Virus record (IMG/VR): IMGVR_UViG_3300028534_000001 | Location: 68,338 to 132,337 of that record | DNA: 64,000 bases | Origin: a virus | Lineage: Duplodnaviria; Heunggongvirae; Uroviricota; Caudoviricetes | Reading direction: 5' to 3' (one strand) | Shown here: positions 1 through 64,000 of the stretch, one piece after another | Numbering within the stretch: the first letter of the stretch is position 1 | Layout of the letters: every line of letters begins with the position of its first letter | Notes under the pieces: generated by a model | Database searches by the model: none | What the model saw: only the letters and a program-made list of their open reading frames with translations | What the model was told of the DNA's origin: nothing | Position numbers and translations under genes: made by a program

Positions 1-218
1 TAATTACCTTCAAAAATTCCTAATATACTTTTGTTAATTTGAGTTACTATTCTAAGATAATCCATATTTAAAGCAATAGCTTTAGGTGCTTTATTAAAAT
101 ATTTACCGGCAAAAGGAGTAAATTCAAAACTATCTGAACCTTCATATATCCATAATTTATTCAATTCTACATCTTTTACTGGAATATTTTTAATGACTTT
201 ATCATATTTTTCAACCAT
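1..218 (-). CDS. Tail/baseplate-associated protein, runs off the left window edge (not in ORF track)
   Basis: ATG at 218-216 preceded by AAAGGAAAATAA; frame open to the window edge: MVEKYDKVIKNIPVKDVELNKLWIYEGSDSFEFTPFAGKYFNK...; the WIYEGSD motif resembles the N-termini of neighbouring tail genes. Confidence 0.7.
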   Translation of the reverse strand, partial: MVEKYDKVIKNIPVKDVELNKLWIYEGSDSFEFTPFAGKYFNKAPKAIALNMDYLRIVTQINKSILGIFEGN

Positions 219-228
219 TTATTTTCCT

Positions 229-837
229 TTAATATAGTTCATAATAAACTATTATTTTTACCATTTTAACTTCTTTATTAGCAAATGTATTTACAAAAAA
301 TTTAACTGAATTACCTTCAATCCACCATCCGCTTGTATTAGCTTCATCTGGGATTTTATCTTCAAAAAAAGGTAATCCATCAATTGAAGCACCTAATGGT
401 GGTATATTAACAATTATATTATCAAATTTAGCTACTACTTTAATATGGTCAGTTCTCCCATTTAATTCTATTTTATCATAAATAGATATAGAATTATAAG
501 GTTTTAAATCTTTATCTTTTTTATAAGTTAATGTTATAGATGCTGGTGTTAAAATAACATTTTCTTTAATATAATTTTGAAGTAAATTATAAACTTCTCT
601 TCTTATAACATATTGTGGTCTAAAATAAAAATTATCTGTATTTAAACTTTCATAAAAAAATAATTCTTTACCATTAAAACTAGTAATATGATTATCAATA
701 GTTTTATGTAAATTAAATTGATATCTTTTTTCTAATTCATTATAAATTTTTAATTTTATATTTTCTACTTTACCTAATACATCTAATAATTTTTCACTTA
801 AATTTAATTTTTCTTCGTCTATTAAAATGTAACTCAT
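229..837 (-). CDS. Hypothetical tail-region protein, paralog of 839..1468
   Basis: Shares PP(L/I)GxSIDGLPF.E...SGWWIExNxVK with the adjacent ORF; lies in the tail fibre cluster. Confidence 0.6.
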   Translation of the reverse strand: MSYILIDEEKLNLSEKLLDVLGKVENIKLKIYNELEKRYQFNLHKTIDNHITSFNGKELFFYESLNTDNFYFRPQYVIRREVYNLLQNYIKENVILTPASITLTYKKDKDLKPYNSISIYDKIELNGRTDHIKVVAKFDNIIVNIPPLGASIDGLPFFEDKIPDEANTSGWWIEGNSVKFFVNTFANKEVKMVKIIVYYELY

Positions 838-838
838 A

Positions 839-1468
839 TTATCTCCAAGCTATAATTTTAAATTTCATTTTAGCACATTTACCTATCCATTGAGGAAAAT
901 TTGCTTTTTTTAAGTATATTTTAACTTGGTTATCTTCTATCCACCAGCCTGAATAATTTTTTAAATTATTTATATTTTCTGAAAATGGTAATCCATCTAT
1001 TGAAATACCTATAGGTGGTATTTGTGTTAAACTTTTATTGCTACCGCCGTTTTTATCAATACATTCATCTACTTTTACTAAAACTTCAATATAACTTGGT
1101 TCAAAATCTAAACTATCTATAGCACCAATATATAAATCTTTTGAAATATCTAAATTAGGAATATCTGTCCATTCTTTTATATAAGAAGCGCTTAAAGGTT
1201 TTTTATCATTTTGTTCTTTTATGTCTTTTTTAATAGATTCTATTACAGGTTTAAAATAATCTTTCATTTCAGCTAAAAATTCATCATATGTTTTTCCACT
1301 TAATAAAGAAGAATTTTTAGCATAATTAACTGATAGAGGGTTTCCATCATTATCAACAACAACATTACCTACATTTTTTAAATTTTTAGATTCATAATCT
1401 ATCAAAGATAAATCATCTAATTTTTTACTAAGTTCATCTAATTTTGTATATATATCATCTATAGTCAT
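839..1468 (-). CDS. Hypothetical tail-region protein, paralog of 229..837
   Basis: Same C-terminal motif as 229..837; N-terminal short coiled coil and NSSLLSGK fibre-like motif. Confidence 0.6.
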   Translation of the reverse strand: MTIDDIYTKLDELSKKLDDLSLIDYESKNLKNVGNVVVDNDGNPLSVNYAKNSSLLSGKTYDEFLAEMKDYFKPVIESIKKDIKEQNDKKPLSASYIKEWTDIPNLDISKDLYIGAIDSLDFEPSYIEVLVKVDECIDKNGGSNKSLTQIPPIGISIDGLPFSENINNLKNYSGWWIEDNQVKIYLKKANFPQWIGKCAKMKFKIIAWR

Positions 1469-1782
1469 TATTTCTCCTTAAAGTTTTCCCATTTTTTAAT
1501 ATATCCATAATCTTTAAATAAACTTTCAAAAGTTTTTGAGTGTCTTATATTAAGATATTCATTATAAATTTCATCTATTTCTTTTTTAGGTTTTAATTCA
1601 TCAGAAATAGATAAAAGATAATCTAAATATAAAATATTATTATAAACTATTTTATCATTTTCTATTAAATTTTTTAATTGTTTATTTAAAACATAAGCAT
1701 TTAAAGTAAATTGTTTATTATTTTTACCCTCATAAAATTTAAAAACATCAATTGTTTTTTCAAATTTTCTAACAAAACTCAT
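1468..1782 (-). CDS. Hypothetical protein
   Basis: ORF coupled to both neighbours; no recognised motif. Confidence 0.55.
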   Translation of the reverse strand: MSFVRKFEKTIDVFKFYEGKNNKQFTLNAYVLNKQLKNLIENDKIVYNNILYLDYLLSISDELKPKKEIDEIYNEYLNIRHSKTFESLFKDYGYIKKWENFKEK

Positions 1783-2356
1783 ATTCTTGTCCTTCTAAAA
1801 CTACTTCTCCTGTACAGAAATCTTTTTCTACTGAATGTGCTTGATTTTCTGAAATTATAATAGCATTACCAGTACTTAATTGAGAAGAAATAGTTTGAGT
1901 ATCAACATTTCCTAATTCAGATAAAGGTAAAATATTCCCATTATTATCTAAAAATCCTATTATTTGACCATCAGAATTTTGAACATATATTATAGTATCA
2001 TTTTCTTGATATTCTAATATTTGTTTTATTGTTGGTGCTAAATTTATATAACATTTACCACTTTGATTTTTATAAAAATCAAAAAATTGAAAATAATTTA
2101 AAATATCATTTATTTCTTGGTAAATAATATTTTCAGTTTTTTCAATAATATAATCAAATGTAATTCTATCTTTTTCTGCATCTTCAAATTTTTTATCTAA
2201 TATTTTAAAATTTTCACATAATATTTCATCATTTTCTAACAACATATTAAATTTTTCTTTATAATTTTCAGTTGTTAGAAAATCATATTTAGAAATATCA
2301 GATTTATCATACCAAAATGGATAGTTTATTTCAGACCATTTTAATTCATTATACAT
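1769..2356 (-). CDS. Hypothetical tail-region protein
   Basis: FWYDKSD...LLENDEIL N-terminal motif similar to neighbouring fibre genes. Confidence 0.55.
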   Translation of the reverse strand: MYNELKWSEINYPFWYDKSDISKYDFLTTENYKEKFNMLLENDEILCENFKILDKKFEDAEKDRITFDYIIEKTENIIYQEINDILNYFQFFDFYKNQSGKCYINLAPTIKQILEYQENDTIIYVQNSDGQIIGFLDNNGNILPLSELGNVDTQTISSQLSTGNAIIISENQAHSVEKDFCTGEVVLEGQEYEFC

Positions 2357-2375
2357 ATTTTAGACCTTTTATGAA

Positions 2376-3527
2376 TTAAACTTTTATAATATTTAATTCA
2401 GGGTCTATTAAATATCCTACAAATTCATTATCATTTGAAATAATATTAAAATCTATACATTTTCCATAACCTGGATTATTTTTATCTACTATTACTTTAT
2501 CACCCCTTTTACCTTTATTAGATAATTTTACTGGTATTCTACCTTTTAAAGCTATAGGAGATGTAATAGTTTTATTTTCTAATTCTTTATTTAAAAGATA
2601 TCCATAGACATTAGTTACTACACCTAATACAGGTCTAGTTCCATCAGCTATTTCACCTTCAAATTCTTTACCTATTTGAACAATAGTTCCAGGTTCAAAA
2701 AAATCACTAGTTTCATATAATTCTGCAATATCAGCTTGAGAAATACTATAAAAACTACCATAAATTTCTTTAGCATATAATTTTTGAAAAGGTTTTTCTA
2801 AACTTCCTATATTTGTATTTTCATTTAAAGGATTTATATTATTTACATTTAAATTTTTAGTATCTAATGTAAAATTAACATTTGTTTTTATTATAAATTC
2901 ATCATTTTTATTTTCTGAAATAAAACTTATTTCAGCTGTAGTTTTAGAATCTTTATTAGATGTTTTTATATCCATTTTATTAGATAAATTATTTACTTCA
3001 TTTTGAAAAGATATCCCTGTTTCAGTGTTTTCTTTTCCGTGAAAAATAATACTTTCTTTATTTGTATAAAAATCTATAGTTGAAGGATTTAAAACATAAT
3101 TATTAGAAATTTTAAAATGTTCTGTATAAAATTCATTTACAACAAATTTTTCAGCAGAACCTACTGTAATAGCTAAATTAGAAGATTTTATATTTTCATT
3201 TATTATATTATTTATAACTGATGTATCAACTTTTAAATTTTTAGAAGAAATATTATCAGAATTTATATTTTTAGATGTTAAATCATCATTAGATAAAGAT
3301 GATATTTTAGATATCTTAGATGTAAGTTCATTTGTGTTTAATTTACTAACATTAAAAGTATCTTCATTAAAATTTTTTTCAATAGTTGATATTCTTGTAT
3401 CTAAATTATAATCATTATCTTCAACTTGTTTTATAATAGTATTCATAAAAGCTGATGTAAAAGGAGTTCTAAGATATTCGTCTTTACCTTCATAAAATTT
3501 ATTAAGAATAGGATAAGGAAGAGCCAT
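2376..3527 (-). CDS. Tail fibre/spike with C-terminal intramolecular chaperone (Peptidase_G2-like) domain
   Basis: C-terminal ADIAELYETSDFFEPGTIVQIG...PIALKGRIPVK...GKRGD motif typical of autoproteolytic fibre chaperones; repetitive beta-rich shaft. Confidence 0.7.
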   Translation of the reverse strand: MALPYPILNKFYEGKDEYLRTPFTSAFMNTIIKQVEDNDYNLDTRISTIEKNFNEDTFNVSKLNTNELTSKISKISSLSNDDLTSKNINSDNISSKNLKVDTSVINNIINENIKSSNLAITVGSAEKFVVNEFYTEHFKISNNYVLNPSTIDFYTNKESIIFHGKENTETGISFQNEVNNLSNKMDIKTSNKDSKTTAEISFISENKNDEFIIKTNVNFTLDTKNLNVNNINPLNENTNIGSLEKPFQKLYAKEIYGSFYSISQADIAELYETSDFFEPGTIVQIGKEFEGEIADGTRPVLGVVTNVYGYLLNKELENKTITSPIALKGRIPVKLSNKGKRGDKVIVDKNNPGYGKCIDFNIISNDNEFVGYLIDPELNIIKV

Positions 3528-3537
3528 ATTAACCTCC

Positions 3538-5379
3538 TTATCTTAAAATATCAACAAAGAAACTTATTTCTGTAGTATTATCATCTAAAACAATTTGAGA
3601 ACCATCTAATTTATAAGCAGCTACTGTAAATGATACTATATGACCATCACTATTATATTCAATATTTTCAATATGAGTAACACCCAAAATAGATTTTAGT
3701 TGAGAAATTAAACCTAAATTAGTTCTTTTTAAATTAGAAAAATCAGAAATTTTAAATTTACTATCATCAACATAATCAATACTTACACCATATGATGAAA
3801 ATTCTTTTACTAATTCAGCTTTTTTATTTCCATTACTATCTGAATAAACTTTTACTTCTGCACTAATTCTTTCTGCATAATTTTTAGTTTCTATAGTATT
3901 TGTTCCATCACTAATAGATGTACTTGTTTTAAATTCAACTTTTTTATCTAAATCTATTAAAACATTATTATCAGCATCTACAATATCATTATTTGAAGAA
4001 TCATATTCTACTTTTTTAGATAAATTTATTAAAACATTATTATCTTTATCATTTATAGTTTTATTACCACTATCATAATCTACTTTTTTGTTTAAATCAA
4101 TTAAAAGATTTCCAGCTGAGTCAGTTATATATTTATTATCAACATCATATTCTGTTTTTTTATTTAATTCTTTAGTATTAGCATCAATATCAAAAATAAC
4201 TGTTCCATCAGTTTTAGTAATAGTATTATTATTTTCATCATATGTATTTTTAGAATCTAATTGGTTTTGATTATCTAAAATATCAAAAATAGTTTTACCA
4301 TTTTTATCAACTATTTTATCTTCAGTTACTTTACCATTTTCATCAGTAGTTATTTTATGTTCATTTTTAGAATCAACTTTTTTATTATTATCTAAAATAT
4401 CAAAAAGAAGATTATTATCATTATCTAATAATTTATTTACAGTAACTTTACCTGAACTATCTTTTTTATAATCAGTTATAACTCTTGTATCTTGTAAATT
4501 ACTTATATTGTTTTTATTATTATCTATATCATTATACATAGTATAAATACTATATGTTTTAGTTTTTTCATTACCATTTTTATCAGTATAATTTTGAGAA
4601 ATAGTATAATCAGTTACTTTATCTTTGTCTTTATCATATATAACTTTATCATCACCTTTTTTAGCAACTTCAGATTTTAAATCATCTATAGAATTTTTAT
4701 TATCAGAAATATTAGATGCATTTTTAGAAATATTATTTTTATTTGTATTTATATCAATTCTATTACTATCTATAGAATTTTTATTTTCAGAAATTTTATT
4801 ATCATTATCTGTTATATCAAATACTTTAGTTCCATCAGTATCAGTAAAATATTTATCAGTTACATTTCCATTATCATCTTTATCTTCTTTATAATATACA
4901 CTAGCAGCTGCTGCAGCTTTTAATCCTGCAATTTGTCCATCTATATTAGCTAAATGTTCATTTGTAGCAGTAAAATCTTGTAATACTTCTCCATTAGTAT
5001 TTATAGCTTGGATATGACCATCTGAAATTCTATATTTTACCATATTAGAAATAATAATTTCTTGTAAATTACCATCTTTATCTTTCACATAAAGTTGATT
5101 ACCTTGAGCGTATATATTTATATAATCTTGAACGTTTTTATTAAGATTTTGAATATCTAAAATTTCTTTTCCATCTTTATCATAAAGATTTCCATTTTTA
5201 TCAGTCACAATAATTTTAGATAAATCATCTTCAGAAAATAAATCATTCATTTTTTGAACAAGTGGTAAAATAGAATCTATTTCATAAGTATTACCACTTG
5301 AAGTTTTTAGTTCATCAGTTTGAACTTCACCACCACCATTTTTAACATTAGGTGCGCTAAATCTTTCATTTATTCCCAT
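3538..5379 (-). CDS. Tail fibre-like protein with coiled coil and tandem beta repeats
   Basis: N/D/K-rich; heptad segment; about 24-aa repeats (NVLIDLxKKVEYDSxNxxIxDxD). Confidence 0.6.
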   Translation of the reverse strand: MGINERFSAPNVKNGGGEVQTDELKTSSGNTYEIDSILPLVQKMNDLFSEDDLSKIIVTDKNGNLYDKDGKEILDIQNLNKNVQDYINIYAQGNQLYVKDKDGNLQEIIISNMVKYRISDGHIQAINTNGEVLQDFTATNEHLANIDGQIAGLKAAAAASVYYKEDKDDNGNVTDKYFTDTDGTKVFDITDNDNKISENKNSIDSNRIDINTNKNNISKNASNISDNKNSIDDLKSEVAKKGDDKVIYDKDKDKVTDYTISQNYTDKNGNEKTKTYSIYTMYNDIDNNKNNISNLQDTRVITDYKKDSSGKVTVNKLLDNDNNLLFDILDNNKKVDSKNEHKITTDENGKVTEDKIVDKNGKTIFDILDNQNQLDSKNTYDENNNTITKTDGTVIFDIDANTKELNKKTEYDVDNKYITDSAGNLLIDLNKKVDYDSGNKTINDKDNNVLINLSKKVEYDSSNNDIVDADNNVLIDLDKKVEFKTSTSISDGTNTIETKNYAERISAEVKVYSDSNGNKKAELVKEFSSYGVSIDYVDDSKFKISDFSNLKRTNLGLISQLKSILGVTHIENIEYNSDGHIVSFTVAAYKLDGSQIVLDDNTTEISFFVDILR

Positions 5380-5391
5380 TTAAAATCCTTT

Positions 5392-6462
5392 TTACATTTT
5401 TATAATAACTTCATCAGTTCCAGATGTTAAAGCTATACCTACTAATTTTTTATAATCTTTTAAAGTTGTAATATCATTTTTAGCAATACATTTACCATTT
5501 TTATCTGCAATAATATAATCACCTTTATTAGCAGAACCATTTATTTTTACTTTAACTCTACCTTTTAAAGCAACTAATATAGGATTTTTAAAATTATTAT
5601 TTTCACCTAAAATATGACCTGGTGTTTCAGAAACTACTCCAAAAACTTTACCACCATTATAAATAGTACATTCGATATTTTCTTCTTTTGAAATTTCTAA
5701 AACAGTTCCTGGTTCATAATTTTTATCACTTTCATAAAATTCTGCTACATCGGCACCAGTTGTTCTAACATTTCCAGCTAAAATAGCACTTTTTTCAACT
5801 TTACCATCAGCATAAAATAAATATGTATTAGGTGTATCTCCAGAATTATCATCATCATATACTATAGCATCTTGTAAATCTTTAGAACCAAAATTTATAT
5901 ATGAATTTAAAGCATAAAATGAACCTGTTCTTATAAAAGATTTACTATAATCATCTTCTGCTTTAAAATCTAAATAATCTGCTTTAGCATTACTATCTTG
6001 AACTACACTAACTTTTGAAGATAATTCATTAAATTCTATATAATTAGTTTTTAATGTATTTATTTTTAAATTTTTTAAATTACCATCATCATCTTCTAAA
6101 GACATGTCGTCTGTAGTATAATTTAAATTAACACCATTTACATTTAAATTATTAGTATTTACTTTATAAGTTTTTAAAGTAATTGTATTTTTATTATCTG
6201 AATCATTTAAATTTATTGTTTTATCATTTTCACTAGAAATAATAATTTTTTTAAGATCAATTTCATCTGTACTTAATTTAGAAAATTTTTCTTCTCCATC
6301 TAAAATTTTATAAATTTTATCATCTAAAATTAAATCATTATCAGCTAATTGTCTTAAAGGTAAATTTAAATTTACACCATTAAAATCTGTAGCTCTATCT
6401 GGGTCATTTCCCTCATACCACAAAAACATATTATTTGTAGTGTATGTTATGTAATTTGCCAT
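5392..6462 (-). CDS. Second tail fibre/spike with C-terminal intramolecular chaperone (Peptidase_G2-like) domain
   Basis: GADVAEFYESDKNYEPGTVLEIS...LVALKGRVKVKING...KGDYI motif. Confidence 0.7.
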   Translation of the reverse strand: MANYITYTTNNMFLWYEGNDPDRATDFNGVNLNLPLRQLADNDLILDDKIYKILDGEEKFSKLSTDEIDLKKIIISSENDKTINLNDSDNKNTITLKTYKVNTNNLNVNGVNLNYTTDDMSLEDDDGNLKNLKINTLKTNYIEFNELSSKVSVVQDSNAKADYLDFKAEDDYSKSFIRTGSFYALNSYINFGSKDLQDAIVYDDDNSGDTPNTYLFYADGKVEKSAILAGNVRTTGADVAEFYESDKNYEPGTVLEISKEENIECTIYNGGKVFGVVSETPGHILGENNNFKNPILVALKGRVKVKINGSANKGDYIIADKNGKCIAKNDITTLKDYKKLVGIALTSGTDEVIIKM

Positions 6463-6476
6463 TCCATTATCCTTTT

Positions 6477-7034
6477 TTATTCACAAACTTTTTTAAAGTA
6501 AATTGTCCAACTAAATTTTAATTTCATTTCATAATCTTTATAAATAGCAGCTCTTGTTTTTCTTGAAAACATAATATTTTTGCCTTGTTTTTCTTCAGGA
6601 GCAGTATTACCATAAATAGATTCACTTAAAAGAGCATATTCTGTTATAAGTTGTTCTCCAGTAGAACCATTACATTCATCTTTTTCTAAAATAACACTAA
6701 AAACTACACCATACCCATAATCATCTTCAATTAAATCATAAGTTACTTCTTTTCTAAAAACTTCATTATCTAATTTATAATCATTACAAGTAGCAGGTCT
6801 AATATTTTTAGTATCGTCTTTTTCAGTTAAATTCATATCACCAAAAGCAATATATTTTATACCTTTAGTATTTTCATCATTAACTAAAAATTGTCTAATA
6901 AGATAACCACTATCTACAACTATTTGATTTTTATCTTCAAATAAAGTTTCGGCGCTTCCATCATCTTTTATAATTTCAGCTTTTAATATACCCATTAGGT
7001 GTTCTCTTGTATCATAATTATCTCTTAAATTCAT
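6477..7034 (-). CDS. Baseplate/tail-fibre attachment protein
   Basis: IAFGD...LDNEVFRK...ITEYAL...MFSRKT...KFSWTIYF pattern seen in myophage baseplate/tail-collar proteins; position. Confidence 0.5.
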   Translation of the reverse strand: MNLRDNYDTREHLMGILKAEIIKDDGSAETLFEDKNQIVVDSGYLIRQFLVNDENTKGIKYIAFGDMNLTEKDDTKNIRPATCNDYKLDNEVFRKEVTYDLIEDDYGYGVVFSVILEKDECNGSTGEQLITEYALLSESIYGNTAPEEKQGKNIMFSRKTRAAIYKDYEMKLKFSWTIYFKKVCE

Positions 7035-7073
7035 TACCTCAAACCTTTATTTTAAAATTATTTAATTTTTTTA

Positions 7074-9443
7074 TTAAATTTTTTCATCATCAGGGAAAAA
7101 TCTTTCTAATACAATATAATTTTTAATTTTACTTAAATCTAATATATAAGGTCTATTATCTTTATAAACAAATTTTCCACCTATTTTTATTAAATTATCT
7201 ATATTATTTATATGTTCATATTTTTCAAACCAAGCTTCTCTAATTAAAAAATTATTATTTTTGACTTCTCTTATATCTAATTTAAATCTTTTTAAATTTA
7301 AAACAACATAATCACCTATAATTTTAAAAATTTTTGATAATTGATAATCTTTATTAAAATAATCTCTTAAAATATATTCTTTATCACCTTTACCAACTAA
7401 ATATAATTCTTTAATATTTAGAGATTTTGGTTCATTATTATGAATAATAGATGGTCCATAAATTTTAAATTTTCCTGTATTTCTAGTCCATTTACCATAA
7501 TGTGAATAATTACCAGCAGGTAACCAAGGGTTATTTAAAACATATAATTCATTTATATTTTCATCTTTTAATGATGTATTTTCTATATATTCAAAATGAT
7601 TAAACATTTTATGATAAATAACTCTATTTTTATATTTGTCATTATACATAGCAAATCTACATTTAGCAATATTTCCATTTAAATGTTTTTGAGAAATTGC
7701 TTTATCAAATGTTACTAAAACATCAACTAATTTATCATTATCTTTTGTTATACATCTTTTAGCTATTTTAATATTATTTAATTTTATAACATCTTCTTTA
7801 TTAGAACCATTTATTAAAATTTTTTCATTATTTTGTACAAATCCTTTAGTTATTAAATTATCTTTTTCTTTAACAATACCTGAACCCATAATTTTAAAAC
7901 CATAAGGAGATTTAGAACCTTGAGAATAAATTTCTAATTTTTCATCAATAGTATTATCATCAAATGTTTCTACAACATTTAAATCAATATCAAATTCAAA
8001 TTTATTTTTACCTTCAAAAGGCTCAAAAATATCTATATTTGATAATTCAATATCTATTTCATTATTTTCATCTATGTTACTTAACTCATATATAGTATTA
8101 GAATTTAAAACTAATTCTTCAAAATAAACTTTTAAATAAAATGGCATTCTCTCTAATAATATTTGTTTATAAGAATTTATATGTTCATTAAATTTATAAA
8201 TTTCTTCTAAATTATCTATATTTATTTTTATTCTATAATCTAAATAACATTCTTTAATATTACCTTCTAGAGAAACTCCTTTAAAATTTATTTCTTCTCC
8301 AGGAATCTTAAAAGCTTCAGTATTAGAAATTTTAATATTAGCATTATTATCTATAGCTAAATCATTTTGTTCAAAATCTTGACCTTTTATTTCTTTTAAA
8401 ACTTCAATATAATCTTTTACTTCTTTAATAATTTCTATTTTTCTATCAACAATATCACCCAATAATTTTATATCTTGTCTAAAAATTATTTTATTATCAT
8501 AAATATCATCAACAAAATATATACCTCTAACATTTTCTTTATTATAAGAACAATCTCCTAAAGAAATATTTTCTAAATATTCTAAAGAAAAATTACCTTT
8601 TCCTGTATAAATACATTTAAATGTATCTTTATATTTATTCCAAAGATTTTCATTTCTTAAAAATATTTCATATTCTTTTTCCATTTTTTCTATATCAATA
8701 TTAAATACATAATTTAAAAAATTTAAATATGAAGAATTTTCATCATTAAATTCTAATTTATTAAATAAATTTAATTTTTTAATAAAATCTAAATCTTTAT
8801 AAGTGCCTTTAAAATCATAATAAGCATTTAATTCTTCTATTTTTTCTAATGATACATATTTTTCAATTTCTTCAGGTTTATGACCTAATATATATTTTAT
8901 AAATAAAATATCATTTTCATAAATATCAAATTTTTCACTTAAATCTTCCGATACTTTTTTTAATAAACTTTCCGTAAAAGAAAAAACATTTGTATTAACT
9001 ATTTCTAAATATTCTTTTTTATAATCTAATTCATATTCAGCATATTGATTAAAAGTTATATTAAAATTTTCTACTAAACTATATACAGATATTATATTAT
9101 AATTTTTAAAAATATATATAGATTCTTCTGTAAAATAAATTAAAATAATATCTCTAAATTTAAATTCATATGAATCATTATTTATATTTATTGTAATTTT
9201 TGTATTTTTATATTTTATTTTTTGTACACTCAAAGAGACATAACTTCCAATATTTATATCTCTATATTTATTATTATATTCTCCATATTTCATTAAATAA
9301 CTATTACTTTGTTTTTCAAATATTATAGGTCCTCCATAATATTCAAAAATTTTAGAAATATTTTTTTGTTTAGTTAAAAAACTAGGAGATTTAAAATTTT
9401 TTGTAGATGTTTTTTGAGAATTAAAAAAATCTTTCCAATTCAT
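7074..9443 (-). CDS. Large baseplate wedge protein (positional gp7-like)
   Basis: 789-aa ORF directly after the gp6-like gene; no diagnostic motif recognised. Confidence 0.4.
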   Translation of the reverse strand: MNWKDFFNSQKTSTKNFKSPSFLTKQKNISKIFEYYGGPIIFEKQSNSYLMKYGEYNNKYRDINIGSYVSLSVQKIKYKNTKITININNDSYEFKFRDIILIYFTEESIYIFKNYNIISVYSLVENFNITFNQYAEYELDYKKEYLEIVNTNVFSFTESLLKKVSEDLSEKFDIYENDILFIKYILGHKPEEIEKYVSLEKIEELNAYYDFKGTYKDLDFIKKLNLFNKLEFNDENSSYLNFLNYVFNIDIEKMEKEYEIFLRNENLWNKYKDTFKCIYTGKGNFSLEYLENISLGDCSYNKENVRGIYFVDDIYDNKIIFRQDIKLLGDIVDRKIEIIKEVKDYIEVLKEIKGQDFEQNDLAIDNNANIKISNTEAFKIPGEEINFKGVSLEGNIKECYLDYRIKINIDNLEEIYKFNEHINSYKQILLERMPFYLKVYFEELVLNSNTIYELSNIDENNEIDIELSNIDIFEPFEGKNKFEFDIDLNVVETFDDNTIDEKLEIYSQGSKSPYGFKIMGSGIVKEKDNLITKGFVQNNEKILINGSNKEDVIKLNNIKIAKRCITKDNDKLVDVLVTFDKAISQKHLNGNIAKCRFAMYNDKYKNRVIYHKMFNHFEYIENTSLKDENINELYVLNNPWLPAGNYSHYGKWTRNTGKFKIYGPSIIHNNEPKSLNIKELYLVGKGDKEYILRDYFNKDYQLSKIFKIIGDYVVLNLKRFKLDIREVKNNNFLIREAWFEKYEHINNIDNLIKIGGKFVYKDNRPYILDLSKIKNYIVLERFFPDDEKI

Positions 9444-9453
9444 TTATTTTTCC

Positions 9454-11115
9454 TTATTCGAATACAATATCTAATCCATAAAAAACTAAATATTCATATT
9501 TTTGTGAATTTATAACTTCTTCATCTCCTGTATTTTTTACATATTGAACAGGATATATTTCAATCCCATTATCCCAAGTTTTATACTTAGTCAATTGAGA
9601 TATTATTCTATTTACTTCAAAATTAGTATTAAGTTTATATTCATATTCTTTTAATATTTCTTTAATATAATTATAAACTTCTTCTTGAAATTTATTATCT
9701 ATTAGTTTTATTCCTAATGATAGAGCTGTTAATTTTGGAATAGAAGGTATATATGCTACTTTTATACCTACAATAGCATAATTTTTTATATAACTATCTA
9801 AATATAATAATTCAGAAGTTGTTAAATTATCTCTAATAGTTTTATTACCTTTTTTAACATAATATACATTTAAAACACAACTTTGAGCTCTTAAATAATT
9901 GTTTATTACTTCTATTTTTATATTATCATCTGTGCTAGAAATATTTATTTCTCTTTCAAGATATTTTTGTTCTAATATTAAATCTTTATTACCATCAGGT
10001 AAATTTATAATACTAGGAGTTATTAAAAGGTTATCTATCAGAGCTGTATATATTCTTTCTTTAAATGAATTATTATCTTCACCTAAATTTCTTTTTAATG
10101 TAATTAAAGAACCTTCTATTAAAATTGTAAATGTTTCTAAAAAATCATCAAAATCTATCTTCCAAGTTGCTGGAACGCTTTGTTCAGGTTCTAAATATAC
10201 ATCTTCTAATAAATTTGTATTCATAATATAATATTTATAATCATTTAAAGTTACAGCTCTACCTTTAGTATTTCTTAAAATTGGTGCATAATTTTTTATT
10301 TTATTTATATCATCTTCATTTAAACCATAAAAATAAATATCATAAAAATAAAAATCAGGTTTAGAAAATTTAATATTTTTGTGATCTATTGTTTCTACTT
10401 GTCCATCAGTTTCAACATATTTTATATTTAATTTTTCTACTGAACAATCTCCATAATTATTAGTTTTATCACTTATATAAATTATAGCTTCAGTATTAGT
10501 ATTAGACCAATTTATCATCTTATTATTAAGTAAAAAATCTTCAAATACTATTGAATTTGTTTTAAAATATCCATCTGCATATAATCTTATATTATTATTA
10601 TCTATACTTCTTCCATTTTCTGGAATTAAATTAACAGTATTGAATTTTTCTGCACCTACAATATATTCTAATTCTTTATAAAATCCTATTTTAAAATTAA
10701 CTAAATCATTATATTTTAATTTTCTAGGATAATCAAAATAAAATATATCATAAATTTTATTATTTATTTTGATATTTCCAATAATATCACCTTCTTTTAA
10801 AAATAAATCTTCATTTCCTAAATATTTTATAGTAATTTCAGGTGCTTTAGCTCTCATAAATCTATAACCTAAAGTTTTACCTATTTCAAAAATAGAAGTA
10901 TCTAATTTAGCTTTTTGTAAATAAGTTTCTTCTCTTAAAAGTTTATTTTTATATACATTATAAGATGTATAACCAGCAATAAGAGATATTAACAAATCCA
11001 TAGTAGATTTTGATAATTTTTCTTTTATTTCTTTATAATTATCTAATTTTGAAATATATTCATTTAAATTATTTTTTATATCCTCAAAATTAACACTATC
11101 ATAATTTATAATCAT
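9454..11115 (-). CDS. gp6: Baseplate wedge subunit, T4 gp6-like
   Basis: N-terminal FEDIKNNL...LLISLIAGYT...ETYLQKAKLDTSIFEIGKTLGY; GRAVTLNDY motif; follows gp25. Confidence 0.8.
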   Translation of the reverse strand: MIINYDSVNFEDIKNNLNEYISKLDNYKEIKEKLSKSTMDLLISLIAGYTSYNVYKNKLLREETYLQKAKLDTSIFEIGKTLGYRFMRAKAPEITIKYLGNEDLFLKEGDIIGNIKINNKIYDIFYFDYPRKLKYNDLVNFKIGFYKELEYIVGAEKFNTVNLIPENGRSIDNNNIRLYADGYFKTNSIVFEDFLLNNKMINWSNTNTEAIIYISDKTNNYGDCSVEKLNIKYVETDGQVETIDHKNIKFSKPDFYFYDIYFYGLNEDDINKIKNYAPILRNTKGRAVTLNDYKYYIMNTNLLEDVYLEPEQSVPATWKIDFDDFLETFTILIEGSLITLKRNLGEDNNSFKERIYTALIDNLLITPSIINLPDGNKDLILEQKYLEREINISSTDDNIKIEVINNYLRAQSCVLNVYYVKKGNKTIRDNLTTSELLYLDSYIKNYAIVGIKVAYIPSIPKLTALSLGIKLIDNKFQEEVYNYIKEILKEYEYKLNTNFEVNRIISQLTKYKTWDNGIEIYPVQYVKNTGDEEVINSQKYEYLVFYGLDIVFE

Positions 11116-11128
11116 AATTTTTTAACCT

Positions 11129-11491
11129 TTATTGAATTATATTTATATTATGAGAAAATGAAAATACACCTAAATCTTTTATTTCAAAATCTATTTTTAT
11201 TTCATATTGTCTTTTTTCATAATTTAAAATAACACCACTTGTTCCCAATAGAGTTATTTCAGGAATGTGTTTATTTATACATCTATATATTTGTAAAGTT
11301 ATTTCATCTGCAATATGTTGTTGCAAAGGTTGGAATAAATATTCTCTCATATCACAATCATAATTTCTATCAAAAAACCAATCTCCTTTTAAAGAACTAA
11401 ATAATAATTCTAATTTTTCATATATTGCATCTGCATCTTTTATAAAAAATTTAGGAGTATTATAAGATAAATCTCCATATGTATTCATCAT
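11129..11491 (-). CDS. gp25: Baseplate wedge subunit/sheath initiator, T4 gp25-like
   Basis: LELLFSSLKGDWFFDRNYDCDMREYLFQPL...YEIKIDFEI pattern of the gp25/GPW family. Confidence 0.8.
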   Translation of the reverse strand: MMNTYGDLSYNTPKFFIKDADAIYEKLELLFSSLKGDWFFDRNYDCDMREYLFQPLQQHIADEITLQIYRCINKHIPEITLLGTSGVILNYEKRQYEIKIDFEIKDLGVFSFSHNINIIQ

Positions 11492-11511
11492 AATATAAAT
11501 CCTTTTTATAG

Positions 11512-11519
11512 TATTTAAA
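11512..11519 (-). promoter_or_regulatory. Putative late-promoter core TTTAAATA (representative of a recurring motif)
   Basis: TTTAAATA sits shortly upstream of the AAAAGG SD at 11512, 23906, 27493, 30018, 31037, 42201, 48604, 51693 and 52388 (minus) and 42226, 57933 and 63827 (plus); resembles the T4 late TATAAATA. AT-rich background inflates chance hits; the support is positional conservation. Confidence 0.55.
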
Positions 11520-11561
11520 GGTTGGTTGGTAAAATAATAAATGAAAAGAATTTATAATATA

Positions 11562-11570
11562 ATTATATCA
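11562..11570 (-). promoter_or_regulatory. Extended -10 promoter TGATATAAT (representative)
   Basis: Identical TGATATAAT in intergenic gaps at 11562, 23932, 44975, 56054 and 63552 (minus strand). Confidence 0.55.
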
Positions 11571-11596
11571 TGAATTTTTAAAAAATAAAACTTTTT

Positions 11597-11620
11597 AAAG
11601 AAAAGTCAAGAAGACTTTTC
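11597..11620 (-). terminator. Putative intrinsic terminator after the gp5 C-terminal gene
   Basis: GAAAAGTC-TTCTT-GACTTTTC 8-bp stem followed by TTT, overlapping the stop codon. Confidence 0.5.
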
Positions 11621-12539
11621 AGTTTAAGTTTATAACTGCACCATTTATTGTTATTGGACCACCAGCTTTTATATTTATTTTACCACCTACTTCAATAGTT
11701 AAATTACCACCTATTTTTAAAATATCATTAGCACCTATTCCTGTTACTCTTCCAATTCCAATAGTTCTTACTTCACCTAATAAAATATTTTTAAAATAAG
11801 CTTGGTTATAATTTTGAGTTACATTACCATCAACTACTGTTAATTTTTCTTGCATTATATGTTCATAAAAATTTTTCATATATAAATCATCTTCATTACC
11901 TGCACATACAAAACCTCTATCACCAAATGTATAATATAATTCTGTTCCTGGAATTTTTTGTTCATAATTTCCTTTACCATCTACTTTTTGGTAATATCCA
12001 GTATGATGAACTCTCCACCATTCTCCAGTAGTAAAATTTCTTTTCTCGAAGTCTTTTTCTTCATTTATCCACCCTTTAGAAGTTGGATAATTTTCACTAG
12101 TTGAATATCTAGCATCATTTAATTTTACTAAAGTTGTATATTTAACATCTGGATGTTGCATAGCAGTCCATTTTATATCTTTTTTAGCATCTTGCATATT
12201 ATGTTTGTCTGATGTTTTTTTATCTGCATTATGAGCTTTAGCATTAGCTGAATGAACACCAGCAGCTTTTGCAGCTGCAGCTATTATAGCTTTTAATTTA
12301 GCTAATAAATTATCTAAATTTGATTTAGCATTTTTAGCAGATGATGTAATAGCTGCTATTATAGAATCTATAATAGATTGTGCAGAAGAAGCTTGAGCTT
12401 TTAAATCATTTGCTAATTTTAAATCTCCTATTCTAGCAGCTTCTTCAGCTTTTGATTTTAAACTATCTAATAATTTTTGTTCATTATTTTTTAATCTATC
12501 TATTTTAGAATCTACATCACAATTACCTAATAAACTCAT
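11619..12539 (-). CDS. gp5: Baseplate central spike, gp5 C-terminal beta-helix part
   Basis: HHTG...E...G motif and C-terminal V/I-x-G repeats ending GGKINIKAGGPITINGAVINLN; Ala-rich helical N-terminus; no lysozyme domain recognised. Confidence 0.7.
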   Translation of the reverse strand: MSLLGNCDVDSKIDRLKNNEQKLLDSLKSKAEEAARIGDLKLANDLKAQASSAQSIIDSIIAAITSSAKNAKSNLDNLLAKLKAIIAAAAKAAGVHSANAKAHNADKKTSDKHNMQDAKKDIKWTAMQHPDVKYTTLVKLNDARYSTSENYPTSKGWINEEKDFEKRNFTTGEWWRVHHTGYYQKVDGKGNYEQKIPGTELYYTFGDRGFVCAGNEDDLYMKNFYEHIMQEKLTVVDGNVTQNYNQAYFKNILLGEVRTIGIGRVTGIGANDILKIGGNLTIEVGGKINIKAGGPITINGAVINLN

Positions 12540-12554
12540 TATATTTCTCCTTTT

Positions 12555-15254
12555 TTAACAATGACTTGTTATTGATGGTATATTAAAACTAAAATAAGGT
12601 AAATGAATATCTATTGGTAATAAATTAAAATTTAAATTTAAATCTGGTTGAGGAACTCTACAATTAGATGATTCATTTATAATACCTATTAAAGATTGTT
12701 TTAAATAATTTTCTGCAATGTCTTCTAAATCCCCTAATAAAGAAGATGCTGAAGTATTTGGGTTTAAATCTTTTGGACATACTGAAGGTAAACTAAACAT
12801 AGTTTCAACAGAATTAAATAAATCTTTAATATTTTGAACTGATATATTTATAAAATTATCAAAACTACTTAAAATACTTGAAGCACTTTGTGTAATTTGA
12901 TTTAAAGCATTAGGTATAGTTTTTGTAAAAAAATTAACTATAGTAAATAAAGAACATAATAATGCTTTTAATAAACACATAACAGCTGAAAAAATATTTG
13001 CAATTGCATCTAAAATATCAAAAAGACCTTTTAAAAATGAATCATTTATTATTTTATTAGCAAAATTAACTAAAGAATAATTTAATCTATTTATAAAATC
13101 ATTTAATTTATAATTAAATTCATATATTTTATTTTTTATACCTTCTATATAATCATTAAAATGAGTCATATATTTATTCATTTTATCATTAAAATCTTGA
13201 ATTTTATTAGTATATTCATTTAAATCATTTTGAATAGCACATAAAAAACTTAATAATTTATTTTTATGTCTTGAATTTTTATTAGCTTCATCAGCAATAT
13301 CTTTTGATTCATTTACCATATCATTTTGATATTCTATAAAACTACCTAAAGAATTCATACTATCTAAAGTTAAATCTTTTAAATCATTTGTAGGTTCTAA
13401 AAGATTATTCAAAGTATTAGAACCTAAATTTTTAGAAAAATTATCATCTTTTAAAGAAGATACTATAGCATTTATTGTTTTATCATTTGTTGGTTGATTA
13501 TTAGATAAAGATTCTAATATTGATTTATTTAAATCATTTATATTAGGATTTAAATTATTATTAACTACATTTTTAATTTTATCTATTGAATTTTTATTTT
13601 TGTCTCCTAATTTAGATTCTGCTAAATTTGTAATAGCATTTGATAATTTTTTGTTAATATCAACAGGTTTATTTAACATATTAGAAATATCTTTAGATTT
13701 AGAATTATTACTAGGTTTAATAGGTCTTTTATCATATTCAGATTCTTTCATATTAAAACCTGTATTTGTATCTAATTTAGAATTTAAAAATTCAATAGTA
13801 CTTAAAGGAGAATTTTTAGTTAATTCTTTCATAATATTCATCATACTATCAATTGTTTCTGCTAAATCAGTTTTATAAATTCCTAATGTTTTATTTATTA
13901 AATTATTTTCATTAAATGTACTAGGAAGTTTAATACCAAATTGAACAAATATATCCATAAAATCATTTAAAGAATCAAAGTCATATTTTTTTAATAAAAT
14001 ATTTATATCTAAATTTATCATATTTATATCATTAGAAATTTCGTTTAATAATAATAATGCTAAAATAAATTTTTTTATATTATCATTTAAATCTTTATCA
14101 AAATTATTAAATGATTTTATCAAAAATTCAAAAAGTAATGCTTGAAAATATCCTAATCCCATATTAGCTAATAAATCTAACATATTTTCTATAAGCATAC
14201 CTTTAGAAAAAGTATCCTGTAAATCAGACAAAAGTAATCTTGGAACAAATTCCACACCTTTTAAGTCTTTTATTAAACCTTTTGCTACAGATGCAATAAA
14301 ATTATCATTTAATATAAATATTCCTTCTGCTACATAACAACTTAATACACCTGTAAAACCTATTTCTTTTTTAGTATAAGTTTGAAATAAAGCATCTTTT
14401 ATTATATCAGAAAATATTTCTTGATTATATAATTCTTCTGATAATGAATAAATATCAGTATTTTTTAAAACTTTGTAATAATTTTCAGCAAATGTAAAAA
14501 ATATTTCATTATAAAAATTATCTATATCAATATTTTTATTTTCTAATAACAATAAATATAAATCATTATATTTTTTACAATCATTTATAAAATTATTTTT
14601 ATAATTATACGATATTTCAAAAAATATGTCAACTAATTCATCTATATCTTGCATTAAAGCCCATAAGAAAAAATTTTGAGTAGGAAACATATTATTATAA
14701 GTAAAATCATTATATAAATTATAAAAATCTTCACCTAAATTATTTTTTATATATTCTTTATCATTTTCACTTATTATTTGTGGTTGTATATAACAATTAT
14801 TTTTTAAAGTTTCTTTTTGGTCAAATTTAGTAAATATTTTATTTTTTACTAAATTTTTTGCTAATTCATTCTTTTTTTCTATAAAAGGATATACAATTTT
14901 ATAAGCATTTATCATTTTTTGAATTGTTGATACAATAAATAAATATCTTATAACATTATTTCCATCTTGAATAATATAATTATTATTAAAATCATTTATA
15001 TATTCAAAAGCATATTTTATTTGTTCTTGGAGTCTATTTATATCACAATATTTAGTATCTTTAAATAAATCTCTCCCTGATTTTATAAAATTATAACCTT
15101 GTTCTATATTATTTTCAAAAATATATAAAGCTTCTTTTTTTAGAGAATTCATATCATCTAATAAAGAATTCATAAATTTTATATATTCACATATATTAGT
15201 ATATAAATCCCAATGATATGTTTCTTCTCCATATTTTTTAAAAATTTTTTCCAC
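12555..15254 (-). CDS. Large unknown protein between the two gp5 parts (GTG start)
   Basis: 899-aa helical/coiled-coil ORF with AAGGAG SD and several Cys in the C-terminal part; function not recognised. Confidence 0.6.
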   Translation of the reverse strand: MEKIFKKYGEETYHWDLYTNICEYIKFMNSLLDDMNSLKKEALYIFENNIEQGYNFIKSGRDLFKDTKYCDINRLQEQIKYAFEYINDFNNNYIIQDGNNVIRYLFIVSTIQKMINAYKIVYPFIEKKNELAKNLVKNKIFTKFDQKETLKNNCYIQPQIISENDKEYIKNNLGEDFYNLYNDFTYNNMFPTQNFFLWALMQDIDELVDIFFEISYNYKNNFINDCKKYNDLYLLLLENKNIDIDNFYNEIFFTFAENYYKVLKNTDIYSLSEELYNQEIFSDIIKDALFQTYTKKEIGFTGVLSCYVAEGIFILNDNFIASVAKGLIKDLKGVEFVPRLLLSDLQDTFSKGMLIENMLDLLANMGLGYFQALLFEFLIKSFNNFDKDLNDNIKKFILALLLLNEISNDINMINLDINILLKKYDFDSLNDFMDIFVQFGIKLPSTFNENNLINKTLGIYKTDLAETIDSMMNIMKELTKNSPLSTIEFLNSKLDTNTGFNMKESEYDKRPIKPSNNSKSKDISNMLNKPVDINKKLSNAITNLAESKLGDKNKNSIDKIKNVVNNNLNPNINDLNKSILESLSNNQPTNDKTINAIVSSLKDDNFSKNLGSNTLNNLLEPTNDLKDLTLDSMNSLGSFIEYQNDMVNESKDIADEANKNSRHKNKLLSFLCAIQNDLNEYTNKIQDFNDKMNKYMTHFNDYIEGIKNKIYEFNYKLNDFINRLNYSLVNFANKIINDSFLKGLFDILDAIANIFSAVMCLLKALLCSLFTIVNFFTKTIPNALNQITQSASSILSSFDNFINISVQNIKDLFNSVETMFSLPSVCPKDLNPNTSASSLLGDLEDIAENYLKQSLIGIINESSNCRVPQPDLNLNFNLLPIDIHLPYFSFNIPSITSHC

Positions 15255-15266
15255 TTATTCTCCTTT

Positions 15267-15572
15267 TTAAGCAGGCGGGATAGATGAAACTGAATTAACT
15301 ACTCTACCATTCATTATATCTTCTTCTTCAAAATAAACTATAACTCTACTATCTACTTTAGGTACATCATTTTGAGCATTAGCGCCGCTTGTTGGTGGCA
15401 TGTCAATATAATACCAAGGTAAATGTTGAGTATCAATTTCATCAGTTACATTATCTAATGCAACTCTTATTCTATTTGCTTGTAAAGGGTCAGCATCATC
15501 TTTTACTGTACCCTGAAATCTATTATTTTTTAAAAATCTAGCTAAAACAGTATCTTGTTTATCTAAAAACAT
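15267..15572 (-). CDS. gp5: gp5 N-terminal OB-fold as a stand-alone protein
   Basis: GTVKDDADPLQANRIRV...HLPWY...PKVDSRVIVYF matches the Gp5_OB/VgrG OB-fold consensus. Confidence 0.7.
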   Translation of the reverse strand: MFLDKQDTVLARFLKNNRFQGTVKDDADPLQANRIRVALDNVTDEIDTQHLPWYYIDMPPTSGANAQNDVPKVDSRVIVYFEEEDIMNGRVVNSVSSIPPA

Positions 15573-15590
15573 TTAAAATACCTTTTATTT

Positions 15591-16691
15591 TTATTTAACA
15601 AAATAATCCCTCATTAAAGTTACTTCTAATTTTTGAAAACCACTTTGATTATAATAATATACTATTTTTTTAACTATATATTTACCTTCTATGTGAATTG
15701 AAGGTTTATTTTTAGTAAGAGTTGTTTCTTTTAATTTTACTAAATCTAATAATTCAAAATTAAATGTTTTATTAGCTTGAGGAATAACTAATGTAACAGT
15801 ATATTTTTCTAATCTATTTCTTAAAACTATATTATTTTTTTGAGTAAAACAATAATTTTCGTGAGTGTTCATATTATCTAACATCAAAGGAAATGGGTGA
15901 TATTTATATAAAACATCATAATCTCTTCCAGTAAATAAAGATTTAGCTGAAATGTCTCCTTCTAAAATTTTATGTGTAGGTGGTTGAAACCATCTAACTT
16001 TTCTCAAAGGAGACAATCTAACATCTAATATATCTGCCTTTGATTTAAATTTTAAATCAGCATAAAATATATCACCATTATTTATATTATTTGTAAAAAT
16101 TTTAAAAGGTTTTTTTAAAATAGTTTTTACACTTGAAACTTTTAATTTTCCATCAGCTTTTAAACCACATAAAATTATATCATTTGGTTTATAACAATAT
16201 TGATATAGATAATCCATAAATTGTTTTTCTGTAGTATTAGCTCTAATCCAATCTTGTTTATCATCTGTTGGGTCAGTTTCTATTTGAGTTTCAATATTTT
16301 TTAAAGAACCCATAACTTCATATGATTTTTTATCTTTAAAAAGTTCTTGTTTAAATTCATTTCCATAATAATTTGTAGCATCTAATAAAGCTTCTACATT
16401 TACTAAATAACTTGCTTTTCCGTGTCTCTCAAAATTAAAATTTCTTAAAGAAAATTTAAATCTTTTTGATATATCGTGGAAAATTAGTTTAACTTCAATT
16501 TTAGCATCAACTTTCATAAACATAGGTAATTTTTCTTCTAATACTATAAATTCAAAAACAGCATAAGGAATTATATTATGTAATTCTTCATAAACTACCA
16601 TATTTTTAAATTCATCCATATGAATTTCATTTCCATCTATATTTATTTTTAATTTCCCAGCTCCATCATTACCTATAGTAGTACTAGACAT
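15591..16691 (-). CDS. Baseplate hub protein (gp27-like)
   Basis: Position upstream of gp5; WIRAN...FM and C-terminal GKYIVKKIVY pattern of hub proteins. Confidence 0.55.
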   Translation of the reverse strand: MSSTTIGNDGAGKLKINIDGNEIHMDEFKNMVVYEELHNIIPYAVFEFIVLEEKLPMFMKVDAKIEVKLIFHDISKRFKFSLRNFNFERHGKASYLVNVEALLDATNYYGNEFKQELFKDKKSYEVMGSLKNIETQIETDPTDDKQDWIRANTTEKQFMDYLYQYCYKPNDIILCGLKADGKLKVSSVKTILKKPFKIFTNNINNGDIFYADLKFKSKADILDVRLSPLRKVRWFQPPTHKILEGDISAKSLFTGRDYDVLYKYHPFPLMLDNMNTHENYCFTQKNNIVLRNRLEKYTVTLVIPQANKTFNFELLDLVKLKETTLTKNKPSIHIEGKYIVKKIVYYYNQSGFQKLEVTLMRDYFVK

Positions 16692-16702
16692 ATTTACTCC
16701 TT

Positions 16703-17017
16703 TTACTTATATTCTTTTTTAATTAAATGTTCTCCTAAAATATTAGTTAAAATAAAACTATTAGGAACTTTTATTATATCTTTATTATCTTTTGTAAAAG
16801 GGTCAATTATATCATTATATAAAGCTAAAACCCACCATAAATTTATATCATCTAAATATTTTTCAGAAATATAATCTAAATCTATATTTTTTGAATTAAC
16901 ATATTCAAATTTTTTTATATTTTTTATATCATCTATTAAAGATTGATTACTTAAAAAATCATATATATTTTGATTAAAATTAAAATAAAGTTTTATATTA
17001 TTAAATTTGTTTAACAT
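16703..17017 (-). CDS. gp53: Baseplate wedge protein, gp53/LysM-like
   Basis: LDYISEKYLDDINLWWVLALYNDIIDPF...IKVP motif. Confidence 0.75.
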   Translation of the reverse strand: MLNKFNNIKLYFNFNQNIYDFLSNQSLIDDIKNIKKFEYVNSKNIDLDYISEKYLDDINLWWVLALYNDIIDPFTKDNKDIIKVPNSFILTNILGEHLIKKEYK

Positions 17018-17027
17018 AAATCAATCC

Positions 17028-17753
17028 TTACATTTTGACAAATCCAGCAAATTCATCTGCAAATAATTGTCTATAATATTCTAATTCTACTGTTACTTGA
17101 CAATAAATAGGTATTCCTCTTTCATCTACATCTTGAGAATAATTTCTAGTTACATTTCTTACATATAATCCACCAGGTACTATTATTTTATTTACAATAT
17201 TTAAAGAAAATAAATCTCCATCTAAATTAGGTGCAGGTTCTAATCTTTTCATAGGACTATATAAATATTGAGAATATGGTGCTGAAAATCCACCAACATT
17301 TTTAGGCAAAGTTGCTTTAGTTGCAAAATTTTCTAATTCTTGATATCCACCAAATCCAAACATTCCAGGAACACATATCATATCTACAGATAAATTAAAT
17401 CTACCTTCACCATTTTGATATAAATTTATAGATTCTGCAATTGTAGCACCATTTAAAAATTCATTTCCTATTTTTTGTGCAACTCCTGCAATTGCATTTC
17501 CAACAACAGGCAATTTAGATAAAGTTTTTGTTATTCCATCTAAAATACCTCCACCAACAGCTTTAGCAGTATCTGTAATCATAGTTGCAGAAGCAGGTGT
17601 TTCTACATTCATACCTGAAGAAAGAGAAATATCTTTTATAAATAAACCTTTCAGAGTCCCTGCAGGACCTGAAATAATACAACCATAACTATTCCATATG
17701 TCTCCACCACTTTTTGTATATTTAGTTGCATAATTACCTAAACTTCCTGCCAT
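17028..17753 (-). CDS. Tail tube initiator/baseplate-tube junction protein (gp48/gp54-like)
   Basis: Position after the tape measure; C-terminal P..CQVTVELE tube-fold-like strand. Confidence 0.45.
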   Translation of the reverse strand: MAGSLGNYATKYTKSGGDIWNSYGCIISGPAGTLKGLFIKDISLSSGMNVETPASATMITDTAKAVGGGILDGITKTLSKLPVVGNAIAGVAQKIGNEFLNGATIAESINLYQNGEGRFNLSVDMICVPGMFGFGGYQELENFATKATLPKNVGGFSAPYSQYLYSPMKRLEPAPNLDGDLFSLNIVNKIIVPGGLYVRNVTRNYSQDVDERGIPIYCQVTVELEYYRQLFADEFAGFVKM

Positions 17754-17767
17754 TTAATTTCCTTTTT

Positions 17768-20700
17768 TTAAATCATCATACTTATAAATTTAACAGATGG
17801 GTCTGTTTGATTATAAATATTTGTTATATTTGTATTTGAATTAGGAGATGAAACAATAGCTGGTGGATTTTTACTTGTATTATTTTCATCTTTTGGATTT
17901 TCTGATAAATTTTGTTTATTTTTTGGATAAATAGAATCAATTCCTTTTTCAATCATACTAGTTATAGAAGAAATTGGATTTATTATAGAAACTATATTAC
18001 CTAAATTACTTAAAAAACTTGAAGTATCTAAAGGTTTTGAATTATTTTTAATATTTGTATTATTTATTTTATTAGTTAAATTATTATTTTTTAATTTTTT
18101 TGTATTCAATGTAGGTTTAGTATTTACTTCTGCTATATGATTATTTAATTGATTATTAGATTGATTATTTAATTGATTATTAGGAACTTTATTAGTTTGG
18201 ACATTTTTATTTTGGTCTTCTTTTTTAGATTCTTCTAATAATTTTATTGTATCTTTATCCATTATTTTCATAAAGTTCTTTTTATCTTTATTCCAAAAAT
18301 CAGTTCTAGTTAATCTATCTAAAGCTATTTTATTAAAAGTAAAACCACCTTCTTTTTCATCAGGTCTAATATTTTCATTTTTTAAACCTTCTAAAATAAA
18401 ACTTCTTTCCGCTACATTAAGTTTTGATAAATCTTCTAATGTTTTTTTATCTTGTTTTGACCAGTCGTCAAATCTTTTTAATGCATCTAATTCTTTAGAA
18501 TTTAAAGAAACTACTTGAGACCAATCTTTAATTTTACTATTACCCCAATAATTATGTTCAACTGCACCTGATTTTTCTAATTTATCCATAATATCTTCAG
18601 AATCATCATCAATTGATAAATGATAAAGACCATATCCTATAGCACCTAAAGCTAAACCACCTGCTACAGCCCATCCAATTGGGTTTGAAGCTAATGCTGC
18701 TACTGCACCTGCACCTTCAGCTGCTCCAGCAGCTCCTGCAACAGCTTCTGTAGCCCCTACTGCACCAGTTACAGCTTCTGCAGTTCCAACTCCTTCTGCT
18801 ACAGTACTAGCAGTAGATAATCCTCTAACTAAATTTAATCCTCTACTACCAAAATTTTTTACTAAATTTAAACCTCTACTTCCTAAAGATTTTACTGATC
18901 TTAATCCTCTTCCTAATTTAACTCTAGTTCTTCTTTTAAAATTTCTCCATCTCCCTTTTTTAGTTCTCCATCTTTTGCTTCTTCTACTTCTTCTATTTCT
19001 TCTATTTTTATTTTTATCCCTATCAAAATCTATATCATAATAATTTAATCCATCATCTGAGTCATCATCTGCATCTAATTTATTTGTAATATTTTCTGAA
19101 TCTTTATCTTGATTAAATTTTGCTTCTTCTAATTTTTTTTGTTCTTCACCTTGTTCAAACATAGCTTTATTTATTGCAAAATTTTGTCCTAATATTTTTA
19201 CCATATCATATAAAGCTGTTGTAAAAAAATTACTTTTTGTAGGTTTTTGGATTGTTTTAATTTGTTGATTTTCAGCTTTATTTAAAGACATATTTTGTTC
19301 TTTACCTTTACTAAATAAAGAATCTATAAAATCATTTTCTATAACTTCAACATCTTTTATATCATCATTTTTATTATTTTTATTTTCTAATAAATTATTA
19401 TTTTTATTTTCTAATAAATTATTATTTTGTTTTTCTATATTTTCAGGTGAAGGTAAAAATGATATTTCTTTAGCTAATTCTTTTGGTAAAGATTTTGAAA
19501 TAAAACCTAATAATTTTTGGTTTTTATTAGATAAATATTCTTTAGATTTATCAGTTATTTTATTAGTATTAGCTTTTAAATTTTGTAATAATTTAGTATC
19601 ATTTAATTTTTTTAAACCATAATTTTTTAATGCTTTAGTAGTATCAATAGTATTTATTATAGTTTTTGAAGCTACATTTGATACTGGTTCCATTGTTTTT
19701 GTAGTTATTTCTTTAGATTTATTTCTTAAATCTTTTAAAGCTTTTTCCCAATAATCTTCTTCTTTATTTTCGTCGTCTTTTAAATCTTCATCTTTTTCTA
19801 TAGTATCTATTTTTTGGATATTTTCTAAAATATCATTTCTATTAGAAGTAGAATCTTTAGTTCTACTTGCCATTTCTTTTAATTTTTCTTCATCAATCTT
19901 TTTTTGTCTATTTCTTAACCATATAGCTTCTTTTAGTTGCTTTTTTTGTAAATCAGTTAATTCTTTATTATTTTTTAAATCTTTTTGTAATGTTTCTACT
20001 ATAGCATCTAATTTTTCACCATCATTATTTTTTAGAGCTTTTTCCATTCCTTCTATAAGCTCTTTAATATTTTTATCATTAGATTTTTTAAAAATTTCAT
20101 TAAAAGATTGTAGTAATTTTTTATCTATTAAAGAATTAGAACCTTCTTTTGTCCATATTTTATCTTGTTTTTTAATATAATTATTTAATATAGATAATTG
20201 TTTATTTAATTTTTCTCTTTCTTTATTTATAGATTCTAATTCATTTTTTAAATTTTTATCATTAGGATTTAATAATAATTGTTTTTCTAAATCATTTTTT
20301 TTAGAATTTAAATTATCTTTTTTTACAGATAAATTATCTATTCTTTGATTTATATTTTCTTCTAAAGTTTTATAAGATAATTCACCTAAATCAAATTTAG
20401 ACATCATTTCTACGATATCTTTATTTGATTTTAAAAATTCTTTATTCATTAAAAATTTTTCTTGATTTAATTTTTTCTCTTCTAAATCATATTTTTCTTC
20501 TCTTTTTTTAATTTTAAGAATTTCAATTTCTTTTTCAACTAAATCATTAGTTAATTCTTCTAATTGTTTAATATTTTCTTCAATGTTTTTAGTTTTTATA
20601 TTTTTTGTATCTTTTATATTTTTAAAATAATTTGTTTTATTTTCTAAATCTTTTTTCTTATTTTTTAAATCTTCTATATTAGTATTTTGAATTTTTTGAT

Positions 20701-22168
20701 TTAAATATTCTTTTTTTGATAATAAATCTTTATTATTAGGATTTTCTTTTAATTTTTCAATTGTTTCATCTAATTCTTTTTGGAATAATTCATATTTTGA
20801 AATTTCTTTTTGAACAATTTCAAATTCTTGTTTAATTTGATTTTTTTCAGTTTTTAATAAACCTAATTTTTTTCTTTGGAATTTTAAACTTTCTTCAGTT
20901 ATTCCATTTAAATCATTTTCTAAATTTTCTTTTTTATTTTTTAAATTATTAGCAATTTTTAATTGATTATTTAATTGTTTTAAATCTTCATCTAATTCTT
21001 TTTTTCTTTCTTCTGAAATATCAACAGATAATAATTCTTCTTGTTTTTTATGAATTGATGCTTCTAATTTTTTTATATTTATTTTTTCTAATTGTTCATT
21101 TACTTTTTCTAATTCTTTAAATTTTTCTAATTCTGAATTTAAAAAATCTATTTCTTCATCTATAAATGAATTGTTTAATTTTTTATCTAATATATTTTTT
21201 AAATTTTCTTTTTCTTTTTTTAAAGCTTCTATATTTTCAGTAGAACCTGATTCTTCAGATTCTTTTATTTTTGTATCTATATTATTTATTTCATTTGTTA
21301 ATTTAGAAATTTCATTATCAAATAATTTAATAAATTTTTTTTCTAAAATTAAAGAATTATATTCATTATTCTCATTTAATTTTTCTTCTTTAATTCTTTT
21401 TTTATGATATTCTTCATTTTCTTTAGATTTTTGTAATTCTATTTCAATAAATTTTTTCTTTTCATCTTCTAAATTTTTAAGTATTTTTTCTACAGTTTCT
21501 AATTCTTTTTCAAGTTTTTTATCATTAGGGTTTTCTTTTAATTTTTTTTCTTATTTTAATTGTTTTTCTTTGTTTTCTTCAATATCTTTATTTTTTGAAT
21601 AATTTTTATTTAAAGAATCTTCATCATTTATTAAAGCATATTTATTATTTATATTTTGGATTTTATTATTTGTATTATTTATAATTTTTTTTAATTTATC
21701 ACTATTTATATTTTGAGCTTTTTTTAAATTTTCAAGTTTTTGTCTATTTATATTTATTTGTTCATTTTTTGCAGTAATAGTTTTAAATTTAATAGCCATT
21801 TCTTCTTCATATTTATCTATTAGTTCTATCCAATTTTTTATATCAGAAAAATTAGCTCTTTTAAACATTTCATCTGCAATATTAAACATTTCTTTTAACG
21901 ATTTAGGGTCTATAGGCATAATAGAACCATTTAATAAAGGATAAATATATTTTTTAATAAATTCTAAAATACCTTTATAATATTCCCCTTTTTCAGATAA
22001 ACTTTCAATGTTTTCTAATTCTTCAGAAGTATTATCATAAAATTTTTCTATTTTTTTACTTAAATAATGCATAAGTTTATAATAAGTTTCTTCATAAGAA
22101 ACATCTATAAATACTGCAGGTTCTGCTTTATTTTTTAAAAAATCTTCAAAAACTTGTAAATTTATCAT
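17768..22168 (-). CDS. Tape measure protein: 1466 codons with one in-frame TAA at 21551-21553
   Basis: ORFs 21551..22168 and 17768..20449 are in the same frame. I read all 367 codons between them and found no stop and no ATG/GTG/TTG; there is no SD before the 20449 ATG. Long coiled coil followed by a Gly/Ala hydrophobic segment; located between tail chaperone and baseplate genes. Confidence 0.75.
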
Positions 22169-22180
22169 TTAAAATAACCT

Positions 22181-22345
22181 TTATCTTTTTTTCTTTTTCT
22201 TTTCTTCCATTCTTCTATTATGGGCTTCTATTATTTTTAAAATATCTAAATAAAGTCTATCCTGGGGAATAAAAGTCCCAAAAACATCTAAAAAACTAGC
22301 TTCTATATCAGTTATATTATTATAACTAAAATTGGGGATATACCT
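22181..22345 (-). CDS. Start-less small ORF in the +1 frame of the chaperone gene (T/gp51-like extension)
   Basis: Frame open 22345-22181: RYIPNFSYNNITDIEASFLDVFGTFIPQDRLYLDILKIIEAHNRRMEEKKKKKR*; fills the gap up to the TMP start; no ATG/GTG/TTG until codon 46 of 54. Confidence 0.6.
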   Translation of the reverse strand, partial: RYIPNFSYNNITDIEASFLDVFGTFIPQDRLYLDILKIIEAHNRRMEEKKKKKR

Positions 22346-23291
22346 TTAATTTTTGTAATTCAATTTCTATAATATATTTTTTACCACATATAGGACATTT
22401 TACTTCAACATCTTTTATATTTACATTAAATCTTTCAATACTTTCTTTTAAATTTTCTATTTCAGATGGAGAAGAATATTTTATTATATTTATTTTATCT
22501 TCTAAAGAAAATTCTTCATTTTTTATATGTAAAGCTAAAAAAATAACTTCTTCATTTACATTAAATTGATCAATTAAATTATCTAATTCATCATCTATAA
22601 AAATATAATCTTTAACTTTTAAAGGTTCTAATTTTATTTCATTACCTTCTAATAATATATACAAAGGAACTTCAACATTTTCATCTTCTATTTCAAATGC
22701 TAAATCTTCTATTGTAATAGGTGCTTGTATAAGAAAATTACAAGGAACTTTTTCTGGTCCATCAAAATTTTTTAATTTTTTTTCTAATTCATCTAATTCT
22801 TCATAATTTTTCTTTTTATCTTCTAAAGCTTTTTCTAAATCTTTATCTGTTAATTCTGGAATTACATCTTCAATTATTTGAAGTTTAGATTTAATTTCTT
22901 CAATATCATTTTTTATTTGTTGTATTTCAGGATTATCTTTAAAACCTGTACAATTAAAATTAGTATGCCAAGCAAAATTTTCTGTTGTTAATATATTACT
23001 AACAGAAGATAAAATAACAAAATCTGCTAATTCTAAATCTTCAATTTTGAAATTATCATCACCTTCAAAATATATAGCATCTCTATAAATATCTACAGCT
23101 TCTTCTAAAGAATATTCACTGTTCAATTTAGCTATTTCAGCTACTTCTCCATAATAAAGACCTCTAACATAAATAGCTGAAATATTAGGATAACTCCTAT
23201 ACATTGTTGGAGTTCCAGAAATTTTTTTATATAAAATATTTTTTTTAATTTTTCCAATATTTATTGATTTTTCAATAGATTCTATATTCAT
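22326..23291 (-). CDS. Tail/baseplate-hub assembly chaperone (T4 gp26-like)
   Basis: YVRGLYYGE N-terminal motif, C-terminal CPICG zinc knuckle and an earlier C; position between tube genes and TMP. Confidence 0.6.
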   Translation of the reverse strand: MNIESIEKSINIGKIKKNILYKKISGTPTMYRSYPNISAIYVRGLYYGEVAEIAKLNSEYSLEEAVDIYRDAIYFEGDDNFKIEDLELADFVILSSVSNILTTENFAWHTNFNCTGFKDNPEIQQIKNDIEEIKSKLQIIEDVIPELTDKDLEKALEDKKKNYEELDELEKKLKNFDGPEKVPCNFLIQAPITIEDLAFEIEDENVEVPLYILLEGNEIKLEPLKVKDYIFIDDELDNLIDQFNVNEEVIFLALHIKNEEFSLEDKINIIKYSSPSEIENLKESIERFNVNIKDVEVKCPICGKKYIIEIELQKLKVYPQF

Positions 23292-23320
23292 ATTATTCTC
23301 CTATCTTTTTGATTATTTAA

Positions 23321-23884
23321 TTATGTTCCTAATTCCCAATCTACTATTATAAATTTTACAGAATATGTAACTTTTCCTGAATTACCATAACTTCCTGCCC
23401 ATTGGGGTAATTCTGCAGGAAATACAGTAAATCTACTAACTAATGAAGATTTACCTAAAAAATCATATCTGTGAATTTCTATTTTTAAAGAATATTCGTG
23501 TAAATTTTTAGGATTTATTGCTCTCCATTTAGTTAAAGGTGTTTTTGAAACTAATTTATGAATAGCTTTATAAAATGTAAGTTTATCAGAATCTACAAAT
23601 GTAATAGATAATTCTTCTGGTTTTTGCCATTGAGCAGGATATTTAACACTAAACCAACTAGCAAAATCTATACTTCCTATATTAACATTTCCTTCATCTA
23701 TAGTAACATCTTCACAAAGAACAATAGCATGGTTACCTTTACCTATCATGTTAAAATCTTTTAAAGAAACACTACATTTGCTACCTACATCTAAAACTTT
23801 AATAAAAAATTTATCTCCTGTCCCAATAGTAAAATCACCATTTAAATGACTTAAATTACCATATTTTATTTCAGGTAAATTCAT
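23321..23884 (-). CDS. Tail tube-like protein (second tube-fold paralog)
   Basis: ELSITFVDSD...FY...IEIHRYD...FTVFP...SY...YSVKF tube-fold pattern. Confidence 0.55.
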   Translation of the reverse strand: MNLPEIKYGNLSHLNGDFTIGTGDKFFIKVLDVGSKCSVSLKDFNMIGKGNHAIVLCEDVTIDEGNVNIGSIDFASWFSVKYPAQWQKPEELSITFVDSDKLTFYKAIHKLVSKTPLTKWRAINPKNLHEYSLKIEIHRYDFLGKSSLVSRFTVFPAELPQWAGSYGNSGKVTYSVKFIIVDWELGT

Positions 23885-24030
23885 TATTTTTATCCTTTTT
23901 ATATTTATTTAAAAGGATAATTATATTTTATATTATATCATAATTATTTGATTATTAAAACTTTTTTAAGAAAAATTATAGTAGAATAGTAGATTAAAAT
24001 TCATGAAAGAGAAAGAAAATTCTTGGTATA

Positions 24031-24612
24031 TTACCAAGAATCTCCACCTTCTCCATTATCTTCAGCATACATAGAATATACAAATGTAAAATTATATTTC
24101 ATAGGTTCACCTTCTTGTCCTAAAGCACCTTCTTGTTCTGCTTTTGGAATACAATCGTGAAATACCCATTGTCTTGTAGGTTTCCCTGTATTATCAGCTA
24201 AAATAATAGTAACTTTAAATCTATCACTAGGTTTTAATAAAGCTGAAGCAACATTTTCAGCAGCATTAGCTGATGACGCTGATGCACCTGATTTATAATA
24301 AAGTCTTTTAATAGCTCTATATAATTTACCAACTTTACCATCAACATCTTCAAATGCGTGAACACTAACTTCACCATTTTTAGTTACTTTTCCTTGATAT
24401 GTAAAATGAAAACCACCTACATCAATTTCAACTAATTCTTCTTCTGAAGCAGGAGGACATCCATCAATAGAATCAGCTTTAAATTCTAATTTTGCATCTT
24501 TAAGAGCACCATTTATTTTTCCACCACCTTCAACTTTTACAATCCAAATTTGAGTAGTTTGAAGATTTTTTAAGGCACTTCTAAATTCTTGAAATTTTCT
24601 TGTTATAGCCAT
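24031..24612 (-). CDS. gp19: Tail tube protein (T4 gp19-like)
   Basis: GGFHFTYQG, FED, WVFHDCIP, YNFTFVY motifs; directly after the sheath gene. Confidence 0.8.
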   Translation of the reverse strand: MAITRKFQEFRSALKNLQTTQIWIVKVEGGGKINGALKDAKLEFKADSIDGCPPASEEELVEIDVGGFHFTYQGKVTKNGEVSVHAFEDVDGKVGKLYRAIKRLYYKSGASASSANAAENVASALLKPSDRFKVTIILADNTGKPTRQWVFHDCIPKAEQEGALGQEGEPMKYNFTFVYSMYAEDNGEGGDSW

Positions 24613-24655
24613 TTAATTTTCCTTTATAATTTAAAAATGTAAAGTCAATTACGGA

Positions 24656-27265
24656 TTATACCGTAATTGCTAAACTTCTATTGAATATTGCTAATGTAAC
24701 ATCAATTTCATTGATATCCATAGTAGGTTGGAAACCTAAGAAAATTGGTAATCTTCTATTATCTATGTCAAAATTACTTGGTGCTACTACACATTTATAT
24801 GCATATACACCTTCATTAGCTTGAATTTCTTGTGACATAAATGTATCAATTGTTGATTTAATTCTACTCCAAGTTGCTGGATCATTATAGTTGAATAATT
24901 CATATTTTAAGTAACTTTCTAAACCATATCTGATAACCATTAACAAGAATGCTACACTTCTTAATTGTAATGGACTTGGTTTAGAATACATTGTTCTATT
25001 ACCCCAAATAATTAAACCTTGACCTGCTTTATATACAATAGGATTTATTCTAGCATCAACTATACCATCTAATTCACCATCACTAAATTGATGTTTAAGT
25101 TCTAATCCTAAAACTTTTCCTTTTACTAATCCTGCTGCTGGAGTAAATAATGTATAATTTCTATGTACATAATTTTGTGTTATAGCACCATATGTACTTG
25201 GTGGTGTCCATACATATTCTTTATTGTAAGGGTCATATTGTTTTACCCATCCTGTAAATAATGAACCTAAATGAGTATTTATCATAAGTTTTTCAGCATA
25301 TGCTATAACTGCATTATAAGCATCTGCACTTTCTTCTGCTTGTGGGTCCATTGACCAATAACAATGTGTATTATTTTCACCTTGAGCCATTGCAACTCTT
25401 AACATTTCTTGAGCATAAGCTGCTATAGTATAACCACCATCTAATAATAATTGAACAGGTGTTTTATTATTATTACTTAATGTTCTTAAAGCAAAAATCA
25501 TATCAGCTAAACTTACAGGACTTCCATAATCCCCACCATTCATATAATTTACACCAGCATCTAAAACTTTACCTTCATAATCTCCAATTTTTACAGTATC
25601 ACCAATATGTTCACCTGTTAATGGATATGTTAATAAAGTATATGGGTAATATTGTTCACCATCTAATATATGTTTAGATAAATCTGTTAAATCTTTTTGA
25701 TATCTATATACATACCATCCTTTTTTATTTGCGTCATCATAATTATAATCTCTTTGTAATGGTCTGTCTAAAAAGATTTGTTTATTATCTGAATTTATAT
25801 CTTCAACTGTATATATTTCATATAATTCAGAACCATATAATGTTTCTCTATCATCATAATTAGGAACAAATTTAATTTTATCACCTATAGCAACATTTCC
25901 TAAGTCATTTACAAATACTTCTATATCTCCAGTATATAAATCTTCTCTTGTTTCTACTTTATTTCCATCATCATCAACTGCAGCTTTGAATATTTTTTCT
26001 TTTATTCTTTGCCAAACTGAATAATCTGTTGTTCCTGGATTTATAGGTTGTTTATCAATTGTTAAAGCAAATGGATTATCTTTTACTTGAATATATTCAC
26101 TAAATCCGTTAATTACTGTTTCGATATAAAGTTTTTTACCAAAACCATCAACAAAATTTCTATCTTTTGATACTAACCATCTTTCTACTTCTTCTCCATT
26201 TTCATAAACTACTAAGTAGAATGCTTTCATATCAGGATAATCTTTTGATTTTTCAATACCAATTTCTAATTCATTATTCCATTCACCTTGATTTAAACCT
26301 GTTACTAAAAATGTATACATTTGATTCCATTGAGAAATTTTAGTAACATTATAAATTGCTTCTCCACCATCAAGAGTTACAGGTTGTTTTGTATGAACAA
26401 AATATAAACTAATTTCATCTTTTGTTTTTACATAAGCTTTATCATCAGTTTCATTTCCATCATCATCTAATACTACAATTTCATCTCCATCGTGGAAAAA
26501 GTCAGAATTAGCTACAACAATTGCTGCACTTTCATTAACATCTAAAAGTAAAACTGTTGTTTCATCATTAGATTTATTTTTAATAACAGTACCTTTTTTA
26601 CCTGTAATAGTAGTTTGATTACCATCACTATCAACATCTAAAATGATTCTATCAAAATTATCTCTTTTTTCAACATCTATTACATCAACTAAATTCCATC
26701 CTTCTTTATGAACATCATAATCTGTTAAAGGAACTAAATCTTCATTAGTTGAAAAAAATATTTTTTGACCTGCTTTAATATTTTTAGGAGCACCAGCTAA
26801 AACAAATTCATAAGAACCAATAACACCTGCCCCTGGTCTATCTGTCATTTTTTCAACTTGAATTAAACTAGGGTCTTGAATAAAAAGATAACTATCTAAT
26901 TCTTCTTGAGTTAATCCTTTTGGTAAAGGTTCAACAACTTTTTTTACTTGATCTCCATATTCATCACCTATAGCGTATTTTCCGCCCCTTACTAAAACTC
27001 CTCCATATTTAGCATCATCACTTTCAGCTCTTACTACCCATAATTTATTAGTAGAACTTAAAATGTTGATTGCAGCTTGATTTTCTGGATATCTCAAATC
27101 AGGAGTTCCATAATGTTTAATATAATCTTCTTCACTTGTTATTAGTCTTGGTTTTTTTACCATTCCTTTTTTACTTCTCACGACAATACCTGCATAAATC
27201 CCTGATAAACCTTGGATTACTGCACTTCTGTCTTGAGTTTTAAAAACTACTTTTGCTGCACCCAT
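24656..27265 (-). CDS. gp18: Contractile tail sheath protein (T4 gp18-like) with insertion domains
   Basis: TPAAGLVKG, INPIVYKAGQGLIIWGNRT, PLQLRSVAFLL and YKCVV C-terminal sheath motifs. Confidence 0.92.
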   Translation of the reverse strand: MGAAKVVFKTQDRSAVIQGLSGIYAGIVVRSKKGMVKKPRLITSEEDYIKHYGTPDLRYPENQAAINILSSTNKLWVVRAESDDAKYGGVLVRGGKYAIGDEYGDQVKKVVEPLPKGLTQEELDSYLFIQDPSLIQVEKMTDRPGAGVIGSYEFVLAGAPKNIKAGQKIFFSTNEDLVPLTDYDVHKEGWNLVDVIDVEKRDNFDRIILDVDSDGNQTTITGKKGTVIKNKSNDETTVLLLDVNESAAIVVANSDFFHDGDEIVVLDDDGNETDDKAYVKTKDEISLYFVHTKQPVTLDGGEAIYNVTKISQWNQMYTFLVTGLNQGEWNNELEIGIEKSKDYPDMKAFYLVVYENGEEVERWLVSKDRNFVDGFGKKLYIETVINGFSEYIQVKDNPFALTIDKQPINPGTTDYSVWQRIKEKIFKAAVDDDGNKVETREDLYTGDIEVFVNDLGNVAIGDKIKFVPNYDDRETLYGSELYEIYTVEDINSDNKQIFLDRPLQRDYNYDDANKKGWYVYRYQKDLTDLSKHILDGEQYYPYTLLTYPLTGEHIGDTVKIGDYEGKVLDAGVNYMNGGDYGSPVSLADMIFALRTLSNNNKTPVQLLLDGGYTIAAYAQEMLRVAMAQGENNTHCYWSMDPQAEESADAYNAVIAYAEKLMINTHLGSLFTGWVKQYDPYNKEYVWTPPSTYGAITQNYVHRNYTLFTPAAGLVKGKVLGLELKHQFSDGELDGIVDARINPIVYKAGQGLIIWGNRTMYSKPSPLQLRSVAFLLMVIRYGLESYLKYELFNYNDPATWSRIKSTIDTFMSQEIQANEGVYAYKCVVAPSNFDIDNRRLPIFLGFQPTMDINEIDVTLAIFNRSLAITV

Positions 27266-27283
27266 TAAATTTCCTTTTTATAT

Positions 27284-27472
27284 TTATTTAAGAACATTTA
27301 TTAGAGCACCTTTAGGTAACTCATTTATAATTCTTTTAATTTCAGATTCTTCAATTTCTAAAATTACATTTTCTTTTATACCTATAGGATATATTTTTTC
27401 GTGCTTATTTTTACCAGTAGCATCAATCCATAATTGTCTTTCGCTACCATTGTAAATTTCAACTTTTACCAT
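27284..27472 (-). CDS. Small hypothetical protein
   Basis: 62-aa ORF with SD and late-type motif upstream. Confidence 0.6.
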   Translation of the reverse strand: MVKVEIYNGSERQLWIDATGKNKHEKIYPIGIKENVILEIEESEIKRIINELPKGALINVLK

Positions 27473-27510
27473 TTTGTATGTCCTTTTATATTTATTTAAA
27501 ATTTTTATAT

Positions 27511-28323
27511 CTAAATAGTTTTCATTAAAAATTCTTTAGCTGTTTGAGGATCAAGAGTTTCATTTAAAGAATGACAAGTATTAAGATCTATTCTATGTGT
27601 ATTTTCATCTACTAAACAATCTTCTTCACAGCTTAAAGTTTGTTCATTATAATTTGACATATTTTCTAAATCTGTATTACCATCTAATACATATGCTTTT
27701 AAATCAACTTCTCTAATAGTATTATCATTAAATTCATAAAATGGACTAAAAAACCAACCTTTTAAAGTAAATTCAATTGATATTGAAATTAAACCACCAT
27801 AAGATGGAACATCTATAAAAGAAACATCTGAAATATTATCAAAATTTGTACTATAATCTATGATGGTTTCTTTACCATCTATAATATATTTAATTTCTAT
27901 TGCTGGATTTATTTTACTAAAAGTAGTATTATATAATAATTCTACTAAATATGTTATTTTATTTTCTGTACTAAAAAATTGAAAATTAAAAGTTGTAGTA
28001 CCATAAAAAACATCTCTTAATGTATGACCACCAGGCACATCTATAACATATTTAGTATAAGGCATATTATTACCTAAATCTTCTGATTTTACTACTGGAG
28101 TTCTATTCCAAATACAAAAAGATACATTTGTTGTATCTTCAGGTAAATATTTTTCTAAAACATCAGAAACTTTAGTATCATTTATTTTTAAAAATGTACT
28201 TCTCCTATATTCTTCTATTAAAGACATATCAGGAGAATATTTAAAAACCATTTCAACACCCATTTTTCTTTTAAATTGTTCTTGTAACCAATAAACAACT
28301 GCTCCTTCAAATTCAGCTAACAT
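27511..28323 (-). CDS. Tail terminator/neck protein (positional gp15-like)
   Basis: Position upstream of sheath; EFTLKGWFFSP resembles the gp15 C-terminal F.LKG(W/Y) pattern. Confidence 0.45.
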   Translation of the reverse strand: MLAEFEGAVVYWLQEQFKRKMGVEMVFKYSPDMSLIEEYRRSTFLKINDTKVSDVLEKYLPEDTTNVSFCIWNRTPVVKSEDLGNNMPYTKYVIDVPGGHTLRDVFYGTTTFNFQFFSTENKITYLVELLYNTTFSKINPAIEIKYIIDGKETIIDYSTNFDNISDVSFIDVPSYGGLISISIEFTLKGWFFSPFYEFNDNTIREVDLKAYVLDGNTDLENMSNYNEQTLSCEEDCLVDENTHRIDLNTCHSLNETLDPQTAKEFLMKTI

Positions 28324-28335
28324 AAAATAATCCTC

Positions 28336-28950
28336 CTATACTAAAGCTTTCCACCACCCAGAATTTCCAGATGTTTCTAAATATTCAATAGTTTTTTCAT
28401 ATAAATCTTGACCTTCATCTCTTAAATCTCTAATATCAAAAGGTAATTCACTTAATGCAAAATCAGTTCTATTATGACCTATATAAATAAGAGATAAAGC
28501 TAAAATTAAATCTAAAAATTCTTGGTCTTGATAAGTTATATCTTCTAAAACAGGAGCACATAAAAATTCTATATAATAAAAATCTGAAGTATTATCACTA
28601 AATGATGTAAATAAAATTTTTCTTACTTCATCCCATTCCCATACAAAAGGAACTTTAGCCCAATCTTTTATATCTCCAGGAAATTTTCTATAATTCATAT
28701 AATAAATATTTTTCACTAATCTAACTGGTCTAATTATACCAAATTCATCTTCTATTTCTTTTAATTGTGTTTTTGTTGAATTTAATAAAACAGGTACAAC
28801 AACTTCAGTTGGTTTATATTTTCCATAAATATTAAGAGCTCTTTTTAATAATCCATCTAATACAGGCTCTTTAATTTCAAAATTTTCCATACCTACAAAA
28901 TATTGATTAGTATTTACTAATATATAATCTAAAATTTCTTCTTTTGTCAT
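28336..28950 (-). CDS. Neck/head-completion protein (gp13-like)
   Basis: LKRALNIY N-terminal helix and C-terminal LRDEGQDLYEK helix typical of neck adaptors; position. Confidence 0.45.
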   Translation of the reverse strand: MTKEEILDYILVNTNQYFVGMENFEIKEPVLDGLLKRALNIYGKYKPTEVVVPVLLNSTKTQLKEIEDEFGIIRPVRLVKNIYYMNYRKFPGDIKDWAKVPFVWEWDEVRKILFTSFSDNTSDFYYIEFLCAPVLEDITYQDQEFLDLILALSLIYIGHNRTDFALSELPFDIRDLRDEGQDLYEKTIEYLETSGNSGWWKALV

Positions 28951-29027
28951 AATTAAACCTCTTTTATTTTTTATAATATATTTTTAATATTTAAACTTAT
29001 TATAAAAAATAAAAAAGAAAAAATCTT

Positions 29028-29996
29028 TTAGATAAGTTTATCTAAAAGACCTTTATCTTGATTACTTTCTTGAATATTTGTTTTTTTATCATCTACTAAT
29101 TTTTCAAAAAGACTTGAACCTTTATTTTCTTCTTTAGAACTTTCATCCATAACATCAGTTAATAATGTAGCCCAGTCAATATTTTCACAATCTACATCTT
29201 TAATATTTTCACATACTGCTTGTTTTAAATCATCAGCATTTTGAATTTCTTGTTGAATCATATTATAAAGAGTTTCATCATTTAAAAGAATTTGTCTAAG
29301 TTCTTCTTGCCCAATTTTAGATTCTTTAATTCCTAATTTTTCTTTCATTTTAGCTTCAACTAATTCTAATTCAGATTCTTTTAAAACATATAATTTTTCT
29401 GCTTCTTCGATAGCTTCTATAATTTCTTTAGTTGAATCTTCACCAATAGCTTCTGACATTTTAGCTTTAAATTTTTCTAAAATTTTTTCTTCCATTTGAG
29501 TTTCAATAACAGGAATTTGACTTTCTTCAATAACATAAATTCCTTCTACTTCACCATTTTTTAATTTTTCAATAAATTTTTCTTCAAATTCTTTTTCTTT
29601 TTCTTCTGGAATAGCAATAATTCCTTCTATATTTCCTGATAAAACAGCTTCTTTTAAACCTTCTTTATCATAAGCTTTTAATTCTATATTTTCTTCTAAA
29701 GCTTCAGCTAATTTTTCTAAATCTACACCTAAAGTTTCTGCTACAGTTGAAAGAATTTCTTTTGTCATTTCTTCTTCAACTTCTTCTAATTTTGCTTCAT
29801 CTAATACATAACTAGATTTTTTTAATTCTTCAATAGCTTTTTCTTGAGCTTCTTTAATTAAATTTTTAAATTCTTCTTCTTTAAGAACAACATTTTCTTC
29901 TAAAATTTCTTTATAAGCTTTTACATAAGCTTCTTTTTCAACCATTAGAAGTTTTTCAGATAAACTATCTTTTTTTCTTAAATCTTTAATTGCCAT
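29028..29996 (-). CDS. Acidic prohead core/scaffold-like protein
   Basis: Very Glu-rich helical protein with many L/I-x-E sites; ends LLDKLI like the protease-scaffold. Confidence 0.55.
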   Translation of the reverse strand: MAIKDLRKKDSLSEKLLMVEKEAYVKAYKEILEENVVLKEEEFKNLIKEAQEKAIEELKKSSYVLDEAKLEEVEEEMTKEILSTVAETLGVDLEKLAEALEENIELKAYDKEGLKEAVLSGNIEGIIAIPEEKEKEFEEKFIEKLKNGEVEGIYVIEESQIPVIETQMEEKILEKFKAKMSEAIGEDSTKEIIEAIEEAEKLYVLKESELELVEAKMKEKLGIKESKIGQEELRQILLNDETLYNMIQQEIQNADDLKQAVCENIKDVDCENIDWATLLTDVMDESSKEENKGSSLFEKLVDDKKTNIQESNQDKGLLDKLI

Positions 29997-30031
29997 TTAT
30001 ATTTCCTTTTTTGTTATTATTTAAAATTTTT

Positions 30032-30673
30032 TTATAATGTAATTGTTATAATATCATCAGATATAACAACATCAGCATTAGCAAACATTTCAGGGTTTTG
30101 TTGAATAAAATCTACTATATCATCATCTACAGGAGATATAGACATATTATTATTATCTACAATTTCGATATCGTATTTACCATCAAAAGCACTATCAATA
30201 GCATTAGCAATATCATCAACTAATAAAGGTTCTATATTCCCTGTATCACCTATACTTACTGGTGCATTTGGAACTTGTCCTAAATCATCTGCACTTCCAT
30301 CACCTACTGAACCATCATCTTCATCAATAGAACCTGGTACTGATTTTAAATCTTCTTCTACAATATAAATACCTTCTAATAATAATTTCCAAGTAGAATA
30401 TATTTTTAAATCACCAAGTTTATAAAAAGGCGCTAAAATCATTTTTAATTTTTGAGCATTATAACTTGAACTTTCTACTAAAGTTCCTTCATCAATAATT
30501 TCAAAAGAACTATCTTTAACTCCAAATTGTCTTAAAATTGTAATAATTTCTTGAATATCTGGTGCTATTGAACCATCAGCTCTTTTTATTATTAAACCTT
30601 CTCCTATTTCTTTTACAATAAGAGATTTATCAGCACCCACTAATTTTTTAATTTCAGAAAAATTTATTTTCAT
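30032..30673 (-). CDS. Hypothetical head-region protein
   Basis: Acidic ORF with SD in the head gene cluster. Confidence 0.55.
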   Translation of the reverse strand: MKINFSEIKKLVGADKSLIVKEIGEGLIIKRADGSIAPDIQEIITILRQFGVKDSSFEIIDEGTLVESSSYNAQKLKMILAPFYKLGDLKIYSTWKLLLEGIYIVEEDLKSVPGSIDEDDGSVGDGSADDLGQVPNAPVSIGDTGNIEPLLVDDIANAIDSAFDGKYDIEIVDNNNMSISPVDDDIVDFIQQNPEMFANADVVISDDIITITL

Positions 30674-31017
30674 TTATCTTCCTTTTTTTCATCTAATTTA
30701 TCTTGAGATTTTTTTCTTCTTCCTTTTTTAGGAGTTTCTTTTTTAGGTTCTTCTATTTTTTCATTATTTTCTTTTGGAGTTTCATTTATTTTTTCATTAT
30801 TTTCTTTTGGAGTTTCATCTATTTTTTTAATTTTAAGGTCTTTTTTAACAGAATTTAATTTATTAAATTCTTCTTCACTATAAACTTCTATAAAACTAGG
30901 ATAACTACCTATAATATCATCATCCATAAATAAATGACTTTCTGGTTTTAATGTTACAATATTTCTATCTTTTTTAATAATAGAAACAGTCATTTTTGTT
31001 TTATTAACTAATACCAT
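30670..31017 (-). CDS. Small K/E-rich protein
   Basis: ETPKENNEKI duplicated; basic C-terminus; late-type motif upstream. Confidence 0.6.
   Translation of the reverse strand: MVLVNKTKMTVSIIKKDRNIVTLKPESHLFMDDDIIGSYPSFIEVYSEEEFNKLNSVKKDLKIKKIDETPKENNEKINETPKENNEKIEEPKKETPKKGRRKKSQDKLDEKKEDK
30754..30818. repeat. Tandem 33-nt duplication
   Basis: 32-nt identical copies at 30754-30785 and 30787-30818. Confidence 0.9.
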
Positions 31018-31039
31018 TAAATAATCCTTTTATATTTAT

Positions 31040-32749
31040 TTAAAATAAATCAATTTTATATTTATAATTTCCACAATCATAAATAATTCTAAATTCATTT
31101 AAAAACATATTATCTAATTCAGATAAACTTTCTTCATATTTATTTAAAATATTTTTATTAAAATATTCTTTTATTTTATGTTTTTGATATTTAATCCTAT
31201 TATATAAAATAGAATTTTTAACATAAAAATAATTTGGACTTGTAATAGATTCTAATTTAAAAATTTTATTATAAACATTTTCTTTGTAAGTCCATCTTCT
31301 ATTACCATATGATATTAAAGATTTAATATTATAATTCTTTTTAAAATAAGATATGAATTTATTAAAAAGTCCTCTTACTATTACATATTTTTTAGTACTA
31401 AATCTTAATAATTCATATTCATTTTCTTTGAATCTATTTTTTCCAAAAGTCATAACTCCATATAAAATATTATCTATATAAAATCCTAATTTAATTTTAG
31501 AATTAACATTTCCTTGTAGGTGATTTTCATCTAAAAATTCTTTAGATGTTTTAGAATCTATTTCTTTTATAATTCCATCTCTAGCATTCAATTTTAAAAT
31601 TTTATTTGATTTTAATTTAATTAAAATTTTAGATTTCCATATATCTTTTTTATTTAAATTTAAAAATTCATTTTCAAAGATATGAAAAAGATGAATATTT
31701 TTTTCTTCACATTTAATAGTTTTTTCTAAATGATAATTTTTGTCTATTTCTTCTTTTTTATTAAAAGAATGATAATAAATCCCATCAAATTCTATAGCAA
31801 AGTTTAAGTCAGGGATATAAATATCTAATTCCTTTCCTTCTAAAATACTTCTATCATTTTCTATTATAATACCATTATAATTTTTTTTTATAAAATTTAC
31901 TAATTCTTTTTCTTGTTTCGAAGTATTTGAATAAAAATAATATGGAATATCAATATTATATTTATTATAAAAATAAATAAAATTATTATAAGATATCCCA
32001 TAATCATTTATAAGTAATGAAGCATCAATAGCATCTTTTTCTTCATTATAATAATTAAAAATAGAATTATAAATATGATTATATTTTAATTTATATTTAT
32101 TATCTTTTAAATTTTTATAATATTGACTTTGAGTTATATGTTCTACATTATATTTTTTTAAATTTGTCTCTTTTATTTTTTCTTTTATTTTTGGAGATTT
32201 AATAGGATTGTCATAACCATATTTTTTTAAATTTGTCTCTTTTATTTTTTCTTTTATTTCTCGAGCTTTTAATACTTCATCAACTCCATATTTTTTTAAA
32301 TTCGTTTCTTTAGCTTTATTCCTATTGTTAAAATTTTTATCTCCGTATTTTTCTAATTTAGTTTGTTTAGACTTTTCAATTATTTTTTTATAATTTGTAT
32401 TTTTAATTTTTAAGTTTTTTAAATCTTCATTTTTATTAGCACATTCATAAGAACAAAATTTTTCTTCCTTAAAAGGATTATACAAAGTTTCTTTTTCTAA
32501 ATGTGCCTCTAATAAATCTTTTCCACAAGTTTTACATTTTTTAGGTTTATTTCCCTTTTCTATATATAAAAAATTTAAAATTTTAGATTTAGTATTATTA
32601 CATATTTTAAAATTAGAATTTAAAAATTTTTTTCCATCATATAATTTTTCTACATATTCTTTTTTTATTTCATTATTTTTTATTTTTTCAACACAATATT
32701 TTTTAATCTCTGTTTTGTTTTTAAATTTTTTATTATCAAAATATAACAT
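31040..32749 (-). mobile_element. Free-standing Hef-like homing endonuclease
   Basis: ETNLKKYG repeats with 23-aa period, CxxC motifs, ELDIYIPDLNFAIEFDGIYYHS nuclease motif and FLDENHLQG second domain; inserted directly downstream of the capsid gene. Confidence 0.75.
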
Positions 32750-32827
32750 TTATACACAGTCCCTATTTAATTTTTTATAATTATACAATATTTTTTAAAA
32801 AAACAAAACTTTTTTCATGAATTTTTT

Positions 32828-32843
32828 AAAAATCCCTAAGGGA
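32828..32843 (-). terminator. Possible weak terminator after the major capsid gene
   Basis: TCCC-TTA-GGGA followed by TTTTT; stem only 4 bp. Confidence 0.3.
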
Positions 32844-32854
32844 ACTTCTATCTA

Positions 32855-34255
32855 TTAGATAGAAGCGTTAAGGATTTTGATTTTTGTACTTAAAGTTGGA
32901 ACAACTGATTTAATACCTGCCATACTTGCAGCTGCTTTTTGAGCTTTAAGTGGGTTGTGGTCCATTCCGTGGAATGTATCAGTTACGAATAATGGCATAT
33001 ATGGAGCATATACAATTGAACTTGTAAATCCATCTTCAGATTTAGTAGTCATAATCATTTCATCTGTTGGAATTGCAATTGTTCTAATTACTGGTCTTCC
33101 ATCAAATGTACCATAGAAATGAGTACCTAAAGCTGCTTTTAAATCTGTAGCTGGAACAAATCCTGGCATTGCTCTTAACATACCTGCAACTTCTGAACCA
33201 ACGATATAAACAATTTCTCCACCTAATCTACCACTTTGTTCTAGAATTCTATTTTCAGCTTGTGCTAATTTAGCTTGGAAACTTAAAATGTGTTCCATAT
33301 ATGATACACCTGCTGGTGCTTGTTTATCCCAAGTTAATGTACCTGGTGTATTTCTATATAATTCTCTTACAACATTTGTTGAAAGTTCTGTAGTTAACTC
33401 TGTAACTAAATCTTGTGCTAAAATTTCTTCAGCATTTAAGCTAAATCTTTTGCTCATTTCATAAGATTTGAATAATCCAATTTCTGTTCTTAATGCAAAT
33501 GTTCTTGCTGTAATTTCAGTTGAATCGAATTCAGTATTGATTGTTTGTAATTCTTGTAAATCTTCTAAGTTAGTTGCATATGTACTTCTAATTGCTACAC
33601 CATCACCAGGAGCAGTATCAAAACTTACTTTTACTTCACCAGTTGAATAATTAACTGAACCTTTACCACCAACACCGATTAGATTTCCTTTACCATCATC
33701 TAGTAATTTTGTATCAGGTTGGTCATCAACTGTAATTTCTAAAGTTCTTAATCTTATTTCTGGATATTTTACAACCCAAGCAAAATCTGTTGCTTTTCCA
33801 TCACCAGTTGCATCTTGTTCATTTTTGATCATTTCCCCAGCAAATTCTTCTAATAATCCAGTTCTTCCTGCTTTTGCATCTAATAAGATTTCATCTTTAG
33901 TACCATCACCTCTATTAGTTCTTGATACAACATTTTTAAACCATACTAAACCTTTTCTTTCTTGAATAGGTTGCACTGAAGCAATTAAAGGAATAACTGA
34001 AGTTGTATTTGCTGCTGCAATAACATCTAATGCGATTTTTGGTAAAACACCTAAATCATCTGCTGAACCATTATTTTCTTTAAACGCTTTCCAACTCTCA
34101 AATTGAGCTAATTGATGTCCTAAAGCTGCTAAATCATTTTCTGTTACTTTTCTACCTGCTTTTGCTAAGGCAGATTTACTTTCAAATGCATCAAAATATT
34201 TTTTATATTTTTTTTCATAATCTGCTAAATTTTTTAATGTTGGTTGATTAAACAT
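32855..34255 (-). CDS. gp23: Major capsid protein (T4 gp23-like)
   Basis: ASVQPI..GLVWF, ITARTFAL, LVTELTTEL, YAPYMPL motifs. Likely start is the ATG at 34255 (AAGGA SD 8 nt upstream) rather than 34264, which overlaps the SD. Confidence 0.92.
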   Translation of the reverse strand: MFNQPTLKNLADYEKKYKKYFDAFESKSALAKAGRKVTENDLAALGHQLAQFESWKAFKENNGSADDLGVLPKIALDVIAAANTTSVIPLIASVQPIQERKGLVWFKNVVSRTNRGDGTKDEILLDAKAGRTGLLEEFAGEMIKNEQDATGDGKATDFAWVVKYPEIRLRTLEITVDDQPDTKLLDDGKGNLIGVGGKGSVNYSTGEVKVSFDTAPGDGVAIRSTYATNLEDLQELQTINTEFDSTEITARTFALRTEIGLFKSYEMSKRFSLNAEEILAQDLVTELTTELSTNVVRELYRNTPGTLTWDKQAPAGVSYMEHILSFQAKLAQAENRILEQSGRLGGEIVYIVGSEVAGMLRAMPGFVPATDLKAALGTHFYGTFDGRPVIRTIAIPTDEMIMTTKSEDGFTSSIVYAPYMPLFVTDTFHGMDHNPLKAQKAAASMAGIKSVVPTLSTKIKILNASI

Positions 34256-34421
34256 TATTACCATCCTTTTTTATAATTTTATATTATTTAATTTTTTTAG
34301 TTCTTTTGAAGGTTGAACAATTACCTTTTTTGTTTTGTCTATTCATTTTGTGCTAAATAGACACTAAACATGTTAAAAATCACTATAAAATCGATTCATG
34401 GATTTTAAAAAAAGAAAAATA

Positions 34422-36452
34422 TTAGATAAGTTTATCTAATAAATCTCTTTCTTTTTTAGTTTCTTTAATTTCTTTTTTAATAGTATAATCTAAACCATAA
34501 TCTTCAACTAATATTTTTTTAGATTTTTCTTGTTTAGATTCTAAAATTTGTTTTGCTTTATTTATGTCTTTATAATTATTTAAAATTTCAATAATTGTAG
34601 TTTTATCTAATTTATATAAAGACTCTAAATATTTTATTTGAAAATCTTTAAGTTGATTTTCAATTTCTTCTTTTAATTGTTTTTCTTTTAATAATAATTC
34701 TTCTAATTCATCTAATTTAGATTTATAATTTTCTTTTTTAGAATCAATTATTTTTAATTTTTCTTCAATTAAATTTAATTCATCATTTTTTTCTTGTAAA
34801 TTTTCTTTTAATTCTTCAATTTTATTTAAAAATTCATTTTTTAAATTTTCTTTAATTTTTTGTTTTTCTAACTCAAGAACTATTTTATTTTCTTCTTCTA
34901 ATTCTTTTTTAATATCTTTTTTTAGTTTATCTATTTCTTCATTAACTTTTTTAGAAAGTAATCTTTCATCTATTAAATTTTTAGATTCTTTTAATAATTT
35001 ATATTCAATTTCTAATTTGTGTTTTTGTTTTTCATTTTCATAAAGTTTTTCAGTTAAAGAATTTATATTTTCTTCTAATTTATTAACTATATTTAATAAA
35101 TTTTTATATTCTTTATTCTTTTTATTTAAAATTTTATCTTGAGATTCTACAATATTTTTTTCATTTTCTAATAATTTTAAAGTTTCATAATAAGATTTTT
35201 TAAATTTATTTAATTTTTCTTTTAATTCTGATATAGATTTATTTTCTTTTAATAATTTTTTAGTTAAATCTTTAATTAAATTTTGATATTCTTCTTCTAA
35301 ATTTTTTTGATTTAAATTTACAATTAAATCATTACTTTTATTTATAATATCTTTAATTTTATCTTCTTCAGATTTAGATTCTTTTCCAATAATTTCTTGT
35401 AATTCTTTTACATATTTCTTTAAATTTTCTATATAAATATTTTCTCCATTATATGAATTTAATTCTTCTAAAAATTTTTCTAAAATATTACTATTTATAT
35501 CTTCTAAAGGAACATCTAAATATTCTATCATAGAATTTTTAATATCATCTAATTTTTTATCTACATTACTATCTTTTAAAAAATATTCTATATAAGAAAC
35601 TATCATAGTATTTATAAAATTTATTTTTTTATTTTTAGTAGAATTATTATCTTCATTAGAATTATTTTCTAATAATTTATTTTGTAAAACTTCATTTTCT
35701 TCTTTAAGATTTTTAATAATTGATTGTAATTTTTTATTTTCTTTTTTTAAATTTTCATAAATTTCTATTTCACTTATAATAGTACAAACACCATCCTCAC
35801 ACAAATGAATTTTACTTTCTTTTAATTTTTCAATGTCTTTTTTATTATTTTTTTCTAATTCTTCTACAAGATTAACGTCTACACTTGCAATACCTGGTTT
35901 TATAACAAAATCAATACTTTCTAATTGAAATGTATTAGGGTTTATTACTTGATATCTTTTCCCATCTATTTCTTTAGATTCATTTAAAAATTCACCAAAT
36001 CCTCTAGTAGAAACTTTCATTTTACTTCCAGCTTTTAAAACTGTTTCTAAAATTCTACCAGCTGGAGTATCTAAAATTTCATAAGTAGCATACCCATAAC
36101 CATCATTTCCTAATTTAATATCAGTAACAATATGAGAAACTTTACCTTCTTGAAGTAATTCATCTAATGTATAATTTTCTGGATGTCCTATACATCCAAA
36201 CATTAACTTTTCGTTTAACATTTGTTTAACTTCAGGATCTTTTATAGCATTTTCCCATAATTTTTTAGGATAAAATCTCCCATTTCTACTAACACCATCT
36301 AATACGAACGATTTTCCTTCAACTATTCCTAAAACTTTTTGATTAGTAGAAGGTTTATAATTTTCGTGAAGTTTTAGATATTCTTGAGGTTGATAAAATT
36401 TTGTTTCACTTATTGAACCAAATTCATCAACTAACATTATTTTATTTTTCAT
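34422..36452 (-). CDS. gp21: Prohead protease (gp21-like) fused to a long coiled-coil scaffold
   Basis: SRNGRFYP, GHP, VSHIV, ILDTPAG, VSTRG and DFV..PG motifs, followed by about 450 aa of K/E coiled coil. Confidence 0.88.
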   Translation of the reverse strand: MKNKIMLVDEFGSISETKFYQPQEYLKLHENYKPSTNQKVLGIVEGKSFVLDGVSRNGRFYPKKLWENAIKDPEVKQMLNEKLMFGCIGHPENYTLDELLQEGKVSHIVTDIKLGNDGYGYATYEILDTPAGRILETVLKAGSKMKVSTRGFGEFLNESKEIDGKRYQVINPNTFQLESIDFVIKPGIASVDVNLVEELEKNNKKDIEKLKESKIHLCEDGVCTIISEIEIYENLKKENKKLQSIIKNLKEENEVLQNKLLENNSNEDNNSTKNKKINFINTMIVSYIEYFLKDSNVDKKLDDIKNSMIEYLDVPLEDINSNILEKFLEELNSYNGENIYIENLKKYVKELQEIIGKESKSEEDKIKDIINKSNDLIVNLNQKNLEEEYQNLIKDLTKKLLKENKSISELKEKLNKFKKSYYETLKLLENEKNIVESQDKILNKKNKEYKNLLNIVNKLEENINSLTEKLYENEKQKHKLEIEYKLLKESKNLIDERLLSKKVNEEIDKLKKDIKKELEEENKIVLELEKQKIKENLKNEFLNKIEELKENLQEKNDELNLIEEKLKIIDSKKENYKSKLDELEELLLKEKQLKEEIENQLKDFQIKYLESLYKLDKTTIIEILNNYKDINKAKQILESKQEKSKKILVEDYGLDYTIKKEIKETKKERDLLDKLI

Positions 36453-36464
36453 AAAAATTCCTTT

Positions 36465-36944
36465 TTAATCTTTAAAGAAATTGAATATATTTATCAATTT
36501 TTCAATAGTATCTTTTTTATTATTTAAAAAATTTTCATCAAATAGACTTTTTATTAAATCTTTTTCGATTTCATAAGTTTCATTTAAAAAAATATCAAAA
36601 ATATTTAAAAATTCTACCATAGCTGAATAATTAACTTCAAAATATTGTAATTCAATCATTATATGTGTTTTTATAGATGATAATGTAGTTAAAATAAAAA
36701 CTTTATCTGAATATGATAAAGTTTCTTTATTTAATAAATTTAAAGATTCAATTATTTTCTTTTTAAATCTTTTTTTATTAGTAGAATCTTGCCATTTTTT
36801 TAAACCATTTTTTAAAATATTTTCATCTAATTTATCTATAAAATTATTTAATTTTTTCATTACGCTTAATTTTTTAGCATATTGATTTTCATCCATTTCT
36901 AATATATTATATTCAAATTCGTGCTCTTTATTTTTAAATTTCAT
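36465..36944 (-). CDS. Hypothetical head-region protein
   Basis: ORF between portal and protease. Confidence 0.55.
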   Translation of the reverse strand: MKFKNKEHEFEYNILEMDENQYAKKLSVMKKLNNFIDKLDENILKNGLKKWQDSTNKKRFKKKIIESLNLLNKETLSYSDKVFILTTLSSIKTHIMIELQYFEVNYSAMVEFLNIFDIFLNETYEIEKDLIKSLFDENFLNNKKDTIEKLINIFNFFKD

Positions 36945-36958
36945 TTTTAAAAACCTTA

Positions 36959-38407
36959 TTATTTTTCAGAATGTTCTTGATTTTGAAGTTTAAAAATAGT
37001 TTTACCAAACATTTTTTCAAAAGTTTTATTATAAAAATCTATTATAACAGTTTGATCTACATTTACACCTAAATCATCAGCATTTTCAGCAAAACTTTGA
37101 ACAAATTCATTTATATTACTCATCATATCTATAGTCATATTTAAAAATTCTATTTTTTCTAAATCATTTAAATTTACTACATTTAAAAATTGTACTTCTA
37201 TATTTTTCATATTTACATCATAACCACAATTAACTAAATGAATTAAAAATAATTGTGCTAATGAATTTTTAATAGAAGATTGAAATGTTTTTAATTTTTT
37301 AGAATATCTAACGCTATTTTGAATTAAATCCATTCTACTAACATCATTTTCAAATACACTAGGTGGAAAACCATTTGTTTGTAAAATTATATTTCTTGTA
37401 TCTTCAATTTTTTCAAATAAATCGTCTAAATCATCAAAAACACCAAAATCTATTTTCTCTACTTGACCTTTGTCAGACCAATTAGGTACAACTTTAATAG
37501 TATTAGTATGTTGTAATATTTGTTCTAATGTTTCTTTAACTTCATCAAAATTAAATTCAATTGAATTTATAGATTTATTAACTAATTTTTCATATGTTTT
37601 AGCTATTTGAACAGCTTCATCAGGTTTTACACTATCAGGTATATTTACACCTAATATATCTTGTTTAGAAGCTTTTTTAATTAAATTTATATATACTAAA
37701 CCTTCTAATAAATATAAAGTTTTCAAATTTTGTAAAACAGGCCTTAAAATACCTTCTGCTGTTCTAAAATAAACTACATCTTCATCATTTAATTCAATTT
37801 TGACTTTTTTTCTACTAGTTGAATATCCAAAAAAAGCATATTTATAAGCAGGTTCTCTAATAATTTTTCCATCTTTTATAACATTATAATATATAATTCT
37901 ATTGTCTCTCCATACAGGTATTATATTTTTAGGGTCAACATCGTCGTGTATATTAACAATACCTTTTAGAGTTTTATCTGAATCTATTGTATTTACATCT
38001 AATCTCAAATAATGTGGTCCATAAGCTAAAATATCAGGAGAAATATCTGTAATAATTTTTTCTATATTAAATTCTTTTTTAAAATTATTTATTTCTTGTG
38101 TTGCTATTTCATTTACACTTCCATCATCATTTTTAACAGTAACTTTAAAAATTTCATCTTCTCCACCGATTGGATTTAAAGCATCATCTATAATTCTACT
38201 AATCATCATTTCTGATAAATAAAAATCTTTTATATCATCAATTTCTTTAAAATGTTTTGACAAACTTTCTTGTTGTTTTAAAATAGATAGATTAACTTTT
38301 GTGATTGGATTGTCGTCTTTAAGCATATTCATATTTTTTAAAGTTCCAGCATCAGTTCCTTCTGTTTTCCAAAAGAATAACCTTTGCGTCATTTTGTTCC
38401 AATCCAT
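36959..38407 (-). CDS. gp20: Portal protein (T4 gp20-like)
   Basis: Between terminase and protease; GILRPVLQNLKTLYLLEGLVYI resembles the gp20 conserved helix; size. Confidence 0.8.
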   Translation of the reverse strand: MDWNKMTQRLFFWKTEGTDAGTLKNMNMLKDDNPITKVNLSILKQQESLSKHFKEIDDIKDFYLSEMMISRIIDDALNPIGGEDEIFKVTVKNDDGSVNEIATQEINNFKKEFNIEKIITDISPDILAYGPHYLRLDVNTIDSDKTLKGIVNIHDDVDPKNIIPVWRDNRIIYYNVIKDGKIIREPAYKYAFFGYSTSRKKVKIELNDEDVVYFRTAEGILRPVLQNLKTLYLLEGLVYINLIKKASKQDILGVNIPDSVKPDEAVQIAKTYEKLVNKSINSIEFNFDEVKETLEQILQHTNTIKVVPNWSDKGQVEKIDFGVFDDLDDLFEKIEDTRNIILQTNGFPPSVFENDVSRMDLIQNSVRYSKKLKTFQSSIKNSLAQLFLIHLVNCGYDVNMKNIEVQFLNVVNLNDLEKIEFLNMTIDMMSNINEFVQSFAENADDLGVNVDQTVIIDFYNKTFEKMFGKTIFKLQNQEHSEK

Positions 38408-38437
38408 TTCTTCTCCTTATTTTATTTTATTATAAAT

Positions 38438-40270
38438 TTATTTAATTTTTAAATAATCAATTTCTTTACCACCTATTGATAAAATAGCATCCATAATTTT
38501 ATTTCCTGATGCTAAACCAGATTTTATTTTTAATTCTTTAACATAATTTTCATTTTCTAATTTAGAAGGTTTTATTTCTTTATCAAACATATATAAAGCA
38601 TTAGCTAAAGCATCTGTTAAATCTTTTGATATATATAATTCTCTTTCTCTTAAAATAGGGACACTACTTAAAAGTTCTTGTATATGGTCTATCTTTTTTT
38701 CATCTTCATATAAAGAATTTAATTCTTCTAATAAAATTTTATTATTAGGTAATTTTAATCTTTTTTCTTCTATAGCATATTTTAATGTATAATATGGTTG
38801 TTTTTTCCTATCTACTGAATTCATTTTTACATTAAAACCATCTGCTTCTAATTTTTGTAAAAAATATTCACTTTGATAACCATCTGATACTACTAATTGA
38901 ATATTAAATCCATATTCTCTTAAATCTCTTATGAAATCTCTAATTTTTTCCATTTTTAATTTTTTACCTATTTCTTTAGGCATAAAAGCTAAACATAAAT
39001 CAGCCCAATAAACAAAATCCTCAGCTGTCCCTAAATTATCATTTAATAATCTTTCTACTTTTACTTCTGATCTTCTATGTAACATAGCAAAACCAAATCT
39101 ATCTTGTTTTAAACCTATATCTATAGCTATAACTCTTGGTTTTTTTGGGTCAAATGCACCTAATAAATTTTTATCAAATAAATCTATAATTTTATTAGTT
39201 TCATCTTCATCAATTAAAATATAATCTTTATCATATAATTTAGTAAGTTTTAAAGCTTCTCTTATAGCTTGTTTATCTTTTAAAAATGTTTTACTATTTA
39301 ATGTTGGTTTCCCTAAAACATCTTGAATACCAGCTTCTATACTATTTTTAAATTCTTGAAAATGTTCAATAGGGACTTCAAAAATTTTACTTGGGTCTAT
39401 ATTAAATGCAGTTTCTAATTGTTCTTCAGTTTCTATTATAAATGGGTCTGAATCATATGTACCTATAAATACTTTAAATTTTTTACCTGAATATTTTATT
39501 TTATGTTTTAAAACTTCAAATCTAGCAGGATTTACCATTTCAATACCTGAAAATCCTTCAAAATTATGTTTAATTTTTTCTGTTAAAGAACTTTCTGTTT
39601 GAGCTGAAGAAATAATGAAATATTTACCAGGCCATCTGTTACCTTCCAAAATAAACCTAGAATTTATCCTATTTATCATCTCAGTTACTAACTCAAAACT
39701 TCCACCTTTTACAACTTCTTGATTAACCTCATCTGAAATAGCTGATATTACATCTTTACCTACTAATTGTCTTTTTCTTGAACATATTGATACATCTATA
39801 TTTTTTACAAATAGTGTTCTACCTTTTTTATTAAAATGTTCTACAAAAAATGGACTTTCTCTCATAATAGCTAACATAGGGTCATAATTGATACTATCAG
39901 CTGCTTCTATAGTTGAGTTAGTTAACATGAAAATAATTTTAGTTGTCTCAGGCAATTTAAATTTTTCTTGTGGATTTTTTAAATGTAAAATTCTACATAT
40001 AATATATAAAGTAGCATATGTAGAAATTTTAGATTTACCAACACCAGTTGAACCAGTTAATAATATAATTTTTTTGTCAGGGTCTTTTTCATAAAATGGA
40101 GTAGGAAACCATTGTCTTAATTTCTCTCTCCAATATGGGAAAATTTTTGTTCCTCCCATAGTTTCATCACCCAAATAATAAGGATTAGTCAAAAATTCGT
40201 CTATAGTAGGTGGAGCTTTAATATATCCATTTGCCTTAGCAAATTTTTCATATACTTTTTTGATGCTCAT
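38438..40270 (-). CDS. terL: Terminase large subunit
   Basis: Walker A LLTGSTGVGKS, Walker B AISDEVN, coupling motif IISSA, nuclease IAIDIG...D and KDLTDALA. Confidence 0.92.
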   Translation of the reverse strand: MSIKKVYEKFAKANGYIKAPPTIDEFLTNPYYLGDETMGGTKIFPYWREKLRQWFPTPFYEKDPDKKIILLTGSTGVGKSKISTYATLYIICRILHLKNPQEKFKLPETTKIIFMLTNSTIEAADSINYDPMLAIMRESPFFVEHFNKKGRTLFVKNIDVSICSRKRQLVGKDVISAISDEVNQEVVKGGSFELVTEMINRINSRFILEGNRWPGKYFIISSAQTESSLTEKIKHNFEGFSGIEMVNPARFEVLKHKIKYSGKKFKVFIGTYDSDPFIIETEEQLETAFNIDPSKIFEVPIEHFQEFKNSIEAGIQDVLGKPTLNSKTFLKDKQAIREALKLTKLYDKDYILIDEDETNKIIDLFDKNLLGAFDPKKPRVIAIDIGLKQDRFGFAMLHRRSEVKVERLLNDNLGTAEDFVYWADLCLAFMPKEIGKKLKMEKIRDFIRDLREYGFNIQLVVSDGYQSEYFLQKLEADGFNVKMNSVDRKKQPYYTLKYAIEEKRLKLPNNKILLEELNSLYEDEKKIDHIQELLSSVPILRERELYISKDLTDALANALYMFDKEIKPSKLENENYVKELKIKSGLASGNKIMDAILSIGGKEIDYLKIK

Positions 40271-40272
40271 TA

Positions 40273-40479
40273 TTAACCTTTGATTATTTCATCACTTGCT
40301 GCATCTACTAATTTATAAATATCGTTAATATCTAAATCTTTTAATTCTTCATTATCTTGTTTAGATTTTTTTAATAATGCTGTACATAATACCATAATAT
40401 CTATAGCATCTTTAGCTGTCATATTTTCACCATTTTCAATTTTAATTTCTTCACCAATTTCAAATGTAATTTTTTTCAT
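40273..40479 (-). CDS. Small hypothetical protein upstream of terL
   Basis: 68-aa ORF with AAGGAG SD. Confidence 0.55.
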   Translation of the reverse strand: MKKITFEIGEEIKIENGENMTAKDAIDIMVLCTALLKKSKQDNEELKDLDINDIYKLVDAASDEIIKG

Positions 40480-40512
40480 TTGGTTTCTCCTTTTTATTTT
40501 TATTTAATTTTT

Positions 40513-41160
40513 TTAACCTAAAATATCGCTATCACTTATATCTAATTTTATCTCACTTGGAGATTCTCCTGTATAATATATATCTTTTGTATTAGATTCG
40601 TGATTATCATTAGCTTCTTTAATATTTTCCATAGGTTTTCCTAATAAATCATTTATAAATTCTTCTACACTTTGATCTTCATTCCTATCTTGTTTTTCTA
40701 ATTCTTCTATATATTCAGCATTTAATTCTTGAGCTATTTTTGTATGTTTATTAAATTTAGTTACTGGGACTACAATACATTTTGTATAAATATGACCAAA
40801 TTCATCATTATTAGATTGTAAATCATATACTCTATATAATTGTTCTCCAGCAGGCATTTTAAAAACTACTAAAGAATTTATAGGAATAACCATTCTATCA
40901 TCAAAATATATAGCTTTTTCATCTCCATTTAATTCATCAAAAAATCCCCCAAATTGAGCTTTAGAACCACCAAAAACAAAAGGTGCTAAAAATTTTCCTG
41001 TCCAATCTGGTGTTTCAGAATATTCTATTTCATCATCATAACCTGCTCTAGCACTTTCAAATTCTTTTGGGTAATATAATTCACCTTCTAAACCAAATAT
41101 ATTTGAAAGAACTGCTACTGCTGTTCTTCCTGCTATTCTTAAAGTTGGACTAAATAACAC
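40513..41160 (-). CDS. Putative head-closure/neck protein
   Basis: Beta-rich N-terminal half (IPINSLVVF...YRV) like head-closure proteins; acidic tail. Confidence 0.35.
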   Translation of the reverse strand: MLFSPTLRIAGRTAVAVLSNIFGLEGELYYPKEFESARAGYDDEIEYSETPDWTGKFLAPFVFGGSKAQFGGFFDELNGDEKAIYFDDRMVIPINSLVVFKMPAGEQLYRVYDLQSNNDEFGHIYTKCIVVPVTKFNKHTKIAQELNAEYIEELEKQDRNEDQSVEEFINDLLGKPMENIKEANDNHESNTKDIYYTGESPSEIKLDISDSDILG

Positions 41161-41174
41161 TATAATTCTCCTTT

Positions 41175-42182
41175 TTAAGATATATTTTTATCTTTATTAT
41201 TATATAAATAAGAAATTTGTTCATCAGTTAAAATTTCTTTACAAATTCTAAAATTATCTATAAATCCTTCAAAATAATTACTAGCAGAAGTAGAATCTAA
41301 ATCTGCACCTAATCCTATAAATGTATCTAAATTTGATAGATCTAAAGATGAACCAACATCACTATCATATGAACCATTTATATATATTTTACCTTCTGAA
41401 GTTATAGCAAAATGGGTAAAATTATTTGTATCTATAGATTTTTTGTATACATTTTTATTATTATAATAAAATAATAAATTATTATCTTGAATAATTATAT
41501 TAAAAGTATTTTCATTATTTCTTGTCATAGAAACAGCACATTTATAAGCTGAATTTAATAAAGGTTTTATCCATAAAGATATAGTAAAAGGGTTTTCTAT
41601 ATTATTAGTTTCAACTAATAAATAAGTATTTCCATCAAAATTAAAAGCTTGATTTTCTACACCATTACTATATTGAGCATTTCCTACAATTTTTGTTTTA
41701 ACATTATTATAATAATCATTTATATTATTATTAAAATCTAATAATATATATGAACAAAAATCATTATTATAAATTTCATCAATTGTTTGAGTAGATTCAT
41801 TAGTTTCAGAATTTGTTGTATTATCAATTATTTCTGGTTGAGTATTTTCATAATTTATAATTTCTTCTGTTTCAAAACTTATAGGACATCCAAAAATATC
41901 ATATAAATTATCATCTATTAAAAAAACTAATTTAGAAGGGTCTAATATATAATCTTTACAATTTAAAATAAAATTTGTAATGACTTCATCATATGTTAAA
42001 TCTTCAATAGTCCCATAAAATGGTTCAATAAAATTATTATTATATATTTTCTTTTTAGAATATGTATCTCCTCTTAAATTTGTTATTACTCCATTTTTAT
42101 TAAAAGCAATATATTTTACAGGAATTTGAACTCTAGAATTATTTCTATAATAATCTTCTAGTAAAATTTTATCAATAAACAT
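41175..42182 (-). CDS. Virion protein with LamG/concanavalin-A-like lectin domain
   Basis: FDGNTY, FTISLWIK, THFAIT, KIYING, IGLGA, YFEGFIDNFRI...LTDEQISYLY motifs. Confidence 0.85.
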   Translation of the reverse strand: MFIDKILLEDYYRNNSRVQIPVKYIAFNKNGVITNLRGDTYSKKKIYNNNFIEPFYGTIEDLTYDEVITNFILNCKDYILDPSKLVFLIDDNLYDIFGCPISFETEEIINYENTQPEIIDNTTNSETNESTQTIDEIYNNDFCSYILLDFNNNINDYYNNVKTKIVGNAQYSNGVENQAFNFDGNTYLLVETNNIENPFTISLWIKPLLNSAYKCAVSMTRNNENTFNIIIQDNNLLFYYNNKNVYKKSIDTNNFTHFAITSEGKIYINGSYDSDVGSSLDLSNLDTFIGLGADLDSTSASNYFEGFIDNFRICKEILTDEQISYLYNNKDKNIS

Positions 42183-42253
42183 AAAATTCCTTTTTATATT
42201 TATTTAAATAGGTTTTTAAATAATCTTTAAATAATATAAAAAGGATTTTATAT

Positions 42254-42787
42254 ATGGATAATTATAAAAAAATAATAAGTGAAGTTGTTTTACCTAATGA
42301 AGGTATTTATTCTTATGACCCAAATGATCCAGGTGGTGAAACAGTTTATGGAATTAGTAGAAAACATTTTCCAAAATGGGAAGGATGGTCTTTAGTTGAT
42401 AAATTAAAAAATCAAGGAAATTTAAAATATAATTTAAGCCATAATGAAAAAATTTTAGAATTAGTATATTCATTTTATAAAAAAGAATTCTGGGATAAAT
42501 TAAAATTAGATAATATTGATAATTATGAAAAACAAAAAGTAATTATGGATACAGCTGTAAATGCAGGAGTAAGTAGAGCAATTAAATTTACACAAAGTGC
42601 ATTAGGAGTTGTAGTTGATGGTATATTAGGACCTATATCTTTAGAAAATTTAAAAAATATTGATGAAGAATTATTTGTTAATAAATTTAAAATTAAAAGA
42701 ATAGAATTTTATACTAATTTAGTATCTAAAAATAAAAAATTAAAAATTTATTTTTATGGATGGATTAGAAGAACTATAAATTTATAA
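42254..42787 (+). CDS. Endolysin, glycoside hydrolase family 108 with peptidoglycan-binding domain
   Basis: EGIYSYDPNDPGGETVYGIS catalytic motif; DTAVNAG, VDGILGP and GWIRR. Confidence 0.92.
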   Translation: MDNYKKIISEVVLPNEGIYSYDPNDPGGETVYGISRKHFPKWEGWSLVDKLKNQGNLKYNLSHNEKILELVYSFYKKEFWDKLKLDNIDNYEKQKVIMDTAVNAGVSRAIKFTQSALGVVVDGILGPISLENLKNIDEELFVNKFKIKRIEFYTNLVSKNKKLKIYFYGWIRRTINL

Positions 42788-42799
42788 AAAAGGTTTAAA

Positions 42800-43138
42800 A
42801 TGGAAAATCAAATAGAAAAATTATCTAAAACTTATGAAGATTTTTGGGCTAAACATAATTTAACGACTAGAACAGGAATATTTTTATTTGTAATAGTATA
42901 TGTATTATCTGTTGTTGGTGTTTTATATAGTGGTATAAATCCTGCTATAGCTAAAATTATTTTAGATACAACAAGTTATGTAGCGTTATTTTCTTTATTG
43001 ACTGTTATTTTAGGAAGTAATACTATAGTTAAAATAGCTGAAATTTTAAATAATAAAAAAACTCAATCTATTATTGAAAATATAAACAATAAAACAACAG
43101 AAAAAGATGAAGATTTAAATCCTCCAAAAATATATTAA
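42800..43138 (+). CDS. Putative holin
   Basis: Two hydrophobic helices and a charged C-terminus; follows the endolysin. Confidence 0.65.
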   Translation: MENQIEKLSKTYEDFWAKHNLTTRTGIFLFVIVYVLSVVGVLYSGINPAIAKIILDTTSYVALFSLLTVILGSNTIVKIAEILNNKKTQSIIENINNKTTEKDEDLNPPKIY

Positions 43139-43148
43139 AGGAATAAAA

Positions 43149-43529
43149 ATGAAAATTATAGATTTATTCAAAGCTTTAATAGCTCTTATAAGTGGATTAT
43201 TTATAGCTAAAACAATTTATGATAAAAATGAAAAAATAGACTCTTTACAAGAAGACAAAAAAAATTTAGAAAATGAAGTAATAGAAACTAAAAATAAATT
43301 GAATAATTCTAAAATTGATGAAATAAAATCTCAAGAAGAATTAAAAGCAGTTAAAACTGAAAAAGAAATATTAAAATCTGAAGAAAAAATCAAAGAAGAA
43401 AATAATATTAAAGTTAATAAAGTTATTAAAAAAATAGATTCTAAAGATGAAGATTTAATAAAATTAGATTTAAAAAATCAAACTAAAGGTAATAAAAATG
43501 AAAAAGTTCATTATACTATTACTCTTTAG
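43149..43529 (+). CDS. i-spanin (Rz-like)
   Basis: N-terminal TM helix followed by coiled coil; overlaps the next lipoprotein gene. Confidence 0.7.
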   Translation: MKIIDLFKALIALISGLFIAKTIYDKNEKIDSLQEDKKNLENEVIETKNKLNNSKIDEIKSQEELKAVKTEKEILKSEEKIKEENNIKVNKVIKKIDSKDEDLIKLDLKNQTKGNKNEKVHYTITL

Positions 43530-43827
43530 TTTTTTTATTTTTGGATGTGCAGAAAAACAACCTACAAAAATTTTAATAAAAAATAATTATATATATTCAA
43601 AAGCACCTATTTTAAAAATTTATGAAAATAATAATTCTTTAAAATTAACTGCTTATAATAAAAATGATAAAATTTGTATTGAAGAATGGAAAACTTGTAT
43701 TCCTAAAAATCAAATGATAATTTTAATTAAATATACTAATTCATTAAAAAATACAATAAAATTATATAAAAATGAAGTAAATATTTATAATAAATGGGCT
43801 ATAGAAAATAATAAAAAATCCAAATGA
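43498..43827 (+). CDS. o-spanin lipoprotein (Rz1-like)
   Basis: Signal peptide with lipobox IFG-C. Confidence 0.7.
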   Translation: MKKFIILLLFSFFIFGCAEKQPTKILIKNNYIYSKAPILKIYENNNSLKLTAYNKNDKICIEEWKTCIPKNQMIILIKYTNSLKNTIKLYKNEVNIYNKWAIENNKKSK

Positions 43828-43829
43828 TT

Positions 43830-44765
43830 TTAAAAATCATTTGGTTTATCATTTAAAATATTTACTAATCCTTCTAACATAATTTTTAATGAATTTTTTT
43901 CTAATTTAATAAATTCAAAACCTATTGCTAATTGATGTCCCCCTATTGTTTCTGGATAAAAATTTTTTTTAATCCAATCAATAATAATATCTCTTTTATT
44001 ACTATCTTCTTCTTTTAATCTTAAACTAAATTTATTATTTTTTAAATTACATATTAGAATATTAGGATTATTAAAATATTCTTTAAAATGATTAGTATAT
44101 TTAAAATCAAAACTAATTATTAAATTAGGAGATTCTATTATAATACCATTTTTTAAATTATTTTCTATATATTTTTTTGAATATTCTTTAAAATATTTTA
44201 TTTTTTCTTTATCTTCTTGAGAAAATTTATAATTTTGACTTATCATTTTTTCTCTAAAATCTTCTGAAATACTCCAAAAATAATCATTAACTAAATTTGC
44301 TAATTTAAATTTAGGATTTTCTTCTCTCCACACATCATAAATATCTATAATTTCACATAAATTTTTTAAATTATTATTATCTAATTTTAAAATTTCATAT
44401 GTTTTTAATGTAGCACTTTTAGAAGTATCTATAATAATTTTATGGTTTAATTCATTTTTTATTTTATCTAAATATTCTTTATTTTCATATAAATGATGGT
44501 CTATATAAATAAATTTACCTTTAAAATTTTTTAATTTTTCATAAAGATGTTTTTGTGCATTTAAATCAAAATTTAAATCTGTTATAATTATTAAATCATA
44601 TTCATTAAAAGAAATTTTATTTAATTCATATATAATATTTTTATAACCACAATTTTTAAAATTTATATTATGATTTTTAAATTTTTCATAAACACACAAT
44701 TGACATCCAAAACCATCTAAATCATAATGAGATAAATTATATATTTTCATTTTATTTACTTTCAT
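43830..44765 (-). CDS. DHH-family phosphoesterase
   Basis: SHYDLDG, ITD, IDHH and GGH motifs. Confidence 0.88.
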   Translation of the reverse strand: MKVNKMKIYNLSHYDLDGFGCQLCVYEKFKNHNINFKNCGYKNIIYELNKISFNEYDLIIITDLNFDLNAQKHLYEKLKNFKGKFIYIDHHLYENKEYLDKIKNELNHKIIIDTSKSATLKTYEILKLDNNNLKNLCEIIDIYDVWREENPKFKLANLVNDYFWSISEDFREKMISQNYKFSQEDKEKIKYFKEYSKKYIENNLKNGIIIESPNLIISFDFKYTNHFKEYFNNPNILICNLKNNKFSLRLKEEDSNKRDIIIDWIKKNFYPETIGGHQLAIGFEFIKLEKNSLKIMLEGLVNILNDKPNDF

Positions 44766-44946
44766 TACATCTAATAAATTTTAATGATTTGCTATCAATA
44801 TAAGGTGATAACATTTTTCCTCTTTTTATATATACTACATTATCTATACATATTTTATTAAAACTAAATATATTAGTTCCTGTTTTATAATTTTCCATAG
44901 CATAAACTAAACCAATCATACTTATTAAAAATAATATTTTTCTCAT
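44752..44946 (-). CDS. Small exported protein
   Basis: Signal-peptide-like N-terminus; CIDNVVY...C pair. Confidence 0.55.
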   Translation of the reverse strand: MRKILFLISMIGLVYAMENYKTGTNIFSFNKICIDNVVYIKRGKMLSPYIDSKSLKFIRCNESK

Positions 44947-44974
44947 AATTTTCTCCTTGATTTTTTATATTATA

Positions 44975-45003
44975 ATTATATCAAAATTTTTATTAAAAGT
45001 CAA
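44975..45003 (-). promoter_or_regulatory. sigma70-type promoter
   Basis: TTGACT-17nt-TATAAT with extended TG. Confidence 0.8.
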
Positions 45004-45241
45004 CTAATTTTTTATTTATATAATTTTTTTCACTTAAAATTTTTGCTCTTTCTAAATTATTGTCTATATCATAAATTAAAATTTCTACTTCTATTAAATT
45101 TTTTGGAATAAAATACATTTTAATTTTATAAGGTAATTTTAAAAATCTTTTTATTTTGTTTAATAAAGAAATTTTAATTTTATATAAATCTGTATTATAT
45201 TTTTTTTCTAATTCTTTTATTATTTGTAAATAATTTTTCAT
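44993..45241 (-). CDS. Hypothetical protein
   Basis: AAGGAG SD and its own sigma70 promoter. Confidence 0.6.
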   Translation of the reverse strand: MKNYLQIIKELEKKYNTDLYKIKISLLNKIKRFLKLPYKIKMYFIPKNLIEVEILIYDIDNNLERAKILSEKNYINKKLVDF

Positions 45242-45267
45242 GATTTCTCCTTGACTTATATATTATA

Positions 45268-45296
45268 ATTATACTAAATTTTTTAATAAAAGTCAA
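45268..45296 (-). promoter_or_regulatory. sigma70-type promoter
   Basis: TTGACT-17nt-TATAAT. Confidence 0.8.
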
Positions 45297-45311
45297 GGAG
45301 TTTTTTGCTAA

Positions 45312-45533
45312 TTATTTAAATTTTGTAATTTTTTGTATTTTTCCTGCATTTTTTTGTCTAGTAATAGCTGCTTTTTTTAATATTTGAGCCATTTTACCTT
45401 TTCTTTTTTGTACAGCAATTTTAGCAGCTTTTTTTCTAGCTTTAATTTCATCTTGAGACATTTTTACACATTTACCTAAATTGGCATTCCATCTAAATCC
45501 ATCTTTTTTACATTTAATTTTTATAACTTTCAT
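45312..45533 (-). CDS. Small very basic protein (possible DNA-binding core protein)
   Basis: K/R/A-rich with a CxxxGFRW...KCV motif. Confidence 0.55.
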   Translation of the reverse strand: MKVIKIKCKKDGFRWNANLGKCVKMSQDEIKARKKAAKIAVQKRKGKMAQILKKAAITRQKNAGKIQKITKFK

Positions 45534-45547
45534 ATTTTAATCCTTTT

Positions 45548-45913
45548 TTAAATTTTTGATAAATAATCTACTATTAAAATATCATTATTCCCTAAACCTT
45601 TTTCAAAAGAAAGAGTTTTGTTTTTTGAATCATATTTATAATCTTTTTCAGGTATTTTTCTTTCACCATTATAAAATACTTGTAAAATTCCTTCTGGATT
45701 ACCTTTTATTGTAAAAGAAGTTGAAGGAACTAATGTCCCTTCAAAAATTTCTGTCTTCATTTCATAATTAGGAATTACTTGTTGTTTAGTAAAATCATAT
45801 CCATCTAAATTCAATAAAGGATAAGTTACTATTATATTTCCATTTTCATCTTGTTTAAATTTATCAAAATTTAATGATTTGTCTTCAATTTGATAACCTT
45901 GTATTAAAGTCAT
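45548..45913 (-). CDS. Virion protein with Ig-like domain
   Basis: LQVFYNG...DY...KTLSF...IVDY; the same domain ends the upstream fibre gene. Confidence 0.55.
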   Translation of the reverse strand: MTLIQGYQIEDKSLNFDKFKQDENGNIIVTYPLLNLDGYDFTKQQVIPNYEMKTEIFEGTLVPSTSFTIKGNPEGILQVFYNGERKIPEKDYKYDSKNKTLSFEKGLGNNDILIVDYLSKI

Positions 45914-45917
45914 TTAA

Positions 45918-48185
45918 TTAACCTTTTGTTATATATTTAATTCTAACAGTTTTTCCTATCATTCTAGCATCATTAAAAGTTATAGTTTTTTTATCATCTG
46001 AAATTGTATAATCATCTTCGTCTTGATAAACTCCATTTTCGAAGACAAATATTCTTTCATCTAATGTATCATCCACTGTAACAGAAAGTTTTTCATCAAC
46101 TGTTTTTTTAACACTAATATCTTTTTTATTTTCTAAAATAGTAAGTCTTTTGTCTAAATCATTTAATTTATCATTTGTATTGTTATTATCAGATTGTTCT
46201 TTTTCTTTTAAATCATTTAATTCATTTCTTAAAGATACTAAATCATCTGAATTTTTATTAGTTTTAGAATTAACTTCATTTATTGCATTAACTAAATTAT
46301 CTTTATTTTCAGTAGTTAAATCATCTAAATTACCTTCAGTTGTTTTAGCTCTTGAAATTTCAGAATTTAAATTATCTTTAATTTTATTCTCTTCATCTGT
46401 AGCTCTATTAGTTTCATCTGATATTTTTTTATCTAAATCATTTTCTTTATCAATAGCTCTATTAGTTTCATCAGATATTTTTTTATCTAAATTACTTTCA
46501 ACATTTTGAGCTCTTGAAACTTCTTTATTTATAGCATCAGTTAAATCTTTTGGTTTGATTTCATTGTTATTTTCATCTTTAGTATTTAAAGATTTATCAA
46601 ATTCTAAATTACCTTCTGCTGTTTGAGCTCTATTAGTTTCATCTGTTATTTTTTTATCTAAATCTTTTTCAGAATTTTTTGCTCTTGAAATTTCTCCATC
46701 AATTTCACTTTGTAAATTATTTTCAACAGATATAGCTCTATTAGTTTCATCTGTTATTTTTTTATCTAAAATTTCTTCTGAAGATTTTGCTCTTGAAATT
46801 TCATCAGTTAAATTTTTATTAGTATCATTTAATTGGTTTTGTAAATCATTTTCAATTGATTTAGCTCTATTTTCTTCAGATGTAATTTTATTATCTAAAT
46901 TATTTTCTTTATCAATAGATCTATTAGTTTCATCAGTTATTTTTTTATCTAAATCATTTTCAACAGATTTAGCTCTTGTTATTTCATTAGTTAAATCTGT
47001 ATTAAGATTAGTTATTTTAGTGTCTTCATCTAATTTGTATTTTTCAATTTTATCATCTAAATCTTTTTCAGTAGATTTAGCTCTATCAATCTCTTTAGAT
47101 AAATTTTGGTTGGTTTCATTTATTTTTTTATTTAAATCTGAATTAAAAGTTTCAATTTTATCATCTAAATCTTTTTCAACTGTTTCTGCTCTTTTTATTT
47201 CATCAGATAAATTTTGGTTGGTTTTATTTAAATTATCTGTTAATGTAGTTTCAGCTGAAATAGCTCTTTTTGTTTCTTTATTAAGGTTGGTTTTATTTTC
47301 ATTTATTTGATTTTGTAAATCATTTTCTATTGATAATGCTCTATTAGTTTCATCAGTTATTTTTTTATCTAAATCTTTTTCAACAGATTTAGCTCTTGAA
47401 ATTTCTTTATTTATTTCATTATAATTATACGATATTTTTTCTGAATTAGAAACTATTTTTTTATCTAAATCTTTTTCATTTGATGAAGCTCTATTAACTT
47501 CATTATTTATTTTTGTTAATAATTCATTTTTATTATTTTCAATAATTTTATTAACATTTTTAATTGCTTCATCTATATTTTTTTGACTTATAATAATTTC
47601 TTGATTACCATCAATTTCATATACAAATTTTTGTAAATCTTCATTCCATAATAATTTTGATTGAGCTTTATCACCTCTATAAATAGCAATTCCACTTTCA
47701 AAAGATTTTGGTAATTTACCATCAGTTTTATTTAAAAGAATAACATTATCTTTCATTTCAACTTCTTCAGATAATGTCTTAGAAACTTTACCTAAAAGAT
47801 TAAAATTACCATTTATTTGAATATCACCAGTAAAAACTTTATTACCATTTATAAATTCATCTTTATTAGTATGTACATATTCAGATTCATCAAAATCTGA
47901 TATATCACTTTTTTTATGTATATGACCTATTTTACTAAAAGTTAAATTAACATAATCTTTAGTAGGATATAAATCTTTTAAATATACTTTACCTTCTTTT
48001 ATTTCAAATATATTTTCATCAAATTGTTCATTAGATAATTCAACTAATGAATATTCAATTCCATCTTCTTCTTTTTTAACTCTAAGATATTTACCTCCAT
48101 TACCTAAATAAGTAGGAATATCGATTATATCTTGAATTCTATCAGGTCTTTCAGGCCTAAAAAAATTAAATTCAAAAGTATTCAT
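45918..48185 (-). CDS. Long coiled-coil fibre (fibritin/whisker-like)
   Basis: Many (D/N)E(T/I)(N/S)RA..E..LD.KI repeats, the GNLDDLTTENKDNLVNAINE fibre motif and a C-terminal Ig-like domain. Confidence 0.7.
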   Translation of the reverse strand: MNTFEFNFFRPERPDRIQDIIDIPTYLGNGGKYLRVKKEEDGIEYSLVELSNEQFDENIFEIKEGKVYLKDLYPTKDYVNLTFSKIGHIHKKSDISDFDESEYVHTNKDEFINGNKVFTGDIQINGNFNLLGKVSKTLSEEVEMKDNVILLNKTDGKLPKSFESGIAIYRGDKAQSKLLWNEDLQKFVYEIDGNQEIIISQKNIDEAIKNVNKIIENNKNELLTKINNEVNRASSNEKDLDKKIVSNSEKISYNYNEINKEISRAKSVEKDLDKKITDETNRALSIENDLQNQINENKTNLNKETKRAISAETTLTDNLNKTNQNLSDEIKRAETVEKDLDDKIETFNSDLNKKINETNQNLSKEIDRAKSTEKDLDDKIEKYKLDEDTKITNLNTDLTNEITRAKSVENDLDKKITDETNRSIDKENNLDNKITSEENRAKSIENDLQNQLNDTNKNLTDEISRAKSSEEILDKKITDETNRAISVENNLQSEIDGEISRAKNSEKDLDKKITDETNRAQTAEGNLEFDKSLNTKDENNNEIKPKDLTDAINKEVSRAQNVESNLDKKISDETNRAIDKENDLDKKISDETNRATDEENKIKDNLNSEISRAKTTEGNLDDLTTENKDNLVNAINEVNSKTNKNSDDLVSLRNELNDLKEKEQSDNNNTNDKLNDLDKRLTILENKKDISVKKTVDEKLSVTVDDTLDERIFVFENGVYQDEDDYTISDDKKTITFNDARMIGKTVRIKYITKG

Positions 48186-48194
48186 AAATTATCC

Positions 48195-48584
48195 TTAAAA
48201 TTGTGTATAATTAGGAATTAAATAAATCTCAGCTTCTAAGAATTGATCATTTACATCTGTATCACCTATATCTTCAACAACAATTTTTATTTTTTCTTCA
48301 TTTTTTGAAGTAGGAACTGGTATTCTATAATTACCATTTTCTTTAATTTCTCTTATATAAGTCTCTAAACTTACACCATTATCAAATTGAATAGGAAACC
48401 AATCTTTAGCTGTTGATTCATAAACTTCAAAGTGAAATTTAAGAGATTTAGCATTATTTAAATCTACTTTTATATAAGCAATTACATCTCTCCCTAAACT
48501 ATCAATAATACCTTCGCCTTTTGAAGTTTTACTATTATCAATTTCAGATATAATTTTTCCAAATTTATCATATATTTTAATCAT
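48195..48584 (-). CDS. Hypothetical beta-rich virion-region protein
   Basis: Late-type motif upstream; leads the fibre operon. Confidence 0.55.
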   Translation of the reverse strand: MIKIYDKFGKIISEIDNSKTSKGEGIIDSLGRDVIAYIKVDLNNAKSLKFHFEVYESTAKDWFPIQFDNGVSLETYIREIKENGNYRIPVPTSKNEEKIKIVVEDIGDTDVNDQFLEAEIYLIPNYTQF

Positions 48585-48646
48585 AATATACCTTTTTTAT
48601 TATTATTTAAAATAATATATTATGGTTAAAATATACAAAGAAAAAA

Positions 48647-49264
48647 TTAGATATCTAATTTTTCCTTAATTTTATATGCTAAATCTTGAAATTCTTTTAT
48701 AGCACTTTTATCTGTTCTTAATTTTACTATATTTTTTAAATTTCTTAAAGGCATTGTAAAAACACCTTCTGTTTTATAACACTCAGGTAAATTATATTTA
48801 GCTTCATCATTTGGTATTCCATTTATAATATTTTGTCTAAGTTGTTCTAACATTAAAACAGAATTTTTATCTATTTCAAAATTTCCAGTAAACACAATAT
48901 ATTTTTTAGCTCTTTTAAAATCTTCTTGAGTAATACTAAAAGGTTTTTCTTCTTTTAATTCTTTTAATGTATATCTAGTACTTTTAATAGTAGGGGATAA
49001 TAAATCATCGTGTCTAACAAATTCAATAGTTAAAACTGCTCTACTAACATTTTTAATTTTTAAAGTTACCATAGTATGAGCATCTAAATCACCTTTTACA
49101 TCAACAGGTATAAAAGCTCTATGAATATATAAAACTTCTACTTCACTATCATATGAATAATCATAAGAAAATATTTCTTTTTTTGAATTTTCTTGAGAAT
49201 AATTTACTTTTTCTTGATTTTCAACAACTTCTTTTTGGATTCTTGTTTTTCTTTTTTTAGCCAT
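48647..49264 (-). CDS. thyX: Flavin-dependent thymidylate synthase, catalytic-motif part
   Basis: VSRAVL.E..RH...SPTIKSTRY, AKYNLPECYKT and NIVKLR motifs. Confidence 0.8.
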   Translation of the reverse strand: MAKKRKTRIQKEVVENQEKVNYSQENSKKEIFSYDYSYDSEVEVLYIHRAFIPVDVKGDLDAHTMVTLKIKNVSRAVLTIEFVRHDDLLSPTIKSTRYTLKELKEEKPFSITQEDFKRAKKYIVFTGNFEIDKNSVLMLEQLRQNIINGIPNDEAKYNLPECYKTEGVFTMPLRNLKNIVKLRTDKSAIKEFQDLAYKIKEKLDI

Positions 49265-49676
49265 TTTCTACTCCTAAAAATTTTTTATGCATTTCTGGTA
49301 ATTGTTTAAAAAAGTCTTTATAAAACCATTCATATGATGGATTATCCATTTTTTGTAAAACATTTCTTAAATTAAAAGTTAAATATGCTTTAACTTTATC
49401 TAATTTTTTTGGATTTATTTCATAACTTGCTACTACATATTCATCATTAAAAAGTAATAAATTTATAGGATGTGTTTCTACTTCTACTGTATAATAAATA
49501 TGTTCAGCCACTGATTCGTGTTTAAATTTTCTTATAATTCTTTTAATAAATTCAAAATCATCTTCAGAAATATAATCTGTTGGTTTATCATAATTACCAC
49601 CTTTGTGAAAACTTTGCCAAGCTGTTCTACCACCTATAACAGCATTTGATAAAGGTGTATATTGTAATAATTTCAT
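49257..49676 (-). CDS. thyX: ThyX-like protein carrying the N-terminal motifs
   Basis: TPLS...RTAWQSF, KHESVAEH, TFNLRN and LPEMH motifs; lacks RH..S.RY. Confidence 0.72.
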   Translation of the reverse strand: MKLLQYTPLSNAVIGGRTAWQSFHKGGNYDKPTDYISEDDFEFIKRIIRKFKHESVAEHIYYTVEVETHPINLLLFNDEYVVASYEINPKKLDKVKAYLTFNLRNVLQKMDNPSYEWFYKDFFKQLPEMHKKFLGVENG

Positions 49677-49697
49677 TTATTTTCTCCTTTTTATAAT

Positions 49698-49982
49698 TTA
49701 TATTTTATCTTTTAAATATTCAATTACATTTTTGATATCTTTAATTCTATTTTCTATATATGAATTTAAAAATGATAATTTTTTATCTTTTTGAATTTGT
49801 TTTAATTCATTTTCAAGGTATTTAATATAATTATCTAAAATATTTATTTCTTGAAAAATATCATCAGGTAAATCTAAAATATCATTTAATTCTTGTAAAA
49901 TTTTAATTGCTTTTTTATCTATTTGAAATTCTTGTAATTCGTCTTTTTTATTTTCAACATTTAACAAAATTGTTTTTAACAT
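49698..49982 (-). CDS. Hypothetical coiled-coil protein (start revised to 49982)
   Basis: AAAGGAAAGTTA SD precedes the ATG at 49982; the track start at 50033 lacks an SD. Confidence 0.55.
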   Translation of the reverse strand: MLKTILLNVENKKDELQEFQIDKKAIKILQELNDILDLPDDIFQEINILDNYIKYLENELKQIQKDKKLSFLNSYIENRIKDIKNVIEYLKDKI

Positions 49983-50154
49983 TAACTTTCCTTTTAAAAA
50001 ATGAAAAAATATTATCATTATTACAATTTTCATAAATTATATAATATTTATTTTTATCTCTAAGATTATTTATAAATTTACATGCTTTTTCAAAATTTTT
50101 AAAATATGCATGCATTATATAATCATTTTTTACTTTTTTATAAATTATATACAT
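49954..50154 (-). CDS. Small hypothetical protein
   Basis: AAGG SD upstream; overlaps the next gene. Confidence 0.45.
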   Translation of the reverse strand: MYIIYKKVKNDYIMHAYFKNFEKACKFINNLRDKNKYYIIYENCNNDNIFSFFKRKVNVKNNFVKC

Positions 50155-50178
50155 AATAAGCCTTAAAGAAAAATTTCT

Positions 50179-51669
50179 TTAAGACATATACATTTTTACA
50201 AGTCTAAGTAATTCTTCATTATTATCAGCAACTCCAGCTTGTTTTACACCTATAGCTGCTACAATTGCTCTCATTGTTAAATTACCACCATCTTTTTCAG
50301 CTAAAGCTTCTAATAAATCTTCTTTTTCTTTAACTGGAACTTCTGGCATAATATAAGGTAATAATGATTTAATTCTTTCAATAACACCTTCTCTTGAAAG
50401 TTTAACATCAATAAACATACTTCTACTTCTAATTGCTGCTAAATCAGGGTCTTTAATGAATTTATCTCCAGGTAAATTTGAAACAAAAATAATTCTACTT
50501 GTAAAATTAAAACTTGCAGGTAATTTAATTTTTGTACCTACTTTTGAAACTTTATCAGGGTCAGATAATGCTTGTTCAAGATTTAATAAATATTCATCTC
50601 TTTCTTCTGGACTTAAAGCATCAATATTTGTAGTCATAGTTGAAAACCAACTAATTTCTCTAGGATTAGTAGTGTCCATTGCGCTTTTCAACATATTCAC
50701 ACAATCTCTATTTAATAAAAATCCATCAGAATCATCAAATACAATAGTCATATTATCTCTATATTGGAATAAAATTTTATATAATCCAAATGGACTAGCT
50801 TTAAGACCTTTAAATTGTTTCCATTTAGCATCAGGTCCTTTAGGACTTCCAAATAATTCTTCTAATGTTTTCTGAGTGTGAAATGTTTTTCCAAGACCTG
50901 CTGCACCTGCTACAATTAAACCATTTTGAAAACCTAAAGCAATAACTTTAGTAAGTTTTTCAATATCCTCAAAAACTACATTAGGGTCAGCATAAGGTGT
51001 TTCTTCAAATTTTTCTTCTGCTTGATTCATTACTTCAATTGTAGTATTATTTTCTTTTACACCATCTTTAATTTTAAATGCTTTATATTCTTCTTCATCC
51101 CAAGCACCCATAGAAATAAGTTTTTTCTTAATAGTTCCATAACCTTTCATATTAGAAATATCTAAACCTTTTGATTTAGCATAAGCATTCATTCTAGGTA
51201 CTGGAGAATCTTCATTAACAGTTTTACTTTCTACAATATAACCTGTTTTTAAACCATCTGCAATAATATTAGCAACATCAACTATATTAACCCAAGGTGG
51301 TAAAATTACAGTTAAAGAAGGTTTATTAAATTTAGCACTTCCATCTGGTTTCCAAAAGTCAACTCTATCAACACTATATTTATCTTTTAAACCTTTAGCT
51401 TTAGTTTTTCTATTAACAAAACTAAATCTGATCATATATCCTTCATTAGATATATAAAGATATCCTACACCTTTTTCACCATCTTCACTTTTAAAATCAT
51501 TTTTATACCAACTTTTAGTTGCAGGTTTAAATTTACCAAAACCAATTTTACTATATAAACTTGCAAGCAAAGAAGAAATTTTTTCTAAATTTTTAAGAGA
51601 AAAAGCTTCATTAAAAATACCTCTTTTTTCTTTATATTCTTTTGTTTCAATAATATTTTTTAATATCAT
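50179..51669 (-). CDS. AAA+ ATPase with N-terminal unknown domain
   Basis: Walker A GAAGLGKT, Walker B IVFDDSD, sensor IIFVSN and arginine finger IRSRS. Confidence 0.85.
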   Translation of the reverse strand: MILKNIIETKEYKEKRGIFNEAFSLKNLEKISSLLASLYSKIGFGKFKPATKSWYKNDFKSEDGEKGVGYLYISNEGYMIRFSFVNRKTKAKGLKDKYSVDRVDFWKPDGSAKFNKPSLTVILPPWVNIVDVANIIADGLKTGYIVESKTVNEDSPVPRMNAYAKSKGLDISNMKGYGTIKKKLISMGAWDEEEYKAFKIKDGVKENNTTIEVMNQAEEKFEETPYADPNVVFEDIEKLTKVIALGFQNGLIVAGAAGLGKTFHTQKTLEELFGSPKGPDAKWKQFKGLKASPFGLYKILFQYRDNMTIVFDDSDGFLLNRDCVNMLKSAMDTTNPREISWFSTMTTNIDALSPEERDEYLLNLEQALSDPDKVSKVGTKIKLPASFNFTSRIIFVSNLPGDKFIKDPDLAAIRSRSMFIDVKLSREGVIERIKSLLPYIMPEVPVKEKEDLLEALAEKDGGNLTMRAIVAAIGVKQAGVADNNEELLRLVKMYMS

Positions 51670-51695
51670 TTAATAAACCTTTTTTTTATATTTAT

Positions 51696-52364
51696 TTAAA
51701 TACTATCTATATTTGTTTTATTAACATCAAATTTGATGTGTTTATTTATAATAATTTCATAAGTAACTGTAAATACAGATGCTCTTGAACTAACAGAAAT
51801 ATGTTCGTCACCACCTTTATCGATAATTTCAATAGATTTAATACCTTCTTGTTCTATTTCACATAATTCTTTATTTTTTAAATTTTTTAATTCATCACAA
51901 ATATTATATTTTTCCATCCAGTCAGTAACATCTTTTGGATTTTTAAACATTTTATTTTTATAATTATCCCATATTGCATAATAAATATTTTCGCAAAATA
52001 AACTCTCATAATCTTTTAATTGATTTCTTATTTCTTTAGCACAAATTTTTTCATCTTTTAAATTTAATAAATCATTTCTTTTTAATTTAATTAGTATTTT
52101 TTCAATATTTGTTTTTAATTTTTCCCATAATTTTTCAAGAGCTTTTGGTGTCATATCATATAAATTATCAATTGAAAAATCTTTTTTTAAAAATTTACTT
52201 AATAAAACTTTATCTTCATAAGAATTTTCAAATAAATCATTAACTAATTCTTTTAACTGATTTTCATCCATTTTTTCTAATATTTTTTGTATTTCTGAAA
52301 TTTTTAAAAGAGAAGGCGTTTTATAACCTTCATTTTTTAAATTTTCTAATATTTTTTTTAACAT
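51696..52364 (-). CDS. Hypothetical protein
   Basis: Late-type motif upstream; N-terminus MLKKILE. Confidence 0.55.
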   Translation of the reverse strand: MLKKILENLKNEGYKTPSLLKISEIQKILEKMDENQLKELVNDLFENSYEDKVLLSKFLKKDFSIDNLYDMTPKALEKLWEKLKTNIEKILIKLKRNDLLNLKDEKICAKEIRNQLKDYESLFCENIYYAIWDNYKNKMFKNPKDVTDWMEKYNICDELKNLKNKELCEIEQEGIKSIEIIDKGGDEHISVSSRASVFTVTYEIIINKHIKFDVNKTNIDSI

Positions 52365-52390
52365 TTTAATACCTTCTTTTTTAATATTAT

Positions 52391-53524
52391 TTAAATATTT
52401 TCTATATAATTAAAATCTATTTTAGAATGTTCAATTGGATTTAATAAATAATCTATTTCTTCACTTTCTTGCAATGATTTTTCACTATTACCATAATTTA
52501 AATATTTTCCTATCCATTTAAGAGGATTTTCTTTTATTTCTGGATAAATAGGTTTTAAACCAATAGCTTTTAATCTTACATTAGTTAAAAATTTAATATA
52601 TGTTTTAGCAATATCACTATTTATTCCCATAGGAGAACCATATTTATATAATTCATCAATCCATCTCATTTCTTCTTCACTTGCTTCCCAATACATATCA
52701 TAAATTTTTGATGTAATTTTTTCAAAAATACCTTTAAAATGTTTATCTTTTTTAAGAAATTGAATAGTTTTTTGTGTAAATGCTAAATGTTTATTTTCGT
52801 CTCTTGATATAAGTTGTAAAATTCTTGAACTTCCTGCTAATCTACCTGAAAACTCTGTAATACTCCAAACACTTGCAAATCCCGAATAAAATCTAATTCC
52901 TTCAAGGATATTTATAGAAATCATTGCTAAAAATATTTTTTCTTTAAATTTTTCTAACCATTCTTCAGATAATTCTAGTCCGTGTTGATTATGATAAAGA
53001 TAATCTATAACCCATTCATATAAATTATTATATTCTCTAATAATAGTGTCTGTTTCTTTTCTAAGTTCTTCATTTTTCCAGCTATCATCAAAAATAATCC
53101 CTGGATTTTCATTCATCATAAATTCAACCATATATGAATAACTAAAAGAATGAATTGCACCTTCAAAAAATTGAATAATGTTTAAAGCATTTTCAAATTC
53201 AGGATTTGTAGTAATTTGTCCAAACATTAAAACTGGACTTCTTCCTTGTAAAGAATCTAACATAACTAATTTTGATAAAACAGTAGTAAAAATATGTTTT
53301 TGAATTTTATCTAAATTATAAAAATCAGCTTTATCATTCACTAGTGATATTTCTTGTGCTTGCCAGAATAGGTCTTTCATATCTTGATTCAATTTAGAAT
53401 AAAATTCATATTTTACTTTATCGTATCTTTGTGTATTTCTTGCACAACCAAAAAAGATTGGTTGTTCTTCAGTTTTTATAGGTTCATTTTGATATAAATT
53501 TAATATACATTTTGAATGTTCCAT
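52391..53524 (-). CDS. nrdB: Ribonucleotide reductase class Ia beta subunit
   Basis: LDSLQ, E...HSFSY (radical Tyr), EGIRFYSGF and RDENKH. Confidence 0.92.
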   Translation of the reverse strand: MEHSKCILNLYQNEPIKTEEQPIFFGCARNTQRYDKVKYEFYSKLNQDMKDLFWQAQEISLVNDKADFYNLDKIQKHIFTTVLSKLVMLDSLQGRSPVLMFGQITTNPEFENALNIIQFFEGAIHSFSYSYMVEFMMNENPGIIFDDSWKNEELRKETDTIIREYNNLYEWVIDYLYHNQHGLELSEEWLEKFKEKIFLAMISINILEGIRFYSGFASVWSITEFSGRLAGSSRILQLISRDENKHLAFTQKTIQFLKKDKHFKGIFEKITSKIYDMYWEASEEEMRWIDELYKYGSPMGINSDIAKTYIKFLTNVRLKAIGLKPIYPEIKENPLKWIGKYLNYGNSEKSLQESEEIDYLLNPIEHSKIDFNYIENI

Positions 53525-53564
53525 TTAATTTTTCTCCTTTTTTGAAGTATTTAATTAAAAATTT

Positions 53565-56027
53565 TTATAATGTACAACCACCGCCTGCACATCCTTCATT
53601 TTCATCTTCAATTTTATTAAGAACATCATTTTTAGTATGGTCTTCTGTTCTACTAATAACATAATATAAAGTTTTAATTCCATATTTATATATAAAATAT
53701 AATCTTTTTAATGCTTCATTAAAAGGTATTTTTTTATTAGGATATTTTGAAAAATCAATATTTTCATTCAATGAAATTGCTTGGTCAATCCATTTTTGTA
53801 AAATAGCAACTAATTTCCAATACTCTAAAACATCACTTTCTAAAGCTAAATTTCTTTTATAAAATTCTTTGTATTTTTTAATTTCAGGTAAAACTCCATA
53901 TACATTTATTTTATTGTCTTCTACTGAATATTTTAATGATTTAGGCATATTGATACCAGAAATCATATTTGCTGGTCTTGACGAATTTGAGCTCGGAACT
54001 GCTGTAAGTAAAGTTGAATTTCTCATTCCAAATTCTAAAATATCTTTTTTCAAATTATCCCAATCTAATGTAGGATTATGTTTTACTAATAAATCAACAT
54101 TTTTTTCATACCAATCTATAGGAGTTAAGCCTTCACTATATTTTGTATCTTTAAAATAATTACAAGCACCTTTTTCTTTTGCTAATTCAACAGAAGCTTT
54201 AATACCATAATATAACATTTCTTCCATAACTTCATTTACAATGTCTCTTGCTTTTTGAGTATTATAATCAGCATCATATTTTGCTAACATATAAAATAAG
54301 TTACCTGGACTAATACCTAAAGCTCTTCTATTTTTAGTAAATTTTTCAAAAGTATCTATACCAAAATACTCTTGATAATCAATTTTTTCATCTAAAAATC
54401 TTACTAATAAATCCATATTTTTTTCAAAGAATTTTTTTCTTTTTTCTTTATCTTTAGGTAAATTACCAAAATTGATACCTCCTAAAATACAACTAAATGT
54501 TTCACCAAAATTGATTTTGATTTCTTCTCCATCATTATCTAATAAGTTATATAACTCTTTAAGAATTTTTTTATTCTTGTCATCTTCAATATTGTATCTA
54601 AAAAATCTATATAATTGAAACCATTCACCATTTTTATATAAATTTTCAAACCATTCTTTGAATTCTTTTTTATTTTTTATCTTTAAAACGTAATCTTCAT
54701 CTGGAAAACTTGGCAAAGCTATTTCCGTACATAAATTGCTTGTATTTACAGGCAATTTCCAAGCACTTTGTTGTTGCATTGCATTAGCATTTACTAAATA
54801 TATTCTATTAGTTGAATATCTTTCATTGAAAAATTTTAATAAGAAATCTTCAGTATCAATTTCTTTTTTATGTTTTTCACTTACTTTTCTTTCAAATTGT
54901 TTATATTGTTTTTCAAAATTTTCTAATCCAATATTATCCCATAAATCTTCAATTTCATTTAAGTGGAATAATGTTAAAGGTTTTTTCTTTTTAAGTCTAT
55001 CAAAAATTAGTTTTAAATCCATACTAAATGCGTGGTCAGCATATCTTACTGACATTTCTTCAGAACCTCTATTATTTTTAACTCTTATTAAATCTTCGTA
55101 TTCATAATGAAAAAATGGATAATACATTGTAGATGAACCAGTTCTTCCACTATTAGGTTGTGTAGAACTTTTAGAAATATCTTGTTTTACTCTTAAATAA
55201 GGTATTACACCTGTGTGTTCTTCTTGTCCATTACCAATTTCAGCACCTAATCCTCTAATTTCAACTTTAATACCTATACCAGCTCTAAGTTTAGTAATAA
55301 GTTTATACATAGATTTACTTGCATTTCCTATACTTTCTATACTATCTCCTAAATTTAAACCTGCGCACGAAGTAAATCCTCTAGTAGTTGTTCTAATTCC
55401 TGCCATATCTGGAGTTGGTAAAAATATATCAAAATTTGATAATGCTTTATAAAAATTTTTAATATATTTATTTCTTTTTTGTTTATTTTTTATTCTTGCA
55501 AATACATATAAAGGTATCATAAAATAAATTTCTTGAGGAGTTTCAACTGCTTTTCCATTTCTTTTAATAGCATATTTTTTAAGCATTTGTGTAATACCTA
55601 AATAAGTAAATTTGTAGTCTTTTGAAAAATCAATTATTTGTAAAAGTTCATTTATTTCATCTTCAGTATAATATTTGAATAATTCAAAGTCATAAATTCC
55701 TTTTTCAATTTGACTTTTAATTCTTTCTAAATTAAATTTAGGTGTAAAACTTCCATAAATTCTTTTATATAAATCTTGTAATTCTGTTCTAGCTGCAGCA
55801 TATTGGTAATCTGGTTTATTTTCATCAATTAAATCAGCAATTGATAAAGTTAAATTTTTTTGAATTTCTTCTGTAGTTATTCCATCATATAATCTTAATC
55901 TAAAATTATTAACAATTTCATTTATATCACAATCTAATCCTTCAATTGCGTATTGAATATGTGTATAAATTTTATCGAAATTAAATGGTACTAAATTACC
56001 ATTTCTTTTTTTAACATTGATGTCCAT
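53565..56027 (-). CDS. nrdA: Ribonucleotide reductase class Ia alpha subunit
   Basis: N-terminal ATP cone (VKKRNG), TSCAG, SNLCTEI, CILGGIN, RRALG, MRNSTL and C-terminal CAGGGC. Confidence 0.95.
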   Translation of the reverse strand: MDINVKKRNGNLVPFNFDKIYTHIQYAIEGLDCDINEIVNNFRLRLYDGITTEEIQKNLTLSIADLIDENKPDYQYAAARTELQDLYKRIYGSFTPKFNLERIKSQIEKGIYDFELFKYYTEDEINELLQIIDFSKDYKFTYLGITQMLKKYAIKRNGKAVETPQEIYFMIPLYVFARIKNKQKRNKYIKNFYKALSNFDIFLPTPDMAGIRTTTRGFTSCAGLNLGDSIESIGNASKSMYKLITKLRAGIGIKVEIRGLGAEIGNGQEEHTGVIPYLRVKQDISKSSTQPNSGRTGSSTMYYPFFHYEYEDLIRVKNNRGSEEMSVRYADHAFSMDLKLIFDRLKKKKPLTLFHLNEIEDLWDNIGLENFEKQYKQFERKVSEKHKKEIDTEDFLLKFFNERYSTNRIYLVNANAMQQQSAWKLPVNTSNLCTEIALPSFPDEDYVLKIKNKKEFKEWFENLYKNGEWFQLYRFFRYNIEDDKNKKILKELYNLLDNDGEEIKINFGETFSCILGGINFGNLPKDKEKRKKFFEKNMDLLVRFLDEKIDYQEYFGIDTFEKFTKNRRALGISPGNLFYMLAKYDADYNTQKARDIVNEVMEEMLYYGIKASVELAKEKGACNYFKDTKYSEGLTPIDWYEKNVDLLVKHNPTLDWDNLKKDILEFGMRNSTLLTAVPSSNSSRPANMISGINMPKSLKYSVEDNKINVYGVLPEIKKYKEFYKRNLALESDVLEYWKLVAILQKWIDQAISLNENIDFSKYPNKKIPFNEALKRLYFIYKYGIKTLYYVISRTEDHTKNDVLNKIEDENEGCAGGGCTL

Positions 56028-56133
56028 TTATTTATCTCCTTTTTTATATTGTTATTATATCATATTTAATTTGATAAGATGACTTTTATATACTTATCAT
56101 ATAATAGAAAATAGATTTAAAGATTTAAAATTT

Positions 56134-57855
56134 TTATTCTAAATCTAATTCAACATTAAATTTTTTTATAAAATTATTTATCTCTTTTAATAATTCTTCT
56201 TTAGAATTATATTTTTCTTTAATCAATTTAGAATCAATAGATATATTATCGTGAACTCTATATAATTGATTTAAAAAAAATTTATTTTCAATTTTATTTA
56301 TAATATATTTTTCTATATAAAAATAAAAAATCATTAAACTATTTTCTTCATTTATTTCATTCAAATTTAATTTTGATTCTATTAAATTTAATTCTTTTAA
56401 TTTATTATAAATAAATTCTTTTTTATAATTTAATTCTTTTCTTAATTCTAATCCTTCTTTTTGAATTTTTTCTAATAATCTTTTTAAATTATTTTTAGAT
56501 TTAGATTCTTTTATTTTTTTAAATCTAACTTTATAATTTTCTTTAGCATTTAAAGCTGTTATAAAAGTTTCTTTAAGGGATTTTTTTATAGAATTTGTAT
56601 GTAATTTTCTACTTTTATTTTCATTTATAATTACTTTAAATAATTCATCTCTATTTTTAGCATAAAATTCTATATTAGTAATTTCAGTTTTTAAATTAAA
56701 AATTTCTTTCATAGTTTTAATAGTATTAGGAATACTATTTTTAATATCAAAAGAATAAAATTCAAATTTCTCATTAAACCATTTTCTAAAATCTTTACTT
56801 ACATTAGTAAATATACTATAATATCTTCCTTTTTTTTCTTTAATATTAAATACAATATTATGTTCATTTGAATGTATTAAAAATAATTTAACATTATCTA
56901 TAAATTTTATTATTTTTTTATTTTTAGATTTTATTGATTTTATTTTATGTTCAATAATGTTTATAGATTTGTTATATTGAATAATTTTATTATAATCTAA
57001 ACATTCATCATTTTTTCTTTTTATATTTTTAAGTTGATTTTTAAGCTTTCTAATATAATTTTCATTTACTCTAATATTTTTATATAACTTTAATAATTTA
57101 TTGTAAAGTTCTTCTTTAATATTTTCGATATGTAAAATTTTTTCAATTACAAATTCGTCTTTAATTTCTTCTTGATTTTTATCTGATTTAGGATGAATAA
57201 AATTTATTTCGTCTCTTTGTTCTTCTGTTAGATGTAAAATATTATTTTTGTTTTCATTAAAAAGTTTTTTGTATTTTAATAAAGATTTTTTAAATTCTAT
57301 ATTATTTACAATATTATATATTAGTTCATCAAATTTTTTTCTAGTTTTGTGATCAACATAAACAATATCAAAAAAAGGAATATCTTTAACGAACCATTCT
57401 TTAGCAATTCCTTTATAATTATTTTTGATTATAGTTTCTGAAAATAAATCATCAGTATCTTTTTCAATTATATCTACACCAACTTTAAAATTATTTTTTA
57501 CATCAAAATATATTTCTAAAGAATCTTTTACCTTTTGAAAGTTATTATGACCAAATAATTTATATAAAATATTTTTAGAAACAACTATAGCTTCTTTATT
57601 ATTCTTATGTTGCATCATATTACCACTATTTTTATATAATTTAATTGATGTATATAATCTATTCAAAAAATGGAAAGTTTTTCTCTTATTTATACAATAA
57701 TTTTTAATATCGTTTTTTATATATAAAATATGATTATATTCAGGTATTAGATAAACAGACTTAATTTGTTTACCTTTTTTCTTTTTGTCTGCATTTAATA
57801 AATTATTTGTTTTGTGTTGTAAAGATATTTTTTCTTTTGATGATAATTTTCTCAT
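56134..57855 (-). CDS. Protein with family-A polymerase-like palm motifs (replication/primase-like?)
   Basis: GRYYSIFTN, FDIKNSIP, K.TF..ALN and RVHD in PolA A/B/C order; no exonuclease domain recognised. Confidence 0.45.
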   Translation of the reverse strand: MRKLSSKEKISLQHKTNNLLNADKKKKGKQIKSVYLIPEYNHILYIKNDIKNYCINKRKTFHFLNRLYTSIKLYKNSGNMMQHKNNKEAIVVSKNILYKLFGHNNFQKVKDSLEIYFDVKNNFKVGVDIIEKDTDDLFSETIIKNNYKGIAKEWFVKDIPFFDIVYVDHKTRKKFDELIYNIVNNIEFKKSLLKYKKLFNENKNNILHLTEEQRDEINFIHPKSDKNQEEIKDEFVIEKILHIENIKEELYNKLLKLYKNIRVNENYIRKLKNQLKNIKRKNDECLDYNKIIQYNKSINIIEHKIKSIKSKNKKIIKFIDNVKLFLIHSNEHNIVFNIKEKKGRYYSIFTNVSKDFRKWFNEKFEFYSFDIKNSIPNTIKTMKEIFNLKTEITNIEFYAKNRDELFKVIINENKSRKLHTNSIKKSLKETFITALNAKENYKVRFKKIKESKSKNNLKRLLEKIQKEGLELRKELNYKKEFIYNKLKELNLIESKLNLNEINEENSLMIFYFYIEKYIINKIENKFFLNQLYRVHDNISIDSKLIKEKYNSKEELLKEINNFIKKFNVELDLE

Positions 57856-57960
57856 TTTTTCGCCTCTTTTTTATTTTTATTTAAATTTTAAACTTATTAT
57901 ATAATAAGAAGTAGTGTTAAAAGGTTTTAAATTTTAAATAAAAATAAAAAAGGATAAATT

Positions 57961-58203
57961 ATGGATTTTAATTTAAAATTAAAAAAAGATATTGTTGAAT
58001 TATATAACAAATACTTTAATAAAAAATCTATACATTTTATAAAAAAATTTAATGATTTAAAATTATTTAAAAAAGTGTATAGAATTTTTGATGATAATAA
58101 TTTTTATATTTTAGTTGATGAAAATTTTAATACATATAAAATTAAAAAGAAAAAATTAGAAGATTATAATGATGATGATTTTTATAATTTGGTTGATTTT
58201 TAA
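57961..58203 (+). CDS. Hypothetical protein
   Basis: AAAGGA SD; TTTAAATA motif upstream. Confidence 0.55.
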   Translation: MDFNLKLKKDIVELYNKYFNKKSIHFIKKFNDLKLFKKVYRIFDDNNFYILVDENFNTYKIKKKKLEDYNDDDFYNLVDF

Positions 58204-58226
58204 TAGGATAAAATATAATTTTTATT

Positions 58227-58685
58227 TTAATCCCATAATCTAGGTAATAATCTTCCAAATTCTTTAAACCATTGAATTTTCATATTTTCAATTTCTTTAA
58301 GATTAACTGGATGTTCATCTTCATACCATTGAATTTTTTGCCATTTTTTTAAAAGAACTTGTATTCTTTTTTTAGTAAAACAATCACCTTCATAATGTGT
58401 ATCTACACCCCAATGTTTTTCTAAGTCTTTTAATTTGTAGATTATTAAATCTTCAAAATAGAAAAAATCCCACCATTCGTCTTGTTTTAAAATTTTATGG
58501 TATTTTAATAAATTTCTAAAATATTTTTTTATATTATAATATTTACTTTTAAAAAATTCAATAATTTCATAAGGTAATTCAAATTTTTCATTATAATATA
58601 ATTCTTTTATATAATAATTAAATTTATCACATTTATTTTTTAATAATATTTTCAAATAATTAAAATCTATTCCATATATTTGCAT
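58227..58685 (-). CDS. Hypothetical protein
   Basis: ORF in an early-type operon. Confidence 0.55.
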   Translation of the reverse strand: MQIYGIDFNYLKILLKNKCDKFNYYIKELYYNEKFELPYEIIEFFKSKYYNIKKYFRNLLKYHKILKQDEWWDFFYFEDLIIYKLKDLEKHWGVDTHYEGDCFTKKRIQVLLKKWQKIQWYEDEHPVNLKEIENMKIQWFKEFGRLLPRLWD

Positions 58686-58695
58686 TAAAATACCT

Positions 58696-59004
58696 TTATT
58701 TCTTTTCTAAATATTTAATCATAATTTTGTTTATTTGTTTTGTATGTGTAATTCCATATAATGCAACAAATTCTTTTTCAGATGGCATAAAAATCATAAT
58801 ATTTATTATAAAAATAAAACCACTAATATATAATTTTTTCTTTTCTTTTAATTTTTTTCTAATAATTTCATTATCATAATTTTTGATTAAAGTTAGATAA
58901 ATAGTTGGATAAAATATCATCCAAAATATCCATATAATTAAAATAGTCCCTATAATATTACTTATAATTGAATAAATTAAATAAGCACTTAAAAAATCAA
59001 TCAT
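58696..59004 (-). CDS. Hypothetical membrane protein
   Basis: Two hydrophobic segments. Confidence 0.55.
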   Translation of the reverse strand: MIDFLSAYLIYSIISNIIGTILIIWIFWMIFYPTIYLTLIKNYDNEIIRKKLKEKKKLYISGFIFIINIMIFMPSEKEFVALYGITHTKQINKIMIKYLEKK

Positions 59005-59281
59005 TTATTTCTCCTTTTTCTATATAACAATTTTCTGCATATCCATTTTTAAATATAAATCCACCATTATCTGTAAATCCTATTATAAGTTTTTTATCTA
59101 TAATAGTTTCACCTTTTCCTTTAATATTGCAAATAATTACAATATTATCATTATTTTTAATTTCATTTATTTCAGATTTATTAACTAAATGTAATAAATA
59201 AAATGGTGTTAATAATAGTAATAATATTGCTATAAATTTATATCCAGGTTTTGTTTTTAATCTATAAATGATTTTTTCCAT
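58997..59281 (-). CDS. Hypothetical single-pass membrane protein
   Basis: N-terminal TM helix; Cys pair in the C-terminal domain. Confidence 0.55.
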   Translation of the reverse strand: MEKIIYRLKTKPGYKFIAILLLLLTPFYLLHLVNKSEINEIKNNDNIVIICNIKGKGETIIDKKLIIGFTDNGGFIFKNGYAENCYIEKGEIND

Positions 59282-59312
59282 GATTGTTTCCTTTTTATGT
59301 TTAATTTATATA

Positions 59313-59341
59313 ATTATACCAAATTTATTAAAAAAAGTCAA
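59313..59341 (-). promoter_or_regulatory. sigma70-type promoter
   Basis: TTGACT-17nt-TATAAT. Confidence 0.8.
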
Positions 59342-59436
59342 CTAATTTATTAAAAAATATATTAAAAATATATTAAAATACTATATAAATTTTATAACAT
59401 TAAATAATTATATAGATATATTATAAGGGATTTCAA

Positions 59437-59949
59437 ATGAATAATAGAATAAAACAAATGCTTGAAGAACTTGAAATTTTAGAAAAGGATTTAGTAAATG
59501 ATTTAAATAACATTGATCCTGATAATAAAGAACTTCACGAAAATATTATTAAATTAAGTGCTAAATATCCAGAACAAAGTGATATTTTAAAATTTATACT
59601 TTTTATAAATGATATTCAAAATACTGCTAGAGCAAATTTAGAAAATGTATATATAGATAATTTTAGCGAATTAGTAAAAAAGAAAAAACAAATTTTAAAA
59701 CTTTTAAATGATATTATTACAGAAATAAAAAAAGAATCAAAAGATGAAAATATTAAAGGAAATATTTATAATTGGAAAAGTATTTTATTTAATTTTGTTT
59801 CTAAATTAAATCCTTCACATTTTATATGGATGGGAATGACTATTATGGGAATTTTATTTATGGTATTTATTTTACAACACCCTGAAAAATCAGAAAAAGC
59901 TTTTGAAGCTGTAAAAACAACTCCTAAAATTATTCAAAAAAAATTTTAA
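59437..59949 (+). CDS. Helical protein with C-terminal TM segment, first gene of the signalling operon
   Basis: AAGGGA SD; coiled-coil N-terminus; FIWMGMTIMGILFMVFIL TM. Confidence 0.65.
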   Translation: MNNRIKQMLEELEILEKDLVNDLNNIDPDNKELHENIIKLSAKYPEQSDILKFILFINDIQNTARANLENVYIDNFSELVKKKKQILKLLNDIITEIKKESKDENIKGNIYNWKSILFNFVSKLNPSHFIWMGMTIMGILFMVFILQHPEKSEKAFEAVKTTPKIIQKKF

Positions 59950-59959
59950 AAGGCATTAA

Positions 59960-60670
59960 ATGAATAATATTTTAGAAAAATTAAAAAAATTTTTTAAAAA
60001 AAATGATAAAAAAATTTCTAATAAAGAAAATATATGGGAAAAAATTGAAGAAAATATAAGTGAATTTGAATTAGATAGTAAACTATTAAATGATTATAAT
60101 TTTGATAATTTGTGTAAACAATGTAAATTGAATAATAATTGTAAAGCAGGTAATAAACCTTGTGAATTATTTTTTAAAAATAATGGAGAATATAATTTTA
60201 TAGTCATAGATGATAATTATGGAGTAATAGAATCTATAAAAGATATTATAGAAGATTTAAAACAAAAAAATATAATATCTAAAAATTGGCAAATACATTA
60301 TTATTATACTAAACAAGCTCCTATATATTTATTAAAAGATATTAAAAGAAGAAATTTAATTCCTGATGCAGGTTTAATAGATATTACATATGGTTCTATT
60401 TTAAGAATAAAAGAAAAAAATATCAAAATAAATGGAGTTCATATTTTAGATTTTATTTTAAAAGTAAATCCTAATTTTAATTTTTATTTTTATACAGGTA
60501 ATACATTAAATCCTTATATAAAAACAGTTAAAATGATGATGGATTTTTTTAAAAAAATTTATAAAAAAGATATGGATGATTATATAATTTCTAAAAATTT
60601 TCAAGATGAAAAGGATATATATAAGATTATTAAAAAAATAATGTTAAAAACTGAAGGTAGGAAGGTATGA
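59960..60670 (+). CDS. Response regulator receiver protein with Cys-rich N-terminal extension and no output domain
   Basis: VIDDN acidic pocket, GLIDI phospho-acceptor Asp, NG, YTG switch Thr and conserved Lys (IISK). Confidence 0.75.
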   Translation: MNNILEKLKKFFKKNDKKISNKENIWEKIEENISEFELDSKLLNDYNFDNLCKQCKLNNNCKAGNKPCELFFKNNGEYNFIVIDDNYGVIESIKDIIEDLKQKNIISKNWQIHYYYTKQAPIYLLKDIKRRNLIPDAGLIDITYGSILRIKEKNIKINGVHILDFILKVNPNFNFYFYTGNTLNPYIKTVKMMMDFFKKIYKKDMDDYIISKNFQDEKDIYKIIKKIMLKTEGRKV

Positions 60671-61770
60671 AGACAAAGATGAAACATATACAAACTAAAA
60701 CTTTAAAACAAATAATATATACTAATATTGTATTTTCTTTTATTGTTGCATTTGTAATGTTTATATCATTTAATGTTTATGAAGTTTTTTATAATGAGCA
60801 TAATAATATACAAATGATAGAGAAAAAATGGATGGAATATGATTTAAAAATAGGTTGTTATGTTTTTGATTTACATAATGGTTATGTAGGTATTTTTGAT
60901 AAAAAACATAATATAATTCATTATAAACCATTAAAAATAACTAATTTTTATATTACTTATTTATTTATAACTTTTTTAATAAATATATCTTGGATGATAA
61001 AAATTTATGAAATAGTAGCTAAATCAGAAGAAGAAAAATATTTATTAAAAGTAACAAATTTAGAAAGTATGGCTACACAAAATAGTATGAGTGTATTAAC
61101 TGAAAATATTCATCACGAGTTAAATTCACCATTAAATGTTATTAAATTAAAATTTAAAAAAATAACTGAAGAATTAAGTAATAATAAAAAAATGAAAAAT
61201 AATATTGATTTAATCAATATGAGTTTAGATCAAATATCGACAATACTTGTAAATATGTCTGATTTTAAATCTTTAAAATATTCTAATGGTAATAAAACAT
61301 TATATGAAATAATTGAAGGTGCTTTTAGAATGATTAAAGTTGTTTCAGATAATGAATTTGAATATTTTATTGATGAAGATTTTAAAAAATATCATATAGA
61401 CCATTCATATGGTTTAAAAAATGCAGATGTAATAAGTATATTTATAAATTTTATAAAAAATAGTTTAGAAGCTAATGCCACTAATATATGTATAAATATA
61501 GAAAATAAAAAAGGTAATTATTTACTTATTAACATAAAAGATAATGGAAATGGTATTCCTAATGATATGATAAATAAAATTTTTGAACCTAATAAATCAT
61601 CAAAAGATAATGATACAATAGGATTAAGAGGTAATGGTTTATTTTTAGTTCAAAATTTATTAAAAATGTTTGGAGGAGATGCTAAATTAAAAAAATCAAA
61701 AAGAGGTAATGGTACAGAATTTGTAATTAAAATTCCTATTATAGAAAATTCTAGTTACTCAAAGCAATAA
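60667..61770 (+). CDS. Membrane sensor histidine kinase
   Basis: Two TM helices; H box IHHELNSPL, N box FINFIKNSLEA, G1 DNGNGI, F box KIFEP, G2 GLRGNGLF; ATGA overlap with the regulator. Confidence 0.92.
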   Translation: MKTKMKHIQTKTLKQIIYTNIVFSFIVAFVMFISFNVYEVFYNEHNNIQMIEKKWMEYDLKIGCYVFDLHNGYVGIFDKKHNIIHYKPLKITNFYITYLFITFLINISWMIKIYEIVAKSEEEKYLLKVTNLESMATQNSMSVLTENIHHELNSPLNVIKLKFKKITEELSNNKKMKNNIDLINMSLDQISTILVNMSDFKSLKYSNGNKTLYEIIEGAFRMIKVVSDNEFEYFIDEDFKKYHIDHSYGLKNADVISIFINFIKNSLEANATNICINIENKKGNYLLINIKDNGNGIPNDMINKIFEPNKSSKDNDTIGLRGNGLFLVQNLLKMFGGDAKLKKSKRGNGTEFVIKIPIIENSSYSKQ

Positions 61771-62272
61771 AATTTCCAGAAAATGTTTTAACTAATAATG
61801 GTAGTCCAAATTTTTGGATTACTAAATTATCTCTATTTTTCATAGAAACACTTTTACCTTTAATTTTATCAATTTTTTTAACTCTATATTCCCAATTAAC
61901 ATCTTCCCATTTGATTTTTATAATAGGGTCATCATTTTTATCAAAAAAAGATTCTTTATGAACAATTTCAAAATTATCTAATTTTTTAACAAAATAATTA
62001 GTCCCAAAATTTAAATTTGCACTTACAAAAAATCTATATTCATCTAAAAAAGTTAAAACTTTTATATAAGTAATATCTTCATTATTAAAAATTCTACATG
62101 GAAAAATATCATTACCACTTCTTAAAAAAGGTTTTACTAAATGAAAATCACTACCAGGACGAGATTCTAATCCTAAATATAAATTAAATTTCATATTATT
62201 TATACTTCCTCTTTTTTCAATAGCTTCTTTAGTATGTTTATTAAAAAAAATTTTTACTTTATTTTTTATCAT
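61751..62272 (-). CDS. Hypothetical protein
   Basis: ORF convergent with the kinase (20-nt overlap). Confidence 0.55.
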   Translation of the reverse strand: MIKNKVKIFFNKHTKEAIEKRGSINNMKFNLYLGLESRPGSDFHLVKPFLRSGNDIFPCRIFNNEDITYIKVLTFLDEYRFFVSANLNFGTNYFVKKLDNFEIVHKESFFDKNDDPIIKIKWEDVNWEYRVKKIDKIKGKSVSMKNRDNLVIQKFGLPLLVKTFSGNFIALSN

Positions 62273-62295
62273 GATTTTTTCCTTTTTTTAATTAT

Positions 62296-62319
62296 AAAGG
62301 GGATTACATAAAATCCCCT
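62296..62319 (-). terminator. Putative terminator after the parM-parR-like pair
   Basis: AGGGGATT-TTATGT-AATCCCCT 8-bp stem overlapping the stop codon, followed by TT. Confidence 0.5.
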
Positions 62320-62564
62320 AAATCTAATATATCATCTTCTTTCTTTTCTTCTTTTTGTTTAGATTGTTTAGAATTTTCTTTTTTAGGAGATTCTACATTT
62401 AAATTTTCAATTGATATATCTTCTTCTCCTACTAAAATTTTATAATATTCTGTATCTTTTGCTAGTCTAATACCAAAATTGATAATAGATTGTTTATGTA
62501 TTTTATCAAGTTTATCCAAAATTTCTATACTTTTATCATCTAATCCTATTTTTACTTCTGTCAT
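62304..62564 (-). CDS. ParR/StbB-like small adaptor (putative ribbon-helix-helix)
   Basis: N-terminal alternating strand (EVKIGL) and two helices, then a flexible charged tail ending DILDLGDF; directly after the actin-like gene. Confidence 0.5.
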   Translation of the reverse strand: MTEVKIGLDDKSIEILDKLDKIHKQSIINFGIRLAKDTEYYKILVGEEDISIENLNVESPKKENSKQSKQKEEKKEDDILDLGDFM

Positions 62565-62575
62565 AATAATTTCCT

Positions 62576-63526
62576 TTATAATGTATAGTAACCATTAACA
62601 TTACTAAATTCTCTTCTTGGTTTTCCATCAATAATAGTAGAATTATCTAAAATCATATTATCTTTAAGTTTTACACCTTCAAAAAAGTTACTACCACCAC
62701 CAGATAAAATAACTAAATCAGATAATGAAAATACTTTTTTACTTTCTACTAAAACACTTCCAAAAATTTTAATTATAAATTTTCTTTTAGCATCTTTAAT
62801 ATAATCTTCAATATCTTTTTGCTTTTTACCATTATATCTAAAATACCCTTTATATAAAATTTCATTAGCTTCTTGTTCACTAAAAGGGTCTTTAAATTTA
62901 TTTTCTAAATAATCCCTAAATGGTTTAATTAAACTTGATACTCCGTGTCCTGGATATGATTTAGAATTATTTGGAATAAATTTTCCATTTTTCATATTTA
63001 AAACATTGATAGTATTATAACCTATATCAATAATAGCAACATTTAAATCTTTAATATTTTCATTTTCTAAATCTTCTGGCATTTGTCCATTTTTAGCAAA
63101 ATTTAAATAAATACCTACTCCTTGAGGAACAACTTTAACATTAAGATTTATTTCTTCATCATTTACAATAAAATTAGAAATTCTTTCTTGAAATTCATCT
63201 TTTTTGTCCCAATCAACTAATGCTAATCCTGTTCTTACTTCGATAGGAACTTCTTTTTTAACTTCTTCAAATTTGTTTAAAACGTGATAAATAATCAATG
63301 GTGCATATTTATAAAGAAAATCATAATTTGTTGTTGAAAAAGCTTCTGTTTTACCTTCACTCCCTACAACGTATTTTTCCCCTTCAAAGTTATAAACTTT
63401 CTGTTCTCCATATCTAATACCATTATCTGTAAAAAATGATATAGCAGTAGGAAATTTTACATTTTTTCCTTTATAATTTATTTTAACATCTCCATAACCA
63501 ATATCAATAGCAATTTTTTCTGACAT
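62576..63526 (-). CDS. parM: ParM/StbA-family actin-like ATPase
   Basis: IAIDIGYGDVK (phosphate 1), VVPQG (connect 1), IIDIGYNT (phosphate 2), LSGGG (adenosine), NVNGYY (connect 2). Confidence 0.88.
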   Translation of the reverse strand: MSEKIAIDIGYGDVKINYKGKNVKFPTAISFFTDNGIRYGEQKVYNFEGEKYVVGSEGKTEAFSTTNYDFLYKYAPLIIYHVLNKFEEVKKEVPIEVRTGLALVDWDKKDEFQERISNFIVNDEEINLNVKVVPQGVGIYLNFAKNGQMPEDLENENIKDLNVAIIDIGYNTINVLNMKNGKFIPNNSKSYPGHGVSSLIKPFRDYLENKFKDPFSEQEANEILYKGYFRYNGKKQKDIEDYIKDAKRKFIIKIFGSVLVESKKVFSLSDLVILSGGGSNFFEGVKLKDNMILDNSTIIDGKPRREFSNVNGYYTL

Positions 63527-63583
63527 GATTTATTCTCCTTTTATTTTTATAATTATATCATAAATATTTAAAAAAGATAATTT

Positions 63584-63808
63584 TTAATATAAAATTTTTT
63601 CTAATAAAGGTTTTAATTTTTTCATTGCTGATTTTTCAATTTTTCTGATACCTGCAGGTGTCATATTTAACATGTCTGCTATTTCTTTAGTTGAATATTC
63701 TCTGCTTTCTAATAATCCATCGTTAATTAAACAATGTAATATTTCCCATCTTTTACTAGGATTATAATTTTGTGTTAAACTTTTTACTTCGCTTATTGTC
63801 ATATACAT
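63584..63808 (-). CDS. Stand-alone sigma70 region-4-like HTH protein
   Basis: YSTKEIADMLNMTPAGIRKIEKSAMKKLK matches the region 4.2 pattern; only 74 aa. Confidence 0.75.
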   Translation of the reverse strand: MYMTISEVKSLTQNYNPSKRWEILHCLINDGLLESREYSTKEIADMLNMTPAGIRKIEKSAMKKLKPLLEKILY

Positions 63809-63853
63809 ATTTTTTACTCCTTAAAATTTAAATACCTTAAAAAAGGATTATGC

Positions 63854-64000
63854 ATGATTATTAAAACTAGGGGCAAACAAAATCAACTTTTAACATTAGA
63901 AGATTTTTTAGAATTTATAAACATACATAAACCTTCTCCTCTTTTAATCAAATTTTATAATGATCATAAAAATGATGAATTAACATTATCAAATTTTAAA
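63854..64000 (+). CDS. Partial hypothetical protein running off the right edge (not in ORF track)
   Basis: AAAAGGA SD then ATG at 63854; open for 49 codons: MIIKTRGKQNQLLTLEDFLEF... Confidence 0.6.
   Translation, partial: MIIKTRGKQNQLLTLEDFLEFINIHKPSPLLIKFYNDHKNDELTLSNFK

Follow-up and report, generated by a model that had tools for sequence, protein, structure and literature searches.

An in-frame ochre codon in the predicted tape-measure gene of a T4-type phage is probably private to one assembly record

The closest functional analogues of the gene described here are the tape-measure proteins (TMPs) gp29 of phage T4 and gpH of phage lambda. T4 gp29 has about 590 amino acids, and for both gp29 and gpH it is established that few TMP copies are present per tail. 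For a stop codon inside such a gene, comparison can be made with ochre alleles in tail genes of phages, with single-base errors in the consensus of metagenome-assembled genomes, with the reassignment of stop codons, which is known for TAG and TGA in large phages, and with stop-hopping or bypassing, as described for synthetic E. coli constructs and for T4 gene 60. Among the stop codons, UAA is the one most efficiently terminated according to data from E. coli. In-frame stop hopping was shown with synthetic constructs, and no natural occurrence of it is known (Atkins et al. 2016, PMC5009743). The locus considered here is a very long gene with a single in-frame TAA near its 5' end, located in a window of 64,000 nucleotides, the whole stretch of DNA that was analysed, which corresponds to bases 68338-132337 of an IMG/VR genome record of 222,650 bp. 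The genome has direct terminal repeats, is estimated to be complete and has a GC content of 20.6%.

The gene lies within a cluster of tail genes on the minus strand. A tail sheath gene (24656..27265; phrog_23, E 1e-43) is followed by a tail tube gene (24031..24612; phrog_4542, E 6e-4, with a weak match to PF06841) and by two genes of 187 and 321 amino acids (22326..23884), which occupy the position of tail-assembly chaperones and may act as such, judging from position only; this two-gene arrangement is also present in relatives. Then comes the TMP gene (17768..22168), and downstream of it are baseplate genes (15267..17753) for proteins of 241 amino acids, 104 amino acids (gp25-like wedge), 366 amino acids and 101 amino acids (gp5/Phage_base_V OB domain, PF04717). 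The order, with the TMP gene flanked by the tube and chaperone-position genes upstream and by the baseplate genes downstream, is common to the relatives L009 and L010 and to the ENA locus L017 described below. The C-terminal part of the protein matches two PHROG families of TMPs weakly (phrog_1293, E 7e-8; phrog_1533, E 1e-5; residues 1098-1249 of the full protein), and no Pfam family for TMP was matched. Further along the same genome a gp23-type capsid protein and an S77 prohead protease are encoded. Based on the sheath, tube and baseplate synteny, the PHROG matches, the capsid protein and the protease, the phage is assigned to the T4-type jumbo phages and the gene is predicted to be its tape measure. 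Its position between tube or chaperone-position genes and baseplate genes resembles that of T4 gp29 and lambda gpH, as do its traits, since the product is very long, rich in Lys and Glu, probably helical and provided with a hydrophobic Gly/Ala-rich segment. Unlike T4 gp29, it is much longer, has no Pfam match and begins with 205 residues without a detectable homologue.

The layout of the protein comprises an orphan N-terminal region, a very long stretch rich in Lys, Glu and Asn, an Arg/Lys patch, a Gly/Ala segment and a GLYHLSIDDDSE domain. The composition suggests a long coiled coil. The basic patch, read off the translation, covers residues 1052-1082 (18923..19015, minus strand), and the Gly/Ala-rich hydrophobic segment, which aligns with that of relatives, covers residues 1116-1184 (18617..18823, minus strand) and is presumably membrane-active or channel-lining. 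The conserved family domain, GLYHLSIDDDSE...GAVEHN... (residues 1180-1289; 18302..18631, minus strand), is the sole part that can be aligned to distant relatives. A search with this domain returned one ENA contig, described as coming from a hydrothermal-vent metagenome, together with six records from JGI, of which one is viral and five are metagenomic; two of the six share identical coordinates, and the domain was seen only in those seven contigs. For the N-terminal 205 residues, no homologue was found in viral contigs, in GenBank phages or in 1.84 billion representative proteins, and BLASTP of this region against the TMP of a 37%-identical relative gave no meaningful similarity.

Translation of the minus strand from 17768 to 22168 gives a single frame of 205 codons, a TAA (21551-21553) and 1260 codons, amounting to a gene of 1466 codons plus terminal stop in which codon 206 is TAA in the IMG/VR record. 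The context of the stop is EKQLK*EKKLKENPNDK, with CAA TTA AAA TAA GAA AAA AAA TTA encoding QLK*EKKL. In that record the N-terminal 205 codons (21554..22168, minus strand; 21551..22168 in the ORF list, which includes the stop) form a separate gene call, whose ATG is preceded by a partial Shine-Dalgarno (SD) sequence (AAAGG). A second ORF of 893 amino acids starts from the first internal ATG (17768..20449, minus strand) and has no SD. The 367 codons between them (20450..21550, minus strand), free of stops and starts and rich in Lys, Glu and Asn, were left without annotation because of the TAA. A preliminary description of this DNA had reported two genes separated by 1.1 kb and had taken the gap as 367 sense codons of one frame, lacking any stop, ATG, GTG, TTG or SD, and both statements are borne out by translation, frame counts and an SD scan. 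From 20450 to 21550 the TMP frame contains 0 stops, whereas the remaining two sense frames contain 51 and 60. Each of 20,000 shuffles of the 367-codon gap had at least 24 stops, and from base composition alone the probability of finding no stop across 367 codons is approximately 2e-21. No in-frame ATG, GTG or TTG occurs across the 367 codons between the TAA and the ATG at 20449, and no SD-like sequence was found upstream of that ATG or downstream of the TAA. A non-canonical start near the TAA was considered as well; the first in-frame ATA lies 22 codons downstream and has no SD, leaving such a start unsupported. The motif NPN[DN]K, which had been described as beginning just after the stop and recurring twice, is found at TMP residues 213, 476 and 634.

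If the TAA haplotype were real, a shortened TMP of 893 amino acids might be produced from the ATG at 20449 (Met-574), and a shorter tail would be expected. Such a product would fall inside the range of TMP lengths in the family (613-1358 amino acids) and would keep the conserved C-terminal domain and the hydrophobic segment. But 20449 is without an SD in a genome where an AAGGA-type SD is carried by about 72% of the ORFs of at least 100 amino acids, and the 367 upstream codons are still fully open and identical to those of an intact allele. Since these codons are open and identical, nothing indicates use of this ATG, and initiation there is regarded as very unlikely.

The intact allele was recovered by an exact-sequence cluster look-up, in which both called fragments fall into the same 90% cluster as one further protein, P0006. 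This protein is uninterrupted, has 1466 amino acids (205 + 1 + 1260), reads ...EKQLELEKKLKENPNDK... across the site and is encoded by the 207-kb ENA contig ERZ27262685 k141_589182. The ENA locus (L017) is colinear with the window across 16,401 nt, with two base differences only, in codons 205 and 206. A Logan contig, SRR8439170_3978 (L019), has GAA TTA as in the ENA contig and is otherwise identical across 5,106 nt. The two differences private to the IMG/VR record (21552..21556, minus strand) are an A at 21556 where the other assemblies have G, the first base of codon 205, giving AAA (Lys) for GAA (Glu), and an A instead of their T at 21552, which is the second base of codon 206 and gives TAA (stop) for TTA (Leu). 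The earlier view that the calls belong to a single TMP gene of 1466 codons proved correct, given the intact 1466-aa product of the ENA contig, the synteny and the PHROG matches. The same description had offered readthrough or a tRNA-Lys hop as explanations of the stop and had named close relatives as the comparison that would speak against recoding; at codon 206, both other assemblies of the same phage carry the sense codon TTA, which leaves the recoding claim unsupported. Its simpler alternative, a base error or a defective allele, is favoured by the GAA TTA of these assemblies with identical flanks. The further guess of a single-base change holds for the presence of a change at the stop but not for its size, as two bases 4 nt apart were altered (G to A and T to A).

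In total, the record differs from the other assemblies at 3 bases in 61.8 kb (genome positions 65411-114789 and 116902-129364), the third being one intergenic base at window position 34391. At each of the three positions the coding strand has changed to A, a pattern that fits the genome's own mutational bias as well as it does an artefact. The chance that two of the three lie 4 nt apart was calculated by us as approximately 4e-4, and the changes in codons 205 and 206 are therefore best regarded as one local event; this points to a multi-nucleotide mutation or a local consensus error and not to two independent neutral changes. Furthermore, the 1260 codons 3' of the stop show zero further differences from the intact allele, which implies that the break is of extremely recent date or else not of biological origin. 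The ENA and Logan assemblies may stem from one sequencing run, and would then be independent as assemblies, though perhaps not as samples.

It is thus considered highly probable that the TAA is a private error or a defective or minor allele, without special decoding. The step from GAA TTA to AAA TAA is a two-base change limited to one record and no decoding signal, and the functional TMP gene, which both other assemblies contain, is uninterrupted and can do without readthrough, hop or suppressor. The change might have arisen in two ways. It could be an artefact of consensus calling or assembly, or a minor haplotype taken up by the assembler; or it could represent a very recent nonsense haplotype, which would be defective or would survive only through complementation from wild-type genomes. 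We infer that the first origin is somewhat ahead of the second. A second strain, 99.5% identical (L021), is present in the ENA sample, and hence at least one sample contains microdiversity that an assembler could mix in. In our own reading, a localised error could have come from k-mer-based read correction in low-complexity, A-rich sequence. On the other hand, two wrong consensus bases are unusual for a complete, terminally repeated contig of 222 kb if the coverage is good, which leaves some probability to a real haplotype that formed the majority in the source sample. Two other sources of the change were tried and rejected. Against adenine mutagenesis of the kind produced by diversity-generating retroelements (DGRs) stand the low number of changes, two, and the lack of another copy of the 25-mer anywhere in the genome, even with up to 3 mismatches allowed. 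As for de Bruijn repeat confusion, the 21-mer of the sense allele does recur within the 321-aa gene, at approximately 22770-22790, but this is not explanatory, as nothing resembling the TAA version beyond a 15-mer is present elsewhere. The locus resembles ochre alleles in tail genes of phages and one-base consensus errors of metagenome-assembled genomes in its lone stop, in the intact frame behind it and in the existence of an intact allele of the same phage elsewhere. It differs from them in having two neighbouring substitutions, and in belonging to an uncultured, apparently complete phage of lytic type and not to a decaying prophage.

An evolved, programmed recoding, in which a short product (205 aa) and a long one (1466 aa) would be made in the manner of the G and GT tail chaperones, draws on the anatomy of the locus only, where a single stop flanked by AAA codons is followed by a long open frame without starts. 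It is contradicted by the two assemblies that have no stop and match the record at all other bases of the spanning stretches, as well as by the more distant relatives, in all of which the stop is absent. Six such relatives (L009/L014/L015, L010, L012, L013, L016) all have a single-ORF TMP, with lengths of 613, 1119, 1206, 1297 and 1358 amino acids, and each of these starts directly behind an in-frame stop, with no start-free lead; their divergence is too great for alignment at codon 206. Neither a stimulatory structure nor an SD-like element is present at the site: no RNA structure was found at or 3' of the stop, and the 151 nt around it have a minimum free energy of -2.1 kcal/mol, with a z-score of +0.64 against shuffles. 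Programmed recoding is accordingly rated as extremely improbable.

The matched AAA codons that flank the stop (AAA TAA GAA AAA) correspond to chance expectation in DNA of 58% A. They are nonetheless the feature that the locus has in common with stop-hopping and bypassing systems, as identical AAA take-off and landing codons lie around the stop; unlike these systems, the stop is not conserved and a stem-loop stimulator is lacking. Two readings rest on these codons. In one, the TAA haplotype is real and viable, and rare decoding through or around UAA, adventitious and not evolved, yields enough TMP. This could happen through near-cognate readthrough, through a +6 hop in which peptidyl-tRNA-Lys leaves its AAA and lands on the AAA two codons on, or through sliding along A4...A8. 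The AAA codons flanking TAA GAA and the A-rich slippery context would help such events, few TMP copies are needed per virion, and the genome in the record is complete and terminally repeated. Such rescue is nevertheless unlikely, because an intact allele exists in the same phage, UAA is the stop most efficiently terminated in E. coli, neither a stimulatory structure nor a suppressor tRNA was found, and a natural in-frame stop hop is not known (PMC5009743). In the other, AAA TAA would be genuine and dominant in a viable population of vent phage, which would complete its TMP by a natural in-frame stop hop or by tRNA-Lys sliding (A4-UAA-G-A8). This is quite improbable; if true, in-frame stop hopping would have its first example in nature.

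A reading of TAA as sense, through an altered code or an ochre suppressor encoded by phage or host, has nothing specific in its favour beyond the occurrence of TAG and TGA recoding in large phages. The locus shares with the latter a large genome with its own tRNA cluster, but it differs in that there is one TAA only, a suppressor tRNA is missing and TAA is the main terminator. TAA ends 198 of the 241 ORFs of at least 100 amino acids (82%), the genes are tightly packed under table 11, and among the 14 phage tRNAs there is neither a suppressor nor a UUA anticodon. The in-frame case is the only one, as no other real combination of an in-frame stop with a long start-free open frame was found across the 222,650-bp genome; the one further candidate for such a lead, at genome position 171323, proved to be an antisense frame of a Lys/Glu-rich gene. 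The probability left to this reading is negligible.

With the private change of one record as the preferred explanation, the main value of the analysis is corrective. The 205-aa and 893-aa calls and the 1.1-kb gap become one TMP gene of 1466 codons, interrupted only in the IMG/VR record, and the interrupted TMP is a correct observation with ordinary biology behind it. A conserved stop would have represented the first natural example of stop hopping or of UAA readthrough in a structural gene of a dsDNA phage. An exact-protein cluster look-up is a cheap test for stops of this kind, and here it recovered an intact allele missed by similarity and pattern searches; the exact DNA pattern with NNN at the stop had no match in viral contigs.

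Over about 62 kb compared, the sole mismatch between the window record and the ENA (ERZ27262685) and Logan (SRR8439170) assemblies of this phage, besides codons 205 and 206 of the tape-measure gene, lies at window 34391, where the minus strand reads A in the window record and C in the ENA and Logan assemblies. This position is intergenic, flanked by an S77 prohead-protease-like gene on one side and a gp23-type capsid gene on the other. The coding-strand change is to A at all three differences. Closely related strains co-occur in the ENA sample, since a second contig there (L021, k141_712880 of ERZ27262685) matches window positions about 52992-61027, the nrd/two-component region, at only 99.5% identity, the 8 kb aligned showing 37 mismatches and 2 gaps.

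For the first 205 residues of the tape-measure protein (window 21554-22168), at its N-terminus, no homologue was detected among 1.84 billion representative proteins, and no counterpart was detected in the relatives' tape-measure proteins either. Farther along the protein, a conserved tape-measure domain, GLYHLSIDDDSE...GAVEHN...W..DDWS, is encoded at window 18302-18631 and at 6001-7320 of L009, the locus of a more distant relative, and is found also in the relatives' loci L010, L012, L013 and L016. The domain is without a Pfam family and was found in seven contigs only, one of them the ENA hydrothermal-vent contig and the other six JGI records, of which a pair share identical coordinates. Tape-measure proteins of the family carrying it range from 613 to 1466 aa, and a 1358-aa relative holds two copies. 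In L009, at about 7600-8300 (residues about 1060-1220 of its tape-measure protein), a ...LNPNKK... motif is repeated inside a block that is itself duplicated and about 100 residues long, echoing the NPN[DN]K motif that occurs three times in the window protein.

Upstream of the tape-measure gene, the spacer separating its start from the 321-aa gene in the tail-assembly-chaperone position is similar in size among the phages, being 157 nt in the window (22169-22325), 165 nt in L009 (4300-4464) and 183 nt in L010 (4533-4715). The sense-allele 21-mer GAATTAGAAAAAAAATTAAAA has a second copy inside the 321-aa gene, at window about 22770-22790, which is 1.2 kb upstream of codons 205-206. Outside the window, the minus strand of the genome carries a cluster of 14 tRNA genes (genome 6161-7937), comprising Ser (two), Asp, Glu, Thr, Gln, Asn, Leu (two), Met (two), Tyr, Trp and Ile.

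What the first reader, a model, noticed from the sequence alone, without database searches (positions are those of the whole stretch)
59437..61770. Phage-encoded complete two-component signalling operon
A compact plus-strand operon in an otherwise lytic T4-like genome encodes an intact membrane histidine kinase (H, N, G1, F and G2 boxes) and a receiver protein retaining all canonical residues (DD, D, T, K), coupled by an ATGA overlap. A membrane accessory gene precedes them. The AT-rich composition looks like the rest of the window and the promoter region has a late-like TAAATA, so it does not look like host contamination. The regulator has no DNA-binding domain, so the output must be protein-protein. 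Possible outputs are hijacking host chemotaxis/flagellar or other phosphorelays, acting as a phosphate sink, or controlling phage lysis or persistence. To my knowledge this is rare and not functionally described in such phages.
Basis: partly seen in the sequence, partly recalled or inferred. Interest (0 to 1): 0.85.

Follow-up and report, generated by a model that had tools for sequence, protein, structure and literature searches.

The report
Phage-own membrane kinase-receiver signalling module
A complete 223-kb T4-type phage from hydrothermal-vent samples carries its own sensor kinase, a very divergent phospho-receiver protein and a small membrane-anchored partner; the trio recurs on many unrelated large phage contigs and was not found in the bacterial genomes searched, so it looks like a virus-specific signalling pathway whose target is still unknown.

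Summary
Three plus-strand genes at 59437-61770 encode a tail-anchored membrane protein (A), a 236-aa receiver protein (B) and a two-TM HisKA-type histidine kinase (C). B and C overlap by ATGA.

The kinase is clear: HATPase_c scores 63 bits and the H, N, G1, F and G2 residues are conserved across 40 relatives. B is not recognised by Pfam Response_reg. However, its family keeps D84, D85, D141, T179 and K212 in at least 90% of 110 members. Its model (pLDDT 89) is a (beta-alpha)5 fold, and every listed PDB match is a receiver domain.

Both families look phage-restricted:
- The genome is complete (direct terminal repeats), with a Gp23-type capsid and no integrase.
- The trio is syntenic in independent assemblies and occurs in phages with unrelated capsids.
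- Cellular genomes gave only generic kinases at 30% identity or less, and no receiver relative.

The output is unknown. B has no DNA-binding domain. It has a conserved N-terminal amphipathic helix and, in this lineage, a four-Cys knot. A-B linkage is tighter than B-kinase linkage, and three loci sit beside lysis genes. I therefore favour control of a membrane event, with lysis timing the leading but weak candidate.

This scan has flagged similar phage kinase/receiver/membrane-protein cassettes on other DNA. I found no paper describing them.

The parts
59282..59436 (.). Divergent intergenic region upstream of the operon. It has an SD-like AAGGGA before the ATG. No promoter can be assigned.
   Evidence: promoter-like hits are no more frequent than in shuffles, and there is no exact T4 late box on the + strand.
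59437..59949 (+). Gene A: 170-aa tail-anchored membrane protein. It has an all-helical N-terminal domain (about 1-105), one TM helix (residues 127-148, nt 59815-59880) and a short C-terminal tail. No known family.
   Evidence: no Pfam or PHROG family; TM; 14-member alignment; F53 and D59 invariant; K43, N58, K83 and P149 at least 90%; model pLDDT 67, all helices. It lies directly upstream of the receiver gene in 17 of 20 loci by HMM.
59960..60184 (+). Gene B, N-terminal extension (residues 1-75). It holds an amphipathic helix at residues 3-13 and Cys52, Cys55, Cys61 and Cys68 (C-x2-C-x5-C-x6-C).
   Evidence: The amphipathic start is conserved across the family (hydrophobic moment 0.56 against 0.42 for shuffles). 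Four or more Cys occur in 40 of 138 members.
60191..60670 (+). Gene B, receiver (REC) domain (residues 78-236). Acidic pair D84/D85; predicted phospho-acceptor D141 (nt 60380-60382); T179; K212. A beta-hairpin insert at residues 147-156 follows beta3.
   Evidence: near-invariant quintet in 110 sequences; AF2 pLDDT 89.3, pTM 0.82, (beta-alpha)5; the 50 listed PDB matches, best first, are all receiver domains; target TM up to 0.76; Atlas: best match a virus-only cluster, the rest Response_reg; 23 of 110 relatives hit PF00072 weakly.
60667..61770 (+). Gene C: membrane histidine kinase. TM1 residues 13-42; extracytoplasmic loop of about 55 aa; TM2 residues 99-117; DHp with H150 (nt 61114-61116); catalytic domain residues 255-358 (nt 61429-61740). 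No HAMP or PAS domain between TM2 and DHp.
60667..60670 (+). ATGA overlap: the stop of B lies inside the start of C (translational coupling).
   Evidence: The same 4-nt overlap appears in relatives L001, L004, L007 and L009.

Best explanation
This is a working two-component pathway that belongs to the phage, not a recently captured host operon.

Proposed mechanism:
1. The two-TM kinase C senses something at the inner membrane or in the periplasm through its roughly 55-residue loop. It has no cytoplasmic sensor domain. (Inferred.)
2. C autophosphorylates on H150 and passes the phosphate to D141 of the receiver protein B. (Inferred from conserved catalytic residues and obligate operon linkage.)
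3. B has no DNA-binding output. Its conserved N-terminal amphipathic helix probably holds it at the membrane next to the kinase and protein A. In this lineage a four-Cys knot (metal site?) adds a second possible input. (Inferred.)
4. Phosphorylated B then acts by protein contact on a membrane target. Because A-B linkage is even tighter than B-C linkage, the tail-anchored protein A is the most likely direct partner.

Likely role: control of a membrane event late in infection. My split, given a functional pathway:
- lysis timing or lysis inhibition through a holin or antiholin-like action of A: about 35%
- superinfection or envelope-state sensing with another output: about 25%
- flagellar switch interference in this particular phage: about 10%
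- other: about 30%

Shown: gene anatomy, kinase and receiver identity, conservation, phage restriction. Not shown: any phosphotransfer, any binding, the signal, the target.
For: Kinase identity and intact catalytic residues.

Receiver identity: fold. The five phospho-chemistry residues are the only near-invariant columns across 110 relatives. There is a transitive weak link to PF00072.

One kinase, one receiver and no Hpt in the complete genome.

Linkage across 20 non-redundant loci:
- A lies upstream of B in 17 by HMM, plus L110 by topology.
- The kinase lies directly, or one gene, downstream in 16, plus a degenerate kinase-like gene in L011. One locus ends at the contig edge and two lack the kinase.

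Phage ownership:
- Complete genome with direct terminal repeats and T4-type capsid and protease.
- Syntenic copies in separate ENA, JGI and Logan assemblies.
- Carriers of 96, 161 and 194 kb rated 100% complete do not share the capsid protein.
- In 185,579 species genomes the kinase scan found only matches of 30% identity or less, apart from two MAG contigs of 1.4-2 kb. The receiver scan found nothing.
- The receiver profile found nothing in 401 genomes of the phylum of a Sulfurimonadaceae MAG, while scoring 8e-51 on its own genome.
- The nearest Atlas structural cluster is 100% viral.

Membrane setting: TM segments in A and C and the amphipathic N-terminus of B.

Envelope and lysis hints:
- Holin plus GH108 endolysin lie directly upstream of the module in L009/L012 and L019.
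- A VanY-type endolysin lies directly upstream of A-B in L110.
- In 6 loci a signal-peptide protein follows the kinase, and in five of the six an outer-membrane-barrel-like protein too (L016 shows only the small one). In 2 loci a periplasmic Cys-rich membrane protein is inserted.
Against: No biochemical or expression data exist, and no RNA run was listed.

Pfam Response_reg does not recognise B, and HisKA is just under its cut-off.

The lysis link is weak. Only 3 of 20 loci sit beside lysis genes. In this genome the GH108 lysis cassette (42254-43827) is 15.6 kb away. Other neighbours are replication or nucleotide genes.

Two loci (L108, L110) have A-B without an adjacent kinase. The receiver may therefore sometimes be fed by another kinase, possibly the host's.

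The membrane-targeting role of the N-terminal helix and any metal binding by the Cys knot are inferences from sequence only.
Confidence: 0.62

Rival explanations
1. Motility hijack. Phosphorylated B works as a phage CheY that binds the flagellar switch, either host FliM or the phage's own FliM-like and FliN-like proteins, to stop or bias swimming of the infected cell.
For: The same genome encodes a FliM-like protein (PF02154, E 1.3e-19) and a FliN-like protein (PF01052, E 4.4e-17). The FliM-like N-terminus reads like the CheY-P docking peptide. The protein matches solved flagellar motor switch (FliM) chains at E 2.8e-26. B is a receiver without a DNA-binding output.
Against: Three other phages rated 100% complete that carry the module have no FliM relative. 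The partner kinase is a membrane HisKA type, not CheA, and no Hpt was found. B carries a 75-residue extension and a beta3 insert that CheY lacks. The structural matches are no closer to CheY than to ComE, Spo0F or RcsB. The FliM genes lie about 27 kb beyond the window end, not next to the module.
Confidence: 0.1
2. Cross-talk with host signalling. The phage kinase phosphorylates host response regulators, or B drains phosphate from host kinases (a phosphate sink), to reprogramme host transcription.
For: B has no output domain. Two relatives have A-B without an adjacent kinase, which suggests another phosphodonor is possible.
Against: Both families are far from cellular ones: 30% identity or less for the kinase and no cellular receiver relative. 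Strict pairing with ATGA coupling argues for an insulated cognate pair. The beta3-alpha3 insert lies in a loop that, from general knowledge of receiver domains, faces the kinase.
Confidence: 0.1
3. B is not phosphorylated by C. It is a pseudo-receiver, or an enzyme-type Rec domain such as the cREC described in jumbo phages, and the gene linkage reflects another relationship.
For: Pfam does not detect B. Divergent Rec domains with non-signalling roles have been proposed in jumbo phages (PMC7824862).
Against: The published cREC is defined as never linked to histidine kinases, whereas B is almost always linked. Pseudo-receivers typically lose the acidic pocket, but here D84, D85, D141, T179 and K212 are the best conserved residues of the family.
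Confidence: 0.06
4. Host-derived passenger genes or a chimeric assembly.
For: Two-component systems are typical cellular genes. Many 'phage' records with kinase hits in GenBank look like host contamination (for example the roughly 500-kb Salmonella enterica contigs and the 134-240-kb 'Acinetobacter phage MD-2021a' records annotated envZ/rstB).
Against: Complete genome with direct terminal repeats. Operon GC 0.184 against 0.214 for the window. The same flanks (RNR upstream, actin-like partition gene downstream) occur in independent assemblies from other samples. No close cellular homologues were found.
Confidence: 0.02

Closest known systems
Class I HisKA-type two-component pairs with stand-alone receivers (for example HK853-RR468, DivJ/PleC-DivK, KinA-Spo0F)
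   Same: A membrane or dimeric HisKA kinase with H, N, G1, F and G2 boxes. A single-domain receiver with the DD/D/T/K pocket. The two genes are translationally coupled. Output is by protein contact rather than DNA binding.
   Different: Both proteins form phage-restricted families: kinase matches in cellular genomes reach at most 30% identity, and the receiver is invisible to PF00072. The receiver has an N-terminal amphipathic helix, a Cys knot and a beta-hairpin insert. There is an obligate third gene for a tail-anchored membrane protein. No Hpt or second receiver exists for a relay.
Phage phiCDHM1 agr3 locus (AgrB, AgrD, AgrC) of Clostridioides difficile (PMC3901668)
   Same: A membrane histidine kinase encoded in a myovirus genome and proposed to let the phage use a signalling input.
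   Different: The agr3 genes were judged horizontally acquired from the host, they have host homologues, and no response regulator is encoded. Here the kinase comes with its own receiver and neither has close cellular relatives.
cREC divergent receiver domain of jumbo phages (Iyer et al. 2021, PMC7824862)
   Same: A divergent Rec-fold domain found in large phages, with conserved aspartates.
   Different: cREC is described as never associated with histidine kinases and as linked to NAD/ADP-ribose enzymes. B is kinase-linked and membrane-associated.
T4 lysis inhibition (holin T with antiholins RI and RIII) and LytSR-LrgAB/CidAB control of holin-like proteins
   Same: The concept only: an envelope or periplasmic signal is converted into control of a membrane lesion protein. 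Some relatives place the module directly after holin or endolysin genes.
   Different: No sequence relation was found. Phage_holin_T is absent. LytS and LytR have 5TM-Lyt and LytTR domains that are absent here. The lysis link is seen in only 3 of 20 loci.
CheY-FliM switch signalling
   Same: A receiver without an output domain. The genome encodes a FliM-like protein whose N-terminus resembles the CheY-P docking peptide.
   Different: No CheA or Hpt. B has extra N-terminal and beta3 elements. The FliM-like gene is absent from other phages rated 100% complete that carry the module.

Membership tests
HisKA-type (class I) sensor histidine kinase | DHp helix with an H-box phospho-acceptor histidine (H-E-x-x-x-P) | tested here: met
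   H150, E151 and P155 are invariant in 40 relatives. The region aligns to the H-box of LvrB, PDB 8VC9. Pfam HisKA gives E 3.5e-5 but 24.2 bits, below the 26.9 cut-off.
HisKA-type (class I) sensor histidine kinase | Bergerat-fold catalytic domain with N, G1, F and G2 boxes | tested here: met
   HATPase_c 63.4 bits against a cut-off of 26.4. N261, N265, D292, G322 and G324 are invariant; G294, G296 and F306 are at least 90% conserved.
HisKA-type (class I) sensor histidine kinase | ATP-dependent autophosphorylation on histidine | not testable with these tools
   Needs purified protein and labelled ATP.
Receiver (REC, CheY-like) domain, PF00072 | (beta-alpha)5 flavodoxin-like fold | tested here: met
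   AF2 model pLDDT 89.3 with beta1-alpha1 through beta5-alpha5 at residues 78-235. All 50 listed Foldseek PDB matches (best first) are receiver domains. Atlas matches are Response_reg clusters.
Receiver (REC, CheY-like) domain, PF00072 | Acidic pocket DD, phospho-acceptor D, T/S and K at the ends of beta1, beta3, beta4 and beta5 | tested here: met
   D84, D85, D141, T179 and K212 are at least 90% conserved in 110 relatives. Their positions fit the model's strands.
Receiver (REC, CheY-like) domain, PF00072 | Scores above the Pfam gathering threshold | tested here: not met
   No hit at E <= 0.1 for the protein or at E <= 1 anywhere in the genome. Of 110 relatives, 23 hit weakly (best E 8.4e-5). 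It is a receiver by fold and chemistry, but a separate sequence family.
Receiver (REC, CheY-like) domain, PF00072 | Phosphotransfer from a cognate kinase | not testable with these tools
   Supported only by ATGA coupling and conserved adjacency.
CheY (chemotaxis response regulator) | Partner is CheA (Hpt-containing class II kinase); the protein is a bare receiver of about 120 aa that binds the FliM N-terminus | tested here: not met
   The partner is a HisKA membrane kinase. No Hpt is present in the genome. B has 236 aa with a 75-residue extension. FliM binding was not tested.
cREC of jumbo phages (PMC7824862) | Never linked to histidine kinases; linked to NAD/ADP-ribose processing genes | tested here: not met
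   B is followed by a kinase in 16 or 17 of 20 loci. The neighbours are not NAD/ADPr enzymes.
Host-derived phage kinase moron (phiCDHM1 AgrC type) | Close homologues in host chromosomes; no phage-encoded regulator | tested here: not met
   No cellular match above 30% identity except two MAG contigs of 1.4-2 kb. The phage encodes its own receiver.
LytSR-type holin regulation | 5TM-Lyt sensor kinase and LytTR DNA-binding regulator | tested here: not met
   Pfam shows only HisKA and HATPase_c in C and nothing in B.

The most novel reading that the evidence does not exclude
Large phages of several unrelated lineages share a virus-only signalling pathway: a periplasm-facing kinase, a membrane-tethered receiver and a tail-anchored effector. 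The phage uses it to read the state of the host envelope, or the arrival of competing phages, and to decide when to open the membrane. That would be a phosphorelay-based counterpart of T4 lysis inhibition. In this vent lineage a four-Cys site on the receiver could add a metal or redox input.
Probability: 0.25. Interest if true: 0.85.

Novelty: new variant of a known kind. Interest (0 to 1): 0.62.

Why it matters
Two-component systems are treated as cellular sensors, and the published phage cases I found are partial, host-derived cassettes. Here a kinase-receiver pair has diverged into its own virus-restricted families. It keeps every catalytic residue, is joined to a phage-only membrane protein, and recurs in phages with different capsids. 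This implies that virulent-type large phages sense conditions during infection and act on them without transcription factors. If the target is lysis or superinfection control, it would give a molecular handle on how uncultivated phages time host killing. It would also supply a compact, insulated kinase-receiver pair for synthetic biology. The family-specific receiver profile (alignment A4) may also serve as a viral marker gene.

Tried and rejected
- DNA similarity to 50,697 phage records: no match.
- tblastn of the kinase against those records: only matches below 32% identity, and several look like host contamination or generic kinases.
- tblastn of B against those records: nothing.
- Profile of B against PDB sequences: only spurious tektin hits.
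- PHROGs and Pfam for A and B: nothing.
- Complex prediction of A against two copies of the kinase TM-DHp part: no verdict (score 0.00, controls not run). This is neither for nor against binding.
- AF2 model of A: low confidence (pLDDT 67, pTM 0.36), so I did no fold search on it. The Atlas look-up for A gave nothing usable.
- Sequencing runs: no RNA holder listed. The DNA is held in an 'epibiont metagenome' run (possibly the source) and, at about half of the sampled words, in a 'hydrothermal vent metagenome' run of another study and in a run of a third study with no habitat label.
- Promoter and terminator scans: uninformative in DNA of about 20% GC.
- Neighbour annotation of distant loci by PHROGs and Pfam: mostly unknown, or replication genes.
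- The search for related loci with the 110-sequence alignment failed because it had no conserved stretch. I repeated it with the 6-sequence alignment.
- Literature: five full-text searches found no paper describing a phage kinase/receiver/membrane-protein module. The library lacks most subscription journals, so this is not proof of absence.
B starts MNNILEKLKK, which does not fit that motif.
Full report
**What is there**

The window averages 21% GC and is transcribed almost entirely on the minus strand. It carries tail sheath, baseplate, capsid, prohead protease, terminase and ribonucleotide reductase genes. The capsid protein matches Pfam Gp23 (E 5.7e-21) and the protease matches Peptidase_S77. 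The window lies at 68338-132337 of a 222,650-bp virus record with direct terminal repeats, rated 100% complete. No tyrosine integrase was found. 'T4-like phage, no sign of lysogeny by integration' is therefore fair. An actin-like partition gene does sit just downstream, at 62576-63526.

At 59437-61770 three plus-strand genes form one of the few plus-strand islands:
- A: 170 aa
- B: 236 aa
- C: 367 aa

Each has an SD-like sequence, and B and C overlap by ATGA. GC is 0.184, close to the rest of the window.

**The kinase**

C hits HATPase_c at 63 bits and HisKA just under threshold. In an alignment of 40 relatives, H150, E151, P155, N261, N265, D292, G322 and G324 are invariant. G294, G296 and F306 are at least 90% conserved. 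Two hydrophobic segments (13-42, 99-117) flank a loop of about 55 residues. TM2 runs almost directly into the DHp helix with no HAMP or PAS domain. Of 109 family members checked, 93 have the same two-TM layout, with a median loop of 89 residues. The best solved relative is the Leptospira kinase LvrB, at E 1.9e-11.

**The receiver**

- Pfam finds nothing in B, and PF00072 finds nothing in the whole genome.
- A word-indexed search of 5.8 billion proteins found one relative.
- An exhaustive profile search of 1.84 billion representatives found 271 (131 at E <= 1e-10). Nearly all of the 150 listed are 160-310 aa, apart from a few shorter fragments.
- In a 110-sequence alignment the only columns conserved at 90% or more are D84, D85, D141, T179 and K212, plus invariant G159. 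This is the receiver phospho-pocket quintet.
- 23 of the 110 members hit PF00072 weakly.
- The AlphaFold model built on this alignment is confident (pLDDT 89.3, pTM 0.82). It is a (beta-alpha)5 domain from residue 78, with the five residues at the strand ends and an extra beta-hairpin (147-156) after beta3.
- All 50 listed Foldseek PDB matches (best first) are receiver domains, including ComE, Spo0F, CheY, RcsB and NtrX.
- The best ESM Atlas match is a virus-only cluster of 215-aa proteins, and the rest are Response_reg clusters.

B is therefore a receiver by fold and chemistry, but it belongs to a sequence family of its own.

Its first 75 residues are not a known DNA-binding domain. They begin with an amphipathic helix conserved across the family; typical starts read like M-x-x-F-L-K-K-L-F-K-K. 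The hydrophobic moment is 0.56 against 0.42 for shuffles. From memory this resembles MinD-type membrane-targeting helices, which is a lead and not a test. In this lineage the extension also carries C52-x2-C55-x5-C61-x6-C68. Four or more Cys occur in 40 of 138 members and none in 53.

**Protein A**

A has no family. It is all-helical with one TM helix near the C-terminus (127-148) and a short tail. Fourteen homologues align, with conserved K43, F53, N58, D59, K83 and P149.

**Conservation and ownership**

The block A-B-C, with RNR upstream and the actin-like gene downstream, recurs at 45-70% protein identity. It appears in independent ENA, JGI and Logan assemblies, including contigs of 198 kb and 106 kb.

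I examined 20 non-redundant loci:
- A precedes B in 17 by HMM, and in one more (L110) by topology only.
- The kinase follows directly, or after one inserted gene, in 16. L011 has a degenerate kinase-like gene.
- One locus ends at the contig edge.
- Two (L108, L110) have A-B but no adjacent kinase.

Carriers include records of 96, 161 and 194 kb rated 100% complete. Their capsid proteins show no similarity to this one, so the module crosses phage lineages.

Cellular genomes gave the following:
- Pattern scans of 185,579 species genomes gave no receiver relative.
- For the kinase they gave only generic kinases at 30% identity or less, plus two MAG contigs of 1.4-2 kb at 36-42% that are probably phage fragments.
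- The receiver profile found nothing at E <= 1e-5 in 401 genomes sampled from the phylum of a Sulfurimonadaceae MAG (presumably Campylobacterota). It scores 8e-51 on its own genome.
- The genome has one kinase, one receiver and no Hpt domain.

Chimeric assembly or recent host capture is therefore very unlikely.

**Clues to function**

All three proteins are at, or predicted to be at, the inner membrane, and there is no transcriptional output domain.

Variations in relatives point to the envelope:
- In six loci a small signal-peptide protein follows the kinase. In five of the six a protein of roughly 365-420 aa comes next (split in L020); it has an N-terminal signal-like segment and a C-terminal Phe and looks like an outer-membrane barrel. 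L016 shows only the small protein.
- In two loci a periplasmic Cys-rich membrane protein is inserted between B and the kinase.

Three loci touch lysis genes:
- L009/L012 and L019 have a GH108 endolysin, a 3-TM holin, and then A-B-C.
- L110 has a VanY-type endolysin, then A-B.

In this genome the GH108 endolysin cassette is another plus-strand island at 42254-43827, 15.6 kb away. Other loci have replication, nuclease or nucleotide genes as neighbours. The lysis link is thus suggestive but thin.

The flagellar idea has one local support. This genome encodes FliM-like and FliN-like proteins, and the FliM-like N-terminus resembles the CheY-P docking peptide. Three other phages rated 100% complete that carry the module lack any FliM relative, so this cannot be the general output.

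**Reading**

The best-supported account is a functional, insulated, phage-owned kinase-to-receiver pathway working at the membrane. Protein A is the most likely partner of the phosphorylated receiver, because A-B is the tightest linkage. Among outputs I rank lysis timing or lysis inhibition first (about 35% given function). Next come other envelope or superinfection sensing, flagellar interference in this phage, and cross-talk with host systems. None of these steps has been shown. A complex prediction for A with the kinase gave no verdict.

**Comparison with what is known**

The parts are classical: a HisKA kinase and a stand-alone receiver, as in DivK, Spo0F or CheY. The differences are:
- virus-restricted families
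- the receiver's membrane helix, Cys knot and beta3 insert
- the obligate tail-anchored third protein

The published phage kinase I could find, AgrC of phiCDHM1, is host-derived and has no regulator (PMC3901668). The divergent 'cREC' of jumbo phages is defined by never being kinase-linked (PMC7824862). Five literature searches found no description of this module.

Within this scan, similar phage kinase/receiver/membrane-protein cassettes have been noted several times on other DNA, often with a suggested lysis link. The amphipathic receiver N-terminus was also noted once. I used these notes as leads and re-tested what I could.

**Verdict**

This is a new variant of a known kind: a phage-specific two-component module. 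Interest is moderate to high, and the output remains the open question.

Noticed in passing
window 42254-43827 (+): A second plus-strand island. It holds a GH108 endolysin with a PG_binding_3 domain (42254-42787), followed by three small ORFs (112, 126 and 109 aa) that are probably holin or spanin candidates. GC skew flips here.
   Followed up: partly
window 62576-63526 (-) and 63584-63808 (-): An actin-like (ALP_N / MreB-like_C; PHROG 'partition protein', E 2e-40) gene and a 74-aa protein with a sigma-70 region-4-like HTH. The actin-like gene is syntenic with the kinase module in the close relatives (L001, L004, L007/L010); the small HTH-like gene in L004 and L010 only. This suggests a plasmid-like or cytoskeletal function in a phage without an integrase.
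   Followed up: partly
L022:4092-4910 (-) and L022:3874-4095 (-) = G000:C1 about 159.9-160.9 kb: FliM-like (272 aa, PF02154) and FliN-like (73 aa, PF01052) genes in the same phage. The FliM-like N-terminus resembles the CheY-P docking peptide. They are absent from three other phages rated 100% complete that carry the kinase module.
   Followed up: partly
L013:6961-8501, L018:7109-8655, L017:6825-8353, L021:7046-8143 (+): In a subset of relatives the kinase is followed by a signal-peptide protein of about 90 aa and a protein of roughly 365-420 aa that ends in Phe and looks like an outer-membrane beta-barrel. This extends the module across the envelope. Neither has a Pfam or PHROG family.
   Followed up: partly
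L008:5415-6017 and L014:5961-6557 (+): A roughly 200-aa protein with an N-terminal signal or anchor, a Cys-rich middle part and a C-terminal TM helix is inserted between the receiver and kinase genes in two relatives.
   Followed up: no
window 58227-59281 (-): Three small genes run divergent from the operon: 94 aa with an N-terminal signal-anchor, 102 aa with several hydrophobic segments, and 152 aa. They are conserved only in the closest relatives and have no family. Their membrane character next to the module may be relevant.
   Followed up: no
window 31040-32749 (-): A 569-aa HNH/homing-endonuclease-like gene (PHROG 3339, E 4.5e-107) sits just downstream of the major capsid gene (32855-34264), inside the structural block.
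   Followed up: no
window 56134-57855 (-): A 573-aa, extremely Lys/Asn/Ile-rich ORF with no family. It is conserved (569 aa) in the closest relative, L001. This is the lowest-GC stretch of the window (0.15).
   Followed up: no
G000:C1:40640-40939 (-): The second HATPase_c hit in the genome (30.8 bits, 251-aa frame), probably a type II topoisomerase subunit rather than a kinase.
   Followed up: no
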